From NCBI GenBank assembly GCA_964529285.1, contig CAZGWK010000001.1, forward strand, positions 72,452-136,451: 64,000 nt of DNA, written 5' to 3'. The notes below the pieces were generated by a model. The model saw nothing but the letters and a program-made list of their open reading frames with translations. It was not told the DNA's origin and did not search any database. Of the stretch, positions 1-64,000 are shown piece after piece. The position numbers were made by a program, and so were the translations under genes. Numbering within the stretch: position 1 is the stretch's first letter; each line of letters opens with the position of its first letter. This DNA is from an uncultured Actinomycetota bacterium (lineage in GTDB: Bacteria > Actinomycetota > Geothermincolia > Geothermincolales > RBG-13-55-18).

Positions 1-1177
1 CAAGCCGCTGCTCCATATCAACGAGGAGTTTTTCCACACCGAAGGACACGATGAGTTCCTCAACCTCGCCTGCAAGGTGGCCTCGCGGCAGGGGATCACA
101 TACTTCGTCTTCGACCGCGGGGACGAGATTACCGTATCCCAATGCTGCCGTCTCAAACTCAAGTTGAACGAGAAGGACCTGCAGGAGGTCATGACCCCGG
201 AGAGGATGCGTTTCACGGCACTCCAGAACATCACCATCAACCTCCCGCGCATCGCCTTCAAGGCCAGCGGTTCCGACGAGGTACTCTTCCACGAACTTGA
301 AAAAGCAATGCAGATGGTGGCAAAAGCGCACACGCAGAAGAAGAAGTTCATCGCCAGCCTTATGGCGCAAGGTGTAGCGGGGCCTCTGTCCGTGCTCTGT
401 GACGCCAAGGACGGCGAGAAATACCTCAGGATGGACAGGCTTACCTATCTCGTGGGGCTTCTTGGCCTCAACGAGATGGTGCAACACCATACCGGCATGG
501 AGCTGCACGAGTCACAGGAAGCTCTCAAATTCGGGCTCAAGGTGGTAGCCAACATGAACCTCATCTGCAAGAAACTCTCGCAGCAATACGGCATCAACAT
601 GGTGTTGGAGGAGTCGCCGGCCGAGTCCAGCGGGTACCGCCTGGCAAAGCTGGACATGAAGTACTACCCGTCCCAGGCGATGAGCGTGCTCAAAGGCAGC
701 GACGAGAGGGACGAGTTCTATTACACCAACAGCGTGCACCTAAACGTGGAGGCGGATATCGATTACATCGAAAGAGTGCAGAAGCAGAGCCTCTTCCACC
801 CGCTAATAGAGGCGGGAGCGATATGTCACGTCTGGCTGGGCGAGCACGAACCGGATCCGGAATCTATAAAGAACTTCGTCATCAAGACTTTCCGCAATAC
901 CCAGTCGTCACAGCTCGCATTCTCTCCGGAGTTCACGGTGTGCGAGGATTGCAGGACGACCAGCCGCGGCCTGCACGAGGAATGCCCCAATTGCGGTTCG
1001 AACAACGTATACGGAATAACCCGCATCGTGGGCTATTTTTCCAAGGTAACCACATGGAACAAGGGCAAGGTCGGAGAGCTCAAGGAGCGCGTAAAGACGG
1101 GACTGAAAGGGGGTTTGGAGCGTGCAGCATTTGAAGGTCTTCGTGAAGCAGGACTGTCAAAAGTGTCCGGCCGCTAA
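1..1177 (+). CDS. nrdD: anaerobic ribonucleoside-triphosphate reductase NrdD, C-terminal part (5' end outside window)
   Basis: The reading frame is open from position 2. The C-terminus has the Zn-ribbon CEDCRTTSRGLHEECPNCGS and the glycyl-radical motif RIVGYFS that define class III RNR. Confidence 0.9.
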   Translation, partial: KPLLHINEEFFHTEGHDEFLNLACKVASRQGITYFVFDRGDEITVSQCCRLKLKLNEKDLQEVMTPERMRFTALQNITINLPRIAFKASGSDEVLFHELEKAMQMVAKAHTQKKKFIASLMAQGVAGPLSVLCDAKDGEKYLRMDRLTYLVGLLGLNEMVQHHTGMELHESQEALKFGLKVVANMNLICKKLSQQYGINMVLEESPAESSGYRLAKLDMKYYPSQAMSVLKGSDERDEFYYTNSVHLNVEADIDYIERVQKQSLFHPLIEAGAICHVWLGEHEPDPESIKNFVIKTFRNTQSSQLAFSPEFTVCEDCRTTSRGLHEECPNCGSNNVYGITRIVGYFSKVTTWNKGKVGELKERVKTGLKGGLERAAFEGLREAGLSKVSGR

Positions 1178-1367
1178 GGAGGTAGCCAACGGGTTCCCCG
1201 CAACGGAGATATACGACGTCGAGCAGGCGGACGGCTTGGCGGAAGCGGCTTATTACAGCGTACTGTGTACGCCATCGATAGTCGTCGTGGACGAGAGCGG
1301 CAGCGAGGTATTCGCCTGGCGTTGTTCGGTGCCGACTCCCGCGGACATCTCGGAACGTTTTAACTGA
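1122..1367 (+). CDS. small glutaredoxin/thioredoxin-like protein with a CQKC active site (NrdH/YruB-like)
   Basis: 81 aa with a CxxC motif near the N-terminus. A GTG start follows an AAAGGGGG RBS. The gene overlaps the nrdD 3' end and is immediately followed by nrdG. Confidence 0.6.
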   Translation: MQHLKVFVKQDCQKCPAAKEVANGFPATEIYDVEQADGLAEAAYYSVLCTPSIVVVDESGSEVFAWRCSVPTPADISERFN

Positions 1368-1368
1368 C

Positions 1369-2088
1369 ATGTCCTGCCTGGAGAACATCAGGGGTATCCT
1401 GCCATCCAGCATGCTGGATTGGCCGGGAAAGATATGTTCCGTCCTCTTCCTGGCGGGCTGCAATTTTCGTTGTCCCTACTGCCACAACCCGGAATTGCTC
1501 AAAGTGGGAAGTAGCGAAGACAATATCGCCTGGGAGGGCATCGAGCATTATCTGGCAGAACGCAGAGGGTGGATCGACGGGGTCTCGATCACCGGCGGGG
1601 AACCCACCCTGCATGCCGACGTGCCGCTGCTGTGTGAGAGACTGCGGAAATTGGGAATGGCCGTAAAGCTGGACACAAACGGCTCGCATCCGCGCTTGCT
1701 GGCGGAGATATTATCGCAAGGGCTGGTGGACTTCGTGGCCATGGACCTCAAGACCGCCCTGCAGAGATACCCGGAGGTGGTGCGGGCCCCGGTGGATCCT
1801 TCTGCCATCGGGGAGTCTTTAGACATGATCATACGTAGCGGGGTGGAGCATGAGTTCCGCTGCACGTTGGTTCCCGGGCTCGTAGACCTGGACGATCTGG
1901 AATCTCTTGCGCAAAGAGCCGAGGGCGCGAAGGCATTCGTACTACAACAGTTCCGCTCGGACATCACTCTGGACCCCGCCTATACGGGGGCGGAAGGATA
2001 CCCGGAGGCAACCGTGCTCGCATGGGCCAACAAGCTGAACCGGCTCGTACCCACCCAAGTAAGAGGATTGGTGTCCGCCCCGCATTGA
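1369..2088 (+). CDS. nrdG: anaerobic ribonucleotide reductase activating protein (radical SAM)
   Basis: Carries the radical-SAM CNFRCPYCHN cluster motif. The ATG is 1 nt after the upstream stop and lies directly downstream of nrdD. Confidence 0.9.
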   Translation: MSCLENIRGILPSSMLDWPGKICSVLFLAGCNFRCPYCHNPELLKVGSSEDNIAWEGIEHYLAERRGWIDGVSITGGEPTLHADVPLLCERLRKLGMAVKLDTNGSHPRLLAEILSQGLVDFVAMDLKTALQRYPEVVRAPVDPSAIGESLDMIIRSGVEHEFRCTLVPGLVDLDDLESLAQRAEGAKAFVLQQFRSDITLDPAYTGAEGYPEATVLAWANKLNRLVPTQVRGLVSAPH

Positions 2089-2453
2089 TACGCGGCGGTG
2101 ACAGGAAGATTATCCGCACGCGCAGCTGTAGTGTTTGGAGGCAGCATGCATGAGGGGCAGGTCGGTGGAAGAGGTGAGAATAAAACGCAGGCGGTGCAGG
2201 CGGGAAAACAGCTTTGCGTCAGCGAGACGATAATTCCGCGCGGCTCCCGACACAGCTTGAACCTGGTCTATCGCGGTATGGGTACGGGAGGGGGGTTGAG
2301 GACGTCTCCGGACGTGAGGATGGCCGGCAGGGAGTTCGTGGACCTGCGAGATATTTACCCCGCGCCGGTCCCTCGAACAGACGCCGGTTGCTGCCGCCCC
2401 GGTTTTTGCGGCGCCGGAGCGTACGCGCCTGGATCCTGGAGGGATAACAGGAT

Positions 2454-3086
2454 ATGACGGAGAAGGAACAAGGCGGGGCGCAGGACCCTTTCCTGGAGCC
2501 CAGTGAAGTATTGCGTAAGGGCGATCCCGCGGAAATCGCGGAGAGAGCGGGTTTGCCTTTCACGGACGGAGAGTTCAGGCTGTCGTTCATGCGCTGGGAA
2601 ATACGCATCGGTTTCCCGGACCTCTCTTGCGAAGCCCCTGATTTCCTAGCTACCTACGTGGTAAAACTGCTGGCGATCCTCTATATGGCAAATTCCAGGG
2701 CGACCCCGCTTGCCAACCAGTGGGTGCCGTACCGGGAGTTGAAAGACGGTATGTTCTATGCAAAGAGCTTCGCGGATACCGTGGAGGACAGGATATGCCG
2801 CAGGTTTGGCGAGGATTTCGATGGCATGCGTGCAGCCTGCGAGGCGCTGGGCGGAAGGGAAGTCGACCAGGGAGATCTGGGCATGGTGATAAAGACCTTC
2901 CCTCGGCTTCCGCTGCTGTTCATCATCTGGCGGGGGGACGAGGAGTTTCCTCCCAATGCCAGGATATTATTCGACGCCGCGGCGACGGAATATCTCAACG
3001 CTTTCGAACTGCGCATGCTCTGCGGGGAAGTAGTAAACCGTCTTATACGCATAGCAGATGGAAAACTGGAAGTTCCGCCGCCTTGA
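2454..3086 (+). CDS. DUF3786-like protein of unknown function
   Basis: 210 aa behind a GGAGGG RBS. The pattern LAILYM…VPYRELKDGMFY…F…R…FG resembles DUF3786 members. Confidence 0.5.
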   Translation: MTEKEQGGAQDPFLEPSEVLRKGDPAEIAERAGLPFTDGEFRLSFMRWEIRIGFPDLSCEAPDFLATYVVKLLAILYMANSRATPLANQWVPYRELKDGMFYAKSFADTVEDRICRRFGEDFDGMRAACEALGGREVDQGDLGMVIKTFPRLPLLFIIWRGDEEFPPNARILFDAAATEYLNAFELRMLCGEVVNRLIRIADGKLEVPPP

Positions 3087-3208
3087 TGCCGTGGCGCGAA
3101 CGGGTATGGCCTTGCGAGAGTAAGCACACACCCGGGCGTGCGAACCATGGCTCGAAATCATTACAGCAGCAGCACGCTTCATGGCGTTCCGGGAAGGATA
3201 GTACATAA

Positions 3209-3246
3209 TATAGTTAACTATTAAATAGTAAACAGTTAACTATTGG
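3209..3246 (+). promoter_or_regulatory. tandem palindromic operator ATAGTTAACTAT / CAGTTAACTATT immediately upstream of the PadR gene
   Basis: Two copies of the AGTTAACT inverted repeat lie 10–45 bp upstream of the ATG in an AT-rich stretch. Confidence 0.5.
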
Positions 3247-3256
3247 AGGTGATGGC

Positions 3257-3808
3257 ATGGTCTCCAGCGTGGCGACCATGGTATTGGGGCTTCTCGCCGA
3301 AGGGGAAAGGCACGGCTACGATCTCCTGCGTGAGATGGAAGAGAGGGGCATGTCGCGCCGGACGCGCGTCAGCAAGGTGGCGGTGTACAAGGCACTGGCG
3401 CGCATGGAGAGAGAGGGATGTCTTATATCCTGGACGGAAAGGGAAGGGAATCTGCCCGAAAAGCGCATATACGCCATAACCTCCGAGGGTCGTGAGCGGC
3501 TCAAGGAAATGGTATATTCCATCTGCTCCAACCAGGAACCGCTGCGCCTGGATATGTCGGCCGGGATTGCTTTTTTAAGCTGCCTTGACCGCGAGGAGGC
3601 AACGGACGCCTTGCAGGCCAGGATGTCTTTCCTCGCAACGGAGTTAAAGAGGTTGCGCAGGGAGAGGGATATCATGCATGGTATCGCTGATGATATATTC
3701 ATGGATATACTCGCTCGCGAGCAATCCGCTTACCGGGCGGAGTTGCGCTGGTTGCGGGGGATTGTTGATAGAATTGGGGGAAGCGGCTCGACAGCCGCAG
3801 TTAATTGA
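3257..3808 (+). CDS. PadR family transcriptional regulator
   Basis: The N-terminal wHTH (VLGLLAEGERHGYDL…KALARMEREGCLISW) is typical of PadR. Confidence 0.85.
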   Translation: MVSSVATMVLGLLAEGERHGYDLLREMEERGMSRRTRVSKVAVYKALARMEREGCLISWTEREGNLPEKRIYAITSEGRERLKEMVYSICSNQEPLRLDMSAGIAFLSCLDREEATDALQARMSFLATELKRLRRERDIMHGIADDIFMDILAREQSAYRAELRWLRGIVDRIGGSGSTAAVN

Positions 3809-3829
3809 ACGGGTGCAAAGGAATCCGCC

Positions 3830-4444
3830 GTGACGGGAGACGACAGGTTAAAAAGGATCCTGGAGGAAGCGGAGCAATATGCCTTCGAGGTCGGGTACCG
3901 CCGCTTCAAGATGGACGAGCTCTCGCAGAGGCTGCGCATGAGCAAGAAGACCATCTACGAATCCTTTTCGTCAAAGGATGAGTTGTTCACGACCGTACTC
4001 AACCGCAGGGCGGGGAAGATTCTCAGAGGCATGCAGGAGATCATGGACCTGGACGCCGACGCCATGACCAAACTCTACCTGATGAGCAAACACGTGGTTG
4101 ACGAGGTCTCGTACATAAAGCCTTTTCTGGTAAAGGAAGTAGAGACATTCTTCCCGGAGGTCTTCATCGTATATGGCGATTTCTACCGCAAGATCGTCAG
4201 CGCTCTTACGCAGATAATAGAGGAAGGGGCAAGGGAGGGGGAGTTCCGCTCCGATGTCAATCCAGTTGTCCTCGCATACCTGGTGCAGGGCATCGTCGAT
4301 CTCTCAAGCAGCCCTTATCTGCTCATAGAGAGCGGCCTCAGTCTGGACGAGGTATTCATGGCTTTTATGAAGATCCTCATGGAGGGGATCGCGCGCAAGA
4401 ACGGGGTGAAAATCGCAAGTAGAGGGAAGTTATCGCTATCTTGA
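3830..4444 (+). CDS. TetR/AcrR family transcriptional regulator
   Basis: The N-terminal HTH (FKMDELSQRLRMSKKTIYESFSSKDELF) matches the TetR signature. Confidence 0.85.
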   Translation: MTGDDRLKRILEEAEQYAFEVGYRRFKMDELSQRLRMSKKTIYESFSSKDELFTTVLNRRAGKILRGMQEIMDLDADAMTKLYLMSKHVVDEVSYIKPFLVKEVETFFPEVFIVYGDFYRKIVSALTQIIEEGAREGEFRSDVNPVVLAYLVQGIVDLSSSPYLLIESGLSLDEVFMAFMKILMEGIARKNGVKIASRGKLSLS

Positions 4445-4474
4445 CAGAAAGGAATGGGAGTGCTTGAATAACCT

Positions 4475-4506
4475 AAACTAATAAACGATATTTAGTTTAT
4501 TAGTTT
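4475..4506 (+). promoter_or_regulatory. perfect 12-bp inverted repeat AAACTAATAAAC-N8-GTTTATTAGTTT, a candidate TetR operator
   Basis: It lies in an AT-rich intergenic region between the TetR gene and the thioesterase–SDR–ACAD operon. Confidence 0.45.
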
Positions 4507-4673
4507 CCATTCGTAGCGTTATCGCTCTATACTTCAGGTCACAGCGGCGGCAGGGAAACTGGTTAACTTAGCATTCCTCGGGTTAAAAGCGCCGGTAAAA
4601 GGCCCGATCGATCTCATCATGATGACCGAGGTCCGGCAAACAGGGTTCGCAGCCGTGCGTCGAAAAAGGGGAA

Positions 4674-5102
4674 GTGGAGATGGAGGAAAAAGTAACCGGG
4701 GATAGCAGGGAATTTATCGCAAGAGACCCTTTCGCGGCCAGTATAGGCGCCGAGCTCATGGAGATGCGGCCGGGATATGCCAGGGTCGCGATGAAGCTCG
4801 CAGAAGGCCATCTCAACTTCATGGGCATGATACATGGAGGGGTGATCTTTTCCCTTGCAGACGTCGCTTTCGGAGCGGCGGCGAATTCCTTCGGGAGCAG
4901 GGCGATGGCGTTATCGGTGGGGATAGATTTCCTGGCAGCACCGAGACTCACGGGGGAGATGACGGCGGAGGTCGAGTTGGTGACGCGTGCGGGGAAGATG
5001 GGGTTCTATCGCATGAAGGTGGATGACGCGGAGGGATCTACCGTAGCGCAGTGCCATGGCTGGGCTTACCATACAGGAAAACCATTGCAGGCAGAGAAGT
5101 AG
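4674..5102 (+). CDS. PaaI/4HBT-family hotdog thioesterase
   Basis: 142 aa with the HGGVIFSLADVAFG motif. Confidence 0.8.
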   Translation: MEMEEKVTGDSREFIARDPFAASIGAELMEMRPGYARVAMKLAEGHLNFMGMIHGGVIFSLADVAFGAAANSFGSRAMALSVGIDFLAAPRLTGEMTAEVELVTRAGKMGFYRMKVDDAEGSTVAQCHGWAYHTGKPLQAEK

Positions 5103-5126
5103 ACAGGTCGGATCAGGCTAGGAGGG

Positions 5127-5891
5127 ATGCTTATGTCTCTTGAAGGCAAAGTAGCGCTGGTGACGGGTGGTTCGGGGGGGTTGGGCAGGGTGCACGGACT
5201 CGTGCTTGCCGAGCACGGTGCGGATGTAGCCCTCGTTTACAACCGCAACGAAGCGAAGGCCCTTGAGGTAGCGAAGGAGATCGAGGAAAAAGGCCGCAAG
5301 GCGCTTGCTGTCAGGATGGACCTGGCCGATGAGTCGTCCATCAACGAAGGTGTCGCGCAGGTGGAGCGGGAGCTTGGCAGCGTGGATATTCTGGTAAATA
5401 ATGCGGCCCAGGGCATCGTACGCGCCATCACCGTAACCGATATGAGCAAGGATGACTGGGACGCCGATGTGGCAGTGAATATCACCGCTCCTTTCCTGCT
5501 CATTAAAGCAGTCTTCTCGGGTATGGCCGATAAAGGATGGGGGCGCATCATCAACGTATCCTCGGTCACGGGGACCATGGGCGGATTCGGACAGTGCAGC
5601 TACGCCGCCACCAAGGCGGGGATGATCGGGCTCACGAAGACGGTCGCCCTGGAGGGGGCGCGCAAGAACATAACCTGCAACGCCGTGGTGCTGGGAGTAT
5701 TCGACGCGGGAAGCTTCTATGACGTGGCGGAGCCGTTCCGCGAGCGCATCACCAAGAGAGTCGCCCTGCGTCGCTCAGGCGACCCCAGGGAGTTGTCGGA
5801 GGTAATAGCGTTCCTTGCCTCCGAGGAAGCGAGCTTCGTTACCGGCGAGGCAATCGAGGTGAGCGGCGGCATAAGCCTTTTCACGTTCTAG
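5127..5891 (+). CDS. SDR family oxidoreductase (3-oxoacyl/3-hydroxyacyl reductase-like)
   Basis: Has TGGSGGLG, NNAA and YAATKAG motifs. Confidence 0.85.
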   Translation: MLMSLEGKVALVTGGSGGLGRVHGLVLAEHGADVALVYNRNEAKALEVAKEIEEKGRKALAVRMDLADESSINEGVAQVERELGSVDILVNNAAQGIVRAITVTDMSKDDWDADVAVNITAPFLLIKAVFSGMADKGWGRIINVSSVTGTMGGFGQCSYAATKAGMIGLTKTVALEGARKNITCNAVVLGVFDAGSFYDVAEPFRERITKRVALRRSGDPRELSEVIAFLASEEASFVTGEAIEVSGGISLFTF

Positions 5892-6010
5892 GGGGACGCG
5901 GGACCGAACCGTAAAAGGCCAGGGGTCCGCGAGCGTACGCGCGCTGCTGAGGCGCCCGGCCCGAGCCCGCGAGACAAGGAAACCACCGCAATAGAATACG
6001 GAGGAGAGAA

Positions 6011-7150
6011 ATGGGATTCTACCTGACGCCCGAGCAGGGGGCGCTGCGCAAAGAGATACGAAAACTGGCAGAGGAAAAGGTTGCCCCCAGGGCGGCGGAT
6101 ATAGACCGCTCCGGGGAGTATCCCTGGGACATGCAGAGACTCCTCGCTTCCCAGGGATTACTCGGCTATGCCATCCCCGAGGAGTACGGAGGGTCGGGAG
6201 CGGACCTCCTGTCCTGCTGTATAGTGGGGGAAGAACTGGCACGCATATGCGCCACGACATCCCTCATCTTCGTCGTGCAGAAACTTGCCGTGTACCCCAT
6301 CGTCATAGCCGGCTCTGATGAGACGAAACAGAAGTACCTGCCTGCCGCTGCCAGAGGCGAGAAGCTGGCGGCTTTCTGCCTCACCGAGAGGGATTCCGGT
6401 TCCGACGCCGGCGCCACCAAGACGATAGCCCGCAGGCATGGCGACGATTATATAATATCCGGCGAGAAGTGTTTTATAACCAACGGGGGACTGGCAAAGA
6501 TACACTCCCTTTTCTGCATGACGGACCCCGAAAAGGGATACAGGGGCATAAGCGCCTTCTGTGTGGGGGAGGCGGAGGGCCTCTCCGCGGGAAAGATAGA
6601 GGATAAAATGGGGCTGCGCGGCGCCCAGGTCACAGAGCTTAGCTTCGACGAGTGCCGCGTCCCCGCCGGGGACCGCCTGGGCGAGGAGGGAACGGGTTTT
6701 GTGACCGCCATGAAGACGCTGGACAACTCCCGGCCCCTGGTGGGCGCACAGGCCCTGGGCATCGCGCAGGGCGCCATGGAGTGCGCAGTGGAGTGGGCGC
6801 GGGAACGCCGGGCATTCGGCAAGCCCATAGGCATGCTGCAGGGGGTCGGTTTCATATTGGCGGACATGGCCACCGAGGTGGAGTCGTCCCGCCTGCTGGT
6901 GTACAAGGCCGCCAGCATGGCGGACAACAAGGACCCCGAACTGTCTATATATTCCGCCATGTCCAAGATGAAGGCTTCTGATACGGCCATGCGGGTGACC
7001 ACCGACGCCGTCCAGGTCATGGGGGGTTACGGTTACATGAAGGACCACCCGGTGGAGCGCATGATGCGCGATGCCAAGATCACGCAGATATACGAAGGCA
7101 CCAACCAGGTGCAGAGGCTGGTGATCTCGCGGACGCTGCTCAAGGGGTAA
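6011..7150 (+). CDS. acyl-CoA dehydrogenase
   Basis: 379 aa with typical ACAD N-, middle and C-terminal domain motifs, including the catalytic Glu region YEGTNQVQ. Confidence 0.9.
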   Translation: MGFYLTPEQGALRKEIRKLAEEKVAPRAADIDRSGEYPWDMQRLLASQGLLGYAIPEEYGGSGADLLSCCIVGEELARICATTSLIFVVQKLAVYPIVIAGSDETKQKYLPAAARGEKLAAFCLTERDSGSDAGATKTIARRHGDDYIISGEKCFITNGGLAKIHSLFCMTDPEKGYRGISAFCVGEAEGLSAGKIEDKMGLRGAQVTELSFDECRVPAGDRLGEEGTGFVTAMKTLDNSRPLVGAQALGIAQGAMECAVEWARERRAFGKPIGMLQGVGFILADMATEVESSRLLVYKAASMADNKDPELSIYSAMSKMKASDTAMRVTTDAVQVMGGYGYMKDHPVERMMRDAKITQIYEGTNQVQRLVISRTLLKG

Positions 7151-7304
7151 CGGATACGGGCACCACGCGGGGGATGTGTCCTGACGGGATCCCGCATTGC
7201 TGCGGCGGGCAGCCGGGGGCCGCGCCGCTTGAGAGATGGGCGTTACCCGGGCCGCTATGCGGGAAGAAAAGATTGAAAATACTCGAAAAGAGGGGTTGAT
7301 GAAG

Positions 7305-8978
7305 ATGGCAGACAGCGAGGAGATCAGGCAGGGATTGGAAGAGTGGAGGGAGGAGAAGGAGGGCTGGGAAGAGCGCAACCCGGATTTAAGGAGCGACGCC
7401 GGCATCCCGGTAAAGGACCTCTACACACCGCTTGACACCGCTGACATCGACTACGTAAGAGATATCGGCTTTCCCGGCCGTCCGCCCTATACCAGGGGCG
7501 TTTACCCGACGATGTATCGCGGAAGGCACTGGACTATCCGCATGTTCAGCGGACATGGGACTCCGGAGGAGACCAACGACCGCTGGCGGATGCTTTACGA
7601 AGAGGGCGAGACGGGTTTTTCGGCCGCCGTGGATTCACTGACCTTCTCCGGGGTCGATCCCGACCAGGACGTGCACGGCGCAGCTCACGAGGTAGGCAAG
7701 GAAGGGGTGCCCCTCTATTCCATACGCGGCGTGGAAGCACTGGTCGAGGACCTGCCCATCGACAAGATGAGCGTGGCCCTCGTAGTGGAGCCCATGACCT
7801 CCGCGGCGATAACCTCCATGTACTTCAACGTGGCCAGAGAGCGCGGTATGCGCAAGGAACAGCTTGCCGGTACTACCCAGAACGATATCCTCACCATGAC
7901 CATAGGCTACATACCGTGGGGATCGCTGAAACCCGCCGACCTCCTCAAGCTCGCATGCGACCTCATCGAGTACTGTACCGCGATGGGCGAGGCGCCCCGC
8001 TGGAACCCCGTCAATTTTACGACTTATAACTACCGGGAGGGCGGCATAGACGCCGTACAGGAGATAGGGATGGGGCTGGCGAACGCCGTTGCCCATATAG
8101 AGGAACTGCTGCGGCGGGGATGGAAGATCGACGACTTCGTCCACCGGCTGGCCTTCCATCTCTCGGCACACCGTGACTTCTTCGAGGAGATCGCCAAGTA
8201 CCGGGCGGCCCGCAAACTGTGGTACCGGCTGATGAAGGAACGCTACCAGCCGGAGAATCCCGATGCCTACCGGTTCCGCTTCCACGTGCAGACGGCGGGG
8301 TGCTCCCTGACGGCAAAACAGCCCAAGGTAAACATAATGCGTACCGCTTACCAGGCGCTCGAGGCCGTCCTCGGGGGTACGCAGTCCCTGCATACCAACT
8401 CCTACGATGAAGCCATCTGTCTTCCTTCCGAGGAGTCGGTAAGGCTCGCGGTGCGCACCCAGGAACTCATCCAGGAGGAGACCGGGGTCGCCAACGTGGT
8501 GGATCCCCTGGCGGGGTCGTATTACGTGGAATCGCTCACGCGCGAGCTGGAGGAGCGCATCTGGGATTATTTCATGCACATCGAGGAAATGGGGGGCGTA
8601 GTCGAGGCCCTTAACACGGGCTGGCTCTTCAACGAGATGAGCAAGGCTTTCAACAAGCGGCGCAGGGACCAGGAGAGCGGCGACGAGAGGATAATCGGCG
8701 TCAACTGCTACGTGATGGAAGACGAAGAAACGACCCCGCCTTTCCGTACCAATCCCAGGGCATCAGACATAGAAAAGGAGAGACTGGCAGCGCTGCGGCG
8801 GGAAAGGGACGAGACGGCGGTGGCCGGACTCCTGGACCGCTTGCGCCAGGTGTGCGAGAAAAGGGAAAACGTCCTGCCGGTGGTGAGCGAACTCACCATG
8901 GCGGGCGCCACCCTGGGCGAGATAACCGGTGTCTATCGCGAGATATGGGGCATCTGGCAGTTGCCCTTCGTAGCCTGA
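7305..8978 (+). CDS. acyl-CoA mutase large (catalytic) subunit, methylmalonyl-CoA mutase family
   Basis: Homologous to the MCM/ICM catalytic TIM-barrel (RMFSGHGTPEETN, TAGCSLTAKQP). The ATG at 7305 has a GAGGGG RBS; the ORF track starts earlier at 7236. Confidence 0.85.
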   Translation: MADSEEIRQGLEEWREEKEGWEERNPDLRSDAGIPVKDLYTPLDTADIDYVRDIGFPGRPPYTRGVYPTMYRGRHWTIRMFSGHGTPEETNDRWRMLYEEGETGFSAAVDSLTFSGVDPDQDVHGAAHEVGKEGVPLYSIRGVEALVEDLPIDKMSVALVVEPMTSAAITSMYFNVARERGMRKEQLAGTTQNDILTMTIGYIPWGSLKPADLLKLACDLIEYCTAMGEAPRWNPVNFTTYNYREGGIDAVQEIGMGLANAVAHIEELLRRGWKIDDFVHRLAFHLSAHRDFFEEIAKYRAARKLWYRLMKERYQPENPDAYRFRFHVQTAGCSLTAKQPKVNIMRTAYQALEAVLGGTQSLHTNSYDEAICLPSEESVRLAVRTQELIQEETGVANVVDPLAGSYYVESLTRELEERIWDYFMHIEEMGGVVEALNTGWLFNEMSKAFNKRRRDQESGDERIIGVNCYVMEDEETTPPFRTNPRASDIEKERLAALRRERDETAVAGLLDRLRQVCEKRENVLPVVSELTMAGATLGEITGVYREIWGIWQLPFVA

Positions 8979-8993
8979 GATGGGAGGAGTGAG

Positions 8994-9401
8994 ATGGAGA
9001 AAAAGATAAGGGTCCTCCTCTTCAAGCCGGGCCTCGACGGCCACTGGCGCGGGATCATGACCGTCTCGAAGGCGCTCTCCGAGGCGGGAATGGAGACGAT
9101 ATTCTTTGGGTTCAAGACCGTCGCGGGAGTGGTCGAGGCGGCCATCCAGGAGGACGTTGACATTATAGGCTTCTCCGTGCATTCCGGTGCGCATCTCGAG
9201 TGGGCCGGCGAGCTCGTGAGGGAGTTGGAGGAGAAGGGCGCCAGAGAAGATTTCATATTGCTCGTCGGAGGGGTATTCCCGGAGCAGGACCACGCCGAGC
9301 TGAAGAAGATAGGCATGCACGGTGTCTTCGGGCCCGGCAGTGCGACCGCTGACATCGTCGCCTTTATAGAGGAAATAACGGGAAGCGTGAAAGTCGATTG
9401 A
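8994..9401 (+). CDS. cobalamin-binding small subunit of acyl-CoA mutase
   Basis: 135 aa with the DxHxxG motif (DGHWRG) and a B12-binding Rossmann fold. Confidence 0.8.
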   Translation: MEKKIRVLLFKPGLDGHWRGIMTVSKALSEAGMETIFFGFKTVAGVVEAAIQEDVDIIGFSVHSGAHLEWAGELVRELEEKGAREDFILLVGGVFPEQDHAELKKIGMHGVFGPGSATADIVAFIEEITGSVKVD

Positions 9402-9505
9402 GGGCGGAGGGATAAAGACACCTGCAGGTTAACGGGCGGACCGTCGAAGACGCTCATGGGACGGACGACCGCCCGGTACCGCTAGCAACTTAAGGAGGTC
9501 GGGTG

Positions 9506-10771
9506 ATGTCGGGAAAGAGAAAGCTGGGCAGGGGAGTGGCCATCGTCGGAGCGGGCATGTCGAATTTCGGGATGTTCCCGGACAAGGACTCCAAAGACGT
9601 CTTCGCCGAGGCCTACAGCGAGATGCTCGAGAACGTGGACAAGGGAATCGATCCCGCGGACATCGAGGCTGCGTGGATCGGCAATTTCAGCAACGATTTC
9701 TTCGTTCACCAGGCGCACTGGGGGCCTATAATCGCGGATCTGGCCGGATTGGCGCCCAAGGCGGTGACGCGGACCGAGGGCGCTTGTGCCTCCAGCACCC
9801 TGGCGATGAGAGACGGTCTCATGGCTATCGCTTCCGGCATGTACGATATCGTGCTTGCGGGCGGGGTGGAGGAGATGTCCAAATGTAGCACTGAGGAGGT
9901 CACCGAGGGGCTGGCCCTGGCCACGTCCCCCTACGAGGGACAGGCGGGTTATACTTTTCCCGGCGTCTTCGGGGCCCTGGCTACCGCTTATTTCAATAAA
10001 TACGGGGCGGGGCGGGAGCACCTCATGAACATCACCATCAAGAGCCATAATAGCGCTCCCCTCAATCCCAAGGCGCAGTTCAAGCAGACCATAGCGGACC
10101 TCATGCAGGCGAAAAAGGCAAGGGCCGAGAAGAAGGGCCAGCCCGTACCGGACTGGGCCGATGAGAAGGAAGCTCTGTGGGACCCCTCCTTCAACCCGCC
10201 GGTAGCCTGGCCAATGCACCTGTACGATTGCTGCCCCATAAGCGACGGGGCCAGCTGCATACTCCTGGTGGCGGAGGAGATCGCCAAGGATTTCACCGAC
10301 GATCCCATCTACGTAGTGGGATTCGGACAGGGGAGCGGCAGGGGCCTGCACGCCTGCCCCAGTCTCACCTCATTCGAGGCCAACAAGCAGGCTGCCGCCG
10401 AGGCCTACGGTACTTCGGGGTTGACCCCCAAGGACATCCAGTTCGCAGAGGTACACGACTGCTTCAGCATCGCGGAACTCATCCACATAGAGGACCTGGG
10501 ATTCTTCGAGGAAGGCAAGGGATTCAAGGCCATAGCGGAGGGCGAGACCAGGCGCGACGGGCGCATGCCTATCAATACCTCGGGTGGCCTCAAATGCAAG
10601 GGGCACCCCGTGGGCGCTACGGGGACGGCACAGATGTTCGAAATCTGGAAGCAGCTGCGCGGGGAAGCGGGTGAACGGCAGATCCCGGGAAGGGACCTCT
10701 ACGTCGGGGCTACCCAGAACCTGGGCGGCACCGGCGGCACCTGCACCTTCACCATATTCGAAAGGAGATAG
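9506..10771 (+). CDS. thiolase-family protein (SCP-x/Paa-type acetyl-CoA C-acyltransferase)
   Basis: Contains the thiolase active-site Cys region TEGACASS and C-terminal GATG motifs. An AAGGAGG RBS lies 7 nt upstream. Confidence 0.85.
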   Translation: MSGKRKLGRGVAIVGAGMSNFGMFPDKDSKDVFAEAYSEMLENVDKGIDPADIEAAWIGNFSNDFFVHQAHWGPIIADLAGLAPKAVTRTEGACASSTLAMRDGLMAIASGMYDIVLAGGVEEMSKCSTEEVTEGLALATSPYEGQAGYTFPGVFGALATAYFNKYGAGREHLMNITIKSHNSAPLNPKAQFKQTIADLMQAKKARAEKKGQPVPDWADEKEALWDPSFNPPVAWPMHLYDCCPISDGASCILLVAEEIAKDFTDDPIYVVGFGQGSGRGLHACPSLTSFEANKQAAAEAYGTSGLTPKDIQFAEVHDCFSIAELIHIEDLGFFEEGKGFKAIAEGETRRDGRMPINTSGGLKCKGHPVGATGTAQMFEIWKQLRGEAGERQIPGRDLYVGATQNLGGTGGTCTFTIFERR

Positions 10772-10775
10772 GGCA

Positions 10776-11192
10776 ATGGAAGAACGGGCTTTCAGCGATA
10801 TCACCTACCGTCAGTTCCTGGAAGAGGACAAGTTCATGGGCTCGAAATGCGTGAAATGCGGGCAGCTCTACGTGCCCCCTCGCCATTTCTGCATCGCGTG
10901 CTTCGGCGAGGACATGGAGTGGCACGAGATGGAGGGCGAAGGCGAACTTTCCGCCTTTACCTGCATATTCGTAGCTCCCCCTCATATGGTAGCCATGGGT
11001 TACGATCGCAAGAACCCCTACTGCACCGGAGTGGTGACCCTCAAGGAGGGCCCCAGGATGGTCGCCCGTATAGAAGGGGTGGAGGCTGCCAACCCCGATT
11101 CCATCAAGATAGGCACGCCCATGAAAGTTGAGTTCGTACACCGCGGGGAAGGGGAGGAGGCCACCACCTACCTGGCGTTCAGGCCCAGTTGA
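10776..11192 (+). CDS. DUF35 OB-fold/Zn-ribbon protein (thiolase partner)
   Basis: The Zn-ribbon CVKCGQ…CIAC is followed by an OB fold. The ATG is 5 nt after the thiolase stop, behind an AAAGGAG RBS. Confidence 0.8.
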   Translation: MEERAFSDITYRQFLEEDKFMGSKCVKCGQLYVPPRHFCIACFGEDMEWHEMEGEGELSAFTCIFVAPPHMVAMGYDRKNPYCTGVVTLKEGPRMVARIEGVEAANPDSIKIGTPMKVEFVHRGEGEEATTYLAFRPS

Positions 11193-11249
11193 CCCGGGGG
11201 TTGGTTCGCGCGGCACAGTGGCCGCGGGCATGCACGGGCTCCCCGGCGC

Positions 11250-12302
11250 TCACAGCGTTTTTGCCGTCAAGGTGAGGGTGCCGCGCTCGTCATGTTCGTA
11301 GCTCAAGCTCGAGCTCTTCCCGCTGAGCAGCTCGCATATCCCCTGCAGCAATCCCGCCACCAGCAGGTGCGGCAGGGCGTTATCGACTGTCGCTTCCATG
11401 CCGCCGGCGGAGGTATCGAAGTTCACGATGTTGCCCATGCCCCGCAGCGCCACCTGCCGCATGAGGTAACCCGGCTCGCGGCGCACTTCCTCCATCTGCA
11501 CGGTCTCGACGACGTAGCGGCGCTGGGCCTCCACGATGGTCCTGGATAGCTCCTCACCCAGCTCGTCCTCGAGTTCGCGGAACACGGACTGGATGCCCTC
11601 CGCACCGAGGACGGCCATTCTCCTCCCCGTGTTACGGTCGGTGATGGTACCTTCCTCCAGGTCCCAGGTATAGTCCTTGAATTCCAGAGGGATGCCGCAC
11701 TGCGGGCAGCGGTCATATGATATCGCCCCCGCAATGCGGGGGAGGACCTTGCGCTCGAGGCGGGATACGATCTCTTCCTCCAGTTCCTCTCCCGGCGTGA
11801 TGGTGATCACCAGCCCCCCGTCCCTCTCCTCGAACTGGAGTTCGGCCGGGACCCCCTCAACCACGTTGAAGACAGCCGCGATATCGCCGCTGAAGAGAGT
11901 GCGGGAGTAGATATTGCGGCCGAAGACCTTTATGAACTCGCCCGCCTTGAAATCTACGAGCTCGTAATGGCCGTAGCCAAGTATGGAACCCCGAGCGGCT
12001 ATGGTCTCGTACACCTTGCGGCGCAGCAGGGCCTTGACGATCAGTAGCTTCAGGCCCGAGAACATGCCCTGTACGTAATTGAGGGTGGACTTGCGCTTGC
12101 CCTCGATGACGATGCGGTCTATGAGCACGCCGACCAGCTCCTCCAGGTTCGCGAGCATGCGGTTCATGCCCTCGGCCTCGTAGAATATCACGCGGTGGTC
12201 CGGGTTTTTCGTCTGGGTAATGGTACCGTCTGGATTCCACGAGTTCTCCCTGGAGAACTCCTCCGGTACCCCGCATAATGAACATATCTTGACCCTGGCC
12301 AT
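11250..12302 (-). CDS. hypothetical protein with two homologous halves, each opening with a CxxCG(V/I)P Zn-ribbon-like motif
   Basis: 350 aa with a strong RBS (GGGGGCAGGAG). The internal repeat KICSLCGVPEEF vs RCPQCGIPLEF is each followed by a ~150-aa domain. No confident family assignment. Confidence 0.5.
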   Translation of the reverse strand: MARVKICSLCGVPEEFSRENSWNPDGTITQTKNPDHRVIFYEAEGMNRMLANLEELVGVLIDRIVIEGKRKSTLNYVQGMFSGLKLLIVKALLRRKVYETIAARGSILGYGHYELVDFKAGEFIKVFGRNIYSRTLFSGDIAAVFNVVEGVPAELQFEERDGGLVITITPGEELEEEIVSRLERKVLPRIAGAISYDRCPQCGIPLEFKDYTWDLEEGTITDRNTGRRMAVLGAEGIQSVFRELEDELGEELSRTIVEAQRRYVVETVQMEEVRREPGYLMRQVALRGMGNIVNFDTSAGGMEATVDNALPHLLVAGLLQGICELLSGKSSSLSYEHDERGTLTLTAKTL

Positions 12303-12872
12303 CTCCTGCCCCCTTCATTCTCAGGATTACCCCTGGCGCCGGCGCGGCACGCGCTCTGTCCGTACGCTTCGAGTATAAAGGTTACCGGTAGGTATGAAAA
12401 TATTTCCAGCAGTAATCAGACACTGGAATGGTAATTGTATGTTACAAACATGATAAGCACTGTATGTACCTATTCATATACCCAAACATGGAGAAATTGG
12501 CTTATCGGCGCGCCTCCGTTTGTGAGCAGCATAATGCAGGCATGGGGTGAAAGCCGCTGGTTACGGTCGCAAGCAGGCGTGGCTCGAAGTGAGATATCCT
12601 TATCTGGACGCCTCCAGGCGCAAGGGCATGCAGAAGGTGGGGCGAAAGGCAATGGGAGTGCTAGGACGCTTTGCGCGGGCTCGAGAGCGTGCGGGATGTC
12701 CGTGACGGAACGTAAAAGCGCATGGCGACGGCGGAGGCCGGCGGAAAATCGCCCGTACAACATAAACGCCGATAATATATCTTATGTAAAGTTAACATAA
12801 CTAGCTATTTCCCCTTGTGCGACGCCTCTCATATACCGCGAATCCCTCGACTTCTCGCCCTCCGCGTCTATA

Positions 12873-12901
12873 AAGGGCCCGCAGCGAAGGCGGGCCCTTT
12901 T
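12873..12901 (-). terminator. GC-rich hairpin GGGCCCGC-N8-GCGGGCCC flanked by T/A runs, downstream of the acyl-CoA ligase
   Basis: An 8-bp perfect stem is followed by TTTT on the + strand and preceded by TTTATA on the - strand. It is bidirectional in appearance. Confidence 0.4.
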
Positions 12902-12916
12902 CCCTGAAGCTGGCGT

Positions 12917-14638
12917 TTATACCTCGAGGTCCTGTGCCTGGTCCCGCAGCTCGCGCCTGAGGATCTTTCCCGCTCCGCTGGCTGGCAGCGCCTCTACTAT
13001 CCTGATCGCGCGTACCTTCTTATATGCAGCCAGCTTTTCGTTGGCATATGCGAGGAGCTCATCCTCGCCGGCTTCCTGGCCGGGATTCAACTCCACGAAG
13101 GCGATGGGTATATCGCCTGCGCGCTCGTCGTATTTCCCCACAACGGCGGATTGAGCTATCGCGGGGTGGGCGTTGAGAACATCCTCGAGATCGCGCGGAT
13201 AGACGTTGTAGCCTTTATAGATGAGCATATCCTTCTTGCGGTCTACGATGTACAGGTAGCCGTCCTCGTCGAATTTTCCGATATCGCCCGTATATAACCA
13301 GCCTTCGCGCAATACCCCTGCCGTCTCCTCGGATTTGTTCCAATAGCCCAGCATCACCTGGGGGCCCTTGATGCAGATCTCTCCTATCTCCCCTACCGCC
13401 ATCTCCTCCTCGCCCTTCTCGGGCTCCATTATCCTGATCTCCGTGTCCTGCATGGGAAGCCCGACGGACCCGAGGCGGAACCCTTCCCGGCTGGGAGGGT
13501 TGGCGCAGCAACCCATGGTGCACTCGGAGAGGCCGTAGGCTTCGCATATCACGCCGGGTATTTTATCGCTAAGGGTCTCCAGGAGATGACGTGGGATGGG
13601 AGCGGCTCCCGAGGCGACCATCCTGATGTCGGAGAAGTCGGTATCCTGGAACAGCGGGTTCTCCACCAGGGGGATAAAGAGCTGAGGTGCCCCGCCGAAA
13701 ACGGTGGCGCGGTACCTGGAAATAGCCTGCAGGTACTCCGTCGGGTCGAAGCGCGGGAAGACCACCAGCGTATTCCCGCCCAGTAGCTGCATGGAGAGAT
13801 ATCCGATGGCCCCCATGGCGTGGAACCAGGGCACCACGATAAGGGAGATCTCCGTACCCTGGCTGACGGGATGATCTTCGTCGCGGTCGCCCTCCATGCG
13901 CTTGACCTTGAACATGCCGTCCTCGTAGAGGATATCCCCACCGCCGAACCAGTAAGCGAACTGGCAGCAATTGACCACCCCGTTGTAGTGGGTGATCATC
14001 ACCCCTTTCGGGGTCCCCGTTGTGCCGCCGGTATAAGCGATATGGGCCAGGTCCTCCCTGGCGTCGAACTCCACCTGCGGCGGCTCGGCGGGATAGTCGC
14101 TTAGCATGCTCACGAAGTCTATGGTCCCCTCCGGCAACGGCTGTTTCTGCAGCATCTTCACGGGAGCGGACAACGGAGGGTAGCAATCCGCCAGGCTGAC
14201 AACGATGGTGCGTTTTACCGGGCTATTGGGGATGACCTGCTGCGGGACGCCGAAAAGCATATCCAATCCGATGAAGGTCTCGACCTCCGCGTCGTTGAGC
14301 TGGAAGTCTATCTCCCTCTCCGCCAGCAGGGGGCTCATGGGCACGAAGATGGCGCCTGCCTTGAGCAGCCCGTAATAGGCTATGGCGAACTGGGGGCAGT
14401 TGGGAAGGTGTATTCCCACCCGGTCCCCCTTCTTGACCCCCATAGCCGCAAGGGCGGTCGCGAAACGGTCCGAAAGGGTGTCCAGTTCCTGGAAGGTTAT
14501 CTCCATTCCCCCGAAGATGATGGCGTTACGCCACGGCCACTGCAGGGTTGCAGAGCGCAAGATCTGTTGAATGGGTACCTCCGGGTAAGAAAGGTTCTCA
14601 AAAACACCCTTCGGCCAGTACTTGAAGTTCTTTTCCAT
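12917..14638 (-). CDS. long-chain/medium-chain acyl-CoA ligase (AMP-binding)
   Basis: 573 aa carrying the AMP-binding signature YTGGTTGTPKGV and C-terminal GKI/KILRREL. Confidence 0.9.
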   Translation of the reverse strand: MEKNFKYWPKGVFENLSYPEVPIQQILRSATLQWPWRNAIIFGGMEITFQELDTLSDRFATALAAMGVKKGDRVGIHLPNCPQFAIAYYGLLKAGAIFVPMSPLLAEREIDFQLNDAEVETFIGLDMLFGVPQQVIPNSPVKRTIVVSLADCYPPLSAPVKMLQKQPLPEGTIDFVSMLSDYPAEPPQVEFDAREDLAHIAYTGGTTGTPKGVMITHYNGVVNCCQFAYWFGGGDILYEDGMFKVKRMEGDRDEDHPVSQGTEISLIVVPWFHAMGAIGYLSMQLLGGNTLVVFPRFDPTEYLQAISRYRATVFGGAPQLFIPLVENPLFQDTDFSDIRMVASGAAPIPRHLLETLSDKIPGVICEAYGLSECTMGCCANPPSREGFRLGSVGLPMQDTEIRIMEPEKGEEEMAVGEIGEICIKGPQVMLGYWNKSEETAGVLREGWLYTGDIGKFDEDGYLYIVDRKKDMLIYKGYNVYPRDLEDVLNAHPAIAQSAVVGKYDERAGDIPIAFVELNPGQEAGEDELLAYANEKLAAYKKVRAIRIVEALPASGAGKILRRELRDQAQDLEV

Positions 14639-15243
14639 GCTACTCCCTCCCCTTCAGGACTGATTCTGACCTTACAGGACGGCGGTCTCTGCTTGCACGG
14701 ATTTCGAAACCGCCGCAGCAACGCGAGACAGCAGAGAAGCTGCGTGATGCAGGTGATCTGTTTCCGCTGTCCCCACTTTTCTGCCCCGCCGCTCAAGTTT
14801 GTGGTGCGTTTATGCCCGTATTGCCGTTAGCGAATAAACGTATGATAACCCATAATCACCGCTCTTTCCAGCTTGCGCGGCGAGGTTGGCTCCGTTTGAG
14901 AGTGAGCCCGCAGCAAGTTAAGCTTTTTCCCTATGCCCCGATTCCGCAAGGGTTAAAGGTGCGCGATTTTGCTCAGCCTCACGGCGCTTTTGGGGCAAGC
15001 AATACTACCAAAATGGCCTTATTTTCGCAAAATCACCGCTTTTCTAATACTAAAGGTCGATAGTATGGAGGTGGATTTTGGCCGAGAATATGTATAGGAC
15101 TTTTTAAAGTCCAACGCCCCACCCGGAAAGCAGCTGGCCCCTCAGGTCAGCTGCTTCCAATTTCACTAGCAATTATCCGGGGGTTTTCCAGACCCGAGAA
15201 GCGTGAGAACGGGCGATTGCGAATACGCTGCAGACAGGGCAAG

Positions 15244-16368
15244 TCAGGTCTTGTTGATGGTTGCAGCGACACCGATCAGATCTCCTTTATCCCTGAACAG
15301 TGGGAATACGTTGACCAGAACGGTCTGAGTGCCGGGGTCGTCATACACGGGCTGCGTATAATAGAGCCCCTGCCGTTCACGGAAACAGTCCTGGAAGCCC
15401 CGTGCAAGTTGATGCCCGCGCGTATCCATGCCGCGCAGCACCTCTATAGCGCTGCGTGCGAGGAGATCCGCCTGCTGCGCGCCGAGAAAGCGCTCTGCCT
15501 CCTGGTTGATTATCATCACCATACCGCGTTCATCGAGTATTAGAACGCCCATGCGTGCCTCGTTGATGAAGCTCTCCAGGTAACCCTGTGTTTTCTTGGT
15601 GGTATCGAGCGCGCGCCTGGTGAGGTTGTAGAGCTTCGCATTGGTCAGCGAGTTGCCGAGCACCTCGCAAACCGCCTGCAGCAGTGTCTTCTCCTCGTCG
15701 GAGTAGCCGCCCCTGGTGGTCCCGGCCACCATGACTCCCGTAATGCGGTTACCGGCCTTTATCGGCAGGGCATAACGTACCATGCCCGTGCGGCGGGAAG
15801 CCCCCTCGCCGCCGTTATCCTCGACAGGTTCGCCGCACTCGGCGACCATTCCCACTATACCCTCCCCTATTGCGAAATCGGGCAGCTCCTCGAGGGGCGT
15901 TTCGGTACCGTAGCGGGCGCGAGGAACGAACCGCCCGGTTTGTTCGTCCAGGATGTAAATGGAACCGAGAGAGGAGGTTAGGGGCATCGCCGACTCGAGC
16001 GAATTTTCGAGCAGCCCCTGCGCGCCGAGGTTCGCATTGGCGCTGGATTGTATGTTGTTTAGTACCTGCAGGAGCATGTTTGATTTCTGGAGCCTGTCCA
16101 CCATGGCCTCGAGCCTTTTGTTGTATTCGGCGCTGCGGGTGAATATGTATGCGGCAAAAAGTACCAGACCGAGTATGAGGGCGGCATCGAAGATAATCTT
16201 GAAGGTAGTGCTGCCGAAGAAATCCGAAAAACGGTCGACGTTCTGAACCAGTATGAGAAAGAGAATCACCACGATCATCAGAATCATCAGGATGACCGAG
16301 AAAATGCTCACGGGTCTGCGCTCCTTATCTACGCGCCCTCCGTTCATGGATTGCCGTTTCCTCCTCAT
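15244..16368 (-). CDS. membrane-anchored GAF/PAS sensor protein with no recognisable output domain
   Basis: An N-terminal TM helix is followed by GAF-like and PAS-like regions. The start ATG overlaps the GDPD stop (ATGA). The ORF track extends further 5' across the GDPD frame, which is judged spurious. Confidence 0.65.
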   Translation of the reverse strand: MRRKRQSMNGGRVDKERRPVSIFSVILMILMIVVILFLILVQNVDRFSDFFGSTTFKIIFDAALILGLVLFAAYIFTRSAEYNKRLEAMVDRLQKSNMLLQVLNNIQSSANANLGAQGLLENSLESAMPLTSSLGSIYILDEQTGRFVPRARYGTETPLEELPDFAIGEGIVGMVAECGEPVEDNGGEGASRRTGMVRYALPIKAGNRITGVMVAGTTRGGYSDEEKTLLQAVCEVLGNSLTNAKLYNLTRRALDTTKKTQGYLESFINEARMGVLILDERGMVMIINQEAERFLGAQQADLLARSAIEVLRGMDTRGHQLARGFQDCFRERQGLYYTQPVYDDPGTQTVLVNVFPLFRDKGDLIGVAATINKT

Positions 16369-17123
16369 GATGTGCCGCCCCCATCGTCCATTACCGCCAT
16401 TGTCCCGCCATCCGGGTCCGTCAATCCCTTCTCCAGGCAGGCCTTCAGGTCGGGATAGGTGTCGGTGATAACGCCGTCCACGCCCATCGCGATTGTTTCC
16501 TGCAGTAGAGAAGTAGAGTTGACCGTCCAGGTTATCACCCTGCAGCCACGTTCGTGCGCCGCTTTCACCAGCTGGCCGGACAGCGCAAAGCTGGCCGGAA
16601 GGACCGCGGATGCTCCGCAGCGGCCGGCTTCTGCCAGCATATGGCCGGGGGTGGGTTCGTATTGGGCGAGCATGCCGAGCTCCGCGGGGCTTCCGGTAGC
16701 GCGGAACCTTTGCAGGAATTCCGCATCGAAGGAACTTACCAGGACCGGGAAATCCCCTGCGGCGGCAATGACCCCTGCCAGAACCGCTGCGTCGCACCTC
16801 TTTATCTCGAGGTTAAGGGCGCAGTGGTTTCCTGCCAGATCGAGGTATTCCTTAAGAGTCGGGATATCGGGATCACGCTTTTTTATCTCGCAGAAAGGCA
16901 TACGCCCCAGGAGGCCGATACCCAGAAAGGGGCCGTGATGGATAACCGGGACGCCGTCGCTGGACATGCGTACATCCGTCTCGATCATCTCCACCCCGAA
17001 TTCCAGGGCACGCCGCAGGGACTGCAGCGTGTTTTCCGGGCCGAAACCCTTGCCTCCCCGGTGGCTTATCAGTTTCAGGTTCCTTCTCTCCGTGACACCG
17101 TCGTTGCATACCCTTATAAGCAT
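16365..17123 (-). CDS. ugpQ: glycerophosphodiester phosphodiesterase
   Basis: Has the GDPD fold motifs HRGG…PENT and EMIETDV. A GAGGTGA RBS precedes it. Confidence 0.8.
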   Translation of the reverse strand: MLIRVCNDGVTERRNLKLISHRGGKGFGPENTLQSLRRALEFGVEMIETDVRMSSDGVPVIHHGPFLGIGLLGRMPFCEIKKRDPDIPTLKEYLDLAGNHCALNLEIKRCDAAVLAGVIAAAGDFPVLVSSFDAEFLQRFRATGSPAELGMLAQYEPTPGHMLAEAGRCGASAVLPASFALSGQLVKAAHERGCRVITWTVNSTSLLQETIAMGVDGVITDTYPDLKACLEKGLTDPDGGTMAVMDDGGGTS

Positions 17124-17578
17124 TACTTCACCTCTGCTCTGATGTTCGGCACCGGGCGGCCTTCTACTTAGCGGGCAAGGCCGGTTTCCGCACGCAAGCC
17201 CTCCCGCGGAACTGTCCTTTTCCGCTATATGCAGGGATGCCCCGGCTGAAGCCCTGCCCCACCTCCTCCAGGTGGCAATGGGATCCCGGGCAAAGAGTGA
17301 TGAGGAAGAAGGGGCGGAAGAAAAGTATTATCGACCTGACACGATCGAGAGCGCACGAATCCCAACCGGTTTCCCTGACTTATGCGCGTGCCTGCAGGCG
17401 TGTATCCCGGCGCTTGTCCCGTATTTGCTGCCCCGTGTCTTAGAACCTTGTTGCGGGGACAGAAAAGTCCTCTACCCTATTCGGCTGGATATCCCTAGTA
17501 AGGAAACGACCTGTGGAGTCGGCTCCGGGAACGAACTATCCTCCAGCTCCATGGTAGAGGACCTTGAGCGTGCTCGCC

Positions 17579-17785
17579 TTACTGATGGTCGCCCCCGGCC
17601 TTACTGTTCAAGTCCTTCATGAGAGCATCAACGTCTATGCCATGTGCCATGGCGCCCTGCTCGATATTCTCGAAACGGGCAACGGCGCATCCCACGCAAT
17701 GCAAGCCGTGCTCCAGGAAAACCCTTATGGTCTCCGGATTGTTCTCGACCACTTCCTGTATGGTCATATCCTTCGTTATAGTCAT
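17579..17785 (-). CDS. DUF1858 domain protein (hybrid-cluster-protein-associated redox disulfide domain)
   Basis: 68 aa: MTIQEVVENNPETIRVFLEHGLHCVGC. Confidence 0.8.
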   Translation of the reverse strand: MTITKDMTIQEVVENNPETIRVFLEHGLHCVGCAVARFENIEQGAMAHGIDVDALMKDLNSKAGGDHQ

Positions 17786-17878
17786 GTCCTCACCTCCCTT
17801 GTAAGACTTCCATGGGGTTAGTTTAAGCTCAAACGGAGGGCTTTACCAGCCTTTCTTGCCGACGTCATATGAGCCAGG

Positions 17879-18175
17879 TCATGAGTCCTTCTGCAGCTGG
17901 AGATGAAGGTCGAGGAGGTCGTCCCATGTTAGAGGGGGGTTCTCCGAGGATTCCTTGATCTCGATAGGCTCAACCAGGACGATGGGGTCCCGGCCGTTCA
18001 TGCGCATGAAGTCAATGAAGCGGCTGTCGGCTGGATATGCCTGCGCTACGTTGCAGGTACCGCAGATAAAGCTGTAATAGGTACCTTCGCCATCTCCATG
18101 CTCGATCAGGAGGATATCTTCGAGGGAGAGGGCCACTTCTCCGCATGTGCAGCAGCGAGATTTTACCCGTACCAT
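17879..18175 (-). CDS. small Cys-rich hypothetical protein (CCTCG…ICGTC, putative zinc ribbon)
   Basis: 98 aa with two CxxC-type clusters. It is divergent from the wHTH regulator gene across an AT-rich spacer. Confidence 0.45.
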   Translation of the reverse strand: MVRVKSRCCTCGEVALSLEDILLIEHGDGEGTYYSFICGTCNVAQAYPADSRFIDFMRMNGRDPIVLVEPIEIKESSENPPLTWDDLLDLHLQLQKDS

Positions 18176-18251
18176 CTTGCCTCCTTATAATCTATTAACA
18201 CTATATTTACTGTATTAATATACTTTGATATAATAAGTTAGTCAAGCCCGT

Positions 18252-18956
18252 TTGATCGGAATGGATATGAGAACCTACAGAGAACAAGTTGCCCGCGTTT
18301 CGACGGCTCTCGCGGATCCTACGCGGCGAGAGATAATGGAATACGTGCTGCACTCAGGTTCTCCCCTCTCGGTGCGCGACGTAGCGGAATATTTCGACCT
18401 GCATGCCAATGCAGCCCGCCTGCACCTCGAGAAACTCGTCAAAGGGGGCCTGCTGCAGGTTTTTCGCCGCCGCGGTGCAAGCGGCGGACGCCCCGCCAAC
18501 CTCTACGGCGCAAGCGATGAGGATGTGGAATTGAACCTTCCCCCGCGCAATTACAGATTGCTGGCTGAGATACTTGCCAAGGGCGTCAAGGAGGGCGAGA
18601 AAGACATTATATCGCGTATGGGGCAGGAAGCGTTCGAGCGCGGCCGCCTCGAGGCTGTTGCCGGGTCCTCCCCCCTCGCTTGCCTGCCGTCGCATTCTTG
18701 CATAGGGGACACTGCCACAGCTTGGCTGGAGGAAATAGAGCGCAGAGGCCACAAAGCTACCCGCAGGCAGATCGACGGGGACAGTGTTGAGGTCACTTTT
18801 TTGACCTGTCCCTTCGGTGAATTCTCCCGCCACCATCCCGGTCTTGCCTGTGAGATACACCGCCGTCTCGAAGAGGGATGCCTGAGCCTGGCGGGAGCCC
18901 TGGGGCTGGAAGCTATGGACCGGGATTGCACCTTCATCCTGCGGGCCGATAAATAA
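18252..18956 (+). CDS. ArsR-like winged-helix transcriptional regulator with a Cys-rich C-terminal domain
   Basis: The N-terminal wHTH is ALADPTRREIMEYV…VRDVAEYF. The C-terminal ~120 aa carries several Cys/His residues. Confidence 0.6.
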   Translation: MIGMDMRTYREQVARVSTALADPTRREIMEYVLHSGSPLSVRDVAEYFDLHANAARLHLEKLVKGGLLQVFRRRGASGGRPANLYGASDEDVELNLPPRNYRLLAEILAKGVKEGEKDIISRMGQEAFERGRLEAVAGSSPLACLPSHSCIGDTATAWLEEIERRGHKATRRQIDGDSVEVTFLTCPFGEFSRHHPGLACEIHRRLEEGCLSLAGALGLEAMDRDCTFILRADK

Positions 18957-19014
18957 GGGTTCATCCCGGTTATCCGCAATCCCAGGGAGGTGCCGGGGGC
19001 CGGTGCCCGCAGGA

Positions 19015-19392
19015 TCAGTCCAGGCTTATGTTGTACTTGAACAACAGATGCTGATAATCCTTGCGGTAGAATATCTTGCACTTTACCTGCGGATAAAGTT
19101 CTTTCAGCCGTCTGATCTTGCGGTTCTTCTTGGTCACCAGTTTCTGATTCATGGTCGTTATCTCTATAAAGAGATCGTATTCCGGGAGATAAAAATCGGG
19201 GGTGAATTTGGAAACGGCGTTGCCTTTCTTGTCCCACTCTATATCGAAGCTTAACGGTTCATACATCCATTTGATATCGTAAAAATCTAGCAAGCGGGCG
19301 AATTCCTGCTCGCTGCGGTGGGCGAAGCGTACTTCGTCCCAGCGTTTCTGCTCGCCACCCGAGACGATGGAATCGCCGCTCTCAGCAGTCAA
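19015..19392 (-). CDS. DUF559-like (Vsr-fold PD-(D/E)xK) endonuclease-domain protein
   Basis: The motif FTPDFYLPEYDLFIEI…K…KIFYRKDY matches the DUF559 pattern. Local GC is about 45%, against about 60% for the window. Confidence 0.55.
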   Translation of the reverse strand: MTAESGDSIVSGGEQKRWDEVRFAHRSEQEFARLLDFYDIKWMYEPLSFDIEWDKKGNAVSKFTPDFYLPEYDLFIEITTMNQKLVTKKNRKIRRLKELYPQVKCKIFYRKDYQHLLFKYNISLD

Positions 19393-19414
19393 TGTTCACC
19401 CCGCAAACCGGTGT

Positions 19415-20464
19415 TCAGATACCCTGGGGTATCAATATCTCGAATTCCGTCCATTGTACGCCGTCCAGGCCTATGCTCTGCGCAGCTCCAAAGGACAGGT
19501 CCAGCACGCGACCCGGCACGAAGGGGCCGCGGTCGTTGACCTGAACTATCGTCTGCCCTGCACCGAAAGTAACCAGGAGCCAGGTACCGAAGGGCAGGGT
19601 CCTATGGGCGCAAGTGAAGTCGTACATGTTGAAGATCACTCCGCTGGCGGTGGAGCGGCCGTGAAAATTCGCGCCATAGCACGTGGTATACCCGGAATAT
19701 ATCATTCCCGTACGTTCAAAATCCGATAATGGGGGCTGTGAAGGTACACGATCCAGCAGTTCTCCCGGCGCCGGGACGTTCCATGCGGGCGCATTCGGAG
19801 ACGGCTGCACGTATCCCCCCCCAGGTCCTGTGTTCAGCGCGCGCAGGCTGGCGTTTACCTCGCTAAGTCTCGCCTCGAGCTCGGCTATCCTCGCGTCGAT
19901 CAGCTCGGCATCGAGCGCTTCGCAAATACGCTGCCTTCTTGCCCGTTTATATCTCAAATCCCGCTCTCTCAGCCCCAGCTCCGATATCTTCTTTTTCAGA
20001 AGCTCGAGTGAATCTGTTAGCGAGCTTAAAATGCGCTCGAAATAGGTCGTGTCCTCCCAGACTTCCTCGAGCTCGCGAGCCTCGAGAAATACCTCGAGCT
20101 CGCTGACCTCGCCGCGTTTGTAGAGCGAGCGCAGGGATCGATCGTACGCATGCTGACATTCATCGAGTTCCCCTCCGATCACCTCTATCTCGTCTTCTGC
20201 CGCGGCTATGCTCTCGTCCAATGCGTACATCTCCTGGACAAGGGCATCCCTCTCGCTGTGAGCGGCGCGTTGGCGCGCCTTGAGCTCGAGTATCTCGTAC
20301 GTCAGACGGTCTGCCTCGCTCTGTAGGGATTCGCTCTCCCCCGATGCGGTTATGCAAGGGTTGAGGCACAACGCTATAAGGGCCCCGACAACCACGGCGA
20401 GGACTATCCTGTGTCTAAGCATTCTATCGCGCATATTCCCACCACACGATCCTGACCTCGGCAC
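19415..20464 (-). CDS. 3D-domain (MltA-like/RlpA-like DPBB) cell-wall protein with N-terminal signal anchor and coiled-coil
   Basis: The C-terminus has YSGYTTCYGANFHGRSTASG…VNDRGPF. The middle region is a long coiled-coil. Confidence 0.7.
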   Translation of the reverse strand: MPRSGSCGGNMRDRMLRHRIVLAVVVGALIALCLNPCITASGESESLQSEADRLTYEILELKARQRAAHSERDALVQEMYALDESIAAAEDEIEVIGGELDECQHAYDRSLRSLYKRGEVSELEVFLEARELEEVWEDTTYFERILSSLTDSLELLKKKISELGLRERDLRYKRARRQRICEALDAELIDARIAELEARLSEVNASLRALNTGPGGGYVQPSPNAPAWNVPAPGELLDRVPSQPPLSDFERTGMIYSGYTTCYGANFHGRSTASGVIFNMYDFTCAHRTLPFGTWLLVTFGAGQTIVQVNDRGPFVPGRVLDLSFGAAQSIGLDGVQWTEFEILIPQGI

Positions 20465-20571
20465 TCACGAGCTCTAAAGGCGATTTCAACCATAATAATA
20501 ACAAAACCTCTCCAGTTGAAGAACAGGGTTACCAGTGTATGGTAGATGTGAAGTCAAGGGGGAGGCTTGTA

Positions 20572-21645
20572 TCAGGTATAGCGCCCGCCTTGAGACCAAG
20601 CTTTCGACGTGGCGACCTCCTCCAGTTTGGCGAGCTGTTCTACGGTGCCGATGGCGATGATATAATCCCCCGGATCGAGGCGGGTATCCTTCGCCGGCTT
20701 CGTATTGAACCCCAGGCCGCGCTTTTTGACCGCGAGGACGAGTGCCCCCGATATGGAATATATCTTGGCTTCGTCGATGGACTTTCCATCCAGGTAAGAA
20801 TTAGGTTGTATCTCAACGTCATCGATACGCCACTCCAGGTTTTCGATGTTGAACTCGATATATTCGCCCCTGGTCACCAGGTCCAGGTAGTCCCAGACCA
20901 TGGGCTTCAGCAGCATGGCCGCCATGCGCCTGCCCCCGATCGAATGTGGCGATATCACCCTGTCCGCACCGGCCCGCCTCAGCTTGGGCTCCGATTCTTC
21001 CGCGTCGCAGCGGCTGACGATGAAAAGGTGCGGGCAGAGCTCTCTGGCCGTCAGCGTGATGTAGAGGTTTTCCGCGTCGCTGGACAGGGCCGAGACCAGG
21101 CCCTTGGCGTTCTCAATACCGGCTTCACGGAGCGTTTCGTCGTTGGTGGCGTCGGCCCTTATGACCGGCAACCCGAGCCCGGATGCCGCTTCGGCAGCGG
21201 CCTGGTTGCGCTCAATGACCACGAACTCCGCTCCGGCGCGCTTGAGGTCATCGGCGATGTGCTGTCCGACCCTGCCGTATCCACAGAGTATGTGGTGGCC
21301 TATCATGCTCTCGATCTCTTTGCGCATCTTTCTCCTCCCCATCAAACCGGAAAGGCTATTCTCTATCATAAACTCTACCGCGCTGACGAGGGTATAAGCT
21401 ACGGTCCCGACTCCAGCGATGATGATAAAAAGGGTGAAGATCTCCCCTCCCTTACCCAGCGGGAAGACCTCGCCGTATCCGATGGTGGTGATGGTGATGA
21501 CCACCATGTACAGCGCGTCCAGGAAGCCGGCCCCCTCGATGAATATGTATCCCAGGACACCCACGACGATTATCGCGAACAGCAGCAGTGCGGCTTTTTC
21601 GAGATTCTTAAGCCTGTCCAACACTGTAGATGATCCTTCTTTCAC
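20572..21645 (-). CDS. potassium channel protein with RCK (TrkA-N/TrkA-C) domains
   Basis: Has the selectivity filter TTIGYGE and a Rossmann GYGRVGQ motif. Confidence 0.85.
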   Translation of the reverse strand: MKEGSSTVLDRLKNLEKAALLLFAIIVVGVLGYIFIEGAGFLDALYMVVITITTIGYGEVFPLGKGGEIFTLFIIIAGVGTVAYTLVSAVEFMIENSLSGLMGRRKMRKEIESMIGHHILCGYGRVGQHIADDLKRAGAEFVVIERNQAAAEAASGLGLPVIRADATNDETLREAGIENAKGLVSALSSDAENLYITLTARELCPHLFIVSRCDAEESEPKLRRAGADRVISPHSIGGRRMAAMLLKPMVWDYLDLVTRGEYIEFNIENLEWRIDDVEIQPNSYLDGKSIDEAKIYSISGALVLAVKKRGLGFNTKPAKDTRLDPGDYIIAIGTVEQLAKLEEVATSKAWSQGGRYT

Positions 21646-21772
21646 CCACGGTCAACCATACATCAAGAATAGTATCGTACTTGACTGCAGGTATCTATAA
21701 TCCTGCGCGGGTTTATGCAGGCACGGCCTTCTTCAAGGTATGATCGCGAGAAGTATGCTGCGATGCGGTTTA

Positions 21773-22252
21773 CTACATGAAATCCTCGGGTTTTGCGTCC
21801 TTGAGGAAATCCCGGAAGCGTTCTATCTCGTCTTCGTCTTCGGTTTCGATGAAGACGCTGGCCTCGTTGAGCACGTGTTCGTCCGAGAATATGGTAACGC
21901 CGGTTCGTACCGCGAGAGCGATGGCGTCGCTGGGCCTGGCGTCGATCTTAAAGGGCTTGCCTCCATAATCCAGGGTTATGTCCGCGTAGAACGTTCCCTC
22001 CCTCAAGTCGCATATGACGACTTTTTTCATGGTGATGCCCATCTGGTCCATGATGTTCTTCATGAGGTCATGGGTCATGGGGCGGGCGGTCTCTATTCCC
22101 TGCAGGGCAAAAGCAATGGCCGTCGCCTCAAAGGCTCCGATCCAGATGGGCAGAAAGCGGTCGCCCGTCCTCTCCTTGAGCAGCACGATAGGCTGGTTGG
22201 CGGGAAGCTCAACCCTTACGCCTATCAGTGTCAACTCGACCATCGCCATCAC
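21773..22252 (-). CDS. bifunctional nuclease family protein (DUF151/BFN domain)
   Basis: 159 aa with VLLKERTGDRFLPIWIG…RPMTHDL. Confidence 0.75.
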   Translation of the reverse strand: MMAMVELTLIGVRVELPANQPIVLLKERTGDRFLPIWIGAFEATAIAFALQGIETARPMTHDLMKNIMDQMGITMKKVVICDLREGTFYADITLDYGGKPFKIDARPSDAIALAVRTGVTIFSDEHVLNEASVFIETEDEDEIERFRDFLKDAKPEDFM

Positions 22253-22367
22253 ATCCTTATGGTATCAAGGCCTAAACTATAGTACCCTCGCACGACTGTC
22301 AATCGGCCTGATTAATACTTCACCCGAGCCCCGACATGGGTTCACGGGCTGAGCCCGTAGGGGGTCA

Positions 22368-22931
22368 TCAGCCCGAAATCCCCGCCTTTTCCCCGCCTCT
22401 TTCCGTAAGAGTACAGATAAAGCGGAGGTTTCTCCATTTCTGAATGTAGTCGAGACCGTAACCGACCAGGAACTCGTCTCCGACCTCAAAACCACAGTAG
22501 TCGATGGTCAGGGGCGCTATACGGCTTCCGGCACGGTTCAGCAGCGTACATACTTTGAGTCTCCTGGGGCTGCGTTCCTTCAGGTTGCGTAAGATATAGC
22601 TCAAGGTCAGGCCGGTATCTATGATATCCTCTACCACGAGGACATTGCGGTCGAATATGCTCTCGGACAGGTCCTTAACGATGCGCACGCCGCTGGAACG
22701 CGGTCTCGATTCCCGGTAACTTGAAATGGCCATGAAATCGACCGTGATATCCAGCTCCACCGCACGTATGAGGTCCGCCAGGAAGACGAATCCGCCCTTC
22801 AGTATGCTCACCACGGCCAGAGGCCCGGGCTCGTTGCGGAAATCGGCATGAATAGCCGCTGCCATATCGCGCACGCGGAGCGTTATTTCCTCCTCGCTAA
22901 ACACTACGCGTTCAGGGAAGTCCGGATACAT
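22368..22931 (-). CDS. hpt: hypoxanthine phosphoribosyltransferase
   Basis: Carries the PRPP-binding motif VLVVEDIIDTGLT. Confidence 0.9.
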   Translation of the reverse strand: MYPDFPERVVFSEEEITLRVRDMAAAIHADFRNEPGPLAVVSILKGGFVFLADLIRAVELDITVDFMAISSYRESRPRSSGVRIVKDLSESIFDRNVLVVEDIIDTGLTLSYILRNLKERSPRRLKVCTLLNRAGSRIAPLTIDYCGFEVGDEFLVGYGLDYIQKWRNLRFICTLTERGGEKAGISG

Positions 22932-22960
22932 TTACAGCCGCCCTCCTCTCCGCGGCAAGA

Positions 22961-24373
22961 CTACAGCCCCGGTATCAGCCACAGCAGGCACCTCCACCAC
23001 AAGGCGAAAACCGCCCCCAGGAAAGTAAAAAAGCGCACTATCGGGCCGGGCATATCGCGGTAGCCGTCGCTCACCAGCTTCTCGCTGGATTCGTAAGGCG
23101 TGCCCTCCGCCGCCACCATGTAACCGAGTTCCTGGCCCGCGGTGACCGGATAGGAAACCCATGCGAGGTAATGGATGCTCGCATTCCTGAAGTCATCGAG
23201 GCGGTCTCTACGCACGCTAAAAACCAGGTCATCCGAACCCACTGCACACACCCCGCGGCGCGGAAAGTCCCCCACCTCGACTTCCGCGAGTGCCTGTCCC
23301 GAATATGCGAACTCGACGTGCGCAAAGTTATTGAAGCCGTACTCCATGAGCGCTGTTGCCTGGCCCCAGTAATCTTCGCCCCCGTTGAGAACGACCGAAA
23401 TAAGGTCGACATCCTCTCTCTCCGCGGCGGCGACCAGGCATTTTCCCGCCCGGAAAGTATACCCGGTCTTTATGCCGGTAGCTTCCGGGTACATGTCCAG
23501 GAATTTATTGTGGTTCTGCATCACACGCGGGTAAGGATGGCCCGGCCAGGGGATCTGATATTCGTCCGTGACCACCAGCTCCCTGAATAAGGGAATGTCC
23601 ATGGCGTATGCGGCGATAGCCGCAAGATCCCGGGCCGAGGTATAGTGGCCCTCCTCGTCCAGGCCGTGAGGGTTTTTGAAAGAAGTGTTGTCCAGGCCCA
23701 GTTCGAGCGCCTTGGCGTTCATCATCTCCACGAATGCGCCTTCCGAGCCAGCTACATGTTCGCCCAGGGCGACAGCCGCGTCGTTGGCCGATTGCAGCAA
23801 GAGCGCGTACAGGAGCTGCTCGACGGTGAGTATCTCACCTCTTTCCAACCAGGCCGACGACTCCCCCACCGAGCTTGCGTGATCGCTTATGGTCGTTTTT
23901 TCCTGCAACGAAGCGTTTTCCAGGATCAAGATGGCCGTCATTATCTTGGTCGTGGAAGCCATGGGCAGCGATTGATCGGCGTTTTTTTCGTACAGTACAT
24001 CTTCCGTAAAAGGGTCGATGAGTATGGCCGCAGTTGCGGAAACGTCGGGAGCCGATATTTCCCCCGGCAACATGGCGAGGCCCTCGAAGGACTCCAGGTT
24101 GGACGCGGGCAGTTCCGCGCGTATATACCGCGGGTCCTCACCGCTGGTGGCCAGGAGATATACGCTGGAGAGGATAAAAAGAAGCGCAAAAACGGCGATG
24201 CATATGGCTGCGACTATGCGAAAATTGCGCTTGGCCTTACGCCGTTGCGCGCGCTTGCTCTTGCGCAGATCCTTGATCCTCTTTTCGAGGATCTCACGCT
24301 TTTCGCCTTCCGTTAACTCCCTGCGCGGCATCGTATGTTGCGACTGCTCGAACTGATCCATATCCTTCATCAA
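22961..24373 (-). CDS. D-alanyl-D-alanine carboxypeptidase (serine-type, PBP5/DacB-like) with N-terminal membrane anchor
   Basis: Has the SxxK motif (ASTTK) and SxN (SANDAA). Confidence 0.85.
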   Translation of the reverse strand: MMKDMDQFEQSQHTMPRRELTEGEKREILEKRIKDLRKSKRAQRRKAKRNFRIVAAICIAVFALLFILSSVYLLATSGEDPRYIRAELPASNLESFEGLAMLPGEISAPDVSATAAILIDPFTEDVLYEKNADQSLPMASTTKIMTAILILENASLQEKTTISDHASSVGESSAWLERGEILTVEQLLYALLLQSANDAAVALGEHVAGSEGAFVEMMNAKALELGLDNTSFKNPHGLDEEGHYTSARDLAAIAAYAMDIPLFRELVVTDEYQIPWPGHPYPRVMQNHNKFLDMYPEATGIKTGYTFRAGKCLVAAAEREDVDLISVVLNGGEDYWGQATALMEYGFNNFAHVEFAYSGQALAEVEVGDFPRRGVCAVGSDDLVFSVRRDRLDDFRNASIHYLAWVSYPVTAGQELGYMVAAEGTPYESSEKLVSDGYRDMPGPIVRFFTFLGAVFALWWRCLLWLIPGL

Positions 24374-24467
24374 TGTGGAGTTTAGCAGATGGCGCCCACG
24401 TGGTCACCAATATTCGACAAGGCGCGACGAGGCCACGCGCAGAGCATGCCGGATGGCTCAATGCCCT

Positions 24468-26306
24468 TCAATACAGCAGCGTTGTGGAAATGCCCAGGTA
24501 TATTGCGAGGGTAGCGATCGCGACGAAAAGGGATGAAAAACGCGCCTGGGTATAGCGCAACTCGCCCTTGATGCGGCGCGATATTAGTGGAATGCATATG
24601 CCGACGGCTGTCCCTAAAACGACGGTGATGAAAAGGGTCAGACCGATGGTGATCCCGAAGCGCGCATAATCCTCCCAGATGGCGGCGACCAGACCGCCCA
24701 GAACCGCGAGACCAAGGGAGATAGATAACACTACCCGCATCTCTTTCCAGACCAGGATGAGCACCTCTCTCCAGCCGGGATCCTTGCCGCCGATATCCTC
24801 AAGGACCACCGCCTGGGTCACGATGCTTATGTCCTGGGCCGCCCTCAAGACAAGGGGGATAAAAAAGACCAGTGAGATAAGCGGCACGATGCGGTCCTCG
24901 AAGGCGGAGATGAGCAGCGCGGCCGCCAGCCCGCCGAGAAGCGTGATGATGATGGACGGGAGCCTCGTGCGCAGAGACGAGCCCGTTTCGGCCAGTTCGA
25001 GACCGCCGAGATGAGAAAGATCCTCGATGGTCTCCTCGCGTATCACGTCGATCATATCGTCCACGGTAATGATGCCCTTGATCGTGTTGGAATCATCGAC
25101 TACCGGAAGTGCCAGGAAGTTGTAGCGGCTCATGGTGTCGGCAACGGCTTCCTGATCCTCTGCTACATTGACCGAAATCACGTCGCGGTGCATGAAATCC
25201 TCGACCCTATCGTCCTGGGGGGACGTGAGGAGGTCTCGCAGGGAGACAACACCCTTCAGGCGCCCCTCGTTGTCCTCAACATAGACATAATAGAGAGTCT
25301 CCGCATCCGGTGCGTTCTCGCGCAGGTAAACCATGGCATCGCTGGCGGTAAAGGAGCTGGATACGCATATGAACTCCGGAGTCATGCGGCCTCCAGCCGT
25401 GTCCTCGCCGTAACCGAGCAACTCCCTGATGATACCGGCCTCCTGCAGTCCCATGATGTTCAAGAGACGCTCTGCTTTGTCCCGCGGCAGAAGCGCCAGG
25501 ATGTCGGTCGCTTCGTCTGGAGGCATTATCTCCAGCAGGTTAGAGGCCTTGATCTCGCTCAGATCCTCGATAACATCGGCCTGCTTTCCCGGCTCTACCT
25601 CCGCCAGGGATTCAGCAGCCGTAAATGCGCCCAGGAGGTCGAGCAGCCTTGCGCGGTGCTGCGGTTCCAGTTGCTCTATTATGTCGGCGATATCGCTTGG
25701 ATGCATTTCGCCCAGCTGTGATTCGGTAACGTTGAGTTTGAGATCATGTCTTTGCACCTCGAGCGGAGCCACAAAATCCCACGGAATGGTCTTTTCGGGC
25801 AGGCCGCTGCCCACGATGTGCAATAGCTTTTCGACCGTCTTTTCCATGCCCAGCCTGCGCAGGAGGGCTTTCTGGCTCACATCTACCCCGGTAAGCCGCA
25901 GCTTTGAATCAAATTCCGCCAGCCGGATATCATTCACCCTCACAACCTTGTTCCCATGCAGATCGACGATCTGCCGGTCGAGCAGGTTCCGCCCCAGCAG
26001 GATACCCGCGGGGGAACGCTCGCTGCGCCAGATCTCTTCGTTTTCACGGTCGAGAGTCAAATGAGAAGGCTGCAGGGATGATACCCAGTCCCAGGGGACC
26101 GAAACCGTTTCCCGGCGCCCTCGCCTCATGCGCGAGATTACCAGGGATTCGCTCTGGGGAATGCTGCCCTGCCTCCCTATTCCTATATCGTGCAGCTTGC
26201 CTACTATACGCCCCGCGCAGTCCTTGACCTTGCGTTCCTGGAGATCGGAGAAGAAGAGCACCTCACACCTCCCCGGCGAGGTCTTTGGGATCTGATATCC
26301 TGGCAT
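24468..26306 (-). CDS. mgtE: magnesium transporter MgtE with an extended PRC-barrel-like N-terminal region
   Basis: Shows the MgtE N domain, a CBS pair and a C-terminal 5-TM region. Confidence 0.85.
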   Translation of the reverse strand: MPGYQIPKTSPGRCEVLFFSDLQERKVKDCAGRIVGKLHDIGIGRQGSIPQSESLVISRMRRGRRETVSVPWDWVSSLQPSHLTLDRENEEIWRSERSPAGILLGRNLLDRQIVDLHGNKVVRVNDIRLAEFDSKLRLTGVDVSQKALLRRLGMEKTVEKLLHIVGSGLPEKTIPWDFVAPLEVQRHDLKLNVTESQLGEMHPSDIADIIEQLEPQHRARLLDLLGAFTAAESLAEVEPGKQADVIEDLSEIKASNLLEIMPPDEATDILALLPRDKAERLLNIMGLQEAGIIRELLGYGEDTAGGRMTPEFICVSSSFTASDAMVYLRENAPDAETLYYVYVEDNEGRLKGVVSLRDLLTSPQDDRVEDFMHRDVISVNVAEDQEAVADTMSRYNFLALPVVDDSNTIKGIITVDDMIDVIREETIEDLSHLGGLELAETGSSLRTRLPSIIITLLGGLAAALLISAFEDRIVPLISLVFFIPLVLRAAQDISIVTQAVVLEDIGGKDPGWREVLILVWKEMRVVLSISLGLAVLGGLVAAIWEDYARFGITIGLTLFITVVLGTAVGICIPLISRRIKGELRYTQARFSSLFVAIATLAIYLGISTTLLY

Positions 26307-26385
26307 CTCCCAAGTGCACTTATAATGCCGGCCGTTGCCCTGAACAATTCTATAGCAAGCCCGAACGTGAATTCAAACCCGCTCC

Positions 26386-26874
26386 TCAAGCAAGGTGAAG
26401 TGTCGATTCCACTCCCTCTCGGAAGCGCTCCCAGTGGCTTCCTTCCCAGAATATAGTATTGCAGTATGTGCACAACAGGTAGTTATCCCGGGTGGCGACG
26501 GTGAAGGGCGCGAGAAGATGACGCGCCTCCCACGCGGCTATCGCCCCCAGGCTGGAGTTGCATAGCGAGCAGCGCGGCTTGCGGAAATGCGTTATCCAGC
26601 CTTCTTCCGCGAGTTGCGCGAGTTGGTTCAGGATCTGCGAGGATCTTATATCAACGACGGTAGGATTTCCCGCACGAGGCCCGTTGCGAAGGGCTATTGC
26701 GTGGTCCCTGGTAAGCAGGACCCTCCCCTCCTCCTTTGCCGCGGCTATAAGGCGGGCATCTGAACTGGGCGGCGGATATGAGACGTCATAGCCCATGAGC
26801 CTCATATAACGTGCCAGTCTGCCGAGCATGCGGTCGGCGATAAAGCGGGCCTGGGACGGGATCGCAAATTTCAA
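26386..26874 (-). CDS. Mut7-C RNase-domain protein (PIN-like plus Zn ribbon, DUF82)
   Basis: Has MLGRLARYMRLMGYD and a C-terminal CxxC…CxxC. Confidence 0.7.
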   Translation of the reverse strand: MKFAIPSQARFIADRMLGRLARYMRLMGYDVSYPPPSSDARLIAAAKEEGRVLLTRDHAIALRNGPRAGNPTVVDIRSSQILNQLAQLAEEGWITHFRKPRCSLCNSSLGAIAAWEARHLLAPFTVATRDNYLLCTYCNTIFWEGSHWERFREGVESTLHLA

Positions 26875-27620
26875 AACGGAACAGGCTGGTTCGCTTTGAG
26901 GAAATACTCCTTGACCCGGTTTTTAAGGAGCAGGTCCTTCAATTCCCGTGAGAGATTGACTAACTGGAGGAGGTTGTCCAGCGCCCTGCGTTTTGCTTCG
27001 GGGTCCTTGGATTTCAAGGCGGGCATGATCAGCTGTTCGAAAGCCAGGGCTTCGCGGTCCGTGAGGTTCTCGTACATACGCATATGCCGGGGCTCGAGAC
27101 CGTAGCGCGAGAATTCCCTGGCGATGCGGAGTATCTTGACGTCCTCTTTATCGTAGTACGGCCCGTCATCCCCGTCGTGTGAGCATATCAGGCCAAAGTC
27201 CTCCAGGGTGGCGAGGAATGAGGGCTCTACTTCCAGGGCCTGGGGGGCATGCTCCCGTAAAATCGTCGTATCATCGTAAGCAACCAGATCCTCCCCCACC
27301 TCGAGGGAGCCCATCATGCCCGGAACAAGATCGCCGGCCCTTGCCTTTCCGCTCTCCAACTCGTCGATCTTCTCGCGGATCACCTTGAGGGGCAGATATT
27401 TCTCCCGCTGCAGCTTGAGGATAAAGCGCAGGCGCTGCGCATCCGCCTGGCTGAACTTGCGGTATCCAGAGGGAGTCCTCTCCGGTTCTATGAGGCCTTC
27501 ACTCTCCAGAAACCGTATCTTCGAGATAGTCAGATCCGGGAACTCGTCCTTCATCGACTTGAGCAAGTCTCCTATGCTCATCCTGTCTTTCTGTTTTTCC
27601 ATGAGAGTTACCGCCCTCAT
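26871..27620 (-). CDS. MerR family transcriptional regulator (FtsR-like)
   Basis: The N-terminal MerR HTH is MSIGDLLKSMKDEFPDLTISKIRFLESEGLIEP. Its 3' end overlaps the FHA gene by 4 bp. Confidence 0.8.
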   Translation of the reverse strand: MRAVTLMEKQKDRMSIGDLLKSMKDEFPDLTISKIRFLESEGLIEPERTPSGYRKFSQADAQRLRFILKLQREKYLPLKVIREKIDELESGKARAGDLVPGMMGSLEVGEDLVAYDDTTILREHAPQALEVEPSFLATLEDFGLICSHDGDDGPYYDKEDVKILRIAREFSRYGLEPRHMRMYENLTDREALAFEQLIMPALKSKDPEAKRRALDNLLQLVNLSRELKDLLLKNRVKEYFLKANQPVPF

Positions 27621-28093
27621 CCCGTCCCGGCAAAAAAGAGTAGCCGGAACTTGCCTATCTGTATCTCATCCCCGTTTTCCAGCATAGCTGCCTCGATACG
27701 CTCCCGGTTCAGATATGTGCCGTTCAGCGAACCCGTGTCCAGGAGCTTGAAAGCGGGCCCATCGCGGCGTATCTCCGCATGCCTTCGCGAAACGGTGATG
27801 TCATCGAGGAAGATGTCGCTCTCAGGGTGCCGCCCCACCACGATGATGTCACGGTTTATGGTGAAACTCATGCCCGCGTCCGGCCCCTTTTTTATCATCA
27901 GGAGGGCGTTACCTGCCTCCAGCGGCTGCGTGGGAAGTGAAATCTCTACTTCCTCTTCCGATTCGGATTCCACGGCGGGAAGGCCTACGGTGGAATCGCC
28001 ATGAGGTGTCTCCTCCTGATCGAAGCGTACCCCACAGCGTGCGCAGAAGACACTGTTCTCGGGATTATAATGACCGCATTTGGTGCAGAACAT
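27617..28093 (-). CDS. FHA-domain protein with an N-terminal zinc ribbon (GarA/OdhI-like)
   Basis: The N-terminus is CTKCGH…CARCG. The C-terminal FHA has GRHPESDIFLDDITVSRRHAEI…NGTYLN. Confidence 0.8.
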   Translation of the reverse strand: MFCTKCGHYNPENSVFCARCGVRFDQEETPHGDSTVGLPAVESESEEEVEISLPTQPLEAGNALLMIKKGPDAGMSFTINRDIIVVGRHPESDIFLDDITVSRRHAEIRRDGPAFKLLDTGSLNGTYLNRERIEAAMLENGDEIQIGKFRLLFFAGTG

Positions 28094-28161
28094 CCGCCCT
28101 CCTTCCGGCAGTATTTGCGAAGGCGCTTTTAGCTAACCCTGAATACGAAGCATCCGATATA

Positions 28162-28173
28162 CATATTAATATG
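28162..28173 (-). promoter_or_regulatory. perfect 12-bp palindrome CATATTAATATG (18 bp with one mismatch) over the putative -10 of the FHA–MerR operon
   Basis: It sits about 70 bp upstream of the FHA ATG, embedded in TATTAAT. Confidence 0.4.
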
Positions 28174-28223
28174 AATCCGGCGGAATTTAAACTAAAGCCT
28201 TACATTTAGGGTTTGCCCTGAGA

Positions 28224-28532
28224 TCAATCACCGGTTGGATCGCTGCGGCTTACGCCCATCGCTTCGCCCGCCAGGATCTCGCTCAGCCTGCTGATGTCCT
28301 TATCGCTGATGATTGACTTGCCTTCCTTCAAACTGCCCTTTTTCCGCCTTACCAGCTCAGCGCGGAGTATATCGATCTTGCCATGCAACACGCGACGCTG
28401 ATAGGAGACTTTGTTCTCTTCCTTCAGCAGCTCCTCCAGGATCTGCCTTAATTCCTCATCCGTCTTGCTGCTATAGTCAATGTAAACCTCATGTGGAGGA
28501 ACTTCTTGAGACTGCTTCTTGTCCTCGCCCAT
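28224..28532 (-). CDS. small coiled-coil hypothetical protein
   Basis: 102 aa from the ATG behind an AAGAGGAGGG RBS. It contains the conserved-looking motif VSYQRRVLHGKIDILRAELVRR. Confidence 0.45.
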   Translation of the reverse strand: MGEDKKQSQEVPPHEVYIDYSSKTDEELRQILEELLKEENKVSYQRRVLHGKIDILRAELVRRKKGSLKEGKSIISDKDISRLSEILAGEAMGVSRSDPTGD

Positions 28533-28626
28533 CGACAACCCTCCTCTTAACGGGCACAACGATCAACTATGATTTTAGCAGAATATCAACATCACCATAA
28601 GGCCTAATCGCCTTACGGCAGACTGG

Positions 28627-29469
28627 TCATTGCGGGAAAGCACGCGAGTCGGCGTTCACGAGCCATCGGGGGGATGCATAAGCGTGCGTGAGGGCCACCC
28701 ATCGTCTCTCCTCCTCTTCAGACAGGCCTACCGGAATGATATCCACATCAAAAGCCTCGCCGAATCCCCGCAGGAAGGCCTCCGCAATATCTTCCCAGGA
28801 ATGCTGACTTCCCGTTTCGTCGATGGCCACGCAGCGCCGACGGTATTTCTCCCTGGCAACCCCCCTCTGTTCATCGCTTGCAAAGCGCAGCATTCTGAAC
28901 AACAGATCGGAGTGGTCCTCGAGCATAACTGAACCATGCTGGAGGAGCGCCCCACTCCGCCGCACCTGTGCACTTCCGATAATCTTTTTACCCGAGAATT
29001 CCAGGTCCGACTGGGTAGCGGCGGCGAAACAGGCTCCACCCGCCGAGCGATAATCTTCGCTTTCGCGAGGCTGCAATACTGCCTCGAGCCCGAGGCGTTT
29101 CATTGCATGCAGGATCCCGCCGCAGATGAGCCGGTATGCTTCTACGACGCTTTCCGGAAGGGGGAATCCCCGGGGCATTACGGCGCTGTAGGTGAAATCA
29201 TCGAGGTGCAGGATGCTTTTACCGCCGGTCGGACGCCGCACCACTTGGATACCTTCCATGGCGGAGACTGCAAGATCTAAGTCGCTCAGGGATTGAAAGC
29301 GTCCGATGGAAACGCACGCAGGACACCAGCGGTAAAAGCGAAGGGTTGGTTTGAAACCGTCTTCGCAAGCGTTCTCCAACAGCGCCTGGTCCAGCGCCAT
29401 GTTTGCGGCGCCGCTCGCGGGTTCCGTAAGCACCAGGCGCCAGCAGGAAGGTATGTTGCGAGAGACCAC
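28627..29469 (-). CDS. lipoate-protein ligase / octanoyltransferase family protein (BPL/LPL catalytic domain)
   Basis: Has NMALDQALLE…RRPTGGKSILH and GKKIIGSAQ motifs. Confidence 0.75.
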   Translation of the reverse strand: MVSRNIPSCWRLVLTEPASGAANMALDQALLENACEDGFKPTLRFYRWCPACVSIGRFQSLSDLDLAVSAMEGIQVVRRPTGGKSILHLDDFTYSAVMPRGFPLPESVVEAYRLICGGILHAMKRLGLEAVLQPRESEDYRSAGGACFAAATQSDLEFSGKKIIGSAQVRRSGALLQHGSVMLEDHSDLLFRMLRFASDEQRGVAREKYRRRCVAIDETGSQHSWEDIAEAFLRGFGEAFDVDIIPVGLSEEEERRWVALTHAYASPRWLVNADSRAFPQ

Positions 29470-29583
29470 CCAGGCCGTTCCTCCATTATATCGCCTGTGC
29501 CGGGCCGCGCCGGCCCGGACGTAACAGGCATAATTACAAGCCTATAACGCATCCGGCTTGCGCTATGACATGCCCGCTTCAAC

Positions 29584-30117
29584 CTATAGCAGCTCCGCCT
29601 GCAGGACCTCTTCCAGCTGCTGAAAGATGAACCTGTCCGTTTCCTGGCTCAGCGAGGCCACAGCATCCTTGAAAACGGCGACATCATAGTTGCGCATCGC
29701 TGCATCCACCGCGGTGATATACACGCAGATATTCGTAAGGACTCCCGTGAGGTAGAGCTTTCCTATGCCCAGCTCCCTGAGATAGCTGTCCAGATCCGTG
29801 CCGAAAAAGGCGCTGTATCTGCGCTTGGGGATTATATAGTCTCCCTCGGCCGGCTGAAGTTCGTCGATTATCTCTCCACCCCATGTATGTGAGATCGCGT
29901 GCGGCGGCCAGAATCGGAACTCATGATCGTCCTCACGATGACTGTCCGTCACGTAAATAATGGGTATTCCCTGGTTCCTGGCATCTGCGACGATGCGTTT
30001 TATGCGCGGTACTATACGCTTGGCATCCGGGACCTTCAAGGCCCCTCTGTCCTCGATAAAATCGTTCAACATGTCGATCACGAGCAGTGCGCTCTGCGGT
30101 CCGAAAGCTATCGTCAA
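29584..30117 (-). CDS. isochorismatase-family cysteine hydrolase (nicotinamidase-like)
   Basis: Has ALLVIDMLNDF and the catalytic Cys in TGVLTNICV. Confidence 0.8.
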   Translation of the reverse strand: MTIAFGPQSALLVIDMLNDFIEDRGALKVPDAKRIVPRIKRIVADARNQGIPIIYVTDSHREDDHEFRFWPPHAISHTWGGEIIDELQPAEGDYIIPKRRYSAFFGTDLDSYLRELGIGKLYLTGVLTNICVYITAVDAAMRNYDVAVFKDAVASLSQETDRFIFQQLEEVLQAELL

Positions 30118-30221
30118 GCCTCCACACCACCTTTCTTTACGGTATCGATCTTCTTGTCCGCGTATCCCTGATCCATACGCCGCCGATAATATCCAGGTCC
30201 AAAGAGGTGGCCGGGTTTTTC

Positions 30222-32723
30222 TCAGCCACCGATTAGATCCATTATTTTTTTAGTATATTCTCCTATGATGCGAGCGGCCCGAGTATCATCTTCAGCCTCG
30301 CAGATGAGATGAAGCGAGGGTTCGTCGGGATCCGGCAGGACGAGTATCCACGTGGTATCGTCAAGAAATACCTTTATCCCGTCTATCAGTTCCAGTCTGC
30401 CGTCATCAACTTCCTCAACCAGCCTGCGCATGATCAGACCCTTGTGGTCCCAGGATGCCGGTATCTCTTCAGAGAGCAGGTGGATATGGGGCAGCCCATC
30501 TACGATCTCGGAAAGCGGCCTTTCTATCACGCTCAAGCTGTCCAGCAGCATCGCGGTGCTCGCCATGGCATCGTAGGTAGGCAGGAAGGAGGGGAAGATG
30601 AAACCCCCGCTGCCGGCTCCCGCGAAGATCACGTCTTTCTGCAAAGAGGCTTTCATGAGATCGCTGCGGCTTACTTTAGTGCGGACAACCTCGTTACCGT
30701 ATTCGGAAGCGATCTTTTCGACCTGCGAGGATATGCTTACCGGCACGGCAATTTTTCCATGATGGCCCGTTTCGCACAACAGCTTCAGAAAAAGTACCAG
30801 GGTTACCTGGGGGTGGATCTGCCGTCCCTGTTCGTCCAGCAGGTACAGCCTCTCTCCCGCATTGTCTATGAGTACGCCGATCTCGGCCTCGGAGCTCTTT
30901 ACAAGGTGCGACAGGTCCCTCAGCGCGGCGTTCAGTTCCTCCTGGCTCAAAGTTACTTTTTTCTCGTCGGTAAAGCTGTTAAGGCTCAAGGCATCGCAGC
31001 CGATCTTTCCGAAGATTGACGGCATGATCATGCTGGCGCTCCCAAAAGCATAATCTACTACAACGCGGAAACGCTTCTGTCGCAAGCGCTCTATGTCGAG
31101 TTGCGCAAGCAGCGAGTTGGAATACATCTCCAGTACGCGGGGAGGAAAGAGTATCGCGCCGATCTCTTCAACGAAAGCTCTCCTGAAATTGGCCTGGAAA
31201 TACACCTTTTCGATATCCCTCTGCCGGGCCTCGGAGATGTCTATGCCCTGCTCGTCGAAGAACCGTATCTCGATGGACTGGGGGTCAAAGGCGGAGATGC
31301 GCACGTCGACGCCGCCCATGGCCCTCTCCGTCCCTATGGCGAAACGGTTGACCGGCGAAGGTGATACCTCGAGGTCGGAAACGTTGACCCCGGTAGCGTT
31401 CAATCCGGTTATAAGCGCTCTCTTTATGGTGCGTGCTGACCGCGAGGCGTCACGCGATGTCACAACGGTCGAATCCATGGGCAGGTTGGAGCCGTATGCC
31501 ATGGCGATCCTCAAAGCCTGTTCGGGGGTTATGTCGATATTCATGATACCGGAGACGGCCTTCTTCCCGAAAAGCGTGCGCAGACCCTTGGATTCCCATA
31601 TGATACTGGTGTTCACCGTTGCGCCTGTCTCCACGGTTTTAAAAGGATATATCTTCACGTCGTGATTAACCAGGACGTTCTCGCCGATAAGGCATTCATC
31701 CCCGATCACGACGCCTTCCTCGAGGCGTACATTACTTTTCAGGTCACAATTCTTTCCGACGACGCAGCCCCTGATATGACATCCCGTACCGATATAGGAG
31801 TTATCGTACACGATAGCGCGGTGGACGAAGGCATCCTGTTTGACGGCTACATTGTGACCCAGGACGGTGTATTCGCGTATAACCGCTCCCCTCTCGACCT
31901 TGCAGTGATCGCCCAGGACGGCGGGGCCTCGCAGTTCCGCTCCTGCCTCTATGTCTACACCCTCCCCCACCCATACCTTCTCCGCCATGCGAAAACCCGG
32001 AGGATCGATGCCCACCTTCTGATCCAGTATGTCCTTATGGGCGGCCGTATATTGCTCGAAGTTGCCGATATCACACCAATAACCGTCCGCAACATATCCG
32101 AAAAGCGGTAACCCTTTTTCCAGCAGGTAAGGAAAAAGCTCCTTAGAGAAATCGAATGAGCGACCTTCGGGGATATATTCGAGCACCTCGGGCTCGAGCA
32201 CATATATACCCGTATTGATGGTGTCGCTGAAGACCTGCCCCCAGTTCGGTTTCTCGAGAAAGCGTTCGATATGTCCGCCCGCATCGGTTACGACTATGCC
32301 GAACTCGAGCGGGTTCTCAGCTCGGATGAGAGTCAGCGTGGCCATGGCGCGGTTGCTGCGATGGAAATCCACGACCTTGTTGAGGTCGATATCGGTGAGC
32401 GCATCGCCGCTGATGACGAGGAAGGTATCGTCGAGATAGCGGGAACTGTTCTTAACGCTGCCGGCCGTGCCTAGTGGCGTGAATTCAGTTGAATATTGCA
32501 TGGAGGCGCCCCATTCGCCGCCGTCGCCGAAGTAATTGCTGATGAGGCTGGGCAGGAACTGGAGAGTAGCTATCATATCTTTGAAACCGTGGCGGATCAG
32601 GAGCTTGACTATGTGCTCCATCATCGGCCGGTTGACCACCGGTAACATGGGTTTGGGTTGATTGCTCGTCAGGGGGCGCAGGCGGGTTCCCTGGCCGCCC
32701 GCCATGATCACGGCTTTCATCAT
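30222..32723 (-). CDS. bifunctional sugar-1-phosphate nucleotidyltransferase (GMPP-like) / phosphomannomutase-phosphoglucomutase
   Basis: The N-terminus is GGQGTRLRPLT plus left-handed beta-helix repeats. The C-terminal half has alpha-D-phosphohexomutase domains. Confidence 0.8.
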   Translation of the reverse strand: MMKAVIMAGGQGTRLRPLTSNQPKPMLPVVNRPMMEHIVKLLIRHGFKDMIATLQFLPSLISNYFGDGGEWGASMQYSTEFTPLGTAGSVKNSSRYLDDTFLVISGDALTDIDLNKVVDFHRSNRAMATLTLIRAENPLEFGIVVTDAGGHIERFLEKPNWGQVFSDTINTGIYVLEPEVLEYIPEGRSFDFSKELFPYLLEKGLPLFGYVADGYWCDIGNFEQYTAAHKDILDQKVGIDPPGFRMAEKVWVGEGVDIEAGAELRGPAVLGDHCKVERGAVIREYTVLGHNVAVKQDAFVHRAIVYDNSYIGTGCHIRGCVVGKNCDLKSNVRLEEGVVIGDECLIGENVLVNHDVKIYPFKTVETGATVNTSIIWESKGLRTLFGKKAVSGIMNIDITPEQALRIAMAYGSNLPMDSTVVTSRDASRSARTIKRALITGLNATGVNVSDLEVSPSPVNRFAIGTERAMGGVDVRISAFDPQSIEIRFFDEQGIDISEARQRDIEKVYFQANFRRAFVEEIGAILFPPRVLEMYSNSLLAQLDIERLRQKRFRVVVDYAFGSASMIMPSIFGKIGCDALSLNSFTDEKKVTLSQEELNAALRDLSHLVKSSEAEIGVLIDNAGERLYLLDEQGRQIHPQVTLVLFLKLLCETGHHGKIAVPVSISSQVEKIASEYGNEVVRTKVSRSDLMKASLQKDVIFAGAGSGGFIFPSFLPTYDAMASTAMLLDSLSVIERPLSEIVDGLPHIHLLSEEIPASWDHKGLIMRRLVEEVDDGRLELIDGIKVFLDDTTWILVLPDPDEPSLHLICEAEDDTRAARIIGEYTKKIMDLIGG

Positions 32724-32745
32724 AAATCCTCCGCTATCCGGTACA

Positions 32746-33429
32746 TCAGGACATATAGTCCATTACCAGGACGATTGTTTGTGAGGGAATATTATCCCGG
32801 GATACATATACCGGAACTTTTCCGGTTCTCTCGACTTGCGAAAAATGAGAGACGAACGGCACCTCCGTTTCGATGGGAAAGCTGCAAGCCTCGTTGCGGA
32901 AATGCATGGGAACGGCTAGATGGGGGGCTAGCGCCTTAACCGTTTCGGAGGCTATGGCGGGCTCAAAGGTGAAAGTCCCCCCCACGGGCACGAAAAGAAC
33001 GTCCGCGTCCAACAGCTCTCTTTGCAGCGTCGCGTCGAGCGGGTGTCCCAGGTCGCCCAGGTGGACAAAGGTCATATCCTGCATTTCCCATTTGAAAACG
33101 ATGTTGGAACCACGTTCCGCTCCACCCTTGGAATCGTGATAAGTAGGAAATCCCACGACCTTCACCCCCGCGATATCCCGGGGTGACGGGTCGCGTACTA
33201 CGAGCGGATCACGTTTGACAATCGCGACATTGTTATGATCGGCATGGTCGTGGCTGATCAGCACGATGCCCGCTTCGATGTCCGGAAGCGTATATCCTAC
33301 ATGGCCGTCGTAGGGGTCGGTGACCAGGCTGTGTCCCGCCCCATCTTCCAGCAGGAACATGGAATGTCCCAGCCAGCTGATGCGAACCGCCTCCCTAAGA
33401 TCCCTTTCCCCGCTATAAGGAGAGAACAT
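32746..33429 (-). CDS. MBL-fold metallo-hydrolase
   Basis: Has the HxHxDH motif (ISHDHADH). Confidence 0.75.
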   Translation of the reverse strand: MFSPYSGERDLREAVRISWLGHSMFLLEDGAGHSLVTDPYDGHVGYTLPDIEAGIVLISHDHADHNNVAIVKRDPLVVRDPSPRDIAGVKVVGFPTYHDSKGGAERGSNIVFKWEMQDMTFVHLGDLGHPLDATLQRELLDADVLFVPVGGTFTFEPAIASETVKALAPHLAVPMHFRNEACSFPIETEVPFVSHFSQVERTGKVPVYVSRDNIPSQTIVLVMDYMS

Positions 33430-33519
33430 GGTATCACCTCCTGGAGATCGAACGTGTCCTCAACACGTACCCCCACACCCTGGAATCGCGGATGTGGATA
33501 TATTATGTAAGAATATCCG

Positions 33520-34140
33520 TCAATCGGGCGCTATACCGGTGCCTTCCTTGCGCGCGGCGCCTATCAACTTTATACCCCGTCGAATATAGATAAAACCGCT
33601 GACGTACGAGAAGACGATCCCCGCGCAGAAAATAGCAAAACCTGCGGGATTAACCTTGCCGAAAAATCCGGCTCCACTCTTTTCCGGGAGGTTCAAGAGG
33701 ATAAAGATGCAGATGGACGTAAAAAGCAAAGCCGTAGCCGCCTTGCCGGTCCAGTGAACGGCCAGTTTCTCCCTCACTTCCTTATCGTTGATGCCAATGG
33801 CGGGTGCCCCGACGAGCATGAGAACGTCTCTGCCCACGATGAGAATACCCATCCAGACAGGGAGAAAAGACCGCCACATCAAGGCGATCAGTACCGATAT
33901 TATGAGGAGGCGGTCGGCTAGCGGGTCGGCCAGCTTTCCGAACTCCGAGATGGTGTTGGTGCGCCGTGCGATCTGCCCATCGATGAAATCAGTAGAGGCG
34001 GCGAACAGGAACACGCCCAGTGCCCAGTAGTGCGCCGCACCCACCGTCTCCTTGGACATAATCGAGATCAGCCATAATACCACGGGGATGAGAATGATGC
34101 GCAGGCAAGTAAAGAAATTGGCTATGTTCTTTCGGATCAT
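33520..34140 (-). CDS. pgsA: CDP-diacylglycerol--glycerol-3-phosphate 3-phosphatidyltransferase
   Basis: Carries the CDP-alcohol phosphatidyltransferase motif DFIDGQIAR…GKLADPLADR. Confidence 0.85.
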   Translation of the reverse strand: MIRKNIANFFTCLRIILIPVVLWLISIMSKETVGAAHYWALGVFLFAASTDFIDGQIARRTNTISEFGKLADPLADRLLIISVLIALMWRSFLPVWMGILIVGRDVLMLVGAPAIGINDKEVREKLAVHWTGKAATALLFTSICIFILLNLPEKSGAGFFGKVNPAGFAIFCAGIVFSYVSGFIYIRRGIKLIGAARKEGTGIAPD

Positions 34141-34204
34141 GGCAACCTCCCTCGATCTCGGCCCTGTACGAAAAAGGGCGGAAGCTTATCCCGCCCGTCT
34201 CGTC

Positions 34205-34282
34205 TGGTCGGGATGGCCGGATTTGAACCGGCGACCTCTTGACCCCCAGTCAAGCGCGCTAACCAAGCTGCGCCACATCCCG
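34205..34282 (-). tRNA. tRNA-Pro (anticodon GGG), CCA encoded
   Basis: Hand-folded cloverleaf: acceptor CGGGATG/CATCCCG, D-stem GCGC/GCGC, anticodon stem CTTGA/TCAAG with loop CTGGGGG, T-stem GCCGG/CCGGC with TTCAAAT loop, discriminator A, then CCA. Confidence 0.85.
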
Positions 34283-34352
34283 ATGGAAGCTTTTCTATTC
34301 TATAAGCAGGGCTTCCTTATTGCAAACAGCAGACTACCGCGCTCGACGTCCT

Positions 34353-36533
34353 CTATCCCGTGCGCCTTTCCCCGTCTCCCGTGCCGGTGTCCGGCCCCGG
34401 CTGGAGCGCGGAGAGGTCGGGTTCCTGCGGCTCCCCTACTGGGGAGACATGGTGGGAATGCTTCCTTCCGGCGCCTGACTCCGCTTCATATAAGCAGACC
34501 CTGTTGCGCCCGGTTTGCTTGGCATGATAAAGCGCCTCATCGGCCTTCTCGACCAGCTCGTCGCCATCTAAGGCATCGTCCGGTAAATTGGCGACCCCCA
34601 TGCTCACTGTGAGGTTACCGTTGGGCTGATCCTCCTCGTAGGGAAAAACATACTCCTGGATGACGCGCCTGATCCGTTCGGCCATGGCATGAGCCTCCTG
34701 CTTGCTGACTTCCGGGATGATCACCGAGAACTCTTCTCCCCCGTAACGGAAAACGGTATCTACATCTCGGGTGTTCTGCTGCAGCAACCCGGAGAGGATG
34801 CGCAGGACCTCGTCACCGCGCGGATGGCCGTGTTGATCGTTATATACCTTGAACCAGTCTATGTCCAGCATGATGAAGGAGAAGGGACGGTTGTAGCGGA
34901 TAGAACGCTTGACCTCCTCGCCAAGCACGCGCTTGAGATAGCGTATGTTGTAAAGACCGGTGAGCCCGTCGGTTATGGCAAGATGGCTGATCTCCTCGAA
35001 GAGCTGCGCGCTTTCAACCGCCATGCCTATCTGCTCGCCGATGGCATTTGCGAGCGTGGCATCCTCCTCGTCGAAGGCGTTCTGATACCTGCTGGCCATG
35101 TGAAGAACCCCATAGATCTCTTTACCAGAACGGATGGGTACGCAGAGCACCGATCCTATCTCCGGTTCCAAGAGTAAATTCGGACAACGCACGTCACGTT
35201 GTGCATCTATGCTCACAAAGGTTTTGTCGTGTCTCAGCGCGTAACAATCCTTCGCGAACTCGAACGCTTGACCCAGGTGACGCTTCGTATAATCCTCACT
35301 GTAACCAAGGCTCCGTACCGTCTCCATGAGTCCAGTCTGGCTGTTGGTGATATTTATCAAAGCTTTTTCGACCGCGAAAAGCCCTCTGATCACGTCCAGG
35401 GCCAGATTGTACAGCTGGTCGAGATTGGATACGGTGTTGATCGCATCGACCACGCGGATGAGGCTGGTCAACTGGGCGACCTTTTCCTCGCTGCGTCGGT
35501 ATAGCAGGGCATTGTCCAGAAAAACCGAGATGTGGGGGGCGAGGAGCTCGGTCAGCGTGAGGTCGCGCCGGTTGAACCCGCGCCGGTTGAGTTTGTTCGC
35601 CAGCACAATGAGGCCTATACTCTTCCCCCTGGCGACAAGAGGGCATGACACGAGGTCGAAGACATTGTAATCGGGAGCAAAAGGCAGTATTTCCATCTCC
35701 TTGGACAGGCGGCGTGAAACGAGTACTGGTTTGGCGTTGCGGAAACTGTTGGACAGCACCCCGGGTGACGAGACGTCGAGCCGCAGTTTGGCGGTACTTA
35801 TGAAATCGAGTCCTAGAGAAGGTTGTTGCGCCTCCAGGGTCATGGCTTCGTCGTTGTGGAGAAAAACCAGGGCTACTTCCGCCTTGAGGATCTCGGCCAT
35901 GCGTTGAGTTATCTCCTTGAGCACGTTGTAAAGTGCGGGGCTCTTGCTCGAACTCTGGCTTATTTCGTAGAAGATCCTCAAGCGGTTTCGGTCTTTGAGA
36001 ACCAGGTCGACCACGAAGATGTTAAGTATGGTAGAGCCTATTATGTAAGCGTAACGGACCGCGATTCCCTGGGCGTAATTATATCCAGGGGTCTGCCGGG
36101 AGTCGAAGATCACTATCGCCGTGAACCCGATGAGGCACATCAGGCAGGCATACAGCGCCCCTCTGTAGCCCCCATATACGCCACCTATGAGCGGCATTAT
36201 GCCAAAGAACAGGAAAAAATAACTCTCCACGCCTCCGCAGAAATAGATGGCGGCGCTGAGGCTGAAGACGTCGATTATCGCGGCGGCCCACCTCCAAGAC
36301 CCCTTCAGGCTCAAGGTATCGTAGAAAAAGTACGTCAGCAAGGCATATGCGAGATAAAAGCACGACAAGATATAAAGGGAGTTGAAATCTATCTCCCCCC
36401 CCAGGTTGATATCGAGATATGCGAGGTGGGCAACCGCGAGCAAGGCAAGCATGAATGAAACACGGAAGATGAATTCTCTCAGGCGCGGATAGTAAGTCCT
36501 GCCATTACCGTAATCTGGGTCTTTTACCTTCAT
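34353..36533 (-). CDS. membrane sensor diguanylate cyclase (multi-TM N-terminus, GAF domains, GGDEF)
   Basis: The GGDEF active site is RYGGEEF. Two GAF-like regions and an N-terminal integral-membrane domain precede it. The start was taken at MKVKD behind an AAGGTGGG RBS. Confidence 0.85.
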   Translation of the reverse strand: MKVKDPDYGNGRTYYPRLREFIFRVSFMLALLAVAHLAYLDINLGGEIDFNSLYILSCFYLAYALLTYFFYDTLSLKGSWRWAAAIIDVFSLSAAIYFCGGVESYFFLFFGIMPLIGGVYGGYRGALYACLMCLIGFTAIVIFDSRQTPGYNYAQGIAVRYAYIIGSTILNIFVVDLVLKDRNRLRIFYEISQSSSKSPALYNVLKEITQRMAEILKAEVALVFLHNDEAMTLEAQQPSLGLDFISTAKLRLDVSSPGVLSNSFRNAKPVLVSRRLSKEMEILPFAPDYNVFDLVSCPLVARGKSIGLIVLANKLNRRGFNRRDLTLTELLAPHISVFLDNALLYRRSEEKVAQLTSLIRVVDAINTVSNLDQLYNLALDVIRGLFAVEKALINITNSQTGLMETVRSLGYSEDYTKRHLGQAFEFAKDCYALRHDKTFVSIDAQRDVRCPNLLLEPEIGSVLCVPIRSGKEIYGVLHMASRYQNAFDEEDATLANAIGEQIGMAVESAQLFEEISHLAITDGLTGLYNIRYLKRVLGEEVKRSIRYNRPFSFIMLDIDWFKVYNDQHGHPRGDEVLRILSGLLQQNTRDVDTVFRYGGEEFSVIIPEVSKQEAHAMAERIRRVIQEYVFPYEEDQPNGNLTVSMGVANLPDDALDGDELVEKADEALYHAKQTGRNRVCLYEAESGAGRKHSHHVSPVGEPQEPDLSALQPGPDTGTGDGERRTG

Positions 36534-36886
36534 CTGCCCACCTTGCACATGATATATAGCGGCGTATGCATGTACCCGCGTAGCATGTTTCCAGCTCGCC
36601 GTTTTCCCTCAGCCCATTCGTCTTGCGCCCAGGCCTATAGACTATATTATCATCAGCCAAGGTCATCCAGCCCTGTCGGGACGAGTACGCCAGTCCAGCA
36701 TCAATCCCGGTCGCACCGGACGCGTTAGCGTCCGTTCTCTTGACCTCCTATGCGAACGACTATTATGTTATCGGCACGCCCGGGAGCGGGCGTTACCCGC
36801 CCCCTTCCCGCTTCGTAATATAGCGACAGGTTGGGGCCCCGCGGAGACCCGTGCTCCCGCCGAAGTCGTTTTCAGCCGCGCCCTTT

Positions 36887-38170
36887 CTATTCCCGCAGGA
36901 AAGGCTCGAAATGGTGCAGGAGGCCCCGCGGTATCTCGGCGGTAAGGTGATATCCTTTCTCGTCCGTAACGAGGTCCCTCACCTGTCCTCTCCGGTAAGC
37001 AAGGGACAGAATCTCGGATTGCTCGTGCGGTATGGTCAGGTGCACTATACGCGACGCATGCAGGGCTGAGGACATCTTATCCAGCAGGCCTTGCAGTCCT
37101 TCCCCCGTAACGGTCGATACGAATATGCCCTGTGGCAGGGCCCGGGCAACCTCGTTCCGTTCTGTTTCCAGCAGCAGGTCGCTCTTGTTTAGGACATAAA
37201 TAGTCGGTATTCCGCCGGCATCCAACTCATCCAGGACACCCTCGACAGCTTCTATCCTGCGAGCGATGTTTGAGGAAGAAGCGTCGATCACGTGCAGGAG
37301 CACGTCCGCTTCCCCGACCTCCTCCAGCGTGGATTTGAAGGCCTCTACGAGCTGGTGGGGAAGGTGATTGATGAATCCAACCGTATCGGTTATCACAGCA
37401 TGTCGGTTTCCGGGAAGTTCGATGCTGCGCGTTATGGGGTCCAGGGTCGAGAACAGTTGGTCTCCTACGAGCGTTCCGGCGTCGGTCAGTGCATTGAGAA
37501 GGGAAGACTTGCCCGCGTTGGTGTAACCGACCAGGGCAAAGGTATGGACATCGCGGCGTTCCCTTCTCTTGCGCTTGACCTTCCTGACGCGCGAAAGGTC
37601 CTCGAGCGAACGGTTCAGGGTCTTGATGCGCATATTTATACGCCTGCGGTCGACCTCCAGCTTGGTCTCGCCCGGGCCCCTTGTACCTATACCTCCTCCC
37701 AGCCTGCTCAATTCTATCCCCCTTCCCGTAAGCCGCGAAAGACCGTAACGCATCTGTGCCATCTCCACCTGTGCCTTGCCTTCCCTGGAGTGGGCATGGA
37801 GCGCAAATATGTCGAGTATAAGAGCCGTGCGGTCGAGAACCTTAAGATCGAGTTCGTTTTCAAGGTTGCGCTGTTGGGATGGAGTAAGCTCCTGGTCAAA
37901 GATGGCCAGATCCGCGTCAGCGCTTGATATGATCTCCCGGAGCTCCGCTATCTTGCCCTTCCCCATCAAGGTGGCGGGATCGGGTCTTTCTCGTACCTGC
38001 AGCAGTGTCCCCACCACTTCGGCGCCCGCGGTCTCCGCCAGGGAGCTCAACTCCTGCAGGCTCTCCTCGGCCGTGGCGGAGGTGACCTCTCCCCAGCGTA
38101 CACCGACCAGGACGGCCCTCTCTTTTTCGCGCAATGCGCCTCCGCCCCCGCCTCTCGCTGTCTCTTGCAT
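36887..38170 (-). CDS. hflX: GTPase HflX
   Basis: Has the HflX N-domain and G1–G4 motifs (GYTNAGKSSLLNAL). Confidence 0.9.
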   Translation of the reverse strand: MQETARGGGGGALREKERAVLVGVRWGEVTSATAEESLQELSSLAETAGAEVVGTLLQVRERPDPATLMGKGKIAELREIISSADADLAIFDQELTPSQQRNLENELDLKVLDRTALILDIFALHAHSREGKAQVEMAQMRYGLSRLTGRGIELSRLGGGIGTRGPGETKLEVDRRRINMRIKTLNRSLEDLSRVRKVKRKRRERRDVHTFALVGYTNAGKSSLLNALTDAGTLVGDQLFSTLDPITRSIELPGNRHAVITDTVGFINHLPHQLVEAFKSTLEEVGEADVLLHVIDASSSNIARRIEAVEGVLDELDAGGIPTIYVLNKSDLLLETERNEVARALPQGIFVSTVTGEGLQGLLDKMSSALHASRIVHLTIPHEQSEILSLAYRRGQVRDLVTDEKGYHLTAEIPRGLLHHFEPFLRE

Positions 38171-38248
38171 ATCAATTCACGGTCGCGGATATTCGTATCT
38201 GCGTGGTTGCGACGTGAGCAAAGGTCCTGCCTGGGGTTGCTGGAGCAT

Positions 38249-39409
38249 TCAGGAGAAAGCCTCCTTGATACGTTCTACTCCCTCCAACAGACGTTGATCG
38301 CATAAGGTGAGGGAGAAACGGACATAGCCCTCACCAGAGGAACCATACGCGGATCCAGGAGCAACCACCACGCCCGCCTTATCGAGGAGCTCAGTGGTGA
38401 AGCTCTGAGAATCGTGACCGGGTGGGACTTTCATCCATACGTACAGGGTCGCCCTGGGAACGGAAACCTGCCATCCGATGGAACGCAGCGCCTCCAGAAG
38501 GGTATCTCTGCGGCGTTCGTAGGCAGCATTGTTGTCGCGGATGCAGTCCTGAGGACCCTCCATCGCGGCGACCGCAGCCAGTTGTATGGCGTTGAAGACC
38601 CCGGAATCGATGTTTTCTTTCACTTTAGCGAAGGGAGCGATTATTTTCTCGCCTCCTATCGCGAACCCGACTCGCCATCCGGTCATGTTGTAGGTCTTTG
38701 AGAGAGAGTGGAACTCGACCGCGGTCTCCCGGGCTCCAGTTACTTCCAGCAGCGAGGGGGCCATATACCCGTCGAAAGTTATCTCTGAATAGGCATGATC
38801 GTGTGCCAGCATGACTTCGTGCTTGCGAGCGTAGTAAACCAGTTCCTCGAAGAAAGACTTGTCAGCAACTGCAGCCGTCGGGTTATTGGGGTAGTTTACG
38901 AAAAGGATCTTTGCCTTGCGCCAGATCTCTTCCCGTATGGCCGCTAGATCGGGCAGAAAGCCATTATCCTCGCGCAAGGGCATCTCCACCGCTGATGCGC
39001 CACAGAGCATTGTTGCCGTACGGTACACCGGGTATGCCGGGTTGGGGATGAGTGCAACGTCTCCCGGGTCCAGGAATGCCAGGGGAAAATGAGCGATGCC
39101 TTCCTTGGAGCCGATGAGAGCGAGAACTTCCCGGTCCGGGTCGGGGGTAACGCCGAAACGGCCGTTCACCCAGGATGCCGCAGCCTCCCGGAAACGCTGC
39201 ATCCCCTGATAGGAGGGGTAGCGGTGGTTGGCGGGCTCGCAAGCTTCCGCGCACAGTGCCGCAACGATGTGCGCCGGCGTGGGAAGATCCGGATCGCCGA
39301 CACCGAAGTTGATGATATCCAGTCCCTGACGCACCTTCTCCTCGATACGACGGTCAATCTCGGCGAAGAGGTAGGGCGGTAGTTCACGGATGCGTTTCGA
39401 GATCTTCAA
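38249..39409 (-). CDS. dapL: LL-diaminopimelate aminotransferase (class I PLP aminotransferase)
   Basis: The N-terminus LPPYLFAEIDRR…INFGVGDPDLPTP is characteristic of DapL. It is adjacent to dapF. Confidence 0.75.
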   Translation of the reverse strand: MKISKRIRELPPYLFAEIDRRIEEKVRQGLDIINFGVGDPDLPTPAHIVAALCAEACEPANHRYPSYQGMQRFREAAASWVNGRFGVTPDPDREVLALIGSKEGIAHFPLAFLDPGDVALIPNPAYPVYRTATMLCGASAVEMPLREDNGFLPDLAAIREEIWRKAKILFVNYPNNPTAAVADKSFFEELVYYARKHEVMLAHDHAYSEITFDGYMAPSLLEVTGARETAVEFHSLSKTYNMTGWRVGFAIGGEKIIAPFAKVKENIDSGVFNAIQLAAVAAMEGPQDCIRDNNAAYERRRDTLLEALRSIGWQVSVPRATLYVWMKVPPGHDSQSFTTELLDKAGVVVAPGSAYGSSGEGYVRFSLTLCDQRLLEGVERIKEAFS

Positions 39410-39449
39410 GGGCTCTCCTCTCCCATGCGCTAAGCATTGCCCGGCGACT

Positions 39450-40298
39450 TCATATACGCCATCCTTTTGCGAGTTCGCCGCTGAAAACTTCCAGCGCCGG
39501 CCCGGTCATGAGTACGTGCCCATATTCGTCTGCGCTTATCTTCAGGACGCCTCCGGGCAGGCTTACATCTACGGGGTTGGTGCACCTGCCTTCGTGCAGG
39601 GCCGCTACCGCCGCCGCGCATGCACCCGTTCCGCAGGCCTTCGTCTCCCCCACCCCGCGCTCCCATACCCTTAGAGCAATGTGGTGGGCGTCCAGCACCT
39701 GCACGAACTCCACATTGGTACGGTTGGGGAACATTGTGTGCTTTTCGAGTACGGGGCCGACGCGGGATACCTGAGTTTCCGATACGTCCTCTACAAACAC
39801 TACACAGTGGGGGTTGCCCACGGAAAGGCAAATGGCCTGGATAACCGCGTCTCCATCGATATCAATGGTTACCCTGCCGGGGCTGGAAGGATCGTCCGGC
39901 GCCGGCAGGTCAAGCGCCGTGAATCCGGGAAGGCCCATGTCCACTTCCACTTCCTTCACAATACCGCCCGAGACCGAGAGGCGTAAGGATTTTGTGCCGG
40001 CCAAGGTCTCTATAAACATATTCGTGCGCACAACTCCCGATCTCTCGTAAAGATACTTGGCGAGGCAGCGTATGCCGTTTCCGCACATCTCTGCCTCGCT
40101 TCCGTCCGCATTGAAGATACGCATGGCGGCGTCGCTGCCCGCCGATGTCAGCGCGAAGATCACTCCGTCCGCGCCTATTCCCGTATGTCGCTCGCATACC
40201 GCTTCCACTTCCTGGGGGGAGAGAAAAACCCCCTCCTTCATCCCATCGAGGATGATGAAGTCGTTACCCGTTCCCTGGTACTTGTGGAAGCGCACCAT
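39450..40298 (-). CDS. dapF: diaminopimelate epimerase
   Basis: Has the GTGNDFI motif and two catalytic Cys residues (MCGNGIRC, ACGTGACA). Confidence 0.9.
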   Translation of the reverse strand: MVRFHKYQGTGNDFIILDGMKEGVFLSPQEVEAVCERHTGIGADGVIFALTSAGSDAAMRIFNADGSEAEMCGNGIRCLAKYLYERSGVVRTNMFIETLAGTKSLRLSVSGGIVKEVEVDMGLPGFTALDLPAPDDPSSPGRVTIDIDGDAVIQAICLSVGNPHCVVFVEDVSETQVSRVGPVLEKHTMFPNRTNVEFVQVLDAHHIALRVWERGVGETKACGTGACAAAVAALHEGRCTNPVDVSLPGGVLKISADEYGHVLMTGPALEVFSGELAKGWRI

Positions 40299-40423
40299 TA
40301 TCCCGTCCTCGCCTTGCGTCCAACCCTGCCTCGCCGTGACCTTACAAGATACGCAACCGCGCCGCGTCTCGGCCCTGTTTCAAGCCGTGGGACCCGCATG
40401 CGGAGAACAGTCCACATTCGGAC

Positions 40424-41377
40424 CTATAACGAACCTGCCAGGCAGAACCTTACCAGATCCACCACGCGCCTCGACGGACCCTCAAGCTCGTTTTCCTCGA
40501 GCTCGATCCAGCGCAGTCCGGGGATGCGCCTGAACCAAGTTAGCTGCCGCTTGGAGTAGTTGCGCGACCTCCGCTTGATATTAAAGATAGTTTCCTCGAG
40601 GGGTATACCTCTGTCAAGGTGGTCCAGGATCTCCTTGTATCCCAGGGCCTGCCTCGCCGTGCCGGATAGCCTGCCCTCGGACGCCAGGCGCGCAACCTCC
40701 TCGACCAACCCGGCCGCCAGCATATCGTCTACGCGGCGTTCTATGGCGCGGTATAATGCCTCGCGAGGCGCGTTGAGCACAACTCCCGCAAAGGGATAGA
40801 ACAACTCCTGCTCTCCCCTCTTGCGCTGAAATGACGTGTAGGGTATACCGGTGCGCTCGTATACCTCCATGGCCCGCACGACACGGCGCATATTGGCGAA
40901 TCCCTCACTTGCAGCGAAACCCGGGTCCACTCGCTCAAGGCGCCTGCGCATGCCGTCCGCATCCCGTTCGGCTTCTTGCTGCAATCTGCGTCTCAATACA
41001 TCACGCGTCGATCCCGGAGGAAAACGCATATCGAAAACCACGGCCTCGAAATAGAGGCCCGTCCCACCCACGAGCAAAGGTACTCTTCCCCGTGACGCGA
41101 TATCCTCGACATGCCGACGCGCTTCTTCCTGATACCTGGCGACTGAGAAGACGCTGCAGGCGTCCACTATGTCCAACATATGATGAGGCACGTCCCGCCT
41201 TGCATCTACCCCGGGTTTTGCGGTACCGATGTCCATACCGCGATAGACCTGCATGGAGTCAACGGAGATTATCTCCGCACGCAAGGAAGGTGCTACGGCC
41301 AGCGCGACGGCGCTCTTGCCTACGGCGGTCGGTCCGAGAACCGCCGCCACCCTAACCCTGTTGCGGGGAACAGGCAT
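40424..41377 (-). CDS. miaA: tRNA dimethylallyltransferase
   Basis: Has the P-loop GPTAVGKS and MiaA core motifs. Confidence 0.9.
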   Translation of the reverse strand: MPVPRNRVRVAAVLGPTAVGKSAVALAVAPSLRAEIISVDSMQVYRGMDIGTAKPGVDARRDVPHHMLDIVDACSVFSVARYQEEARRHVEDIASRGRVPLLVGGTGLYFEAVVFDMRFPPGSTRDVLRRRLQQEAERDADGMRRRLERVDPGFAASEGFANMRRVVRAMEVYERTGIPYTSFQRKRGEQELFYPFAGVVLNAPREALYRAIERRVDDMLAAGLVEEVARLASEGRLSGTARQALGYKEILDHLDRGIPLEETIFNIKRRSRNYSKRQLTWFRRIPGLRWIELEENELEGPSRRVVDLVRFCLAGSL

Positions 41378-41383
41378 GTGGCC

Positions 41384-41923
41384 TCAGTGGAATCTTTGCA
41401 CGGTGAAGCGGTAGAGCTGTATTGGTTCGTGAGGGCTGATACCGGCCTTGCTGCGCGCTATCTCGAGCTGTTCCTCCACGCTGCCTACTCCCTCCAGGTC
41501 CGGAAGCAAAAGACCGCTACGGGTCCCCCTCTTGACGATCACGCCATAGTGGCGCGGATCCAATTGCGAGGCGTCACGCACAAGCTCCGGCTCGCTGAGT
41601 ACGTCAACGCTGATTTCAAGATCGTTCAGCTCCTCTTCAGAAAGCGCAGGGAAGCGCGGGTCTCGACTCGCTGCACTTATGGCGTTGGAGGCGATCTCCT
41701 CGGCAAGGGTTTCCCGTGTCGGTTGAAAGGTACCGATGCATCCCCGCAGTGCGTCCTGCTTTTTAAGGGTAACGAACACTGCGGCTTTCCCTCGAAGCTG
41801 CCGCTTTTCCTCTCTCATTTCCGCGGGAGTAAGCTCTCTTCTTTCTCTTACCCACTTCTCAATCGCCTTGCGCGCCAAGCGGGAATGCTTGCTTGTTTCC
41901 TTGTGCCCATGGGTCTCGGTCAT
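41384..41923 (-). CDS. AMMECR1-domain protein (AmmeMemoRadiSam system protein A-like)
   Basis: Has LRGCIGT and the LLPDLEG motif. Confidence 0.8.
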   Translation of the reverse strand: MTETHGHKETSKHSRLARKAIEKWVRERRELTPAEMREEKRQLRGKAAVFVTLKKQDALRGCIGTFQPTRETLAEEIASNAISAASRDPRFPALSEEELNDLEISVDVLSEPELVRDASQLDPRHYGVIVKRGTRSGLLLPDLEGVGSVEEQLEIARSKAGISPHEPIQLYRFTVQRFH

Positions 41924-41936
41924 AGATCGGTCCTCC

Positions 41937-42755
41937 TTAGCCTTTCCTGAGCATCAGCGCTACCAGATATCCCACGCCGAAGGGGCCTTCATAAGAGACC
42001 ACCGAACTCGCGAGAGTTCCGTTCTTCAGAGCGCCCCACATGGCGTGGATGGAGCGAAAGCCGCACTCGCCTGCTTCAGCGACGAGATCATCGGGGATTC
42101 CGTACAATGCTGCGAAATCGCCACCGCGTGCTATATCCACGATCCTGCGGTCGAATTCCTCTCCGCGCGGGCTGTAGCCGGCGGGAGCTCCCCTGCTAAG
42201 GCGGTGCGAAAGGTCTCCACTGGCTACGAAGACCGCCTTTCGTCCCAGTTCTTCACATGCTGCGCGGGATGTTTGCCCAAGACGGAAATGGTCTTCGTAC
42301 GAGAGGCCGGATATGGACAGGCATACGATCGGTGTCTCAAAAACCTGGTCCATATAATACAGTGGCACCAGGAGCCCGTGATCGAGCTCCTCTCCCGAAG
42401 GGGCATCATGCGTTGCGATCAGCGGCAGATCAGCGGATTTCGCATTTTCGACCATGGCGGCGGCAAGTTCGACATCGTTATGTTTAGAGATGCGCACCTG
42501 CGGCTTTCCAAAGGAGGCAAAGCTCCCACCCAGTACCGGCGCAGACTTGACGATAAAGGCGTCTCTGTAAGGTGGGGTATGAGGCGAGATCATCACCATT
42601 GTGTCCGCTTCGAGGCCTGCAAGCTTACGGCTTAATTCCTGCATCGCCTTATAGGTGGCGCTCACGACCTCGCGTTCCTTGCCGCCGATCTCCGGGATCA
42701 GCAACGGCGGATGGGGCACTATACAACCCGCGATAATCCCTTTCTCCGCTCCCAC
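41937..42755 (-). CDS. LigB/Memo-superfamily (class III extradiol dioxygenase subunit B-like) protein, AmmeMemoRadiSam protein B-like
   Basis: The N-terminus IIAGCIVPHPPLLIPEIGG and His-containing motifs resemble AMMECR1-associated protein B. Confidence 0.65.
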   Translation of the reverse strand: MGAEKGIIAGCIVPHPPLLIPEIGGKEREVVSATYKAMQELSRKLAGLEADTMVMISPHTPPYRDAFIVKSAPVLGGSFASFGKPQVRISKHNDVELAAAMVENAKSADLPLIATHDAPSGEELDHGLLVPLYYMDQVFETPIVCLSISGLSYEDHFRLGQTSRAACEELGRKAVFVASGDLSHRLSRGAPAGYSPRGEEFDRRIVDIARGGDFAALYGIPDDLVAEAGECGFRSIHAMWGALKNGTLASSVVSYEGPFGVGYLVALMLRKG

Positions 42756-42875
42756 GCGATCACCTCCATGCCGGCTGCCTTATGCACCGTCTGCTTTCGT
42801 TCCACATAAACTCCAATGGTTATAGGATACCCAAGTCGCCAATTAGAAAAACACCTGTTTGAATACGGCGTTCAT

Positions 42876-44222
42876 TCAAGCGATAATCTCCTCCAGCTCG
42901 CCCAGGAGACTCCAGTTGCCCGCAGCGGTAATCCTTACGCGTGCGAAGGTTGCGGTGAGATCGATATCGTTGCACTCGAAATGGACGAGCTTATTGTTGC
43001 GCGTACGGGCAGCCCAGCGGTGCTTGTCTCTGCGGCTGTATCCCTGCACGAGCACGGTCTTCTCGCTGCCGATTTCGGCGCGCAGACTTTCCCGGGTCAG
43101 TCTTCTGGTGGCTTCCATCAGCCTCTGCAACCGCTCGTGCTTCACACCTTCGGGGACCTCGTCTGGAAGGCCGGCTGCGGAAGCCATGTCGCGACGATTA
43201 TACAGGAAGGTAAAAGCCGCATCGAAAGCGCATGATTCGACCATCTCCATAGTAGCCGCGAAATCCTCTTCGGACTCGCCCGGAAAGCCTACCATGAGGT
43301 CCGTAGTCAGCGATACTCCCGGTACTCTATTCCGCAGCTCGGCAGCTTTTTCACGGTATTCTGCACGACTGTAGCCACGGTTCATGGCGGTCAGTATGCG
43401 GTCTGACCCGGCTTGCAATGGAAGGTGTACGTGTTCGCAGACATTTCCCGTGTCCACGATGGATCGTACTATGTCGAGGTCGAAATCGCGAGGATGAGAA
43501 GTGGTAAAACGTATCCAGGGTTCCGGGTACCGGTCGCCCAGCAGACGCAGCAGGTCCGCGAAGCGGCTCTTCCCCTCTTCTTTGCGACGGTAGGAATTCA
43601 CGTTCTGTCCCAGCAGATTTATCTCCTTTACGCCTGTGGCGACATGCAGGCCCACCTCTTCCGCTATGTCATGCGCTGAACGACTCTCCTCCCTGCCGCG
43701 TACGTAAGGGACGATGCAATAGGAGCAGAAATTGTCGCATCCATGCGTGATGGTAACCCACGCCCGGAAATGCTCGAAGCGGTAGCACGGGATGCCCGAT
43801 ATATCAAGACCTCTCAATGCGGTCGAGCATACTCCTCCCGTTTCCGCCTGCTGCAGCAGGCTCGAGATATTCGCATACTGGTGGGTGCCGAACACCACGT
43901 CAACATAGGGCGCTTTCTCTCTCAGCCGGACGCCTTCCTTCTGCGCCAGGCACCCTCCCACGGCTATCAGCGTTCCCCGTTCTTCTTTTAATGGCTTCAG
44001 AGAAGAAAGGCGCCCATAGAATCTCTGCTCCGCACTCTCGCGCACGCAGCAGGTAAGAAAGATCACGACATCCGCCTCGTCTGCTTCGCTCTCCCTCCAA
44101 CCATCCACATGCAAGAGTCCCCGCAAGCGCTCGGCGTCGTGGATGTTCATCTGACATCCGAAGGTTATCAGGGCATATTTTCCGGCGTTTCTACAAACCG
44201 GGACAGGCTTTTTATCGGACAT
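42876..44222 (-). CDS. miaB: tRNA-2-methylthio-N6-dimethylallyladenosine synthase (radical SAM methylthiotransferase)
   Basis: Has the UPF0004 domain (ITFGCQMN), a radical-SAM CDNFCSYC cluster and a TRAM domain. The start was taken at MSDKK. Confidence 0.9.
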   Translation of the reverse strand: MSDKKPVPVCRNAGKYALITFGCQMNIHDAERLRGLLHVDGWRESEADEADVVIFLTCCVRESAEQRFYGRLSSLKPLKEERGTLIAVGGCLAQKEGVRLREKAPYVDVVFGTHQYANISSLLQQAETGGVCSTALRGLDISGIPCYRFEHFRAWVTITHGCDNFCSYCIVPYVRGREESRSAHDIAEEVGLHVATGVKEINLLGQNVNSYRRKEEGKSRFADLLRLLGDRYPEPWIRFTTSHPRDFDLDIVRSIVDTGNVCEHVHLPLQAGSDRILTAMNRGYSRAEYREKAAELRNRVPGVSLTTDLMVGFPGESEEDFAATMEMVESCAFDAAFTFLYNRRDMASAAGLPDEVPEGVKHERLQRLMEATRRLTRESLRAEIGSEKTVLVQGYSRRDKHRWAARTRNNKLVHFECNDIDLTATFARVRITAAGNWSLLGELEEIIA

Positions 44223-44324
44223 TATAGGTTCACCAAACCCGAGCAGGAAACGGCATCTTTCCATACTTGCTATTGTAATGGTTCTGCGGCGATAAATACG
44301 GGACCTGGCGTCAGAGAGCGAATC

Positions 44325-45038
44325 TCAAGCGAAATTAACTCTACAGAACTCTAGACTGCGCCGGAGATTATTCACTATGCGCTCTCTTCCCAGGCGCGCT
44401 TCCAGGGGACCTGGACCGAGCTCAAGAGCGATCTTGCCGTCAAATCCATCGCGGTACAGCAGAGCGAGGAAACGATCGAGCGGCAGGCGTCCTTCGAAAG
44501 GCAGGGCATGATCGTCAAAACCCTTCATGTAGTTATTCGATAGGTGTATGTGCCGCACGTGGTTGCGCAGTTCCTCCCACGCCCTGAATATATTGATCTT
44601 GGCGATAGCATAGTGACTGGTGTCGAAAACCAGGTTGTCGAAACATCGTATATCGTGCAGCGAGTTGAACAGGCTGAGATTCAGCGGCCGGTACAGGTAG
44701 ACGTGCATGGCGTTCTCCATGGCTACGACGACGCCACTGTCTCGGTCGTAGTCGTTGAGGTTTCGCCTGACCCAACGCGCATAATCCCACTGCCAGAAAT
44801 ATGGAAGATGGATAACGACAAGGCCTGCGTCAAGTTGGCGAGCCATGGCTACGGAGGTAGCGATTTTTTCCTGGGGACCGCCCCAGACTTTTCTTGCGGC
44901 CATGAGAAAGGGGGCGTGTATGCTCCTTACGGCGATATCCGCCTGGCGAGCCAGTTCTCGCACCAGAGACGCATTTTGTGTTTCCTCGCGTCTGGTGACC
45001 ATCAGCTCGACACCGCCGAACCCGGCGTCGCGTGCCAT
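44325..45038 (-). CDS. sugar phosphate isomerase/epimerase (xylose-isomerase-like TIM barrel)
   Basis: Shows AP endonuclease 2 / xylose isomerase-like barrel motifs. The call is weak. Confidence 0.55.
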   Translation of the reverse strand: MARDAGFGGVELMVTRREETQNASLVRELARQADIAVRSIHAPFLMAARKVWGGPQEKIATSVAMARQLDAGLVVIHLPYFWQWDYARWVRRNLNDYDRDSGVVVAMENAMHVYLYRPLNLSLFNSLHDIRCFDNLVFDTSHYAIAKINIFRAWEELRNHVRHIHLSNNYMKGFDDHALPFEGRLPLDRFLALLYRDGFDGKIALELGPGPLEARLGRERIVNNLRRSLEFCRVNFA

Positions 45039-45103
45039 ACTGAAAACATCGCGCAGCTCGAAGTTATAAAGCGATGCGGTCGAGAGGATAAATTCAGTTA
45101 TGT

Positions 45104-45508
45104 CTATTTCCTCCCTCTTGACCTTCTGCCCCGCCGTGAAATCCTGTTCGCTACGCCGCGAAAAAGAAGGGTTGTGGTTGCGAATCCTGCCAGCATCCCG
45201 CCGCAGCGGGCTATGGGAGAGCGGAGAGCATCATCTACGGTGCGCAGGCTCGATTCGGTGAGTTCGAGCATCGCCTGCGCCTCTCCAGTCATCTCGCCTA
45301 CTCTTTCCAGCTCGCCGTTCACTTCTTCAACGGTCTGGTTGAGGTTGGAGAGGAGCATGATAAGCTCAGGCCTGGCATCGTCGAGGGTACGGTTGAGGTG
45401 ATCGACGCCACGGCTGATCTTCAGGACGATGCGAATGAGAAAGAAGGTCAGAAGCGGGACGGAGATGATCGCGATTATCAGGAATATGATCTTGAGCGCG
45501 TTCATCAT
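45104..45508 (-). CDS. DUF948-like membrane protein
   Basis: An N-terminal TM helix is followed by a coiled-coil. Confidence 0.5.
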   Translation of the reverse strand: MMNALKIIFLIIAIISVPLLTFFLIRIVLKISRGVDHLNRTLDDARPELIMLLSNLNQTVEEVNGELERVGEMTGEAQAMLELTESSLRTVDDALRSPIARCGGMLAGFATTTLLFRGVANRISRRGRRSRGRK

Positions 45509-45576
45509 GCCTCCTTGCCCCGTGGATAGACAGCTTGCGCCGGTCGCTGTTCATGCAGCGGGTGACTTTTGGCTAC

Positions 45577-45837
45577 CTATCTCGATTCCACGGAGAGCTT
45601 GATAGCCGTCCTCTCCTCTCCATCGATGATTATATCCGTAAAAGCGGGTATGCATACCAGGTCTATGCCGCTGGGGGCAACGAATCCTCTTGCTATGGCG
45701 ATCGCCTTAACCGCCTGGTTCAAGGCACCGGCTCCGATAACCTGCATCTCCGCGCTCCCCGTCTCGCGCAGAACCCCTGCCAGTGCTCCAGCGACGGAAT
45801 TGGGGTTTGACTTCGAAGATACCTTAAGCACTTCCAT
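45577..45837 (-). CDS. spoVS: stage V sporulation protein S
   Basis: MEVLKVSSKSNPNSVAGALAGVLRE…AIGAGALNQAVKAIAIARGF is near-identical to the SpoVS consensus. Confidence 0.85.
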   Translation of the reverse strand: MEVLKVSSKSNPNSVAGALAGVLRETGSAEMQVIGAGALNQAVKAIAIARGFVAPSGIDLVCIPAFTDIIIDGEERTAIKLSVESR

Positions 45838-46050
45838 CTCTAAATGCTCCTCCCCTTGTCTGTTTCCTGCTACGATGACCAACATCCCCGGATAAAATCT
45901 AATGATATATTATCCCGATCCTTTATTAAAGAGATGCCAGGCGCGCGCAATATGAGGGCGTTTCAGCTCGCAGATAATCCACCCTGTCGATATCTTGAAA
46001 GGTCACACGCAGCGCTTCAAAGATGCGGGATATGTACCTGAAGGTGACGC

Positions 46051-47166
46051 CTATTCGTCCTCCCTCTCGTGCAGGCCCATGGATATGATGATGCGGTCCC
46101 TACGCCGTTTTACCACGGGCATTTCGGCCTGAAGGTAATTCCTCCTGCCGATATCTTCAAAGGCTGTCCGCAGCGACTCACAGATGCGGGATATATCTTC
46201 CTGGCTCAACCGCCTTGCCAGGTGGTCACTCCAGTTTACGCGAGGCTGACGGTGTAGATCCGCCCGTCTCGCCGGAAGGGTGACACCATCTTCTTTGAGC
46301 AGTTCGTTTATGCTCATCAGCGGGTTTATCTCCATCTCCAGGATGCGAAATGCATTCCGCTCGGATATGCTCAGTCCGAGCTCGCCGGCACAGTAACCAT
46401 GAAGCGTGCGCCCTTCTTTGATGCTTCCCAGTTCAAACCATATCGGTCTGCTTAAATCGTTCTCGCCGGCTGACCACGATTTAAGCAGCTGCATGGAATC
46501 GTGATAGAGAGTAGCGAGGATCTCGGCATTGGATCCCAGGAATATTTTCAATTCGTCGGAGACCAGTGCGAACTCACTGAGGACCCTCGGCACGTTACGC
46601 GGCCCCCCCGCGATGGCGATAGCACCCTTCTCGTCACACTCGAACCTGGGAAAAGTAGACTGATCTTTCTTCTCGGGTATCTTTGTCGTGTCTATACGCG
46701 CGTGGATTATGCTGCCCCGGCCCTCCTCCGAACGTAAAAGCTCTATATCGTCCGCCACCTTCTTGATGGAAAATAGGGCCATCCCTCGGCCGTGGACACC
46801 GAAACGGTCCTCCACGAGGTCCTCGACCTTGGACGTAACCCTTGCCTCGAATATCTTGCGGTGAAGCGCGCGCGGTATTCCCCTCCCGTCATCCAGAACG
46901 GCAATATTGCGCCAGCGCCCTTTCTCCTTCTGAAAGGTTACATATACGTTTCTGGCGCCGGCATCCCGTGCATTTCGCACCAGTTCTTTTACTACGTCTT
47001 CCACACAACGTATATCCTGAAGTGCCTGGCGCCTCTCGGCCTCGCTCACCCTCAGTCTTACGTATCCGTGGCCAAGTTCCTCTTCTACCGTGAAGGTATC
47101 CTGATCCGCGAAACTGCGCACGAATTCCAGGAGTCCTCCCGCATCTCCAGTGTTCTCGGTGGTCAA
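46051..47166 (-). CDS. GHKL-type ATPase-domain protein (HATPase_c without an His-kinase dimerisation domain) plus a C-terminal domain of unknown function
   Basis: Has the N-box ELVRNARDAG, G1 DDGRGIP and G2 GVHGRGMAL. Confidence 0.6.
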   Translation of the reverse strand: MTTENTGDAGGLLEFVRSFADQDTFTVEEELGHGYVRLRVSEAERRQALQDIRCVEDVVKELVRNARDAGARNVYVTFQKEKGRWRNIAVLDDGRGIPRALHRKIFEARVTSKVEDLVEDRFGVHGRGMALFSIKKVADDIELLRSEEGRGSIIHARIDTTKIPEKKDQSTFPRFECDEKGAIAIAGGPRNVPRVLSEFALVSDELKIFLGSNAEILATLYHDSMQLLKSWSAGENDLSRPIWFELGSIKEGRTLHGYCAGELGLSISERNAFRILEMEINPLMSINELLKEDGVTLPARRADLHRQPRVNWSDHLARRLSQEDISRICESLRTAFEDIGRRNYLQAEMPVVKRRRDRIIISMGLHEREDE

Positions 47167-47396
47167 TATTCCCGTCCCCGTCCCGTCCGGAAGTTTATTC
47201 TCTCAATCTCCATCTCGGCAAGCCGAACCATTACCTGTATGTCTTGAGGTGAGCCGACTTCACTTCAGGAGTTCTCTTGCATAATATTTTATCCACGATA
47301 TATGCTTCGTCGCCATAAGCGGTGATCTACCGTGCAGCGCAAGGCGTGTGCGAATAAAAAAGGCGGGCTTGCCGCCCGCCTTTTATCATCGACCTT

Positions 47397-48935
47397 TTAC
47401 TTGGCGTAATCGACCACTCGCTTCTCTCTCACAACCGTAATCTTGATCTGCCCGGGATATTCCAGTTCGTCCTCAATCTGCCTCGCGATTTCTCTGGAGA
47501 GCGTTATGCAGCCTATGTCGTCAATAACATCAGACTTTACCATCACCCTAATCTCACGCCCAGCCTGGAGCGCATACGAACCGTCAACGCCCTCGAAGGA
47601 ATCGGCGATGGTCTCCAGTTTTTCCAGCCGCTTGATGTAGCTCTCGAGGGTTTCCCTGCGAGCCCCGGGTCTGGCAGCGCTTATAGCGTCCGCGGCCTGG
47701 ACGAGCACGGCCTCTGTCGTTTTCGCCTCGATCTCCTCATGGTGCGCTTCTATGGCGTGTACGACGGCATCGTTCTCTTTGAGCCTTTTTGCCAGCTCCG
47801 CTCCGATAACCGCATGTGAGCCCTCGACCTCGTGATCGATGGCCTTGCCGATATCATGTAGAAGCCCCGCCCTCTTGGCGAGCTTGATATCCGTTCCCAA
47901 CTCGGCCGCCATGATTCCAGAAAGATGGGCGACCTCTATGGAGTGCTTGAGTACGTTCTGGCCGTAGCTCGTGCGATATTTCAAGCGTCCGAGCACTCTC
48001 ATGAGTTCGTGATTGATGCCGTGCAGGCCGACATCAAAAACGGCCTGCTCCCCAACTTCCTTTATCTCCGCGTCCACCTCGGCCTTTGATTTTTCGTACA
48101 TCTCCTCTATGCGCGCCGGCTGGATGCGCCCGTCCGTTATCAGCCTCTCCAGGGTCAGCCTGGCGATCTCGCGCCTGACCGGGTCAAAACTGGAGAGAAT
48201 AACCGCTTCCGGCGTATCGTCGATGATCAGGTTGATACCGGTCAATGTCTCAAAGGTGCGTATGTTGCGCCCTTCCCTGCCGATTATCCTTCCCTTCATC
48301 TCGTCGCTGGGAAGCGGCACCACCGATACGGTGGTCTCCGCCACGTGGTCGGATGCGCACCTCTGGATGGCATTGGCTATGATGTGCTTCGCTTTTTTTT
48401 CGGCCTCATCGCGCAGGCGACTCTCGATCTTCTTGATCACCTGAGCCGCATCTCTCTTGGTCTCCTCCTCAACCTGTTTCAGCAGAAGCTGCTTCGCCTC
48501 ATCCTTGGACAGGCCCGCCACCTTTTCCAGCCGTTCATTCTCTTTTGCCAGTGTCTTTTGCACCTCTGAATGGAGGTTCTGTATATCATTCTCCTTCGCA
48601 GCAAGCGATCTTTCTCTCTTCTCGAAATTTTCCGAGCGATTGTCTATCTGTTCTTCTCTCTGCAGGAGCCTGCGCTCAAAACGCTGCAACTCATTACGAC
48701 GGTTTTTTATATCGCGCTCCGCATCGTTCCGCATGGCAAATATCTCATCTTTAGCCTCAAGTAGAGCTTCACGTTTCTTTGCCTCCGAGGTCTTCTCGGC
48801 TTCTTGAAGCACCCTCTTGGCCTCTTCTTCCGCCGATGATATCTTTGCCTCCGCCATAAACTTTCGAGCCAGGAAACCCGCTATAAGTCCGATTATCAGG
48901 GCTGCTACGCCAGCTATTATTGCCTCTATCATTTT
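47397..48935 (-). CDS. rny: ribonuclease Y
   Basis: An N-terminal TM helix is followed by a coiled-coil, a KH domain and an HD domain (HHEIEAKT). The RBS is AAGGGAGGA. Confidence 0.9.
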
Positions 48936-48986
48936 CATTCCTCCCTTCATATATGTAAACCCGGGGTTGAGACCCCGATACACAAC

Positions 48987-49014
48987 GTAAAAAAGCCGAG
49001 TTCAAGCTCGGCTT
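48987..49014 (-). terminator. rho-independent terminator downstream of recA–recX
   Basis: On the - strand the stem AGCCGAG-loop-CTCGGCT is followed by TTTTTT. Confidence 0.6.
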
Positions 49015-49137
49015 AAGGCTATCCCGATTTATATATATACCGCGATTAACACCTGACGCTCTTTCCGTACCTAACGGTATATATAACAAGCAAATATAGC
49101 TTGGACATCGATCAATATCCTTAGGCCTGCATCAATT

Positions 49138-49668
49138 CTAGGAGAGCTGACTATCAGTGTCAAGAAATCTAGACATGTGGTCGTAGTCACCGTCATCCCG
49201 TATGCCGCTCAGAACATCAGCGATCGCAGAATGCGAGAACCCCCTTGCGGACAGCCTTGTGACGGCTTTTTCGATTTCGCCTTTCGCCGCTGAACCGGGC
49301 GAAAGTGGCAGGTATTTTTCCAACAGCAGCGCTGCCGCTTCCCGTTCTCTTTCCGGATCGAAAAAGGACTGTATGCTCTCTTCGGCAAGCTCTCTGCTTA
49401 TGCCTCGGCGGCGCAGCTCGGAATATATACGAGAACGGCTCTTATTCGCTATCTGTCCGTTGCAGACAATATCCCTGGCCAACCGTGCATCATCGAGAAG
49501 GCCTCGTTCCACGAGTTCGGCAGCCACATCCTCTACGACCTCTTCAGAAAAACCCTTTCCGCGCAGGCGTTGCGCAAGTTCGTAATGCGTACGGGAACGA
49601 CATGAGAGCAGTTTTATTGCCCCGTGGAAAGCACGAACCCTCGTTCGTTCGCAGGCCCGCCCTCTCAT
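49138..49668 (-). CDS. recX: recombination regulator RecX
   Basis: Shows the RecX repeat helices. Its start overlaps the recA stop. Confidence 0.85.
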
Positions 49669-50717
49669 CCGGCCGTTCCGTTGCCGACCTCTTGTGCTTT
49701 CTCGTCAAGCCGTGCAACGCGGGCCTTTGCCTTCGGAAGGTTTAGTATCTCCCTCAGCTTGGAGTCCAATTCCGTTCTCACTTCGGGGTTGTCCTTCAGG
49801 TACTGCTTGGCGTTCTCCCTGCCCTGCCCCAGTTGGTCCTCTCCATACGTGTACCAGGCGCCGCTCTTCTTGACCAAGCCGTTTTCGACCGCCACATCCA
49901 CAATATTACCCTCTGTCGATATACCCTCGCCGTACATGATATCGAACTCCGCTTTTCTGAAAGGCGGCGCCATCTTGTTCTTAACGACCTTCACCCTGAC
50001 ATGATTGCCCACGATTTCCGCTCCCTGCTTAATGCTGTCGATCCTGCGGATGTCCAGCCGTACCGAGGCGTAGAACTTCAGCGCTTTTCCACCCGGAGTG
50101 GTCTCGGGGCTCCCGAACATCACCCCGATCTTCTCCCGCAATTGATTTATGAATATAGCCGTGGTGTTCGATTTGTTTATGGTCCCCGCCAGCTTGCGCA
50201 AGGCCTGCGACATGAGCCTTGCCTGAAGGCCTACATGCGCGTCTCCCATTTCTCCCTCTATTTCAAGGCGTGGCACCAGGGCAGCGACGGAATCTATGAC
50301 CACGACATCCAGGGCTCCGCTGCGTACGAGCATCTCCGCGATCTCCAATGCCTGCTCACCGGTATCCGGCTGCGATATCAGCAATTCGTCCACATCTACT
50401 CCCAGAACTCTGGAATACGACGGGTCAAGCGCATGCTCGGCATCTATAAACGCTGCTATGCCCCCCCTGTATTGCGCCTCCGCTATGATGTGCAGGGCCA
50501 GCGTCGTCTTTCCCGAGGCCTCCGGGCCAAAGATCTCAACGACCCTTCCCCGCGGCACGCCGCCTATACCGAGCGCCAGGTCGAGGGATAGTGCACCCGT
50601 GGGGATCGCGGCAATTTGAAAACGGTGGTTATCCTGGCCGAGTTTCATAATCGAACCCTTCCCGAACTGGCGTTCTATCTGTGTCAGCGCCATCTCCAGT
50701 GCCTTATCTTTTTCCAC
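49665..50717 (-). CDS. recA: recombinase RecA
   Basis: Has Walker [10 protein letters not shown] and the RecA L1/L2 motifs. Confidence 0.95.
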
Positions 50718-50921
50718 CTTGCTCCTCCTATGCTTCTTCGAAACGTTATTACTACGACCGGTATAAGCTCCGATCGCATGAAGTCTCTTGAATCACTTCA
50801 CGTACCTAATTATATTTCTGCGGGGTGACACCGATCCCCTCCAACCCTTTGGTCGTGCCCGGGCATATCATCTATATCGTTGCGGTTGCATACGCCCTTG
50901 ACCTGGCGCGCAAGGCATGGT

Positions 50922-52283
50922 TCAGATCTTTTGCATACGAGCTATGAACATGCCTTCCATGCGGTGGCGATGAGGCCACAGCTGCGCATATCCCTTCATG
51001 GTCACCGCATCCGCCAGGGGACCGGGCAGACAGGGCTTGAGGTCTTCCAGATGAAAATCGTTCCTGCCCTCGAGAAAAGCGCCGATGACGCCTTCGGACT
51101 CCTCGCGGCTGTAGGTGCATACCGCGTAGACCAGGACGCCCCCTTCCCGCACCACTTCAGCGCAACCTCGTAGAATAGAGAGTTGAAGAGAGGCAAGCTC
51201 GCGCAGGTCACCGGGAGACCTGCGCCATTTGAGTTCGGGGTTGCGCTGCAGGGTGCCCAGTCCGGAGCACGGGGCGTCGACAAGCACGCGGTCCGCATGG
51301 CCATCAAGATATTCACTCAGCCGCGAGGAGTCTCCCCTTTTTATCTCGACATTGTGAAGCCCTAACCTCTTTACGGTTTTGCCCAATGCTTCGAGCCGTT
51401 TTGTATTGCTGTCTACCGCAACGACGTGGCACGCCGGCCCACCCAATGTCGCGAGGCGTGTCGCCTTGCCCCCCGGCGCCGCACATGCATCAACCACAAC
51501 TTCCCCCGGAGCGGGGCCGACCGCGCCAGCTGTCAGCATCGAGCTTTCGTCCTGTACCACGCACATGCCTCTTTCAAGCAGATCGAGCAAGCATGAGTAA
51601 TCAAGCCTCACGGCGGTCAGGGCTGCCTCCACGTATGCGGAGAAGCGGCCCTCGCCCCCGCAGCATTCTATTTCGTCGAGCAGTGCTGGGGCGTCGGTCC
51701 TGGTGGTGTTGGCCCGCAGCGTAAGCCTGGGAACCTCGTTCTGTGCGCTGCAGAGCTCTTCCGCTTCCTCACGGCCCAGCTGCCCTACCAGGTACTCGGC
51801 AAGCCAGCGTGGGTATGAATACACCTTCTCGAGATATGGGTAGATATCTTCACGGCCCGGCAAGTCAAGATATGCCAGGCCATCGCATGCACTGCGCATA
51901 ACCGCGTTGACGAAGGATGCCGCCCCCCGCCCTATGCGCTTCTTGGCGAGAGAGACGGTCTCGTTGACCGCGGCGTGGCGTGGAAGCCTCATCTCCGACA
52001 ACTGATACATCCCCAGCCGCAATATATCGAGTACCGCAGGATCGATATCTTCCAGGGAACGCCGGGAGAAGGCCTCTATAATAAAGTCGAGCCTTGCGCG
52101 GTGCCTCTGCAGGCCGTATACAAGTTCCGTGACCATGCCGCGGTCCCTCGCGTCCAGCGTGCCGCGATCCATGCCGTAACGCAACAGCAGACCGAGATAG
52201 CTGCCTTCTTCGTTTACTCTTCGCGTGATATCGTAGGCGATATCCCTGGTTTTGGACACTTCCGCATTCCCTTCCTGCACCAC
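50922..52283 (-). CDS. rsmB: 16S rRNA (cytosine967-C5)-methyltransferase
   Basis: An N-terminal NusB-like domain is followed by the DAPCSGLG and PCxxE motifs. Confidence 0.85.
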   Translation of the reverse strand: MVQEGNAEVSKTRDIAYDITRRVNEEGSYLGLLLRYGMDRGTLDARDRGMVTELVYGLQRHRARLDFIIEAFSRRSLEDIDPAVLDILRLGMYQLSEMRLPRHAAVNETVSLAKKRIGRGAASFVNAVMRSACDGLAYLDLPGREDIYPYLEKVYSYPRWLAEYLVGQLGREEAEELCSAQNEVPRLTLRANTTRTDAPALLDEIECCGGEGRFSAYVEAALTAVRLDYSCLLDLLERGMCVVQDESSMLTAGAVGPAPGEVVVDACAAPGGKATRLATLGGPACHVVAVDSNTKRLEALGKTVKRLGLHNVEIKRGDSSRLSEYLDGHADRVLVDAPCSGLGTLQRNPELKWRRSPGDLRELASLQLSILRGCAEVVREGGVLVYAVCTYSREESEGVIGAFLEGRNDFHLEDLKPCLPGPLADAVTMKGYAQLWPHRHRMEGMFIARMQKI

Positions 52284-52303
52284 ATCGCTGACGATGCATG
52301 GCC

Positions 52304-53251
52304 TTAGAATATCTCCGCGCCGAGGACATCTCCAGATCTAGGCCGATATCCATGCAGAAAATCCTCCACCCCCATAGGCTGCTTTCCCTCCGCCTGCACC
52401 TCCTCCAGGCGTAGGTATCCCCGACCGGTTCCCACAAGAAGGATATCACCCGGGTTTACCACGAGCATTCCCGGGTGAATTGCCGGCACATCATCACCTA
52501 CGGATACCCTCAGTACCTTGAGCCGCTTTCCACGGAAATACGTATACGCTCCAGGCCGCGGTCTGAGCGCCCGTACCTGATTGCTGATGTTCGTCGCAGT
52601 ATTCGCCCAGTCTATGAGGAGTTCGGATTTGCTTATGGGCTCCGCATAAGTGGCCAGCTCTTCGTCCTGGGGCCGCGGCAGGATGGCGCCGGACATATAC
52701 AGGGGGACGGTTTCCGCCGCCAGGCAGGCTCCCAACAGCGCCAGCTTTTTGCGCAGGCTGAGCGCATCGTCGCCATCTTCCACATCGACCTCCACCTGCG
52801 CTATCATGTCCCCCGTATCCAGGCCCTCGTCAAGTAATATCAACGTGACTCCGCTCACGCGCTCGCCGCACATCAGCACCCTGCGTATGGGCGCCGCCCC
52901 CCGGTAGCGCGGCAGGAGCGAGGGGTGGACGTTCAGGCAACCTCCGGCGGGATAATCGAGAATCTCACGGGGCAGGATATGCCCGTAATCCGCCACCAGA
53001 AGCACTTCGGGATCAACTTCCTCGAGAAGGCTGAGAAAGATGGGGTCCGTGGGGCCATCGGGCTGATGCAAGACTATCCCCTTCTCGATGGCGAGGGTTT
53101 TTACGGGGGTCGGGCGCTGCCGCAACCCTCTTCCCGCAGCTCGATCCCGCCGGGTGATAATTCCTCTCAGCTCGAAGCCCGTGGCCAGAAGTCCGTCCAG
53201 AAACTCTCTGGCAAAATCACCGCTTCCCAGGAAGAGGGCCTTCAAATCCAT
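52304..53251 (-). CDS. fmt: methionyl-tRNA formyltransferase
   Basis: Has formyl-transferase N and C domains (HPSLLPRYRG). Confidence 0.9.
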   Translation of the reverse strand: MDLKALFLGSGDFAREFLDGLLATGFELRGIITRRDRAAGRGLRQRPTPVKTLAIEKGIVLHQPDGPTDPIFLSLLEEVDPEVLLVADYGHILPREILDYPAGGCLNVHPSLLPRYRGAAPIRRVLMCGERVSGVTLILLDEGLDTGDMIAQVEVDVEDGDDALSLRKKLALLGACLAAETVPLYMSGAILPRPQDEELATYAEPISKSELLIDWANTATNISNQVRALRPRPGAYTYFRGKRLKVLRVSVGDDVPAIHPGMLVVNPGDILLVGTGRGYLRLEEVQAEGKQPMGVEDFLHGYRPRSGDVLGAEIF

Positions 53252-53266
53252 CCCCCCGGAAAAACG

Positions 53267-53788
53267 TCAGAGCCGGGTGCCATCATGGGGATCACGCGCA
53301 GGCGGTTGCTCGCCTTGCAGGACCTGCAGGGCTTCTACCCGGCTCTCCCGGTCGGTGCGCTCCAGGATGAGCTTTCCGTCCAGGTGATCTATCTCGTGCT
53401 GAAAAACGCGTGCTATCCATCCCTCGACATGGATGGTATTTGTAATGCCCGCGAGGTCCATATACTCGAGGTCCAACGCGATATGTCTAGGCACCTGCAT
53501 AGCCGCGCCCGGGATGCTCAGGCAGCCTTCTACTTCCTCCTCTGTTTCCTGTGAGGTCGCTATGATACGTGGGTTTATACAGGTTGCGAATTCTCCCTCG
53601 TGTTCGTATATGAATACTCTTTTCACCACGCCGATCTGGTTAGCAGAAAGTCCCGCTCCTTCCGGCTTGGGCAGCGAGTCGATCATATCCCGGACCAGTC
53701 GCTTTATGTCAGGAGTTATCTCGCCGACTTCCTGGCACCTCTCCTTCAGCACGGGATCCCCGAAGGTCCTTATGGGTAGTTCTGCCAT
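53267..53788 (-). CDS. def: peptide deformylase
   Basis: Has GLSANQIG, EGCLS and HEIDHLDG motifs. Confidence 0.9.
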   Translation of the reverse strand: MAELPIRTFGDPVLKERCQEVGEITPDIKRLVRDMIDSLPKPEGAGLSANQIGVVKRVFIYEHEGEFATCINPRIIATSQETEEEVEGCLSIPGAAMQVPRHIALDLEYMDLAGITNTIHVEGWIARVFQHEIDHLDGKLILERTDRESRVEALQVLQGEQPPARDPHDGTRL

Positions 53789-53868
53789 CTCATCACACCT
53801 CCCGTCAAGGTATATCGCGGTACATGCGGCATAATGCCTGCCGAAACATCTCCGCCTGTGCCCCGGCG

Positions 53869-55086
53869 CTAGAGGCCTGCTTCGCTGCGCAAGGACTCCG
53901 CCTTATCGGTATGCTCCCAGGTAAAATCCTTGTCCGTACGTCCGAAATGTCCGTAGACGGCCGTCTTGCGGTAAATGGGTTTGCGCAGCTTGAGATCCCT
54001 TATAATCGCCGCGGGGCGCAGGTCGAAATACTCGCGGATCAGCCCCTCGATCGTGACCACGTCTACTTTTTCGGTGCCGAAGGCGTCTATCATAACCGAT
54101 ACGGGATGTGCCACGCCGATGGCATAGGCCAGCTGAACCTCGAAACGGTCCGCAAGGCCTGCTGCCACGACGTTCTTGGCAACGTAACGAGCCGCATATG
54201 CGGCTGAGCGGTCTACCTTGGTGGGATCCTTTCCGGAAAAGCATCCTCCGCCGTGACGGGCCATGCCGCCGTAAGTGTCCACGATTATCTTGCGCCCGGT
54301 AAGCCCGGTATCTCCCATGGGGCCTCCCGTGACGAATTTTCCCGTGGGGTTTACCAGGACCCTCAGGCTGCCGTCGACCATCTCCGACGGGACGACGGGG
54401 TTTATTACGTGCTCAATCAGGTCGGGCTTCATCAAATCTTCTATATCCACGTTGGGACGGTGTTGCGCGGACAGCAGCACGGTATCTATCCTCCGCGGCA
54501 TGCCGTCCTCGTATTCCACGGTTACCTGGCTTTTGCCATCGGGCCTCAGATAAGGTAGAATACCAGCTTTCCTGACCTCGGAGAGGCGGTGGCAGAGCTT
54601 GTGCGCCAGGATGATCGACAAGGGCATGAATTCCGGTGTCTCATTGCATGCGTAACCGAACATCATACCCTGGTCGCCCGCCCCGAGCGAATCGAGCATA
54701 TCGTCCTCTACCTCGCCGCTTCTCTCCTCCAGGGCATGGTTGACGCCCTGGGCTATATCGGAAGACTGCGGATCGATGGAGACCATGACACCGCACGTCT
54801 CGAAGTCGAAGCCGTACTTGGCGCGCGTATATCCAATCTCCTCGATTGTCCTCCGGGCCGTGTTCGGAATATCGACATACGTCGCCGTACTTATCTCTCC
54901 CGCTACGACCACCAATCCCGTCGTAACCAGTGTCTCCACTGCTACCCTGCCGAGGGGATCATCTTTGTAAACCTCGTCCAGTATGGCGTCGGATATCTGG
55001 TCCGCTATCTTGTCCGGGTGGCCTTCCGTAACCGATTCCGATGTAAACATGTAGCGCTTCGACACTTCCGCTCCTTTCCCTTGCAC
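53869..55086 (-). CDS. metK: S-adenosylmethionine synthetase
   Basis: Has GHPDK and GGGAFSGKD motifs. Confidence 0.95.
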
Positions 55087-55126
55087 GCGGTATCCTTATC
55101 TGCGCGTCCTACTCCCTAATCGCAAT

Positions 55127-55134
55127 ATTATACA
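55127..55134 (-). promoter_or_regulatory. extended -10 element TGTATAAT in the metK leader
   Basis: On the - strand it lies about 85 nt upstream of the metK ATG. Assigned by sequence match only. Confidence 0.3.
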
Positions 55135-55321
55135 CTCAGCCAGGCCGATTATCCCTGATCCAGACGGCAACGTCGCGGACCGTGCGGAAATGCAGCGTGA
55201 TAATCAACGCTCTCCGTCCCCGTCATTCCGCCCCTTTCCCCCCTAGAAACCCTTGCTTCGCTGCTATACCTTTACGTCACGGCAGAGGCTGGAGAGGGTG
55301 TTGGGGGGATGTGAGGGCAAG

Positions 55322-55558
55322 CTACTTATAGACGAAGATCAGGATCAGGGTCGAGATGACAAAGGTGACGGCGCTGATAATAGTCATGCGGTCCAGGTTC
55401 TTCTGTACGATAGTAGTGCCCGATGCTCCTCCGACGGAGGAACCCCCGAAAAGGCTTGACATGCCACCGCCTCGCCCTGAGTGCAAAAGCACGAAAACCA
55501 CCATTGCTATGCTGGATACAAAGAAAAACCCCAGCATTATGTACTTCAATACGTCCAC
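55322..55558 (-). CDS. secG: preprotein translocase subunit SecG
   Basis: 78 aa with two TM segments and a Gly-rich loop SLFGGSSVGGASG. Confidence 0.8.
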   Translation of the reverse strand: MDVLKYIMLGFFFVSSIAMVVFVLLHSGRGGGMSSLFGGSSVGGASGTTIVQKNLDRMTIISAVTFVISTLILIFVYK

Positions 55559-55615
55559 GCTTCATACCTCCTGTTCCAGGAAAATATTCTACCACATCGG
55601 GGCTTCGGCAGCCCG

Positions 55616-56377
55616 TCAGCCCTCGTATTTCGCGATTGCCGCAAAGTCCTCGGCCTTCAGGCTTGCACCGCCTACCAGGGCGCCGTCTATGTCCTGCATG
55701 GACATGAGTTCAGCAGCGTTATCGGGCTTGACACTGCCGCCATAGAGAATGCGCAGCGACGACGCGGCGTTATCTCCGTAAGCACCGCTTACCCAGCGGC
55801 GTATCGCAGAGGTCATTTCCTGGGCATCGTCGGGCGTGGCCGTCTTGCCCGTTCCTATCGCCCATATGGGCTCGTAGGCTATTACCAGGCCGGGAATCTC
55901 AGCCGCCTCTACGCCGTCAAGGTCTGCCGACAGCTGGCCCTCCACTTTTTGCAGCTCCCTGCCTGCCTCCCTTTCCTTCAGGGTCTCACCAACGCAGAGG
56001 ACAGGGATCATGCCGGCATCCAGAACGGCCCTGACCTTTGCGGCGACCAGATCGTCCTTTTCTTCGATTATCTCCCTCCGCTCGGAATGCCCGGCGATAA
56101 CATACGTTACGTCCAGGGCCTTGAGCATGGGCGGCGATATCTCTCCCGTATAGGCGCCTTCATCGGCTGGATAGACGTCCTGCGCTCCGAGGGCGATAGC
56201 CGCGCCCATTTCAGCGATCAGGCGGGAAACGTCCGCAAGAGCGGTGAAAGGAGGGCACACGGCCACTTCCACGTCCTGCAGCCCGGAGACCAGTGGAATC
56301 AGTTCCCTCACCAGCTCCACCGCCTCGCTACTGTCTTTGAACATCTTCCAGTTGCCGGCTATGAGCGGCTTTCTCAT
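55616..56377 (-). CDS. tpiA: triose-phosphate isomerase
   Basis: Has AYEPIWAIGTG and GGS motifs. Confidence 0.9.
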   Translation of the reverse strand: MRKPLIAGNWKMFKDSSEAVELVRELIPLVSGLQDVEVAVCPPFTALADVSRLIAEMGAAIALGAQDVYPADEGAYTGEISPPMLKALDVTYVIAGHSERREIIEEKDDLVAAKVRAVLDAGMIPVLCVGETLKEREAGRELQKVEGQLSADLDGVEAAEIPGLVIAYEPIWAIGTGKTATPDDAQEMTSAIRRWVSGAYGDNAASSLRILYGGSVKPDNAAELMSMQDIDGALVGGASLKAEDFAAIAKYEG

Positions 56378-56390
56378 TCCTGCGACCCCC

Positions 56391-57581
56391 TTAGTCGTCC
56401 TTTTCCAGCAGGACCGCCACGCCCGGGAGGATCTTACCTTCGAGCAGTTCCAGGGAGGCTCCCCCGCCGGTCGATATATGGTCGAATTCGTCCTCCAGCC
56501 CGTATTTCTCGATGGCCGCCACGGTATCTCCTCCGCCCGCCACTTTGAGTGAAGACGAACGCGCTATCGCCTCGGCGACGGCACGCGTTCCTTCCTCGAA
56601 GGATTCCCATTCGAAGACGCCCATGGGCCCGTTCCAGAATATGGTCTTAGCCTTCCCGATGGCTTTAACGTAACGCTCAATGCTGCGCGGCCCGATATCC
56701 AGGCCCATCCATCCTCGCGGTATCTCCTCCGCATCCACGACCCGTCTCTCCGCTTCCTCCTTGAACTCGGAGGCCACCACCAGGTCGACCGGGAGCATTA
56801 TGCGCGCACGCTTCTGCTGCGATGCGGACATCACCTCTCTCACCTCGCCCAGGAGTTCGTCCTCACAGATAGACTCGCCAATCTCCATGCCCTGTGACTT
56901 GAAGACAGTGAAACACATCCCTCCCCCGACCAGCAGGATATCTACCAGTTCCTGTAAGTTATCCAGTACCTTCAGCTTGTCGGATATCTTGCTTCCTCCG
57001 AGTACGGCCACGAAAGGCCGGGGAGGATCCTCAAGCAGCCCCTGCAGTACCTCCATCTCTTTTTCCATGAGGAGGCCGGCCACCGCCGGCAGCCTCTCCG
57101 CCACTCCCGTTATCGAGGCGTGCGCACGGTGTGCCGCGCCAAAGGCATCGTCGACATATATGTCACCCAGGCGGGCCAGTGAATCCGCGAAGGCGTCGTC
57201 GTTTTCCTCCTCGCCGGGGTCGAAACGGAGGTTCTCCAGAAGGACGATTTCGCCAGGCTCCAGGCTCTGGCAGGTCTTCTCTATCTCCTCCCCGACCACG
57301 CCGTCCATCTTGCGTACCTCGACACTGAGCAATTCCTGCAGTCTTGCCGCCACCGGTGTCAAGCGCATGGATTCCACGACCTTGCCCTTGGGGCGCCCGA
57401 GATGAGACATGATCACGAGAGAGGCACCGTGGTCGAGAAGGTAACGCAGCGTCGCAAGGGCTGCTCGTATGCGCGTATCGTCAGCCACCTCGCCGGAAGC
57501 GTCAAGGGGGACGTTGAAGTCCACCCTGACCAGCGCTCTCTTAGCGGAGACATCTATATCCCGGACGGTCTTCCTTGTCAT
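56391..57581 (-). CDS. pgk: phosphoglycerate kinase
   Basis: Has RVDFNVP and GGGA…LPG motifs. Confidence 0.95.
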   Translation of the reverse strand: MTRKTVRDIDVSAKRALVRVDFNVPLDASGEVADDTRIRAALATLRYLLDHGASLVIMSHLGRPKGKVVESMRLTPVAARLQELLSVEVRKMDGVVGEEIEKTCQSLEPGEIVLLENLRFDPGEEENDDAFADSLARLGDIYVDDAFGAAHRAHASITGVAERLPAVAGLLMEKEMEVLQGLLEDPPRPFVAVLGGSKISDKLKVLDNLQELVDILLVGGGMCFTVFKSQGMEIGESICEDELLGEVREVMSASQQKRARIMLPVDLVVASEFKEEAERRVVDAEEIPRGWMGLDIGPRSIERYVKAIGKAKTIFWNGPMGVFEWESFEEGTRAVAEAIARSSSLKVAGGGDTVAAIEKYGLEDEFDHISTGGGASLELLEGKILPGVAVLLEKDD

Positions 57582-57593
57582 TTTACCTCCTGA

Positions 57594-58616
<1,023 letters not shown>

Positions 58617-58656
58617 TCATGCGCGATCACAGAATACCCGTCTGCTACATTTGACA

Positions 58657-58684
58657 TTATAAGCAAAAAAGACCTGCGGTAAAC
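58657..58684 (-). promoter_or_regulatory. putative sigma-70-type promoter of gap (-35 GTTTAC, 16 nt, -10 TATAAT)
   Basis: On the - strand the sequence reads GTTTACcgcaggtcttttttgcTTATAAT, about 70 nt upstream of the gap ATG. Confidence 0.35.
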
Positions 58685-58780
58685 ATGCGAGTCGTGCTGC
58701 CCGTAACAGCGCTGGCCCGCGAGTGGAAGAGATCTGCGCCGACCTCTGCATGCAGCACCATGGCTGCGATAGATAACTGC

Positions 58781-59710
58781 CTATTTACCGCAAGCGATGC
58801 TCCTGATGCGCAGCATGCGGTGGTAAACAGCCGATTTGGACAGCGAGGGCTGCAGGCAATCGCCCAGTTCGGCGAGGCTTGCCTCCGGGTGTCTCATGCG
58901 GGCTTCCGCCACTTCGCGCAGGGAAACAGGCAGGCTGCCCAGGCCGAGATTCTCGTCTATGATGCGTATATCGTGCAACTGCTTCTGGGCGGCATCTACT
59001 ATACGTTCCAGGTTTGCCGTCTCGCTGTTGACGCGCCGGTTCACTCTCTCCCTTACCTCGCGCATCACTGCATCGCTCTGCAGCCGCAGGACTGCGTCGT
59101 GCGCGCCCAGCAGGGCCAGGAAATCAACCTGTTCGCTGCGGCCCTTGCTGTATATGGTGTACAGCCTTTTCTTCCTGTTCGTATTCAGATGTATGTCGTA
59201 TCTGTTTGCGAGTGAGCGCAGTCCTTCCGCCATCTCGGCGTGCTGCACGTTTATCTCAAGGTGAGCCGGCTGGTCGGGACGACTGACGTATCCCCCTCCC
59301 AGGAAAGCTCCCCGGAGATACGCTATGCCGCAGCAGTGACGGCGCGTTATCCTGGCGGGTACTCCGAGCAGCGGTCGCAGCGAGTCATCCAGCAGCCCCA
59401 GTTCGTTGAGTATCTGTGCCGACTTGTCTCCGTCCTCCAGAAAGAGCAGGTAACAATTATGACCCCGCAGGCGGGGAGCCTTCTCGACGCGCAACTCGGG
59501 GGAGACCGCAAACAGCTCCTTGAGAGAGGAGAACATCTTCCTTGCGACCGCGGCGTTTTCGCTCTCCGTATGCAGCCCGAGGCGGTGAGCTCCCTTGAGG
59601 TGAAGCGCTCCTTCGAGGTGGAAGAGTGCGGATAGCTCCGCCAGGCGGCAGCACCGCCTGGAGGGGATGATGCGGGCCAGCTCATCCTTTACCATTCCGG
59701 TAAAAGCCAT
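58781..59710 (-). CDS. whiA: DNA-binding sporulation/cell-division regulator WhiA
   Basis: The N-terminal LAGLIDADG-like domains are followed by a C-terminal HTH. The sequence is typical of WhiA. Confidence 0.9.
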   Translation of the reverse strand: MAFTGMVKDELARIIPSRRCCRLAELSALFHLEGALHLKGAHRLGLHTESENAAVARKMFSSLKELFAVSPELRVEKAPRLRGHNCYLLFLEDGDKSAQILNELGLLDDSLRPLLGVPARITRRHCCGIAYLRGAFLGGGYVSRPDQPAHLEINVQHAEMAEGLRSLANRYDIHLNTNRKKRLYTIYSKGRSEQVDFLALLGAHDAVLRLQSDAVMREVRERVNRRVNSETANLERIVDAAQKQLHDIRIIDENLGLGSLPVSLREVAEARMRHPEASLAELGDCLQPSLSKSAVYHRMLRIRSIACGK

Positions 59711-59713
59711 AGT

Positions 59714-60622
59714 TCACCTGCGGCGGATGTCCCGGTGGCGCACGTTTATCAGCCAATCGGCGGCTTTCAGGCGTGCAGCCAACTCCTCCACCATGACCAC
59801 CGAGCGATGCTGCCCTCCTGTGCATCCCATGGCCAGGGTAACGTAACGCCTACCCTCCCGGAAGAACTTGTCCCTCAAGAAATCCACCAGGGATGCGATG
59901 CGTTCGAGGAACCCCATGCTCTCCTCCTGGCCCAGGACATATGCGCGCACGTCTTCGTCCTTGCCATTGCGGTCCCGCAGCTCGTCCACCCAGAAAGGGT
60001 TGGGAAGAAACCTCAGGTCGAAGACCATGTCTGCGTCCAGGGGAAGGCCGTACTTGTAACCGAATGACACCAGGCTGATCTCGAGCAGCACGGAGGTGTC
60101 TCCCGAACGGTACTGGTTCATGAGCTGCTCGCGCAGTTGGTGTACGTTTATCCCCGAGGTGTCGATAACGATATCCGCCCTGCCACGCAGTCCCTGGAGT
60201 AACTCCCGCTCCCGGGAGATGCTTTCGCTTATACCACCCGGAGAATTTATGGGGTGGGACCGCCTGGTCTCCTTGAAGCGTTTGACCAACGTATCGTCGT
60301 TGGCCTCCAGGAAGACTATGCCGTAGGGTGTGCCGCCGCGGTCGAGTTCCGCGAGGGATTCGTTGAGGTCATCGAAGAACTCCCCTCCGCGCACATCGAT
60401 GCCTACCGCCAGGTGTTCTATGTTGGCATCGCTCTGGGAGCCCAGCTCCACCATCTTCAGGAGCAACGATGGCGGCAGGTTGTCGACACAGAAATATCCG
60501 AGGTCCTCCATGCTCTTTATGGCGATGGACTTCCCTGCTCCGGAGAGACCGGTTATGATGGTTATCTCCAGCCCGATGCACCTCCCGGCGAAGCTATCTA
60601 CCAGGTCTATTATAACCCACAT
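59714..60622 (-). CDS. rapZ: RNase adapter protein RapZ (YvcJ)
   Basis: Has the P-loop ITGLSGAGKS and a C-terminal RapZ domain. The exact start is uncertain. Confidence 0.9.
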   Translation of the reverse strand: MWVIIDLVDSFAGRCIGLEITIITGLSGAGKSIAIKSMEDLGYFCVDNLPPSLLLKMVELGSQSDANIEHLAVGIDVRGGEFFDDLNESLAELDRGGTPYGIVFLEANDDTLVKRFKETRRSHPINSPGGISESISRERELLQGLRGRADIVIDTSGINVHQLREQLMNQYRSGDTSVLLEISLVSFGYKYGLPLDADMVFDLRFLPNPFWVDELRDRNGKDEDVRAYVLGQEESMGFLERIASLVDFLRDKFFREGRRYVTLAMGCTGGQHRSVVMVEELAARLKAADWLINVRHRDIRRR

Positions 60623-60851
60623 ACATCATATCAAACGTTAGGGACGGGAAGGGCGGGCGTGCCGCGCAGGCAGCAGTCGCTGCAAGAGTATCGCGCCGGG
60701 GGCCGCAGGGCGCGTCCCGCGGGTGCAGGCAGTACCCGGACATTGTAGGATGATGTTATAAGGACCTTCATTTGTGACGTAAGGACGTATATGCCGGCTC
60801 CGTCTCTGCGGGGCCGAAGACAAGCGACATGCAACGGGGAGAAGCAGTCTT

Positions 60852-62720
60852 ATGGTCATGGACGGGACGAGGCAAAGGTATCCCGATAAGTTCCTTCCCG
60901 AAGGCAAGATATTCGATCGCATTCAAAAAGGCGGGCGCCTTTTCGTGGGTACTGGCTGCGGGGAACCCCAACACCTCGTAAGCGCTCTGGTGGATTTCGT
61001 AGAGTCCCATCCCATGCATGTCATCGAAGCCGAGGTGCTGCACGTATGGACCCTGGGCGTTGCGCCTTATACCGACTCCAAGTTCAAGAAGAACTTCAGA
61101 TACAATACGTTCTTTATCGGTGAAAACGTCCGGGATGCCATCAACAAAGGAACAGCGGACTACACGCCAATGTTCCTGTCGCAGGTTCCCGACCTGTTCG
61201 CCAGGGGGTTGATCCCGGTCGACGTCGCACTCATCCAGACATCGCCGCCTGACGATTACGGCAGGTTGAGCCTGGGCATAAGCGTCGACATCACGAAGGC
61301 GGCAGTCGACAGCGCCTCGCTCGTCATATGCCAGGTCAACTCGAACATGCCTTACGTTCACGGAGATACGATGATAGATGTCGAGGACGTTGATTTCCTG
61401 ATCCCTTACGACGAACCGCTTCTCGAATACCAGACCATGGTAGCCGGCGAAATTGCACAGAGTATCGGCAACCACGTCGCACGTATAGTGAAAGACGGAG
61501 ACACCATACAGGTCGGCTACGGGAGCATCCCGAACGCTATACTCGCGAACCTCGAAGGCAAGAAGAACATAGGTATCCATACGGAATTGTTGAGCGACGG
61601 TATCGTGGAGCTCATGCAGAAGGGAGTCGTCGACAACAGCATGAAATCCATAGACCGGGGAAAAACGGTCGCGACATTCTGCATGGGCAAAAGGAGCACA
61701 TATCGATATATCGATGACAATCCCGCATTTGAGTTCAAGCCGATCGACTACACCAACGATCCGCTGATCATAGCCAGGAACCATAACATGACCGCCATAA
61801 ACAGCGCTCTGGCCATTGATCTTGCAGGGCAGGCGACCGCCGAATCCATCGGTAGCCTGTTCTACAGCGGCATCGGCGGTCAGGCGGACTTCATGCGGGG
61901 CGCGGTCCTGGCCCGGCGAGGCAAGACCATCCTTGCCATGGAAGCTACGGCCGATGACGGGAAAACATCCAGGATCGTCCCCTGTCTGCCTGAGAGTTCG
62001 AGGGTCACCTTGACCTCCGGTGATATCCATTACGTCGTCACCGAATATGGAACAGCTTATTTACATGGCAAGAACGTCAGGGAAAGAGCCATGCAACTGA
62101 TATCCATCGCTCACCCCGATTTCAGGGCCTGGCTGGTAGAGGAAGCGAAGAGGCACAACCTTATTTACGCGGACCAGATGTTCGTTGCGGGCAAACAAGG
62201 AGAATATCCAGAGGAACTGGAAAGATACCGCGTCACGGAGGAGGGCCTTGAGATCCTGCTGAGGCCGGTCAAGATGAGCGACGAACCGCTGTTGAAAGAC
62301 TTTTTCTACTCCCTGTCAGACGAGAGCAACTACCGCAGGTTTTTCACCATGCGTCAGTACATGCCGCACGAGGTATTACAGAAATTCGTAGCTATCGACT
62401 ATACCAAACAGATGGTGATTCTCGCGGTGATCCAGGAAGATGAAAGGGAAAAGGTGGTGGGCGTCGGTCAATACGTGGTTGTCGGGGATACCAACGTTGC
62501 GGATGTCGCCGTGGCGGTAAAGGACGATTACCAGCGTGAAGGGATAGGGACGGAGCTGCTTGTATATCTTGCTCTTATCGCAAGGAGAGAGGGGCTGCAC
62601 GGTTTCTCCGCCGATTACTTTGCCCAGAACCAGCCCATCAATCACCTGGTGGCCAAATCCGGCCTGAACGTAAAAAAGGAGATCAGCTCGGGGGTCTGCC
62701 ACATCGAGATACCGTTCTAG
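60852..62720 (+). CDS. acetyl-CoA hydrolase/transferase-family (4-hydroxybutyrate CoA-transferase-like) domain fused to a C-terminal GNAT acetyltransferase domain
   Basis: The N-terminal ~430 aa have CoA-transferase family motifs (GIHTEL, GGQADF). The C-terminal ~190 aa carry the GNAT motif A QREGIGTELL. Confidence 0.75.
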   Translation: MVMDGTRQRYPDKFLPEGKIFDRIQKGGRLFVGTGCGEPQHLVSALVDFVESHPMHVIEAEVLHVWTLGVAPYTDSKFKKNFRYNTFFIGENVRDAINKGTADYTPMFLSQVPDLFARGLIPVDVALIQTSPPDDYGRLSLGISVDITKAAVDSASLVICQVNSNMPYVHGDTMIDVEDVDFLIPYDEPLLEYQTMVAGEIAQSIGNHVARIVKDGDTIQVGYGSIPNAILANLEGKKNIGIHTELLSDGIVELMQKGVVDNSMKSIDRGKTVATFCMGKRSTYRYIDDNPAFEFKPIDYTNDPLIIARNHNMTAINSALAIDLAGQATAESIGSLFYSGIGGQADFMRGAVLARRGKTILAMEATADDGKTSRIVPCLPESSRVTLTSGDIHYVVTEYGTAYLHGKNVRERAMQLISIAHPDFRAWLVEEAKRHNLIYADQMFVAGKQGEYPEELERYRVTEEGLEILLRPVKMSDEPLLKDFFYSLSDESNYRRFFTMRQYMPHEVLQKFVAIDYTKQMVILAVIQEDEREKVVGVGQYVVVGDTNVADVAVAVKDDYQREGIGTELLVYLALIARREGLHGFSADYFAQNQPINHLVAKSGLNVKKEISSGVCHIEIPF

Positions 62721-62827
62721 ATGGATGAACGACGTGCGAAAATGCCGCCTGCTATAGTGACTCAACCCCTTGCAGCGATGCGCCCGGCCTCCGCGGCCGG
62801 CGTTGCGGAGATGCCTCAAATCCTTTC

Positions 62828-63361
62828 TCATCTGCGGTAACCGGGAACCTGCCCCCGGACTTCAAAGTCGAGCAGCCATGCCTTTATGCTCTCCGCACCC
62901 CCATAGCCGCCGATGCATCCGTCTTTTCTGATGACGCGGTGGCAGGGGATGATGATAGGGAAGGGGTTGTCATGCATCACGTTGCCAACTGCCCTTGCCG
63001 CCCTCGGATAGCCGGCGAACCGGGCGACCTCGCCGTAGGAGCGGACTTCCCCTCGAGGTATGTGCGCGACTTCTTTCAGCACAGCCTCTTCGAAAGGCGT
63101 CCGGCATATCCTCGCGATAAGAACCTCGGTATAACGCATGGATATCTCCTCTCCCCGGAAGTACGCCTCCAGGGCTTCGCGCAAGCGGGAAACGGTCGCC
63201 GGGGAGGGCGGTGATTGTTGCTTAGCGTTCCGGCATCCGCCGGGCAGCGTCAGGAGTATGGGGATTCCGTTGAGCACGTGGACGTGCATCTCTCCCAGGG
63301 GGGTCGCCACGGCATAGATTAGCGCTTCTTTCATGCTGCATACTCCTCCGGTACGCCGCAT
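62828..63361 (-). CDS. ogt: methylated-DNA--protein-cysteine methyltransferase
   Basis: Has the PCHRV active site and a C-terminal HTH. Confidence 0.85.
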   Translation of the reverse strand: MRRTGGVCSMKEALIYAVATPLGEMHVHVLNGIPILLTLPGGCRNAKQQSPPSPATVSRLREALEAYFRGEEISMRYTEVLIARICRTPFEEAVLKEVAHIPRGEVRSYGEVARFAGYPRAARAVGNVMHDNPFPIIIPCHRVIRKDGCIGGYGGAESIKAWLLDFEVRGQVPGYRR

Positions 63362-63445
63362 GCGCGGCGCGGTACGTGCTTAAGCGAAACTATCATATCT
63401 CACCATCATGATGTTTCGTCATCGCGAGTCCCGGCGCAATATATG

Positions 63446-64000
63446 TCAATCTTCTTCCTGTGCGGCATGAAAGCGGCGGTAGACGCTCTCCGCGGTGCGG
63501 CGGTCGAGGAAGTCGAGCGCCTCCAGTTCCTCCAGGGATGCGGCCGCCAGGCGCGCGAGGCTCCCATAGTGGCGCATCAGGTGTTTCTTGCGCTTGATGC
63601 CCACGCCTGGTATATCGTCCAGGGCGGAGCGGCGCGTGCGCAGCGATCGCTGCTGGCGGTGATAGTCGATGGCGTAGCGGTGAGCTTCGTCCCTGATGCG
63701 TTGCAGCAGGTGCAGCGCCTCGGAGTCGCGGGGCAGGGATACCGTGCCTCTCTCTCCGGGAAGATGGACCTCCTCCATGCGCTTTGCCAGTGCCGCCACG
63801 TCTATATCCCAGATGCCCCGCTGCTGCACGGACTTGAGTGCCGCCGCCAGCTGTGCCTTTCCTCCGTCGATGACGATGAGATCGGGTTTCTTGTGGAAGG
63901 AGTCCAGGCGTGCGCCGCTTGCCCTTTTCTTCTCTTCGTGCCGTGCGCCATCCGCAAGCTTTGCCATGCGGCGCGCCAGCACTTCTTCTATCATCGCAGC
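63446..64000 (-). CDS. uvrC: excinuclease ABC subunit C, C-terminal part (5' end outside window)
   Basis: Has the DGGKAQL motif, an RNase H-like region and a C-terminal HhH. The ORF runs off the window end. Confidence 0.85.
   Translation of the reverse strand, partial: AAMIEEVLARRMAKLADGARHEEKKRASGARLDSFHKKPDLIVIDGGKAQLAAALKSVQQRGIWDIDVAALAKRMEEVHLPGERGTVSLPRDSEALHLLQRIRDEAHRYAIDYHRQQRSLRTRRSALDDIPGVGIKRKKHLMRHYGSLARLAAASLEELEALDFLDRRTAESVYRRFHAAQEED

Follow-up and report, generated by a model that had tools for sequence, protein, structure and literature searches.

A two-module V4R-like protein, its acyl-CoA synthetase neighbour and a putative dif site in an uncultured actinobacterium

The locus and its features

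The gene studied here lies on the reverse strand of the window, by which we mean the whole 64-kb stretch of DNA that was analysed, and it encodes a 350-aa protein whose ORF (11250-12302) is preceded by a ribosome-binding site, GGGGG/AGGAG. The positions of its two modules, its cysteine pairs, and the surrounding features are collected in Table 1. Downstream, the gene faces an operon for an acyl-CoA mutase and a thiolase, and the tail-to-tail arrangement described in the initial annotation was confirmed, with the operon ending at 11192. Its upstream neighbour encodes an AMP-binding acyl-CoA synthetase, which was matched by NCBIfam fatty-acid-CoA ligase models, in every case below the cut-off. 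The gap between the synthetase and the 350-aa gene (12303-12916) measures 614 nt and had been singled out beforehand as unusually long; it indeed ranked third longest of about 60 gaps in rough gene calls of the window, and a mis-called start exaggerates at least one of the gaps that rank above it.

Table 1. Features of the locus, with positions in the window and the basis on which each was assigned
Feature	Position	Strand	Basis
Convergent operon: acyl-CoA mutase large subunit, B12-binding subunit, SCP-x-type thiolase, DUF35/ChsH2-like OB protein	7236..11192	+	
Gene for the 350-aa tandem V4R-like protein	11250..12302 (stop codon included)	-	ORF; identical protein on record P0001
C-terminal module, residues 191-350, architecture as N-terminal module	11253..11732	-	Model, hhalign, BLASTP
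Second CxxC (Cys199, Cys202)	11697..11708	-	Invariant, 221/221 homologues
N-terminal module, residues 1-190	11733..12302	-	Model secondary structure and hhalign against C-terminal half
First CxxC (Cys7, Cys10)	12273..12284	-	In 211/221 full-length homologues
Inferred 5' UTR (~65 nt) with ribosome-binding site AAGGGGG..AGGAG	12303..12371	-	Position relative to conserved promoter
Sigma-70-type promoter TTTTCA, 17-nt spacer, TATACT	12372..12400	-	Promoter scan; ~70 nt before ATG
Non-conserved filler (~360 nt) from promoter to putative dif, with AT-rich stretch, palindrome, and GC-rich 'core'	12401..12764	.	Unalignable
Putative dif: AACGCCGATAA-TATATC-TTATGTAAAGT (XerC arm, 6-bp centre, XerD arm)	12765..12792	+	dif similarity, conservation, skew position
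Intrinsic terminator hairpin of the acyl-CoA synthetase gene, GGGCCCGC..GCGGGCCC then UUUAUAG	12872..12900	-	dG -22.1 kcal/mol, z -2.05
Acyl-CoA synthetase (AMP-binding), upstream neighbour of the 350-aa gene	12917..14638	-	Pfam annotation on record

Sequence family, predicted fold and cysteines of the 350-aa protein

Two homologous halves, each opening with CxxCG(V/I)P(E/L)EF, had been proposed for the protein, and both claims were borne out. CSLCGVPEEF occupies residues 7-16 and CPQCGIPLEF residues 199-208, which places the cysteine pairs at Cys7/Cys10 and Cys199/Cys202. BLASTP aligned the halves over 73 aa, the first 73 residues, with an E value of 5e-8, and profile-profile comparison of the N-terminal with the C-terminal half by hhalign gave a probability of 99.2% and an E value of 3.6e-19 over 153 columns, covering whole modules. 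According to the secondary structure of the model, the N-terminal module runs from the CxxC knuckle through three strands and several helices into a beta-beta-alpha-beta-beta unit.

A word-indexed protein search found 137 homologues, and a profile search of 1.84 billion cluster representatives returned 552 at E values up to 0.001. Among the full-length matches listed, nearly all are about 350 aa long and cover both modules, and no clear output or extra domain was seen in the best 150 of the 552 representatives. Every named homologue is called 'hypothetical' and belongs to an Actinomycetota assembly; the 63 reference-genome loci with homologues belong to Candidatus Solincola, Geothermincola, Anoxymicrobiaceae, and related assemblies. 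Several paralogues occur per assembly, at least seven of them in Zod_Metabat.1188, and some stand in tandem. Searching Pfam, NCBIfam, and PDB sequences with the single 350-aa protein yielded only short, sub-threshold chance matches of the CxxC type, and the same was true when 48 homologues or the 48-sequence profile were run against these libraries. V4R (Pfam PF02830) and XylR_N gave zero matches to the protein at E values up to 10, and when the 48 homologues were scanned at E values up to 1, neither was among the 25 families listed. These searches support the placement of the 350-aa protein, as judged by sequence, outside every characterised family, and the statement to that effect in the initial annotation holds. 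The protein is cytoplasmic and has no output domain.

An AlphaFold2 model was built from the 48-sequence alignment (pLDDT 91.2, pTM 0.90), and its two modules are alike in architecture. Its best and longest structure matches were with the ligand-binding sensory domains of DmpR and PoxR. Match scores were 10.7 for YslB, 10.6 for the PoxR sensory domain, and 9.3 for the V4R protein MJ1460, with lower values for Bet3/TRAPP subunits (about 9), BcsD (about 8), and H-NOX (about 7). The Foldseek comparison, one of the checks that had been proposed, agreed. In the predicted structure each module is thus shown to have the XylR/DmpR/PoxR sensory-domain fold (V4R / Bet3 / H-NOX superfamily), a membership resting on the shared three-dimensional fold. 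From the structure matches of the model, the earlier guess of a V4R-like fold is therefore right at the fold level, but it does not extend to Pfam V4R membership by sequence, where the HMM has no match.

The known members of this superfamily differ from the 350-aa protein in several respects. It has no sequence-level match to the sensory (A) domain of DmpR/PoxR/MopR/XylR (XylR_N + V4R), and, unlike the sigma-54 activators DmpR and XylR, it carries neither an AAA+ module nor a DNA-binding domain and consists only of two sensor-like modules. Zinc in DmpR is held by Cys151, Glu172, Cys177, and Cys185 (PMC7264223), whereas C151/E172/C177/C185 have no conserved counterpart in the 350-aa family, whose only conserved Cys are those of the N-terminal CxxC knuckles; neither the fusion nor the internal Cys/Glu zinc site of a DmpR/XylR-type activator was thus found. 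Stand-alone V4R proteins (PF02830, MJ1460, PDB 2oso) and YslB (PDB 3njc) are single-domain proteins, whereas the 350-aa protein is a tandem duplicate with CxxC knuckles that the V4R HMM misses. In contrast to Bet3/TRAPP and BcsD, it has no TRAPP or cellulose-synthase partners encoded near its gene. Both Bet3 and BcsD are scaffolds and not ligand binders, a counter-point to ligand binding among the structural relatives. Unlike H-NOX, the family has no conserved His, and hence no haem ligand; the proximal His and the Y-x-S-x-R motif of H-NOX were not found, and no His exceeds 36% in any column.

All four cysteines are present in 211 of the 221 full-length homologues, and the other 10 are N-terminally truncated rather than substituted; no further Cys or His is conserved among these 221. 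Going by this alignment, the four cysteines are the sole conserved metal-ligand candidates, and in the simplest reading they would form one metal site common to both halves. The label 'Zn-ribbon protein' given in the initial annotation had to be dropped: there is a single CxxC per module, the two lie 189 residues apart, and zinc-finger or zinc-ribbon matches were short and sub-threshold only. With one CxxC at the N terminus of each module, the four cysteines would instead coordinate one structural metal ion, Zn or perhaps Fe, by which the two N-terminal arms are clamped together. The tight, phenol-binding dimer of DmpR arises from two sensory domains whose N-terminal regions are intertwined (PMC7264223); the tandem copy may be a covalently linked version of this interlocked dimer with a different metal site.

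The CxxC pairs might also be redox-active rather than structural. They could work as a thiol-disulfide switch, for which the methanogen regulator MsvR, with its Cys-containing V4R domain, offers a parallel, or they could form a rubredoxin-like Fe(Cys)4 centre; in either case the protein would be a redox sensor or electron carrier. Cysteines are reported to modulate the redox-sensitive DNA binding of MsvR (PMC3729527). Weak rubredoxin-like domain matches were present in 11 of 48 family members (best E 0.0055), the family profile weakly matched rubrerythrin (E 0.019), Fer4 genes adjoin homologues in three loci, and anoxic or subsurface samples are the source of all assemblies from which the host lineage is known. 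However, the rubredoxin and rubrerythrin matches are short, below cut-off, and typical for any CxxC knuckle, and a redox partner is not consistently nearby. We regard a redox role as doubtful and prefer the structural metal site.

The 614-nt spacer and its conserved block

AT-rich segments flank a GC-richer core in the 614-nt spacer, and four elements in it are conserved: the terminator hairpin, a block of 25-28 nt, the sigma-70-type promoter, and the ribosome-binding site. The promoter is kept in orthologues as TTTTCT or TTTGCA, 17 nt, and TATACT or TATAAT, with GGTAACC in the 17-nt spacer. The terminator hairpin is kept with changed loops in the orthologous loci L144, L009, L010, and L004 and is absent in L002, where no terminator separates the synthetase from the gene. 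Between synthetase and gene there are 614, 621, 654, or 449 nt, whereas L002 and L003 have only 110 and 115 nt there. The filler between promoter and block could not be aligned with L144, L009, L004, or L010, and it is absent in L002 and L003.

The initial annotation had interpreted the whole stretch as an undescribed regulatory RNA or small-molecule-sensing unit; under this reading, metabolite sensing by a structured 5' leader, a riboswitch, or a small RNA would control the 350-aa gene. The length of the gap, its GC-rich centre between AT-rich flanks, and a minimum-free-energy fold that pairs both ends of the region would suit such a leader. The end-to-end pairing, however, was found to involve the XerC arm of the putative dif and a 9-mer that is missing from orthologues. 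No Rfam family matched the 614 nt at E values up to 10, and the 316-nt core folded no better than its dinucleotide shuffles (z +0.74 on the gene strand and +1.20 on the other strand), so that the GC-richer core is present but its long-range complementarity is not supported. The proposed check of conservation and covariation across homologous loci likewise gave no sign of a leader: L144, at 88% protein identity, is the closest orthologue, and yet the core cannot be aligned with it; in L002 and L003 the spacer measures only about 110 nt; and the conserved promoter lies just about 70 nt before the ATG, leaving an inferred 5' UTR in which RNAalifold found no consensus structure. Neither covariation between promoter and start codon nor a known riboswitch or cis-regulatory RNA family was thus seen, and we consider a structured leader extremely improbable.

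Two further elements that had been counted towards the leader can be placed otherwise. The palindrome ATGTT-ACA-AACAT does exist (12439-12451), but a 5+5 palindrome is near chance level in 614 nt (roughly 0.6 expected, as an estimate), and it is not kept in orthologues. The strong hairpin terminator at the far end is also real, but it ends the synthetase gene and is no part of a leader. The sequence TTTTGGTAGTATTGCTT, upstream of the synthetase, was not accepted as a sigma-54 element, its GG-to-GC spacing being 7 nt and not 10. Also set aside was the idea that a MITE- or IMEX-like insertion, with the inverted 9-mer TTATCGGCG / CGCCGATAA at its ends, makes up the GC-rich core: the repeat orientation is wrong for a Xer-integrated element, and the 8-mer CGCCGATA is found nearby in only one of 69 other motif loci (L004), where it lies upstream.

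The conserved block is, by sequence similarity and position, a putative chromosomal dif (XerC/XerD) site. Its two 11-bp arms, whose inner parts are inverted, enclose a 6-bp centre, and like known dif sites it is 28 bp long with an 11-6-11 layout and ATAA/TTAT inner arms. It lies in non-coding, locally AT-rich DNA, with a GC of 0.44-0.49 near it compared with about 0.58 for the window. Its central hexamer is TATATC, and across matches the centre reads TRTATS. Published sites are the predicted dif of Frankia alni, CACGCCGATAA-TGCACA-TTATGTCAAGT, that of E. coli, GGTGCGCATAA-TGTATA-TTATGTTAAAT, and that of B. subtilis, ACTTCCTAGAA-TATATA-TTATGTAAACT (PMC3025954); no actinobacterial dif had been experimentally confirmed at the time of that paper (PMC3025954). 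Identity of the window site with the F. alni prediction extends to 20 of 22 arm positions, and its XerD arm agrees with that of B. subtilis at 10 of 11. The block is invariant in the orthologous loci, and it is intergenic and unique in the 64-kb window; the exact 25-mer occurs once in each of six reference loci, with one locus per assembly among those fetched. It was also found in 70 metagenome contigs from many environments, whose flanks and neighbour genes are unrelated; in some of them it lies about 80 nt downstream of clpP and is followed by a convergent gene.

The position of the block relative to strand asymmetry was then considered. Across the window, cumulative G-C reaches its maximum at 11280, which is 1.5 kb away from the putative dif, and GC skew is +0.094 to its left and -0.059 to its right. 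Gene strand switches at 11.2 kb: all 13 genes in 1-11192 (12 gene calls and the DUF35 gene) are on the plus strand, and nearly all in 11250-60622 are on the minus strand. The skew flips the same way in L003, L009, L010, L110, and L144, and it flips across the site in 8 of the 17 loci with enough flank, with none flipping in the opposite direction. The site thus has the location of a terminus within the 64 kb examined, a size at which skew and gene-strand bias are confounded. The criteria applied are those used in the literature for calling dif (PMC2731167, PMC3025954). As for the recombinase genes XerC and XerD, no Phage_integrase domain was found in the ten window ORFs of suitable size that were scanned.

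The invariant block could alternatively be a transcription-factor operator or a promoter element of the 350-aa gene, given that every orthologous locus has it ahead of the gene in the same orientation, that it lies only 55-72 nt from the start in L002 and L003, and that it holds TTTACA and TAnnnT-like hexamers. This is nevertheless very unlikely: the spacing of the hexamers is unfit for a promoter, the block does not precede a homologue at all in L032, and the 25-mer recurs in the 70 metagenome contigs among unrelated flanks, downstream of clpP and between convergent genes. Its 11-6-11 dif architecture, its match to published dif sites, and its coincidence with the switch of skew and strand argue in the same direction. 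An Ms1- or 6S-like RNA promoter for the block was tried and rejected: the synteny reported for Ms1 is a different one, neither the sequence nor the length of the downstream region is conserved, the fold z is positive, and Rfam returned nothing in 20 motif-bearing loci. We therefore retain the putative dif, at which XerC/XerD would resolve chromosome dimers. On the gene strand, the 614-nt spacer would then comprise, in order, the synthetase terminator, the putative dif, about 360 nt of unconstrained filler, the sigma-70-type promoter, and the 5' UTR of about 65 nt.

Synthetase neighbours and proposed function

The acyl-CoA synthetase gene stands directly upstream, on the same strand, of the orthologues in L002, L003, L004, L009, L010, and L144, and likewise directly upstream of divergent paralogues in L032, L037, and L050. 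ORFs in the related loci were called with a GC3-based filter. Among the 113 ORFs immediately flanking 66 homologues, the commonest families were AMP-binding (12), thiolase (5), and polysaccharide flippase-like (4), with B12-binding/radical SAM (3), Fer4 (3), glycyl-radical enzyme (2), and ADP-forming CoA ligase (2) also represented. Of 106 immediate neighbours, 12 were AMP-binding synthetases, whereas the remaining ORFs of these loci included 9 in 462 (Fisher p 7e-5); with the six orthologous loci removed, the counts were 6 of 96 and 9 of 420 (p 0.04). Most paralogues lie in unrelated contexts, among transporters, peptidases, Fe-S proteins, polysaccharide genes, and glycyl-radical enzymes; the synthetase link therefore spans about one fifth of the loci and is marginal without the orthologues. 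The link of the family to acyl-CoA activation is thus real but partial. A tie to acyl-CoA metabolism, as had been suggested earlier, stands where the neighbouring synthetase is concerned, but the neighbourhood analysis found no evidence of a B12 link.

By analogy, the 350-aa protein most likely acts as a small-ligand binder that works with acyl-CoA synthetases. Like its structural relatives, it would bind a small hydrophobic molecule, with an organic acid or an acyl compound as the probable ligand. Its role towards the cognate acyl-CoA synthetase encoded alongside would then be that of a sensor, carrier, or modulator acting through protein contacts. It might otherwise be a scaffold or assembly factor that binds no small ligand, as Bet3 is in TRAPP and BcsD in cellulose secretion. 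This is improbable, given that the best and longest structural matches are the ligand-binding sensory domains of DmpR and PoxR and that CoA-ligases show the strongest neighbour enrichment; the flippase neighbours, moreover, are convergent, and the same loci also hold a divergent thiolase.

Taking protein and spacer together, we put at roughly 0.6 the probability that the gene encodes a two-module V4R-like ligand-binding protein working with the synthetase and that the 614-nt stretch is a replication-terminus intergenic region with a putative dif, not a structured RNA. A more far-reaching proposal, which we offer only tentatively and think rather unlikely, is that the family represents stand-alone sensors of a class not described before and restricted to Geothermincolia-type Actinomycetota. 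In such proteins two DmpR-like modules would share one inter-module Cys4 metal site, and the paralogues would recognise different organic acids and, through direct contact, gate or feed their cognate synthetases, so that ligand control would need no DNA-binding output.

Neither the protein family nor the dif result overturns current knowledge. The dif assignment, putative as it is, would place the replication terminus of this genome and would account for the conspicuous gap without new RNA biology, and the 25-mer may serve as a probe for finding likely terminus regions among metagenome contigs of actinobacteria. At the predicted fold level, an unannotated family of about 550 clusters at 50% identity, for which there is no Pfam model, joins the V4R/XylR-sensor superfamily. 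Its trait is a fused pseudo-dimer with one CxxC per module, present in multiple copies in a poorly known, uncultured actinobacterial class. If the synthetase link is functional, the family could reveal how organic acids are sensed or channelled in these anaerobes.

Position of dif relative to the synthetase gene

In two related loci, L002 and L003, the predicted XerC/XerD chromosome dimer resolution site (dif) was found in a short spacer running from the AMP-binding acyl-CoA synthetase gene to the homologue of the tandem V4R-like gene, and the L002 spacer lacked a terminator hairpin. Here dif would then fall inside the transcript of a probable operon comprising the synthetase gene and the homologue. 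In Candidatus Solincola sediminis (L032), the orthologous synthetase (75% identical) was followed 3′ by a divergent paralogue (33% identical) of the tandem V4R-like protein and a 534-aa ORF; dif was positioned only beyond all of these, and a terminator-like hairpin came directly after it.

The window also carries the dif XerC-arm core CGCCGATAA in inverted form, as TTATCGGCG; this copy lies at a distance of 253 bp from dif and borders the nonconserved GC-rich stretch that separates dif from the gene promoter. The copy is wrongly oriented for a Xer-integrated element. The copy was not found in orthologous spacers and may have arisen by chance.

Features discussed in this part (window numbering unless a locus is named)
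Feature	Position	Strand	Remark
Conserved block upstream of synthetase	14997-15165	-	~170 nt; near-invariant across orthologous loci
GAF/PAS gene	15244-16347		
Inverted dif arm core	12502-12510	+	
RNase Y-recA gap	48984-49664		681 nt
dif-bearing spacer, synthetase to homologue, L002	6890-7001		about 110 nt
dif-bearing spacer, synthetase to homologue, L003	4041-4157		about 110 nt
Region around the divergent paralogue, 534-aa ORF and dif, L032	6977-9814		
Three V4R-like paralogues, L067	7001-10530		

Conserved block upstream of the synthetase gene

The conserved block occupies part of the 605-nt gap from the GAF/PAS gene to the synthetase gene. It contains a 29-nt and a 17-nt core, each matched exactly in 10 fetched loci. 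Further elements of the block are TTTTGGTAGTATTGCTT, resembling an extended -10 element (TGgTAGTAT), the palindrome GGACTTT-AAAGTCC and a hairpin made of GGAAGCAGCTG..CAGCTGCTTTCC. The distance from TTTTGGTAGTATTGCTT to the synthetase ATG was 58 nt in L032, whereas it was about 360 nt in the window. A search of Rfam returned no match for the block. It is probably the promoter and operator region of the synthetase gene, and possibly also includes a long 5′ UTR.

Paralogue clusters, gene polarity and terminus synteny

Tandem or adjacent pairs of V4R-like paralogues occurred in L006, L026, L065 and L071, and three followed one another in L067; such clusters suggest recent local duplication.

Gene-strand polarity was very strong across the window (1-64000): up to 11.2 kb the plus strand carries the genes, and from there as far as about 60.6 kb they are on the minus strand. 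Both a second strand switch and the cumulative-skew minimum were located near 60636. The minus-strand block carries the housekeeping genes recA, RNase Y, miaA, dapF, fmt, gap, whiA and rapZ. Between RNase Y and recA, no ORF passed the GC3 filter, and a small gene such as recX may have been overlooked in this gap.

Among metagenome loci, the dif 25-mer adjoined clpP in L074, L083, L084, L090, L098, L105, L119, L126, L132, L135 and L141, lying about 80 nt downstream of clpP in contigs with a callable strand. Several of these contigs shared common flanks (ggggca.ccc...caggcaccc...ctgcactaa 5′ of the site and gcttttcc 3′). The group looks like a distinct actinobacterial lineage in which terminus synteny is conserved.

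What the first reader, a model, noticed from the sequence alone, without database searches (positions are those of the whole stretch)
41384..44222. AMMECR1 + LigB/Memo pair embedded between miaB and miaA, with MiaB as the only adjacent radical SAM
Canonical AmmeMemoRadiSam loci encode AMMECR1, a Memo/LigB-like protein and a dedicated PflA-like radical SAM enzyme. Here the two non-radical-SAM partners are co-directional and tightly packed (gaps of 13 and 120 bp) between miaB (a radical SAM methylthiotransferase) and miaA. Elsewhere in this window the miaB…miaA–dapF–hflX order follows a conserved actinobacterial arrangement. This places a system of unknown function squarely in a tRNA i6A/ms2i6A modification operon. 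It raises the hypothesis that AMMECR1/Memo proteins act on tRNA or in Fe-S/radical-SAM-dependent modification.
Basis: partly seen in the sequence, partly recalled or inferred. Interest (0 to 1): 0.5.

Follow-up and report, generated by a model that had tools for sequence, protein, structure and literature searches.

The report
Split LigB–AMMECR1 enzyme between miaB and miaA
Two genes of unknown function, one for an iron-enzyme-like LigB protein and one for an AMMECR1 protein, sit between two tRNA-modification genes in this anaerobic actinobacterium and its relatives; this gives a real but weak, single-lineage hint about what this conserved, disease-linked protein family does.

Summary
On the minus strand the order is miaB (42876-44264), a LigB-fold gene (41937-42755), an AMMECR1 gene (41384-41923) and miaA (40424-41377), with gaps of 120, 13 and 6 bp. 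dapF, an LL-DAP aminotransferase and hflX follow.

- **What the pair is.** It is the split form of a LigB–AMMECR1 protein that is usually fused. In 52 of 63 loci from other lineages, that protein lies next to the dedicated AmmeMemoRadiSam radical SAM enzyme (TIGR04337).
- **The B partner.** It is LigB-type, not Memo-type.
- **How far the arrangement extends.** 17 further loci show the same placement between miaB and miaA, split or fused. Sixteen are labelled Actinomycetota, spanning several classes; one short contig is labelled Deltaproteobacteria. None has TIGR04337 within 8 kb, and neither does this 64-kb window.
- **How strong the tRNA link is.** No locus outside that group has miaA or miaB nearby. 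The same conserved cluster also carries unrelated genes (dapF, dapL). The tRNA link therefore rests on probably one ancestral event.
- **Prior work.** RNA-base modification by AMMECR1 was already predicted in 2007.
- **Still open.** I could not test whether these genomes encode the radical SAM partner elsewhere.

Verdict: a real, conserved context variant of a known orphan system. It is a useful experimental lead, not evidence of function.

The parts
42876..44264 (-). miaB, the tRNA ms2i6A37 methylthiotransferase. The true start is probably 44222 or 44264.
   Evidence: TIGR01574 432.9 bits (cutoff 355.3); PF00919 + PF04055 + PF01938. CDNFCSYC motif. The 424-aa gene call on the Logan contigs would remove the first Cys of the N-terminal cluster (FGCQMN).
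42756..42875 (-). 120-bp miaB–LigB spacer with a weak hairpin plus U-run and a -10-like GGGTATCCTATAAC motif. It may be an internal terminator and promoter.
   Evidence: The motifs are conserved in L003, L004 and L006. The hairpin appears in the fold, but the energy z-score is not significant. The consensus scan did not flag it, and there is no Rfam match. Low confidence.
41937..42755 (-). LigB-fold subunit (class III extradiol-dioxygenase-like), the 'B-position' partner of AMMECR1. GTG start with a GGAGGTGA ribosome-binding site.
   Evidence: PF02900 135.3 bits; TIGR04336 21 bits, below its cutoff of 26. AlphaFold2 model with pLDDT 94. TM-score 0.80-0.84 to TK2203, aminophenol dioxygenase and HPCD, but 0.55 to MEMO1. 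H15, H59, D125, H184, E230, C231 and R234 are conserved across 81 homologues.
41384..41923 (-). AMMECR1 subunit, named by NCBIfam as AmmeMemoRadiSam system protein A.
   Evidence: PF01871 167.1 bits; TIGR04335 147.3 bits (cutoff 99). RGCIG (C62) and DPRF (D88, R90, F91) motifs are intact and conserved. Closest solved chains are 1zq7 and 1vaj.
40424..41377 (-). miaA, the tRNA A37 dimethylallyltransferase. It starts 6 bp after the AMMECR1 stop.
   Evidence: TIGR00174 271.5 bits. It is adjacent to the pair in every related miaB/miaA-linked locus whose contig extends that far.
36887..40298 (-). dapF, LL-diaminopimelate aminotransferase and hflX: the downstream part of the same conserved cluster, with no functional relation to tRNA A37.
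   Evidence: TIGR00652 310.8 bits, NF006756 608.7 bits and TIGR03156 460.6 bits. The same order is seen in the related loci.
1369..2088 (+). nrdG, the anaerobic ribonucleotide reductase activase. It is the only other radical SAM gene in the window, is not part of the system, and marks the organism as an anaerobe.
   Evidence: TIGR02495 203 bits, next to NrdD. It is the only hit of the TIGR04337-type HMM, at 31.7 bits.

Best explanation
**What it is (shown).** The two genes encode the two halves of one bipartite enzyme.
- One half is a LigB-fold subunit. By alignment it keeps a 2-His-1-Glu metal site (H15, H59, E230) and the catalytic His (H184).
- The other half is an AMMECR1 subunit with its conserved Cys cleft (RGCxG, DxRF).
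- In most other bacteria sampled, the two are a single fused protein of 440-480 aa. That protein is encoded directly beside the PflA/NrdG-like radical SAM enzyme TIGR04337.
- In anaerobic Actinomycetota the module lies between miaB and miaA, either split or fused. It is usually translationally coupled to both. It sits inside the housekeeping cluster recA–recX–rny–…–miaB–[LigB–AMMECR1]–miaA–dapF–dapL–hflX.

**How it got there (inferred).** One ancestral relocation into this cluster is the simplest account.

**How it works (inferred).**
- The module does the same chemistry here as in radical-SAM-linked lineages, because every conserved residue is the same in both.
- It is a metal-dependent enzyme that does not depend on O2, because the host is an anaerobe.
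- The AMMECR1 cleft holds the substrate. This is most plausibly a nucleoside in RNA, as predicted in 2007.
- Its radical SAM partner is encoded elsewhere in the genome, or is dispensable. MiaB is not that partner.
- The position between miaB and miaA mainly reflects co-expression with genes for maturation of the translation apparatus. It is a lead toward tRNA, not proof.
For: - **Identity:** family scores; fold; metal-site and catalytic residues aligned to HPCD 8iq8 and conserved.
- **The two act together:** they are fused in 60 of the 82 loci classified, including 4 miaB/miaA-linked ones (L008, L017, L038, L080).
- **Partner in other lineages:** 52 of 63 non-miaB loci have a co-directional radical SAM gene, 43 of them within 80 bp. 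Two representatives score 322.9 and 342.6 bits on TIGR04337, cutoff 220.
- **Conserved context:** 17 genome loci plus L088 show miaB–LigB–AMMECR1–miaA–dapF–dapL–hflX. Outside the window's own group, intergenic distances are mostly between -16 and +30 bp.
- **Same chemistry in both contexts:** no conserved residue is lost in the miaB-linked set compared with the rest.
- **Radical SAM adjacency is not obligatory elsewhere:** an Acidobacteriota group has the fusion beside gyrB–recF with no radical SAM gene nearby.
- **Anaerobe:** NrdDG is present.
- **Not a recent insertion:** GC content matches the surroundings.
- **RNA-substrate prediction:** Balaji & Aravind 2007, PMC2034487.
Against: - No experimental function exists for any member. 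Six of my eight literature searches concerned AMMECR1, Memo or AmmeMemoRadiSam, and none found one.
- I could not determine whether miaB-linked genomes encode TIGR04337 elsewhere. Contig lengths in the hit lists showed no radical SAM hit and miaB-linked LigB hit on the same contig. That check is weak.
- Single origin is not supported by the gene tree. Bootstrap support for a miaB-linked clade is 7/100 for the LigB domain and 4/100 for the concatenated domains.
- Tight translational coupling to both miaB and miaA across deeply diverged classes (LigB identity only about 41-50%) could reflect a real functional tie that I am under-weighting.
Confidence: 0.5

Rival explanations
1. A37-pathway enzyme. 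The LigB/AMMECR1 module acts on tRNA position 37 together with MiaA and MiaB. It might, for example, further modify the isopentenyl or methylthio-isopentenyl adenosine without O2, as an anaerobic counterpart to MiaE-type hydroxylation.
For: - Operon-level coupling to both miaB and miaA is conserved across several actinobacterial classes.
- The dedicated radical SAM gene is absent from all 19 miaB-linked loci but present in 52 of 63 others.
- AMMECR1 was predicted to be an RNA-base-modifying enzyme.
Against: - The association is seen in one group only. None of the 63 other loci has miaA or miaB within 8 kb.
- Neighbours elsewhere are unrelated housekeeping genes: an amidase, CdaA–YbbR–GlmM and gyrB–recF.
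- dapF and dapL are just as conserved in the same cluster.
- The catalytic residues are identical in both contexts, so the substrate is probably the same in all lineages.
- From general knowledge, AMMECR1 is near-universal in Archaea, which lack MiaA and i6A.
Confidence: 0.15
2. MiaB has replaced the dedicated radical SAM enzyme as the radical-generating partner of LigB/AMMECR1 in these Actinomycetota.
For: MiaB is the only radical SAM gene near the pair in the window and in the related loci. In other actinobacterial loci (for example L084) the dedicated radical SAM gene occupies the same position, immediately upstream of LigB.
Against: - MiaB is a canonical equivalog-level MiaB.
- It shows no similarity to the TIGR04337-type enzymes. 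The TIGR04337-type HMM does not hit it, and those enzymes hit NrdG rather than MiaB.
- L007 keeps LigB–AMMECR1–miaA with phosphoglucomutase-type genes upstream in place of miaB.
- In the window's own group, a 120-220 bp spacer with terminator-like and promoter-like motifs separates miaB from LigB.
Confidence: 0.05
3. Pure positional hitch-hiking. The module has no RNA-related role and acts on a small molecule, a lipid or isoprenoid, or a protein. It simply landed in, and was inherited with, a very stable housekeeping gene cluster.
For: - The cluster mixes unrelated functions: recA, rny, miaB, miaA, dapF, dapL and hflX.
- The association is confined to one group.
- The neighbours of the family elsewhere are heterogeneous.
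- The partner radical SAM enzyme is PflA-like, a class that typically acts on proteins.
Against: Overlapping stop and start codons with miaB and miaA in many lineages show that co-transcription is maintained. The AMMECR1 fold is related to nucleic-acid-binding RAGNYA domains.
Confidence: 0.27
4. A genuine aromatic ring-cleaving extradiol dioxygenase involved in catabolism.
For: Best Pfam hit is PF02900, and the structural neighbours are aminophenol and homoprotocatechuate dioxygenases. The metal triad and catalytic His are retained.
Against: - All dioxygenase equivalog models score far below their cutoffs, for example HpaD_Fe at 59.8 against 315.95.
- The host is an anaerobe.
- There are no catabolic neighbours.
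- The domain is obligatorily paired or fused with AMMECR1.
Confidence: 0.03

Closest known systems
AmmeMemoRadiSam system (NCBIfam TIGR04335 A / TIGR04336 B / TIGR04337 radical SAM)
   Same: The AMMECR1 protein passes TIGR04335. Fused homologues of the pair sit directly beside TIGR04337 enzymes in most other lineages. The function is unknown in both cases.
   Different: The B component is LigB-type and fails TIGR04336. No TIGR04337 gene lies in the 64-kb window or within 8 kb in any miaB-linked locus. The pair is embedded between miaB and miaA.
Fused LigB–AMMECR1 proteins of Bacillota and Chloroflexota (for example L009 and L021), encoded next to TIGR04337
   Same: Both domains are homologous to the window's two proteins (about 40-45% identity in the LigB domain), with the same conserved residues.
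   Different: Here the two domains are separate genes 13 bp apart, and the genomic context differs.
Class III extradiol dioxygenases (LigB/PCAD clade: LigAB, aminophenol 1,6-dioxygenase, HPCD; TK2203, PDB 5hee)
   Same: Same fold (TM-score 0.75-0.84). By alignment, the 2-His-1-carboxylate site and the catalytic His are retained.
   Different: Sequence identity is only 15-26%. The protein has its own invariant features (D125, C231, R234, C-terminal SYEGPFGVGY). It is partnered with AMMECR1, lives in an anaerobe, and has no catabolic context.
MEMO1 / Memo family (PF01875)
   Same: Same superfamily. Memo is the canonical partner of AMMECR1 in AmmeMemoRadiSam loci. Here a conserved Cys sits immediately after the metal-site Glu; a metal-site Cys (C244) is also named in the MEMO1 structure entry 7m8h, but I did not test whether the two align.
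   Different: TM-score is only about 0.55. There is no PF01875 hit, and TIGR04336 is below its cutoff.
Actinobacterial miaB … miaA–dapF–hflX conserved gene cluster
   Same: Same gene order as in the related loci retrieved here.
   Different: The content of the miaB–miaA interval in other actinobacteria, such as Mycobacterium and Streptomyces, is recalled from memory as different and was not tested here.

Membership tests
AmmeMemoRadiSam system | AMMECR1-family protein above the TIGR04335 cutoff | tested here: met
   147.3 bits against a cutoff of 99.
AmmeMemoRadiSam system | Memo-family protein B above the TIGR04336 cutoff | tested here: not met
   21.0 bits against a cutoff of 26. No PF01875 hit. 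TM-score 0.55 to MEMO1. No second LigB/Memo-like ORF in the window, using a LigB-family HMM that may miss true Memo.
AmmeMemoRadiSam system | Dedicated TIGR04337 radical SAM gene encoded with A and B | tested here: not met
   None in the 64-kb window. None within 8 kb in 19 miaB-linked loci. The rest of the genome could not be searched with these tools.
AmmeMemoRadiSam system | Orthologues of the A/B pair associated with TIGR04337 in other genomes | tested here: met
   52 of 63 other loci. Representatives score 322.9 and 342.6 bits against a cutoff of 220.
AMMECR1 (PF01871) | RGCxG and DxR[aromatic] active-site motifs | tested here: met
   LRGCIG (C62) and DPRF (D88-F91). Conserved at 90% or more in 78 sequences. 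The motifs are defined in PMC2034487.
Class III extradiol dioxygenase (LigB, PF02900) | LigB/PCAD fold | tested here: met
   PF02900 135.3 bits. AlphaFold2 pLDDT 94 and TM-score 0.80-0.84 to solved members.
Class III extradiol dioxygenase (LigB, PF02900) | 2-His-1-carboxylate Fe(II) site plus catalytic His | tested here: met
   H15, H59, E230 and H184 align with the THVP, DSHW, GEGG and SGSLSHR motifs of HPCD 8iq8 and are conserved. This rests on alignment only. Metal binding was not tested.
Class III extradiol dioxygenase (LigB, PF02900) | O2-dependent cleavage of a catecholic or aminophenolic ring | not testable with these tools
   All equivalog models score far below their cutoffs. The host is an anaerobe.
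MiaB (TIGR01574) | UPF0004 + radical SAM + TRAM architecture and an equivalog-level score | tested here: met
   432.9 bits against a cutoff of 355.3; all three domains present.
MiaA (TIGR00174) | IPPT domain and an equivalog-level score | tested here: met
   271.5 bits against a cutoff of 148.65.

The most novel reading that the evidence does not exclude
In anaerobic Actinomycetota the LigB/AMMECR1 module is a true third or fourth enzyme of the tRNA A37 i6A/ms2i6A pathway. It would make a so-far-undescribed, O2-independent derivative of (ms2)i6A, possibly using MiaB chemistry in place of the dedicated radical SAM enzyme. That would give the first biochemical function for the AMMECR1 and Memo/LigB partner families.
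Probability: 0.12. Interest if true: 0.85.

Novelty: new variant of a known kind. Interest (0 to 1): 0.4.

Why it matters
- **An orphan family with disease links.** AMMECR1 is conserved in all three domains of life, and its human gene is tied to the AMME/Xq22.3 deletion syndrome. Together with its Memo/LigB partners it still has no known biochemical function in the literature I could search.
- **A concrete experiment.** A stable operon that places the module between miaB and miaA in a whole bacterial phylum suggests profiling tRNA nucleosides in mutants. It also defines a natural variant with no linked radical SAM gene to compare against the canonical three-gene loci.
- **Limits.** The evidence is guilt by association from what is probably one evolutionary event, and the general hypothesis of RNA base modification is already published.

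Tried and rejected
1. **Radical SAM partner in the window.** I looked for a dedicated radical SAM gene with a motif scan and a custom HMM. Only NrdG and MiaB turned up.
2. **Radical SAM partner elsewhere in the genome.** A homologue search with an actinobacterial TIGR04337 sequence returned only relatives at 71% identity or above. Every long-contig case I inspected carried its own LigB and AMMECR1 copies. Comparing contig lengths between the radical SAM and miaB-linked LigB hit lists gave no overlap. The question stays unresolved.
3. **Single origin from the gene tree.** The first NJ tree showed a miaB-linked clade, but bootstrap support is 7/100 and 4/100. I do not rely on the tree.
4. **Shared PHP-domain neighbour.** PHP genes lie upstream of miaB in some miaB-linked loci and upstream of the radical SAM gene in L084-type loci. 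I checked whether this marks a common ancestral locus. They share only a weak N-terminal PHP motif, 33% identity over 98 aa, so I rejected the idea.
5. **Regulatory RNA in the region.** Rfam gave no match. The consensus scan found no terminator in the miaB–LigB gap. The hairpin there is not energetically significant.
6. **Literature.** I found no experimental function for AMMECR1 or AmmeMemoRadiSam. Burroughs et al. 2019 (JBC 294:10211) is not held. From memory, its abstract links the Memo clade to 'nucleotide base and aliphatic isoprenoid modification'. It may already mention this context; I could not verify that.
Full report
**1. Observation**

The minus strand between 36.9 and 44.3 kb carries seven genes in a row:
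- miaB, 42876-44264: TIGR01574 432.9 bits; UPF0004 + Radical_SAM + TRAM.
- A 272-aa LigB-fold gene, 41937-42755: PF02900 135.3 bits.
- A 179-aa AMMECR1 gene, 41384-41923: PF01871 167.1 bits; TIGR04335 147.3 bits against a cutoff of 99.
- miaA, 40424-41377: TIGR00174 271.5 bits.
- dapF, an LL-diaminopimelate aminotransferase, and hflX.

LigB, AMMECR1 and miaA each have a Shine-Dalgarno-like sequence upstream. GC content matches the surroundings.

The only other radical SAM gene in the 64 kb is NrdG at 1369-2088, beside NrdD. An HMM built from 32 TIGR04337-type proteins hits nothing else in the six-frame translation. The rest of the window is core housekeeping: uvrC, rapZ, whiA, gap, pgk, metK, fmt, rsmB, recA, recX and rny.

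The closest named relatives of the LigB protein come from Candidatus Solincola, Geothermincolales and other Actinomycetota MAGs. NrdDG marks the organism as an anaerobe.

**2. What the two proteins are**

*AMMECR1.* This is a standard family member. The RGCIG and DPRF motifs that Balaji & Aravind proposed as the active site are intact. The nearest solved structures are the archaeal AMMECR1 homologues 1zq7 and 1vaj.

*The partner protein.* It is LigB-type, not Memo-type.
- It has no PF01875 hit, and TIGR04336 scores 21 bits, below its cutoff of 26.
- A confident AlphaFold2 model (pLDDT 94, pTM 0.93) superposes on class III extradiol dioxygenases and on TK2203 with TM-scores of 0.80-0.84. Against MEMO1 it reaches only about 0.55.
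- Profile alignment to homoprotocatechuate dioxygenase 8iq8 places H15, H59 and E230 on the 2-His-1-carboxylate positions, and H184 on the catalytic His.
- These residues, with D125, C231, R234 and a C-terminal SYEGPFGVGY hairpin, are conserved at 90% or more across 81 homologues.
- All dioxygenase equivalog models score far below their cutoffs, and the host is an anaerobe. Literal aromatic ring cleavage is therefore unlikely.

**3. Comparative genomics**

A scan of one genome per species with the LigB alignment found at least 590 loci, of which the best 80 were kept. I annotated them with phmmer and clustering.

*The miaB-linked group.*
- Seventeen loci have the LigB/AMMECR1 module beside miaA and/or miaB. 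Twelve of them show the whole order miaB–LigB–AMMECR1–miaA–dapF–dapL–hflX; most of the rest are cut by contig ends.
- Sixteen come from several actinobacterial classes: Geothermincolia-like, Thermoleophilia, Coriobacteriia, 'Actinomycetes' and Subteraquimicrobium.
- One is a 3-kb contig binned as Deltaproteobacteria.
- In four of them (L008, L017, L038, L080) LigB and AMMECR1 are fused.
- An independently gene-called 1.84-Mb contig shows rimO–pgsA–cinA–ligT–recA–recX–rny–miaB–LigB–AMMECR1–miaA–dapF–dapL–hflX.
- Intergenic distances are mostly between -16 and +30 bp, so the genes are translationally coupled. In the window's own group the miaB–LigB gap is wider, 120-220 bp.
- None of these loci has a TIGR04337-type gene within 8 kb.

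*The other 63 loci* (Bacillota, Chloroflexota, Armatimonadota, Acidobacteriota, some Actinomycetota and others).
- Nearly all encode a fused LigB–AMMECR1 protein of 440-480 aa.
- 52 have a co-directional radical SAM gene of about 330 aa, 43 of them within 80 bp.
- Two representatives score 322.9 and 342.6 bits on TIGR04337, cutoff 220.
- None has miaA or miaB nearby.
- Their other neighbours are assorted housekeeping genes: a CwlD-like amidase, CdaA–YbbR–GlmM and gyrB–recF.
- A second actinobacterial lineage has PHP–TIGR04337–LigB–AMMECR1–DUF2267.

**4. What follows**

- The fusions show that the two window genes act as one enzyme.
- Their homologues are genuine components of AmmeMemoRadiSam-type loci, with a LigB-type B component.
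- The miaB/miaA embedding is real and old, but confined to one group.
- Conserved residues are identical in miaB-linked and radical-SAM-linked proteins, so the chemistry is probably the same in both.
- MiaB is an ordinary MiaB and is unrelated to the PflA/NrdG-like TIGR04337 enzymes. L007 keeps LigB–AMMECR1–miaA without miaB.
- In the window's own group the miaB–LigB spacer holds a weak hairpin with a U-run and a conserved -10-like motif. The tighter unit may therefore be LigB–AMMECR1–miaA.
- The cluster also contains dapF and dapL, which have nothing to do with tRNA A37. Position in this cluster is weak evidence of shared function.
- Single origin is the parsimonious reading of an identical seven-gene order within one phylum. 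The gene tree does not resolve it: the NJ tree shows a clade, but bootstrap support is only 7/100 and 4/100.

**5. Unresolved**

I could not search whole genomes, so I cannot say whether miaB-linked genomes encode TIGR04337 elsewhere.
- A homologue search with an actinobacterial TIGR04337 sequence returned only close relatives, and those I inspected have their own A/B copies.
- Contig lengths in the radical SAM and miaB-linked LigB hit lists do not coincide. This is weak negative evidence.
- The Acidobacteriota group shows that the fusion gene can be unlinked from its radical SAM gene in other lineages too.

**6. Literature**

- Balaji & Aravind (2007, PMC2034487) described the neighbourhood of AMMECR1 with a radical SAM enzyme and a ring-opening dioxygenase, noted the fusions, and predicted an uncharacterised RNA base modification.
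- Burroughs et al. 2019 is cited for 'Memo-Ammecr1 systems' but is not held. From memory, its abstract links the Memo clade to nucleotide-base and aliphatic-isoprenoid modification, so this context may already have been noted there.
- Six of my eight literature searches targeted AMMECR1, Memo or AmmeMemoRadiSam, and none found an experimental function.

**7. Verdict**

The locus is a split context variant of a known but uncharacterised system, with no linked radical SAM gene, conserved in anaerobic Actinomycetota.

My estimates:
- About 0.5 for the main reading: a bipartite metal enzyme of the AmmeMemoRadiSam type, whose partner is encoded elsewhere or is dispensable, and whose position reflects co-expression.
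- About 0.27 for pure hitch-hiking with a non-RNA substrate.
- About 0.15 for a true A37-pathway role.
- About 0.05 for MiaB as a surrogate partner.

Interest is moderate at 0.4. It is a good, cheap experimental lead on a long-standing orphan family, but it is associative, comes from one lineage, and the general hypothesis is not new.

Noticed in passing
window 42756-42875 (-); L003, L004, L006 equivalents: The miaB–LigB spacer contains a weak hairpin followed by a U-run (…GGUGUUUUUCU) and then a conserved GGGTATCCTATAAC (-10-like) motif. Both are shared by three of the four closest relatives aligned. In this lineage LigB–AMMECR1–miaA may be transcribed separately from miaB. The fold energy is not significant.
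   Followed up: partly
window 44150-44264 (-): The gene call for miaB on the matching Logan contigs (424 aa, start at window 44150) would delete the first cysteine of the N-terminal Fe-S cluster (FGCQMN). The real start is probably the ATG at 44222 or 44264. Neither has an obvious Shine-Dalgarno sequence.
   Followed up: partly
L083, L086, L087 (also L084, L068, L070): A second actinobacterial lineage has PHP-domain gene – TIGR04337 radical SAM – LigB – AMMECR1 – DUF2267. In three of the loci a convergent RtcB RNA ligase and Archease lie immediately downstream. This is a possible but weak RNA-repair neighbourhood.
   Followed up: partly
L042, L049, L057, L063, L081: An Acidobacteriota group carries the fused LigB–AMMECR1 gene beside gyrB–recF, near the replication-origin region, and has no radical SAM gene within 8 kb. 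It is another lineage where the module is not linked to a radical SAM gene.
   Followed up: partly
window 41937-41990 (-), LigB residues 254-263: The C-terminal β-hairpin motif SYEGPFGVGY is conserved at 90% or more across the 81 LigB-domain sequences, whatever the context. Its role is unexplained. It sits just before the linker to AMMECR1 in the fused forms.
   Followed up: no
window 44325-47166 (-): Upstream of miaB lie a xylose-isomerase-like TIM-barrel gene (AP_endonuc_2), a DUF948 gene, SpoVS and a 371-aa protein with a MutL-like HATPase_c domain. The HATPase gene is also conserved upstream in Coriobacteriia and other miaB-linked loci. In several of those a PHP-domain gene replaces the TIM-barrel gene.
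   Followed up: no
window 30222-32723 (-); L007 3816-6356: An 833-aa fusion of a nucleotidyltransferase/hexapeptide domain with a phosphoglucomutase domain occurs in the window. A similar fusion lies directly upstream of LigB in L007, where miaB is missing.
   Followed up: no
window 60768-62030 (-) / 60852-62720 (+): A 420-aa minus-strand ORF with no Pfam match overlaps a 622-aa plus-strand ORF. I did not determine which one is the real gene.
   Followed up: no
L029: A 3.2-kb contig binned as 'Deltaproteobacteria' carries an actinobacterial-type miaB–LigB junction. It is probably a binning error rather than an independent occurrence.
   Followed up: no
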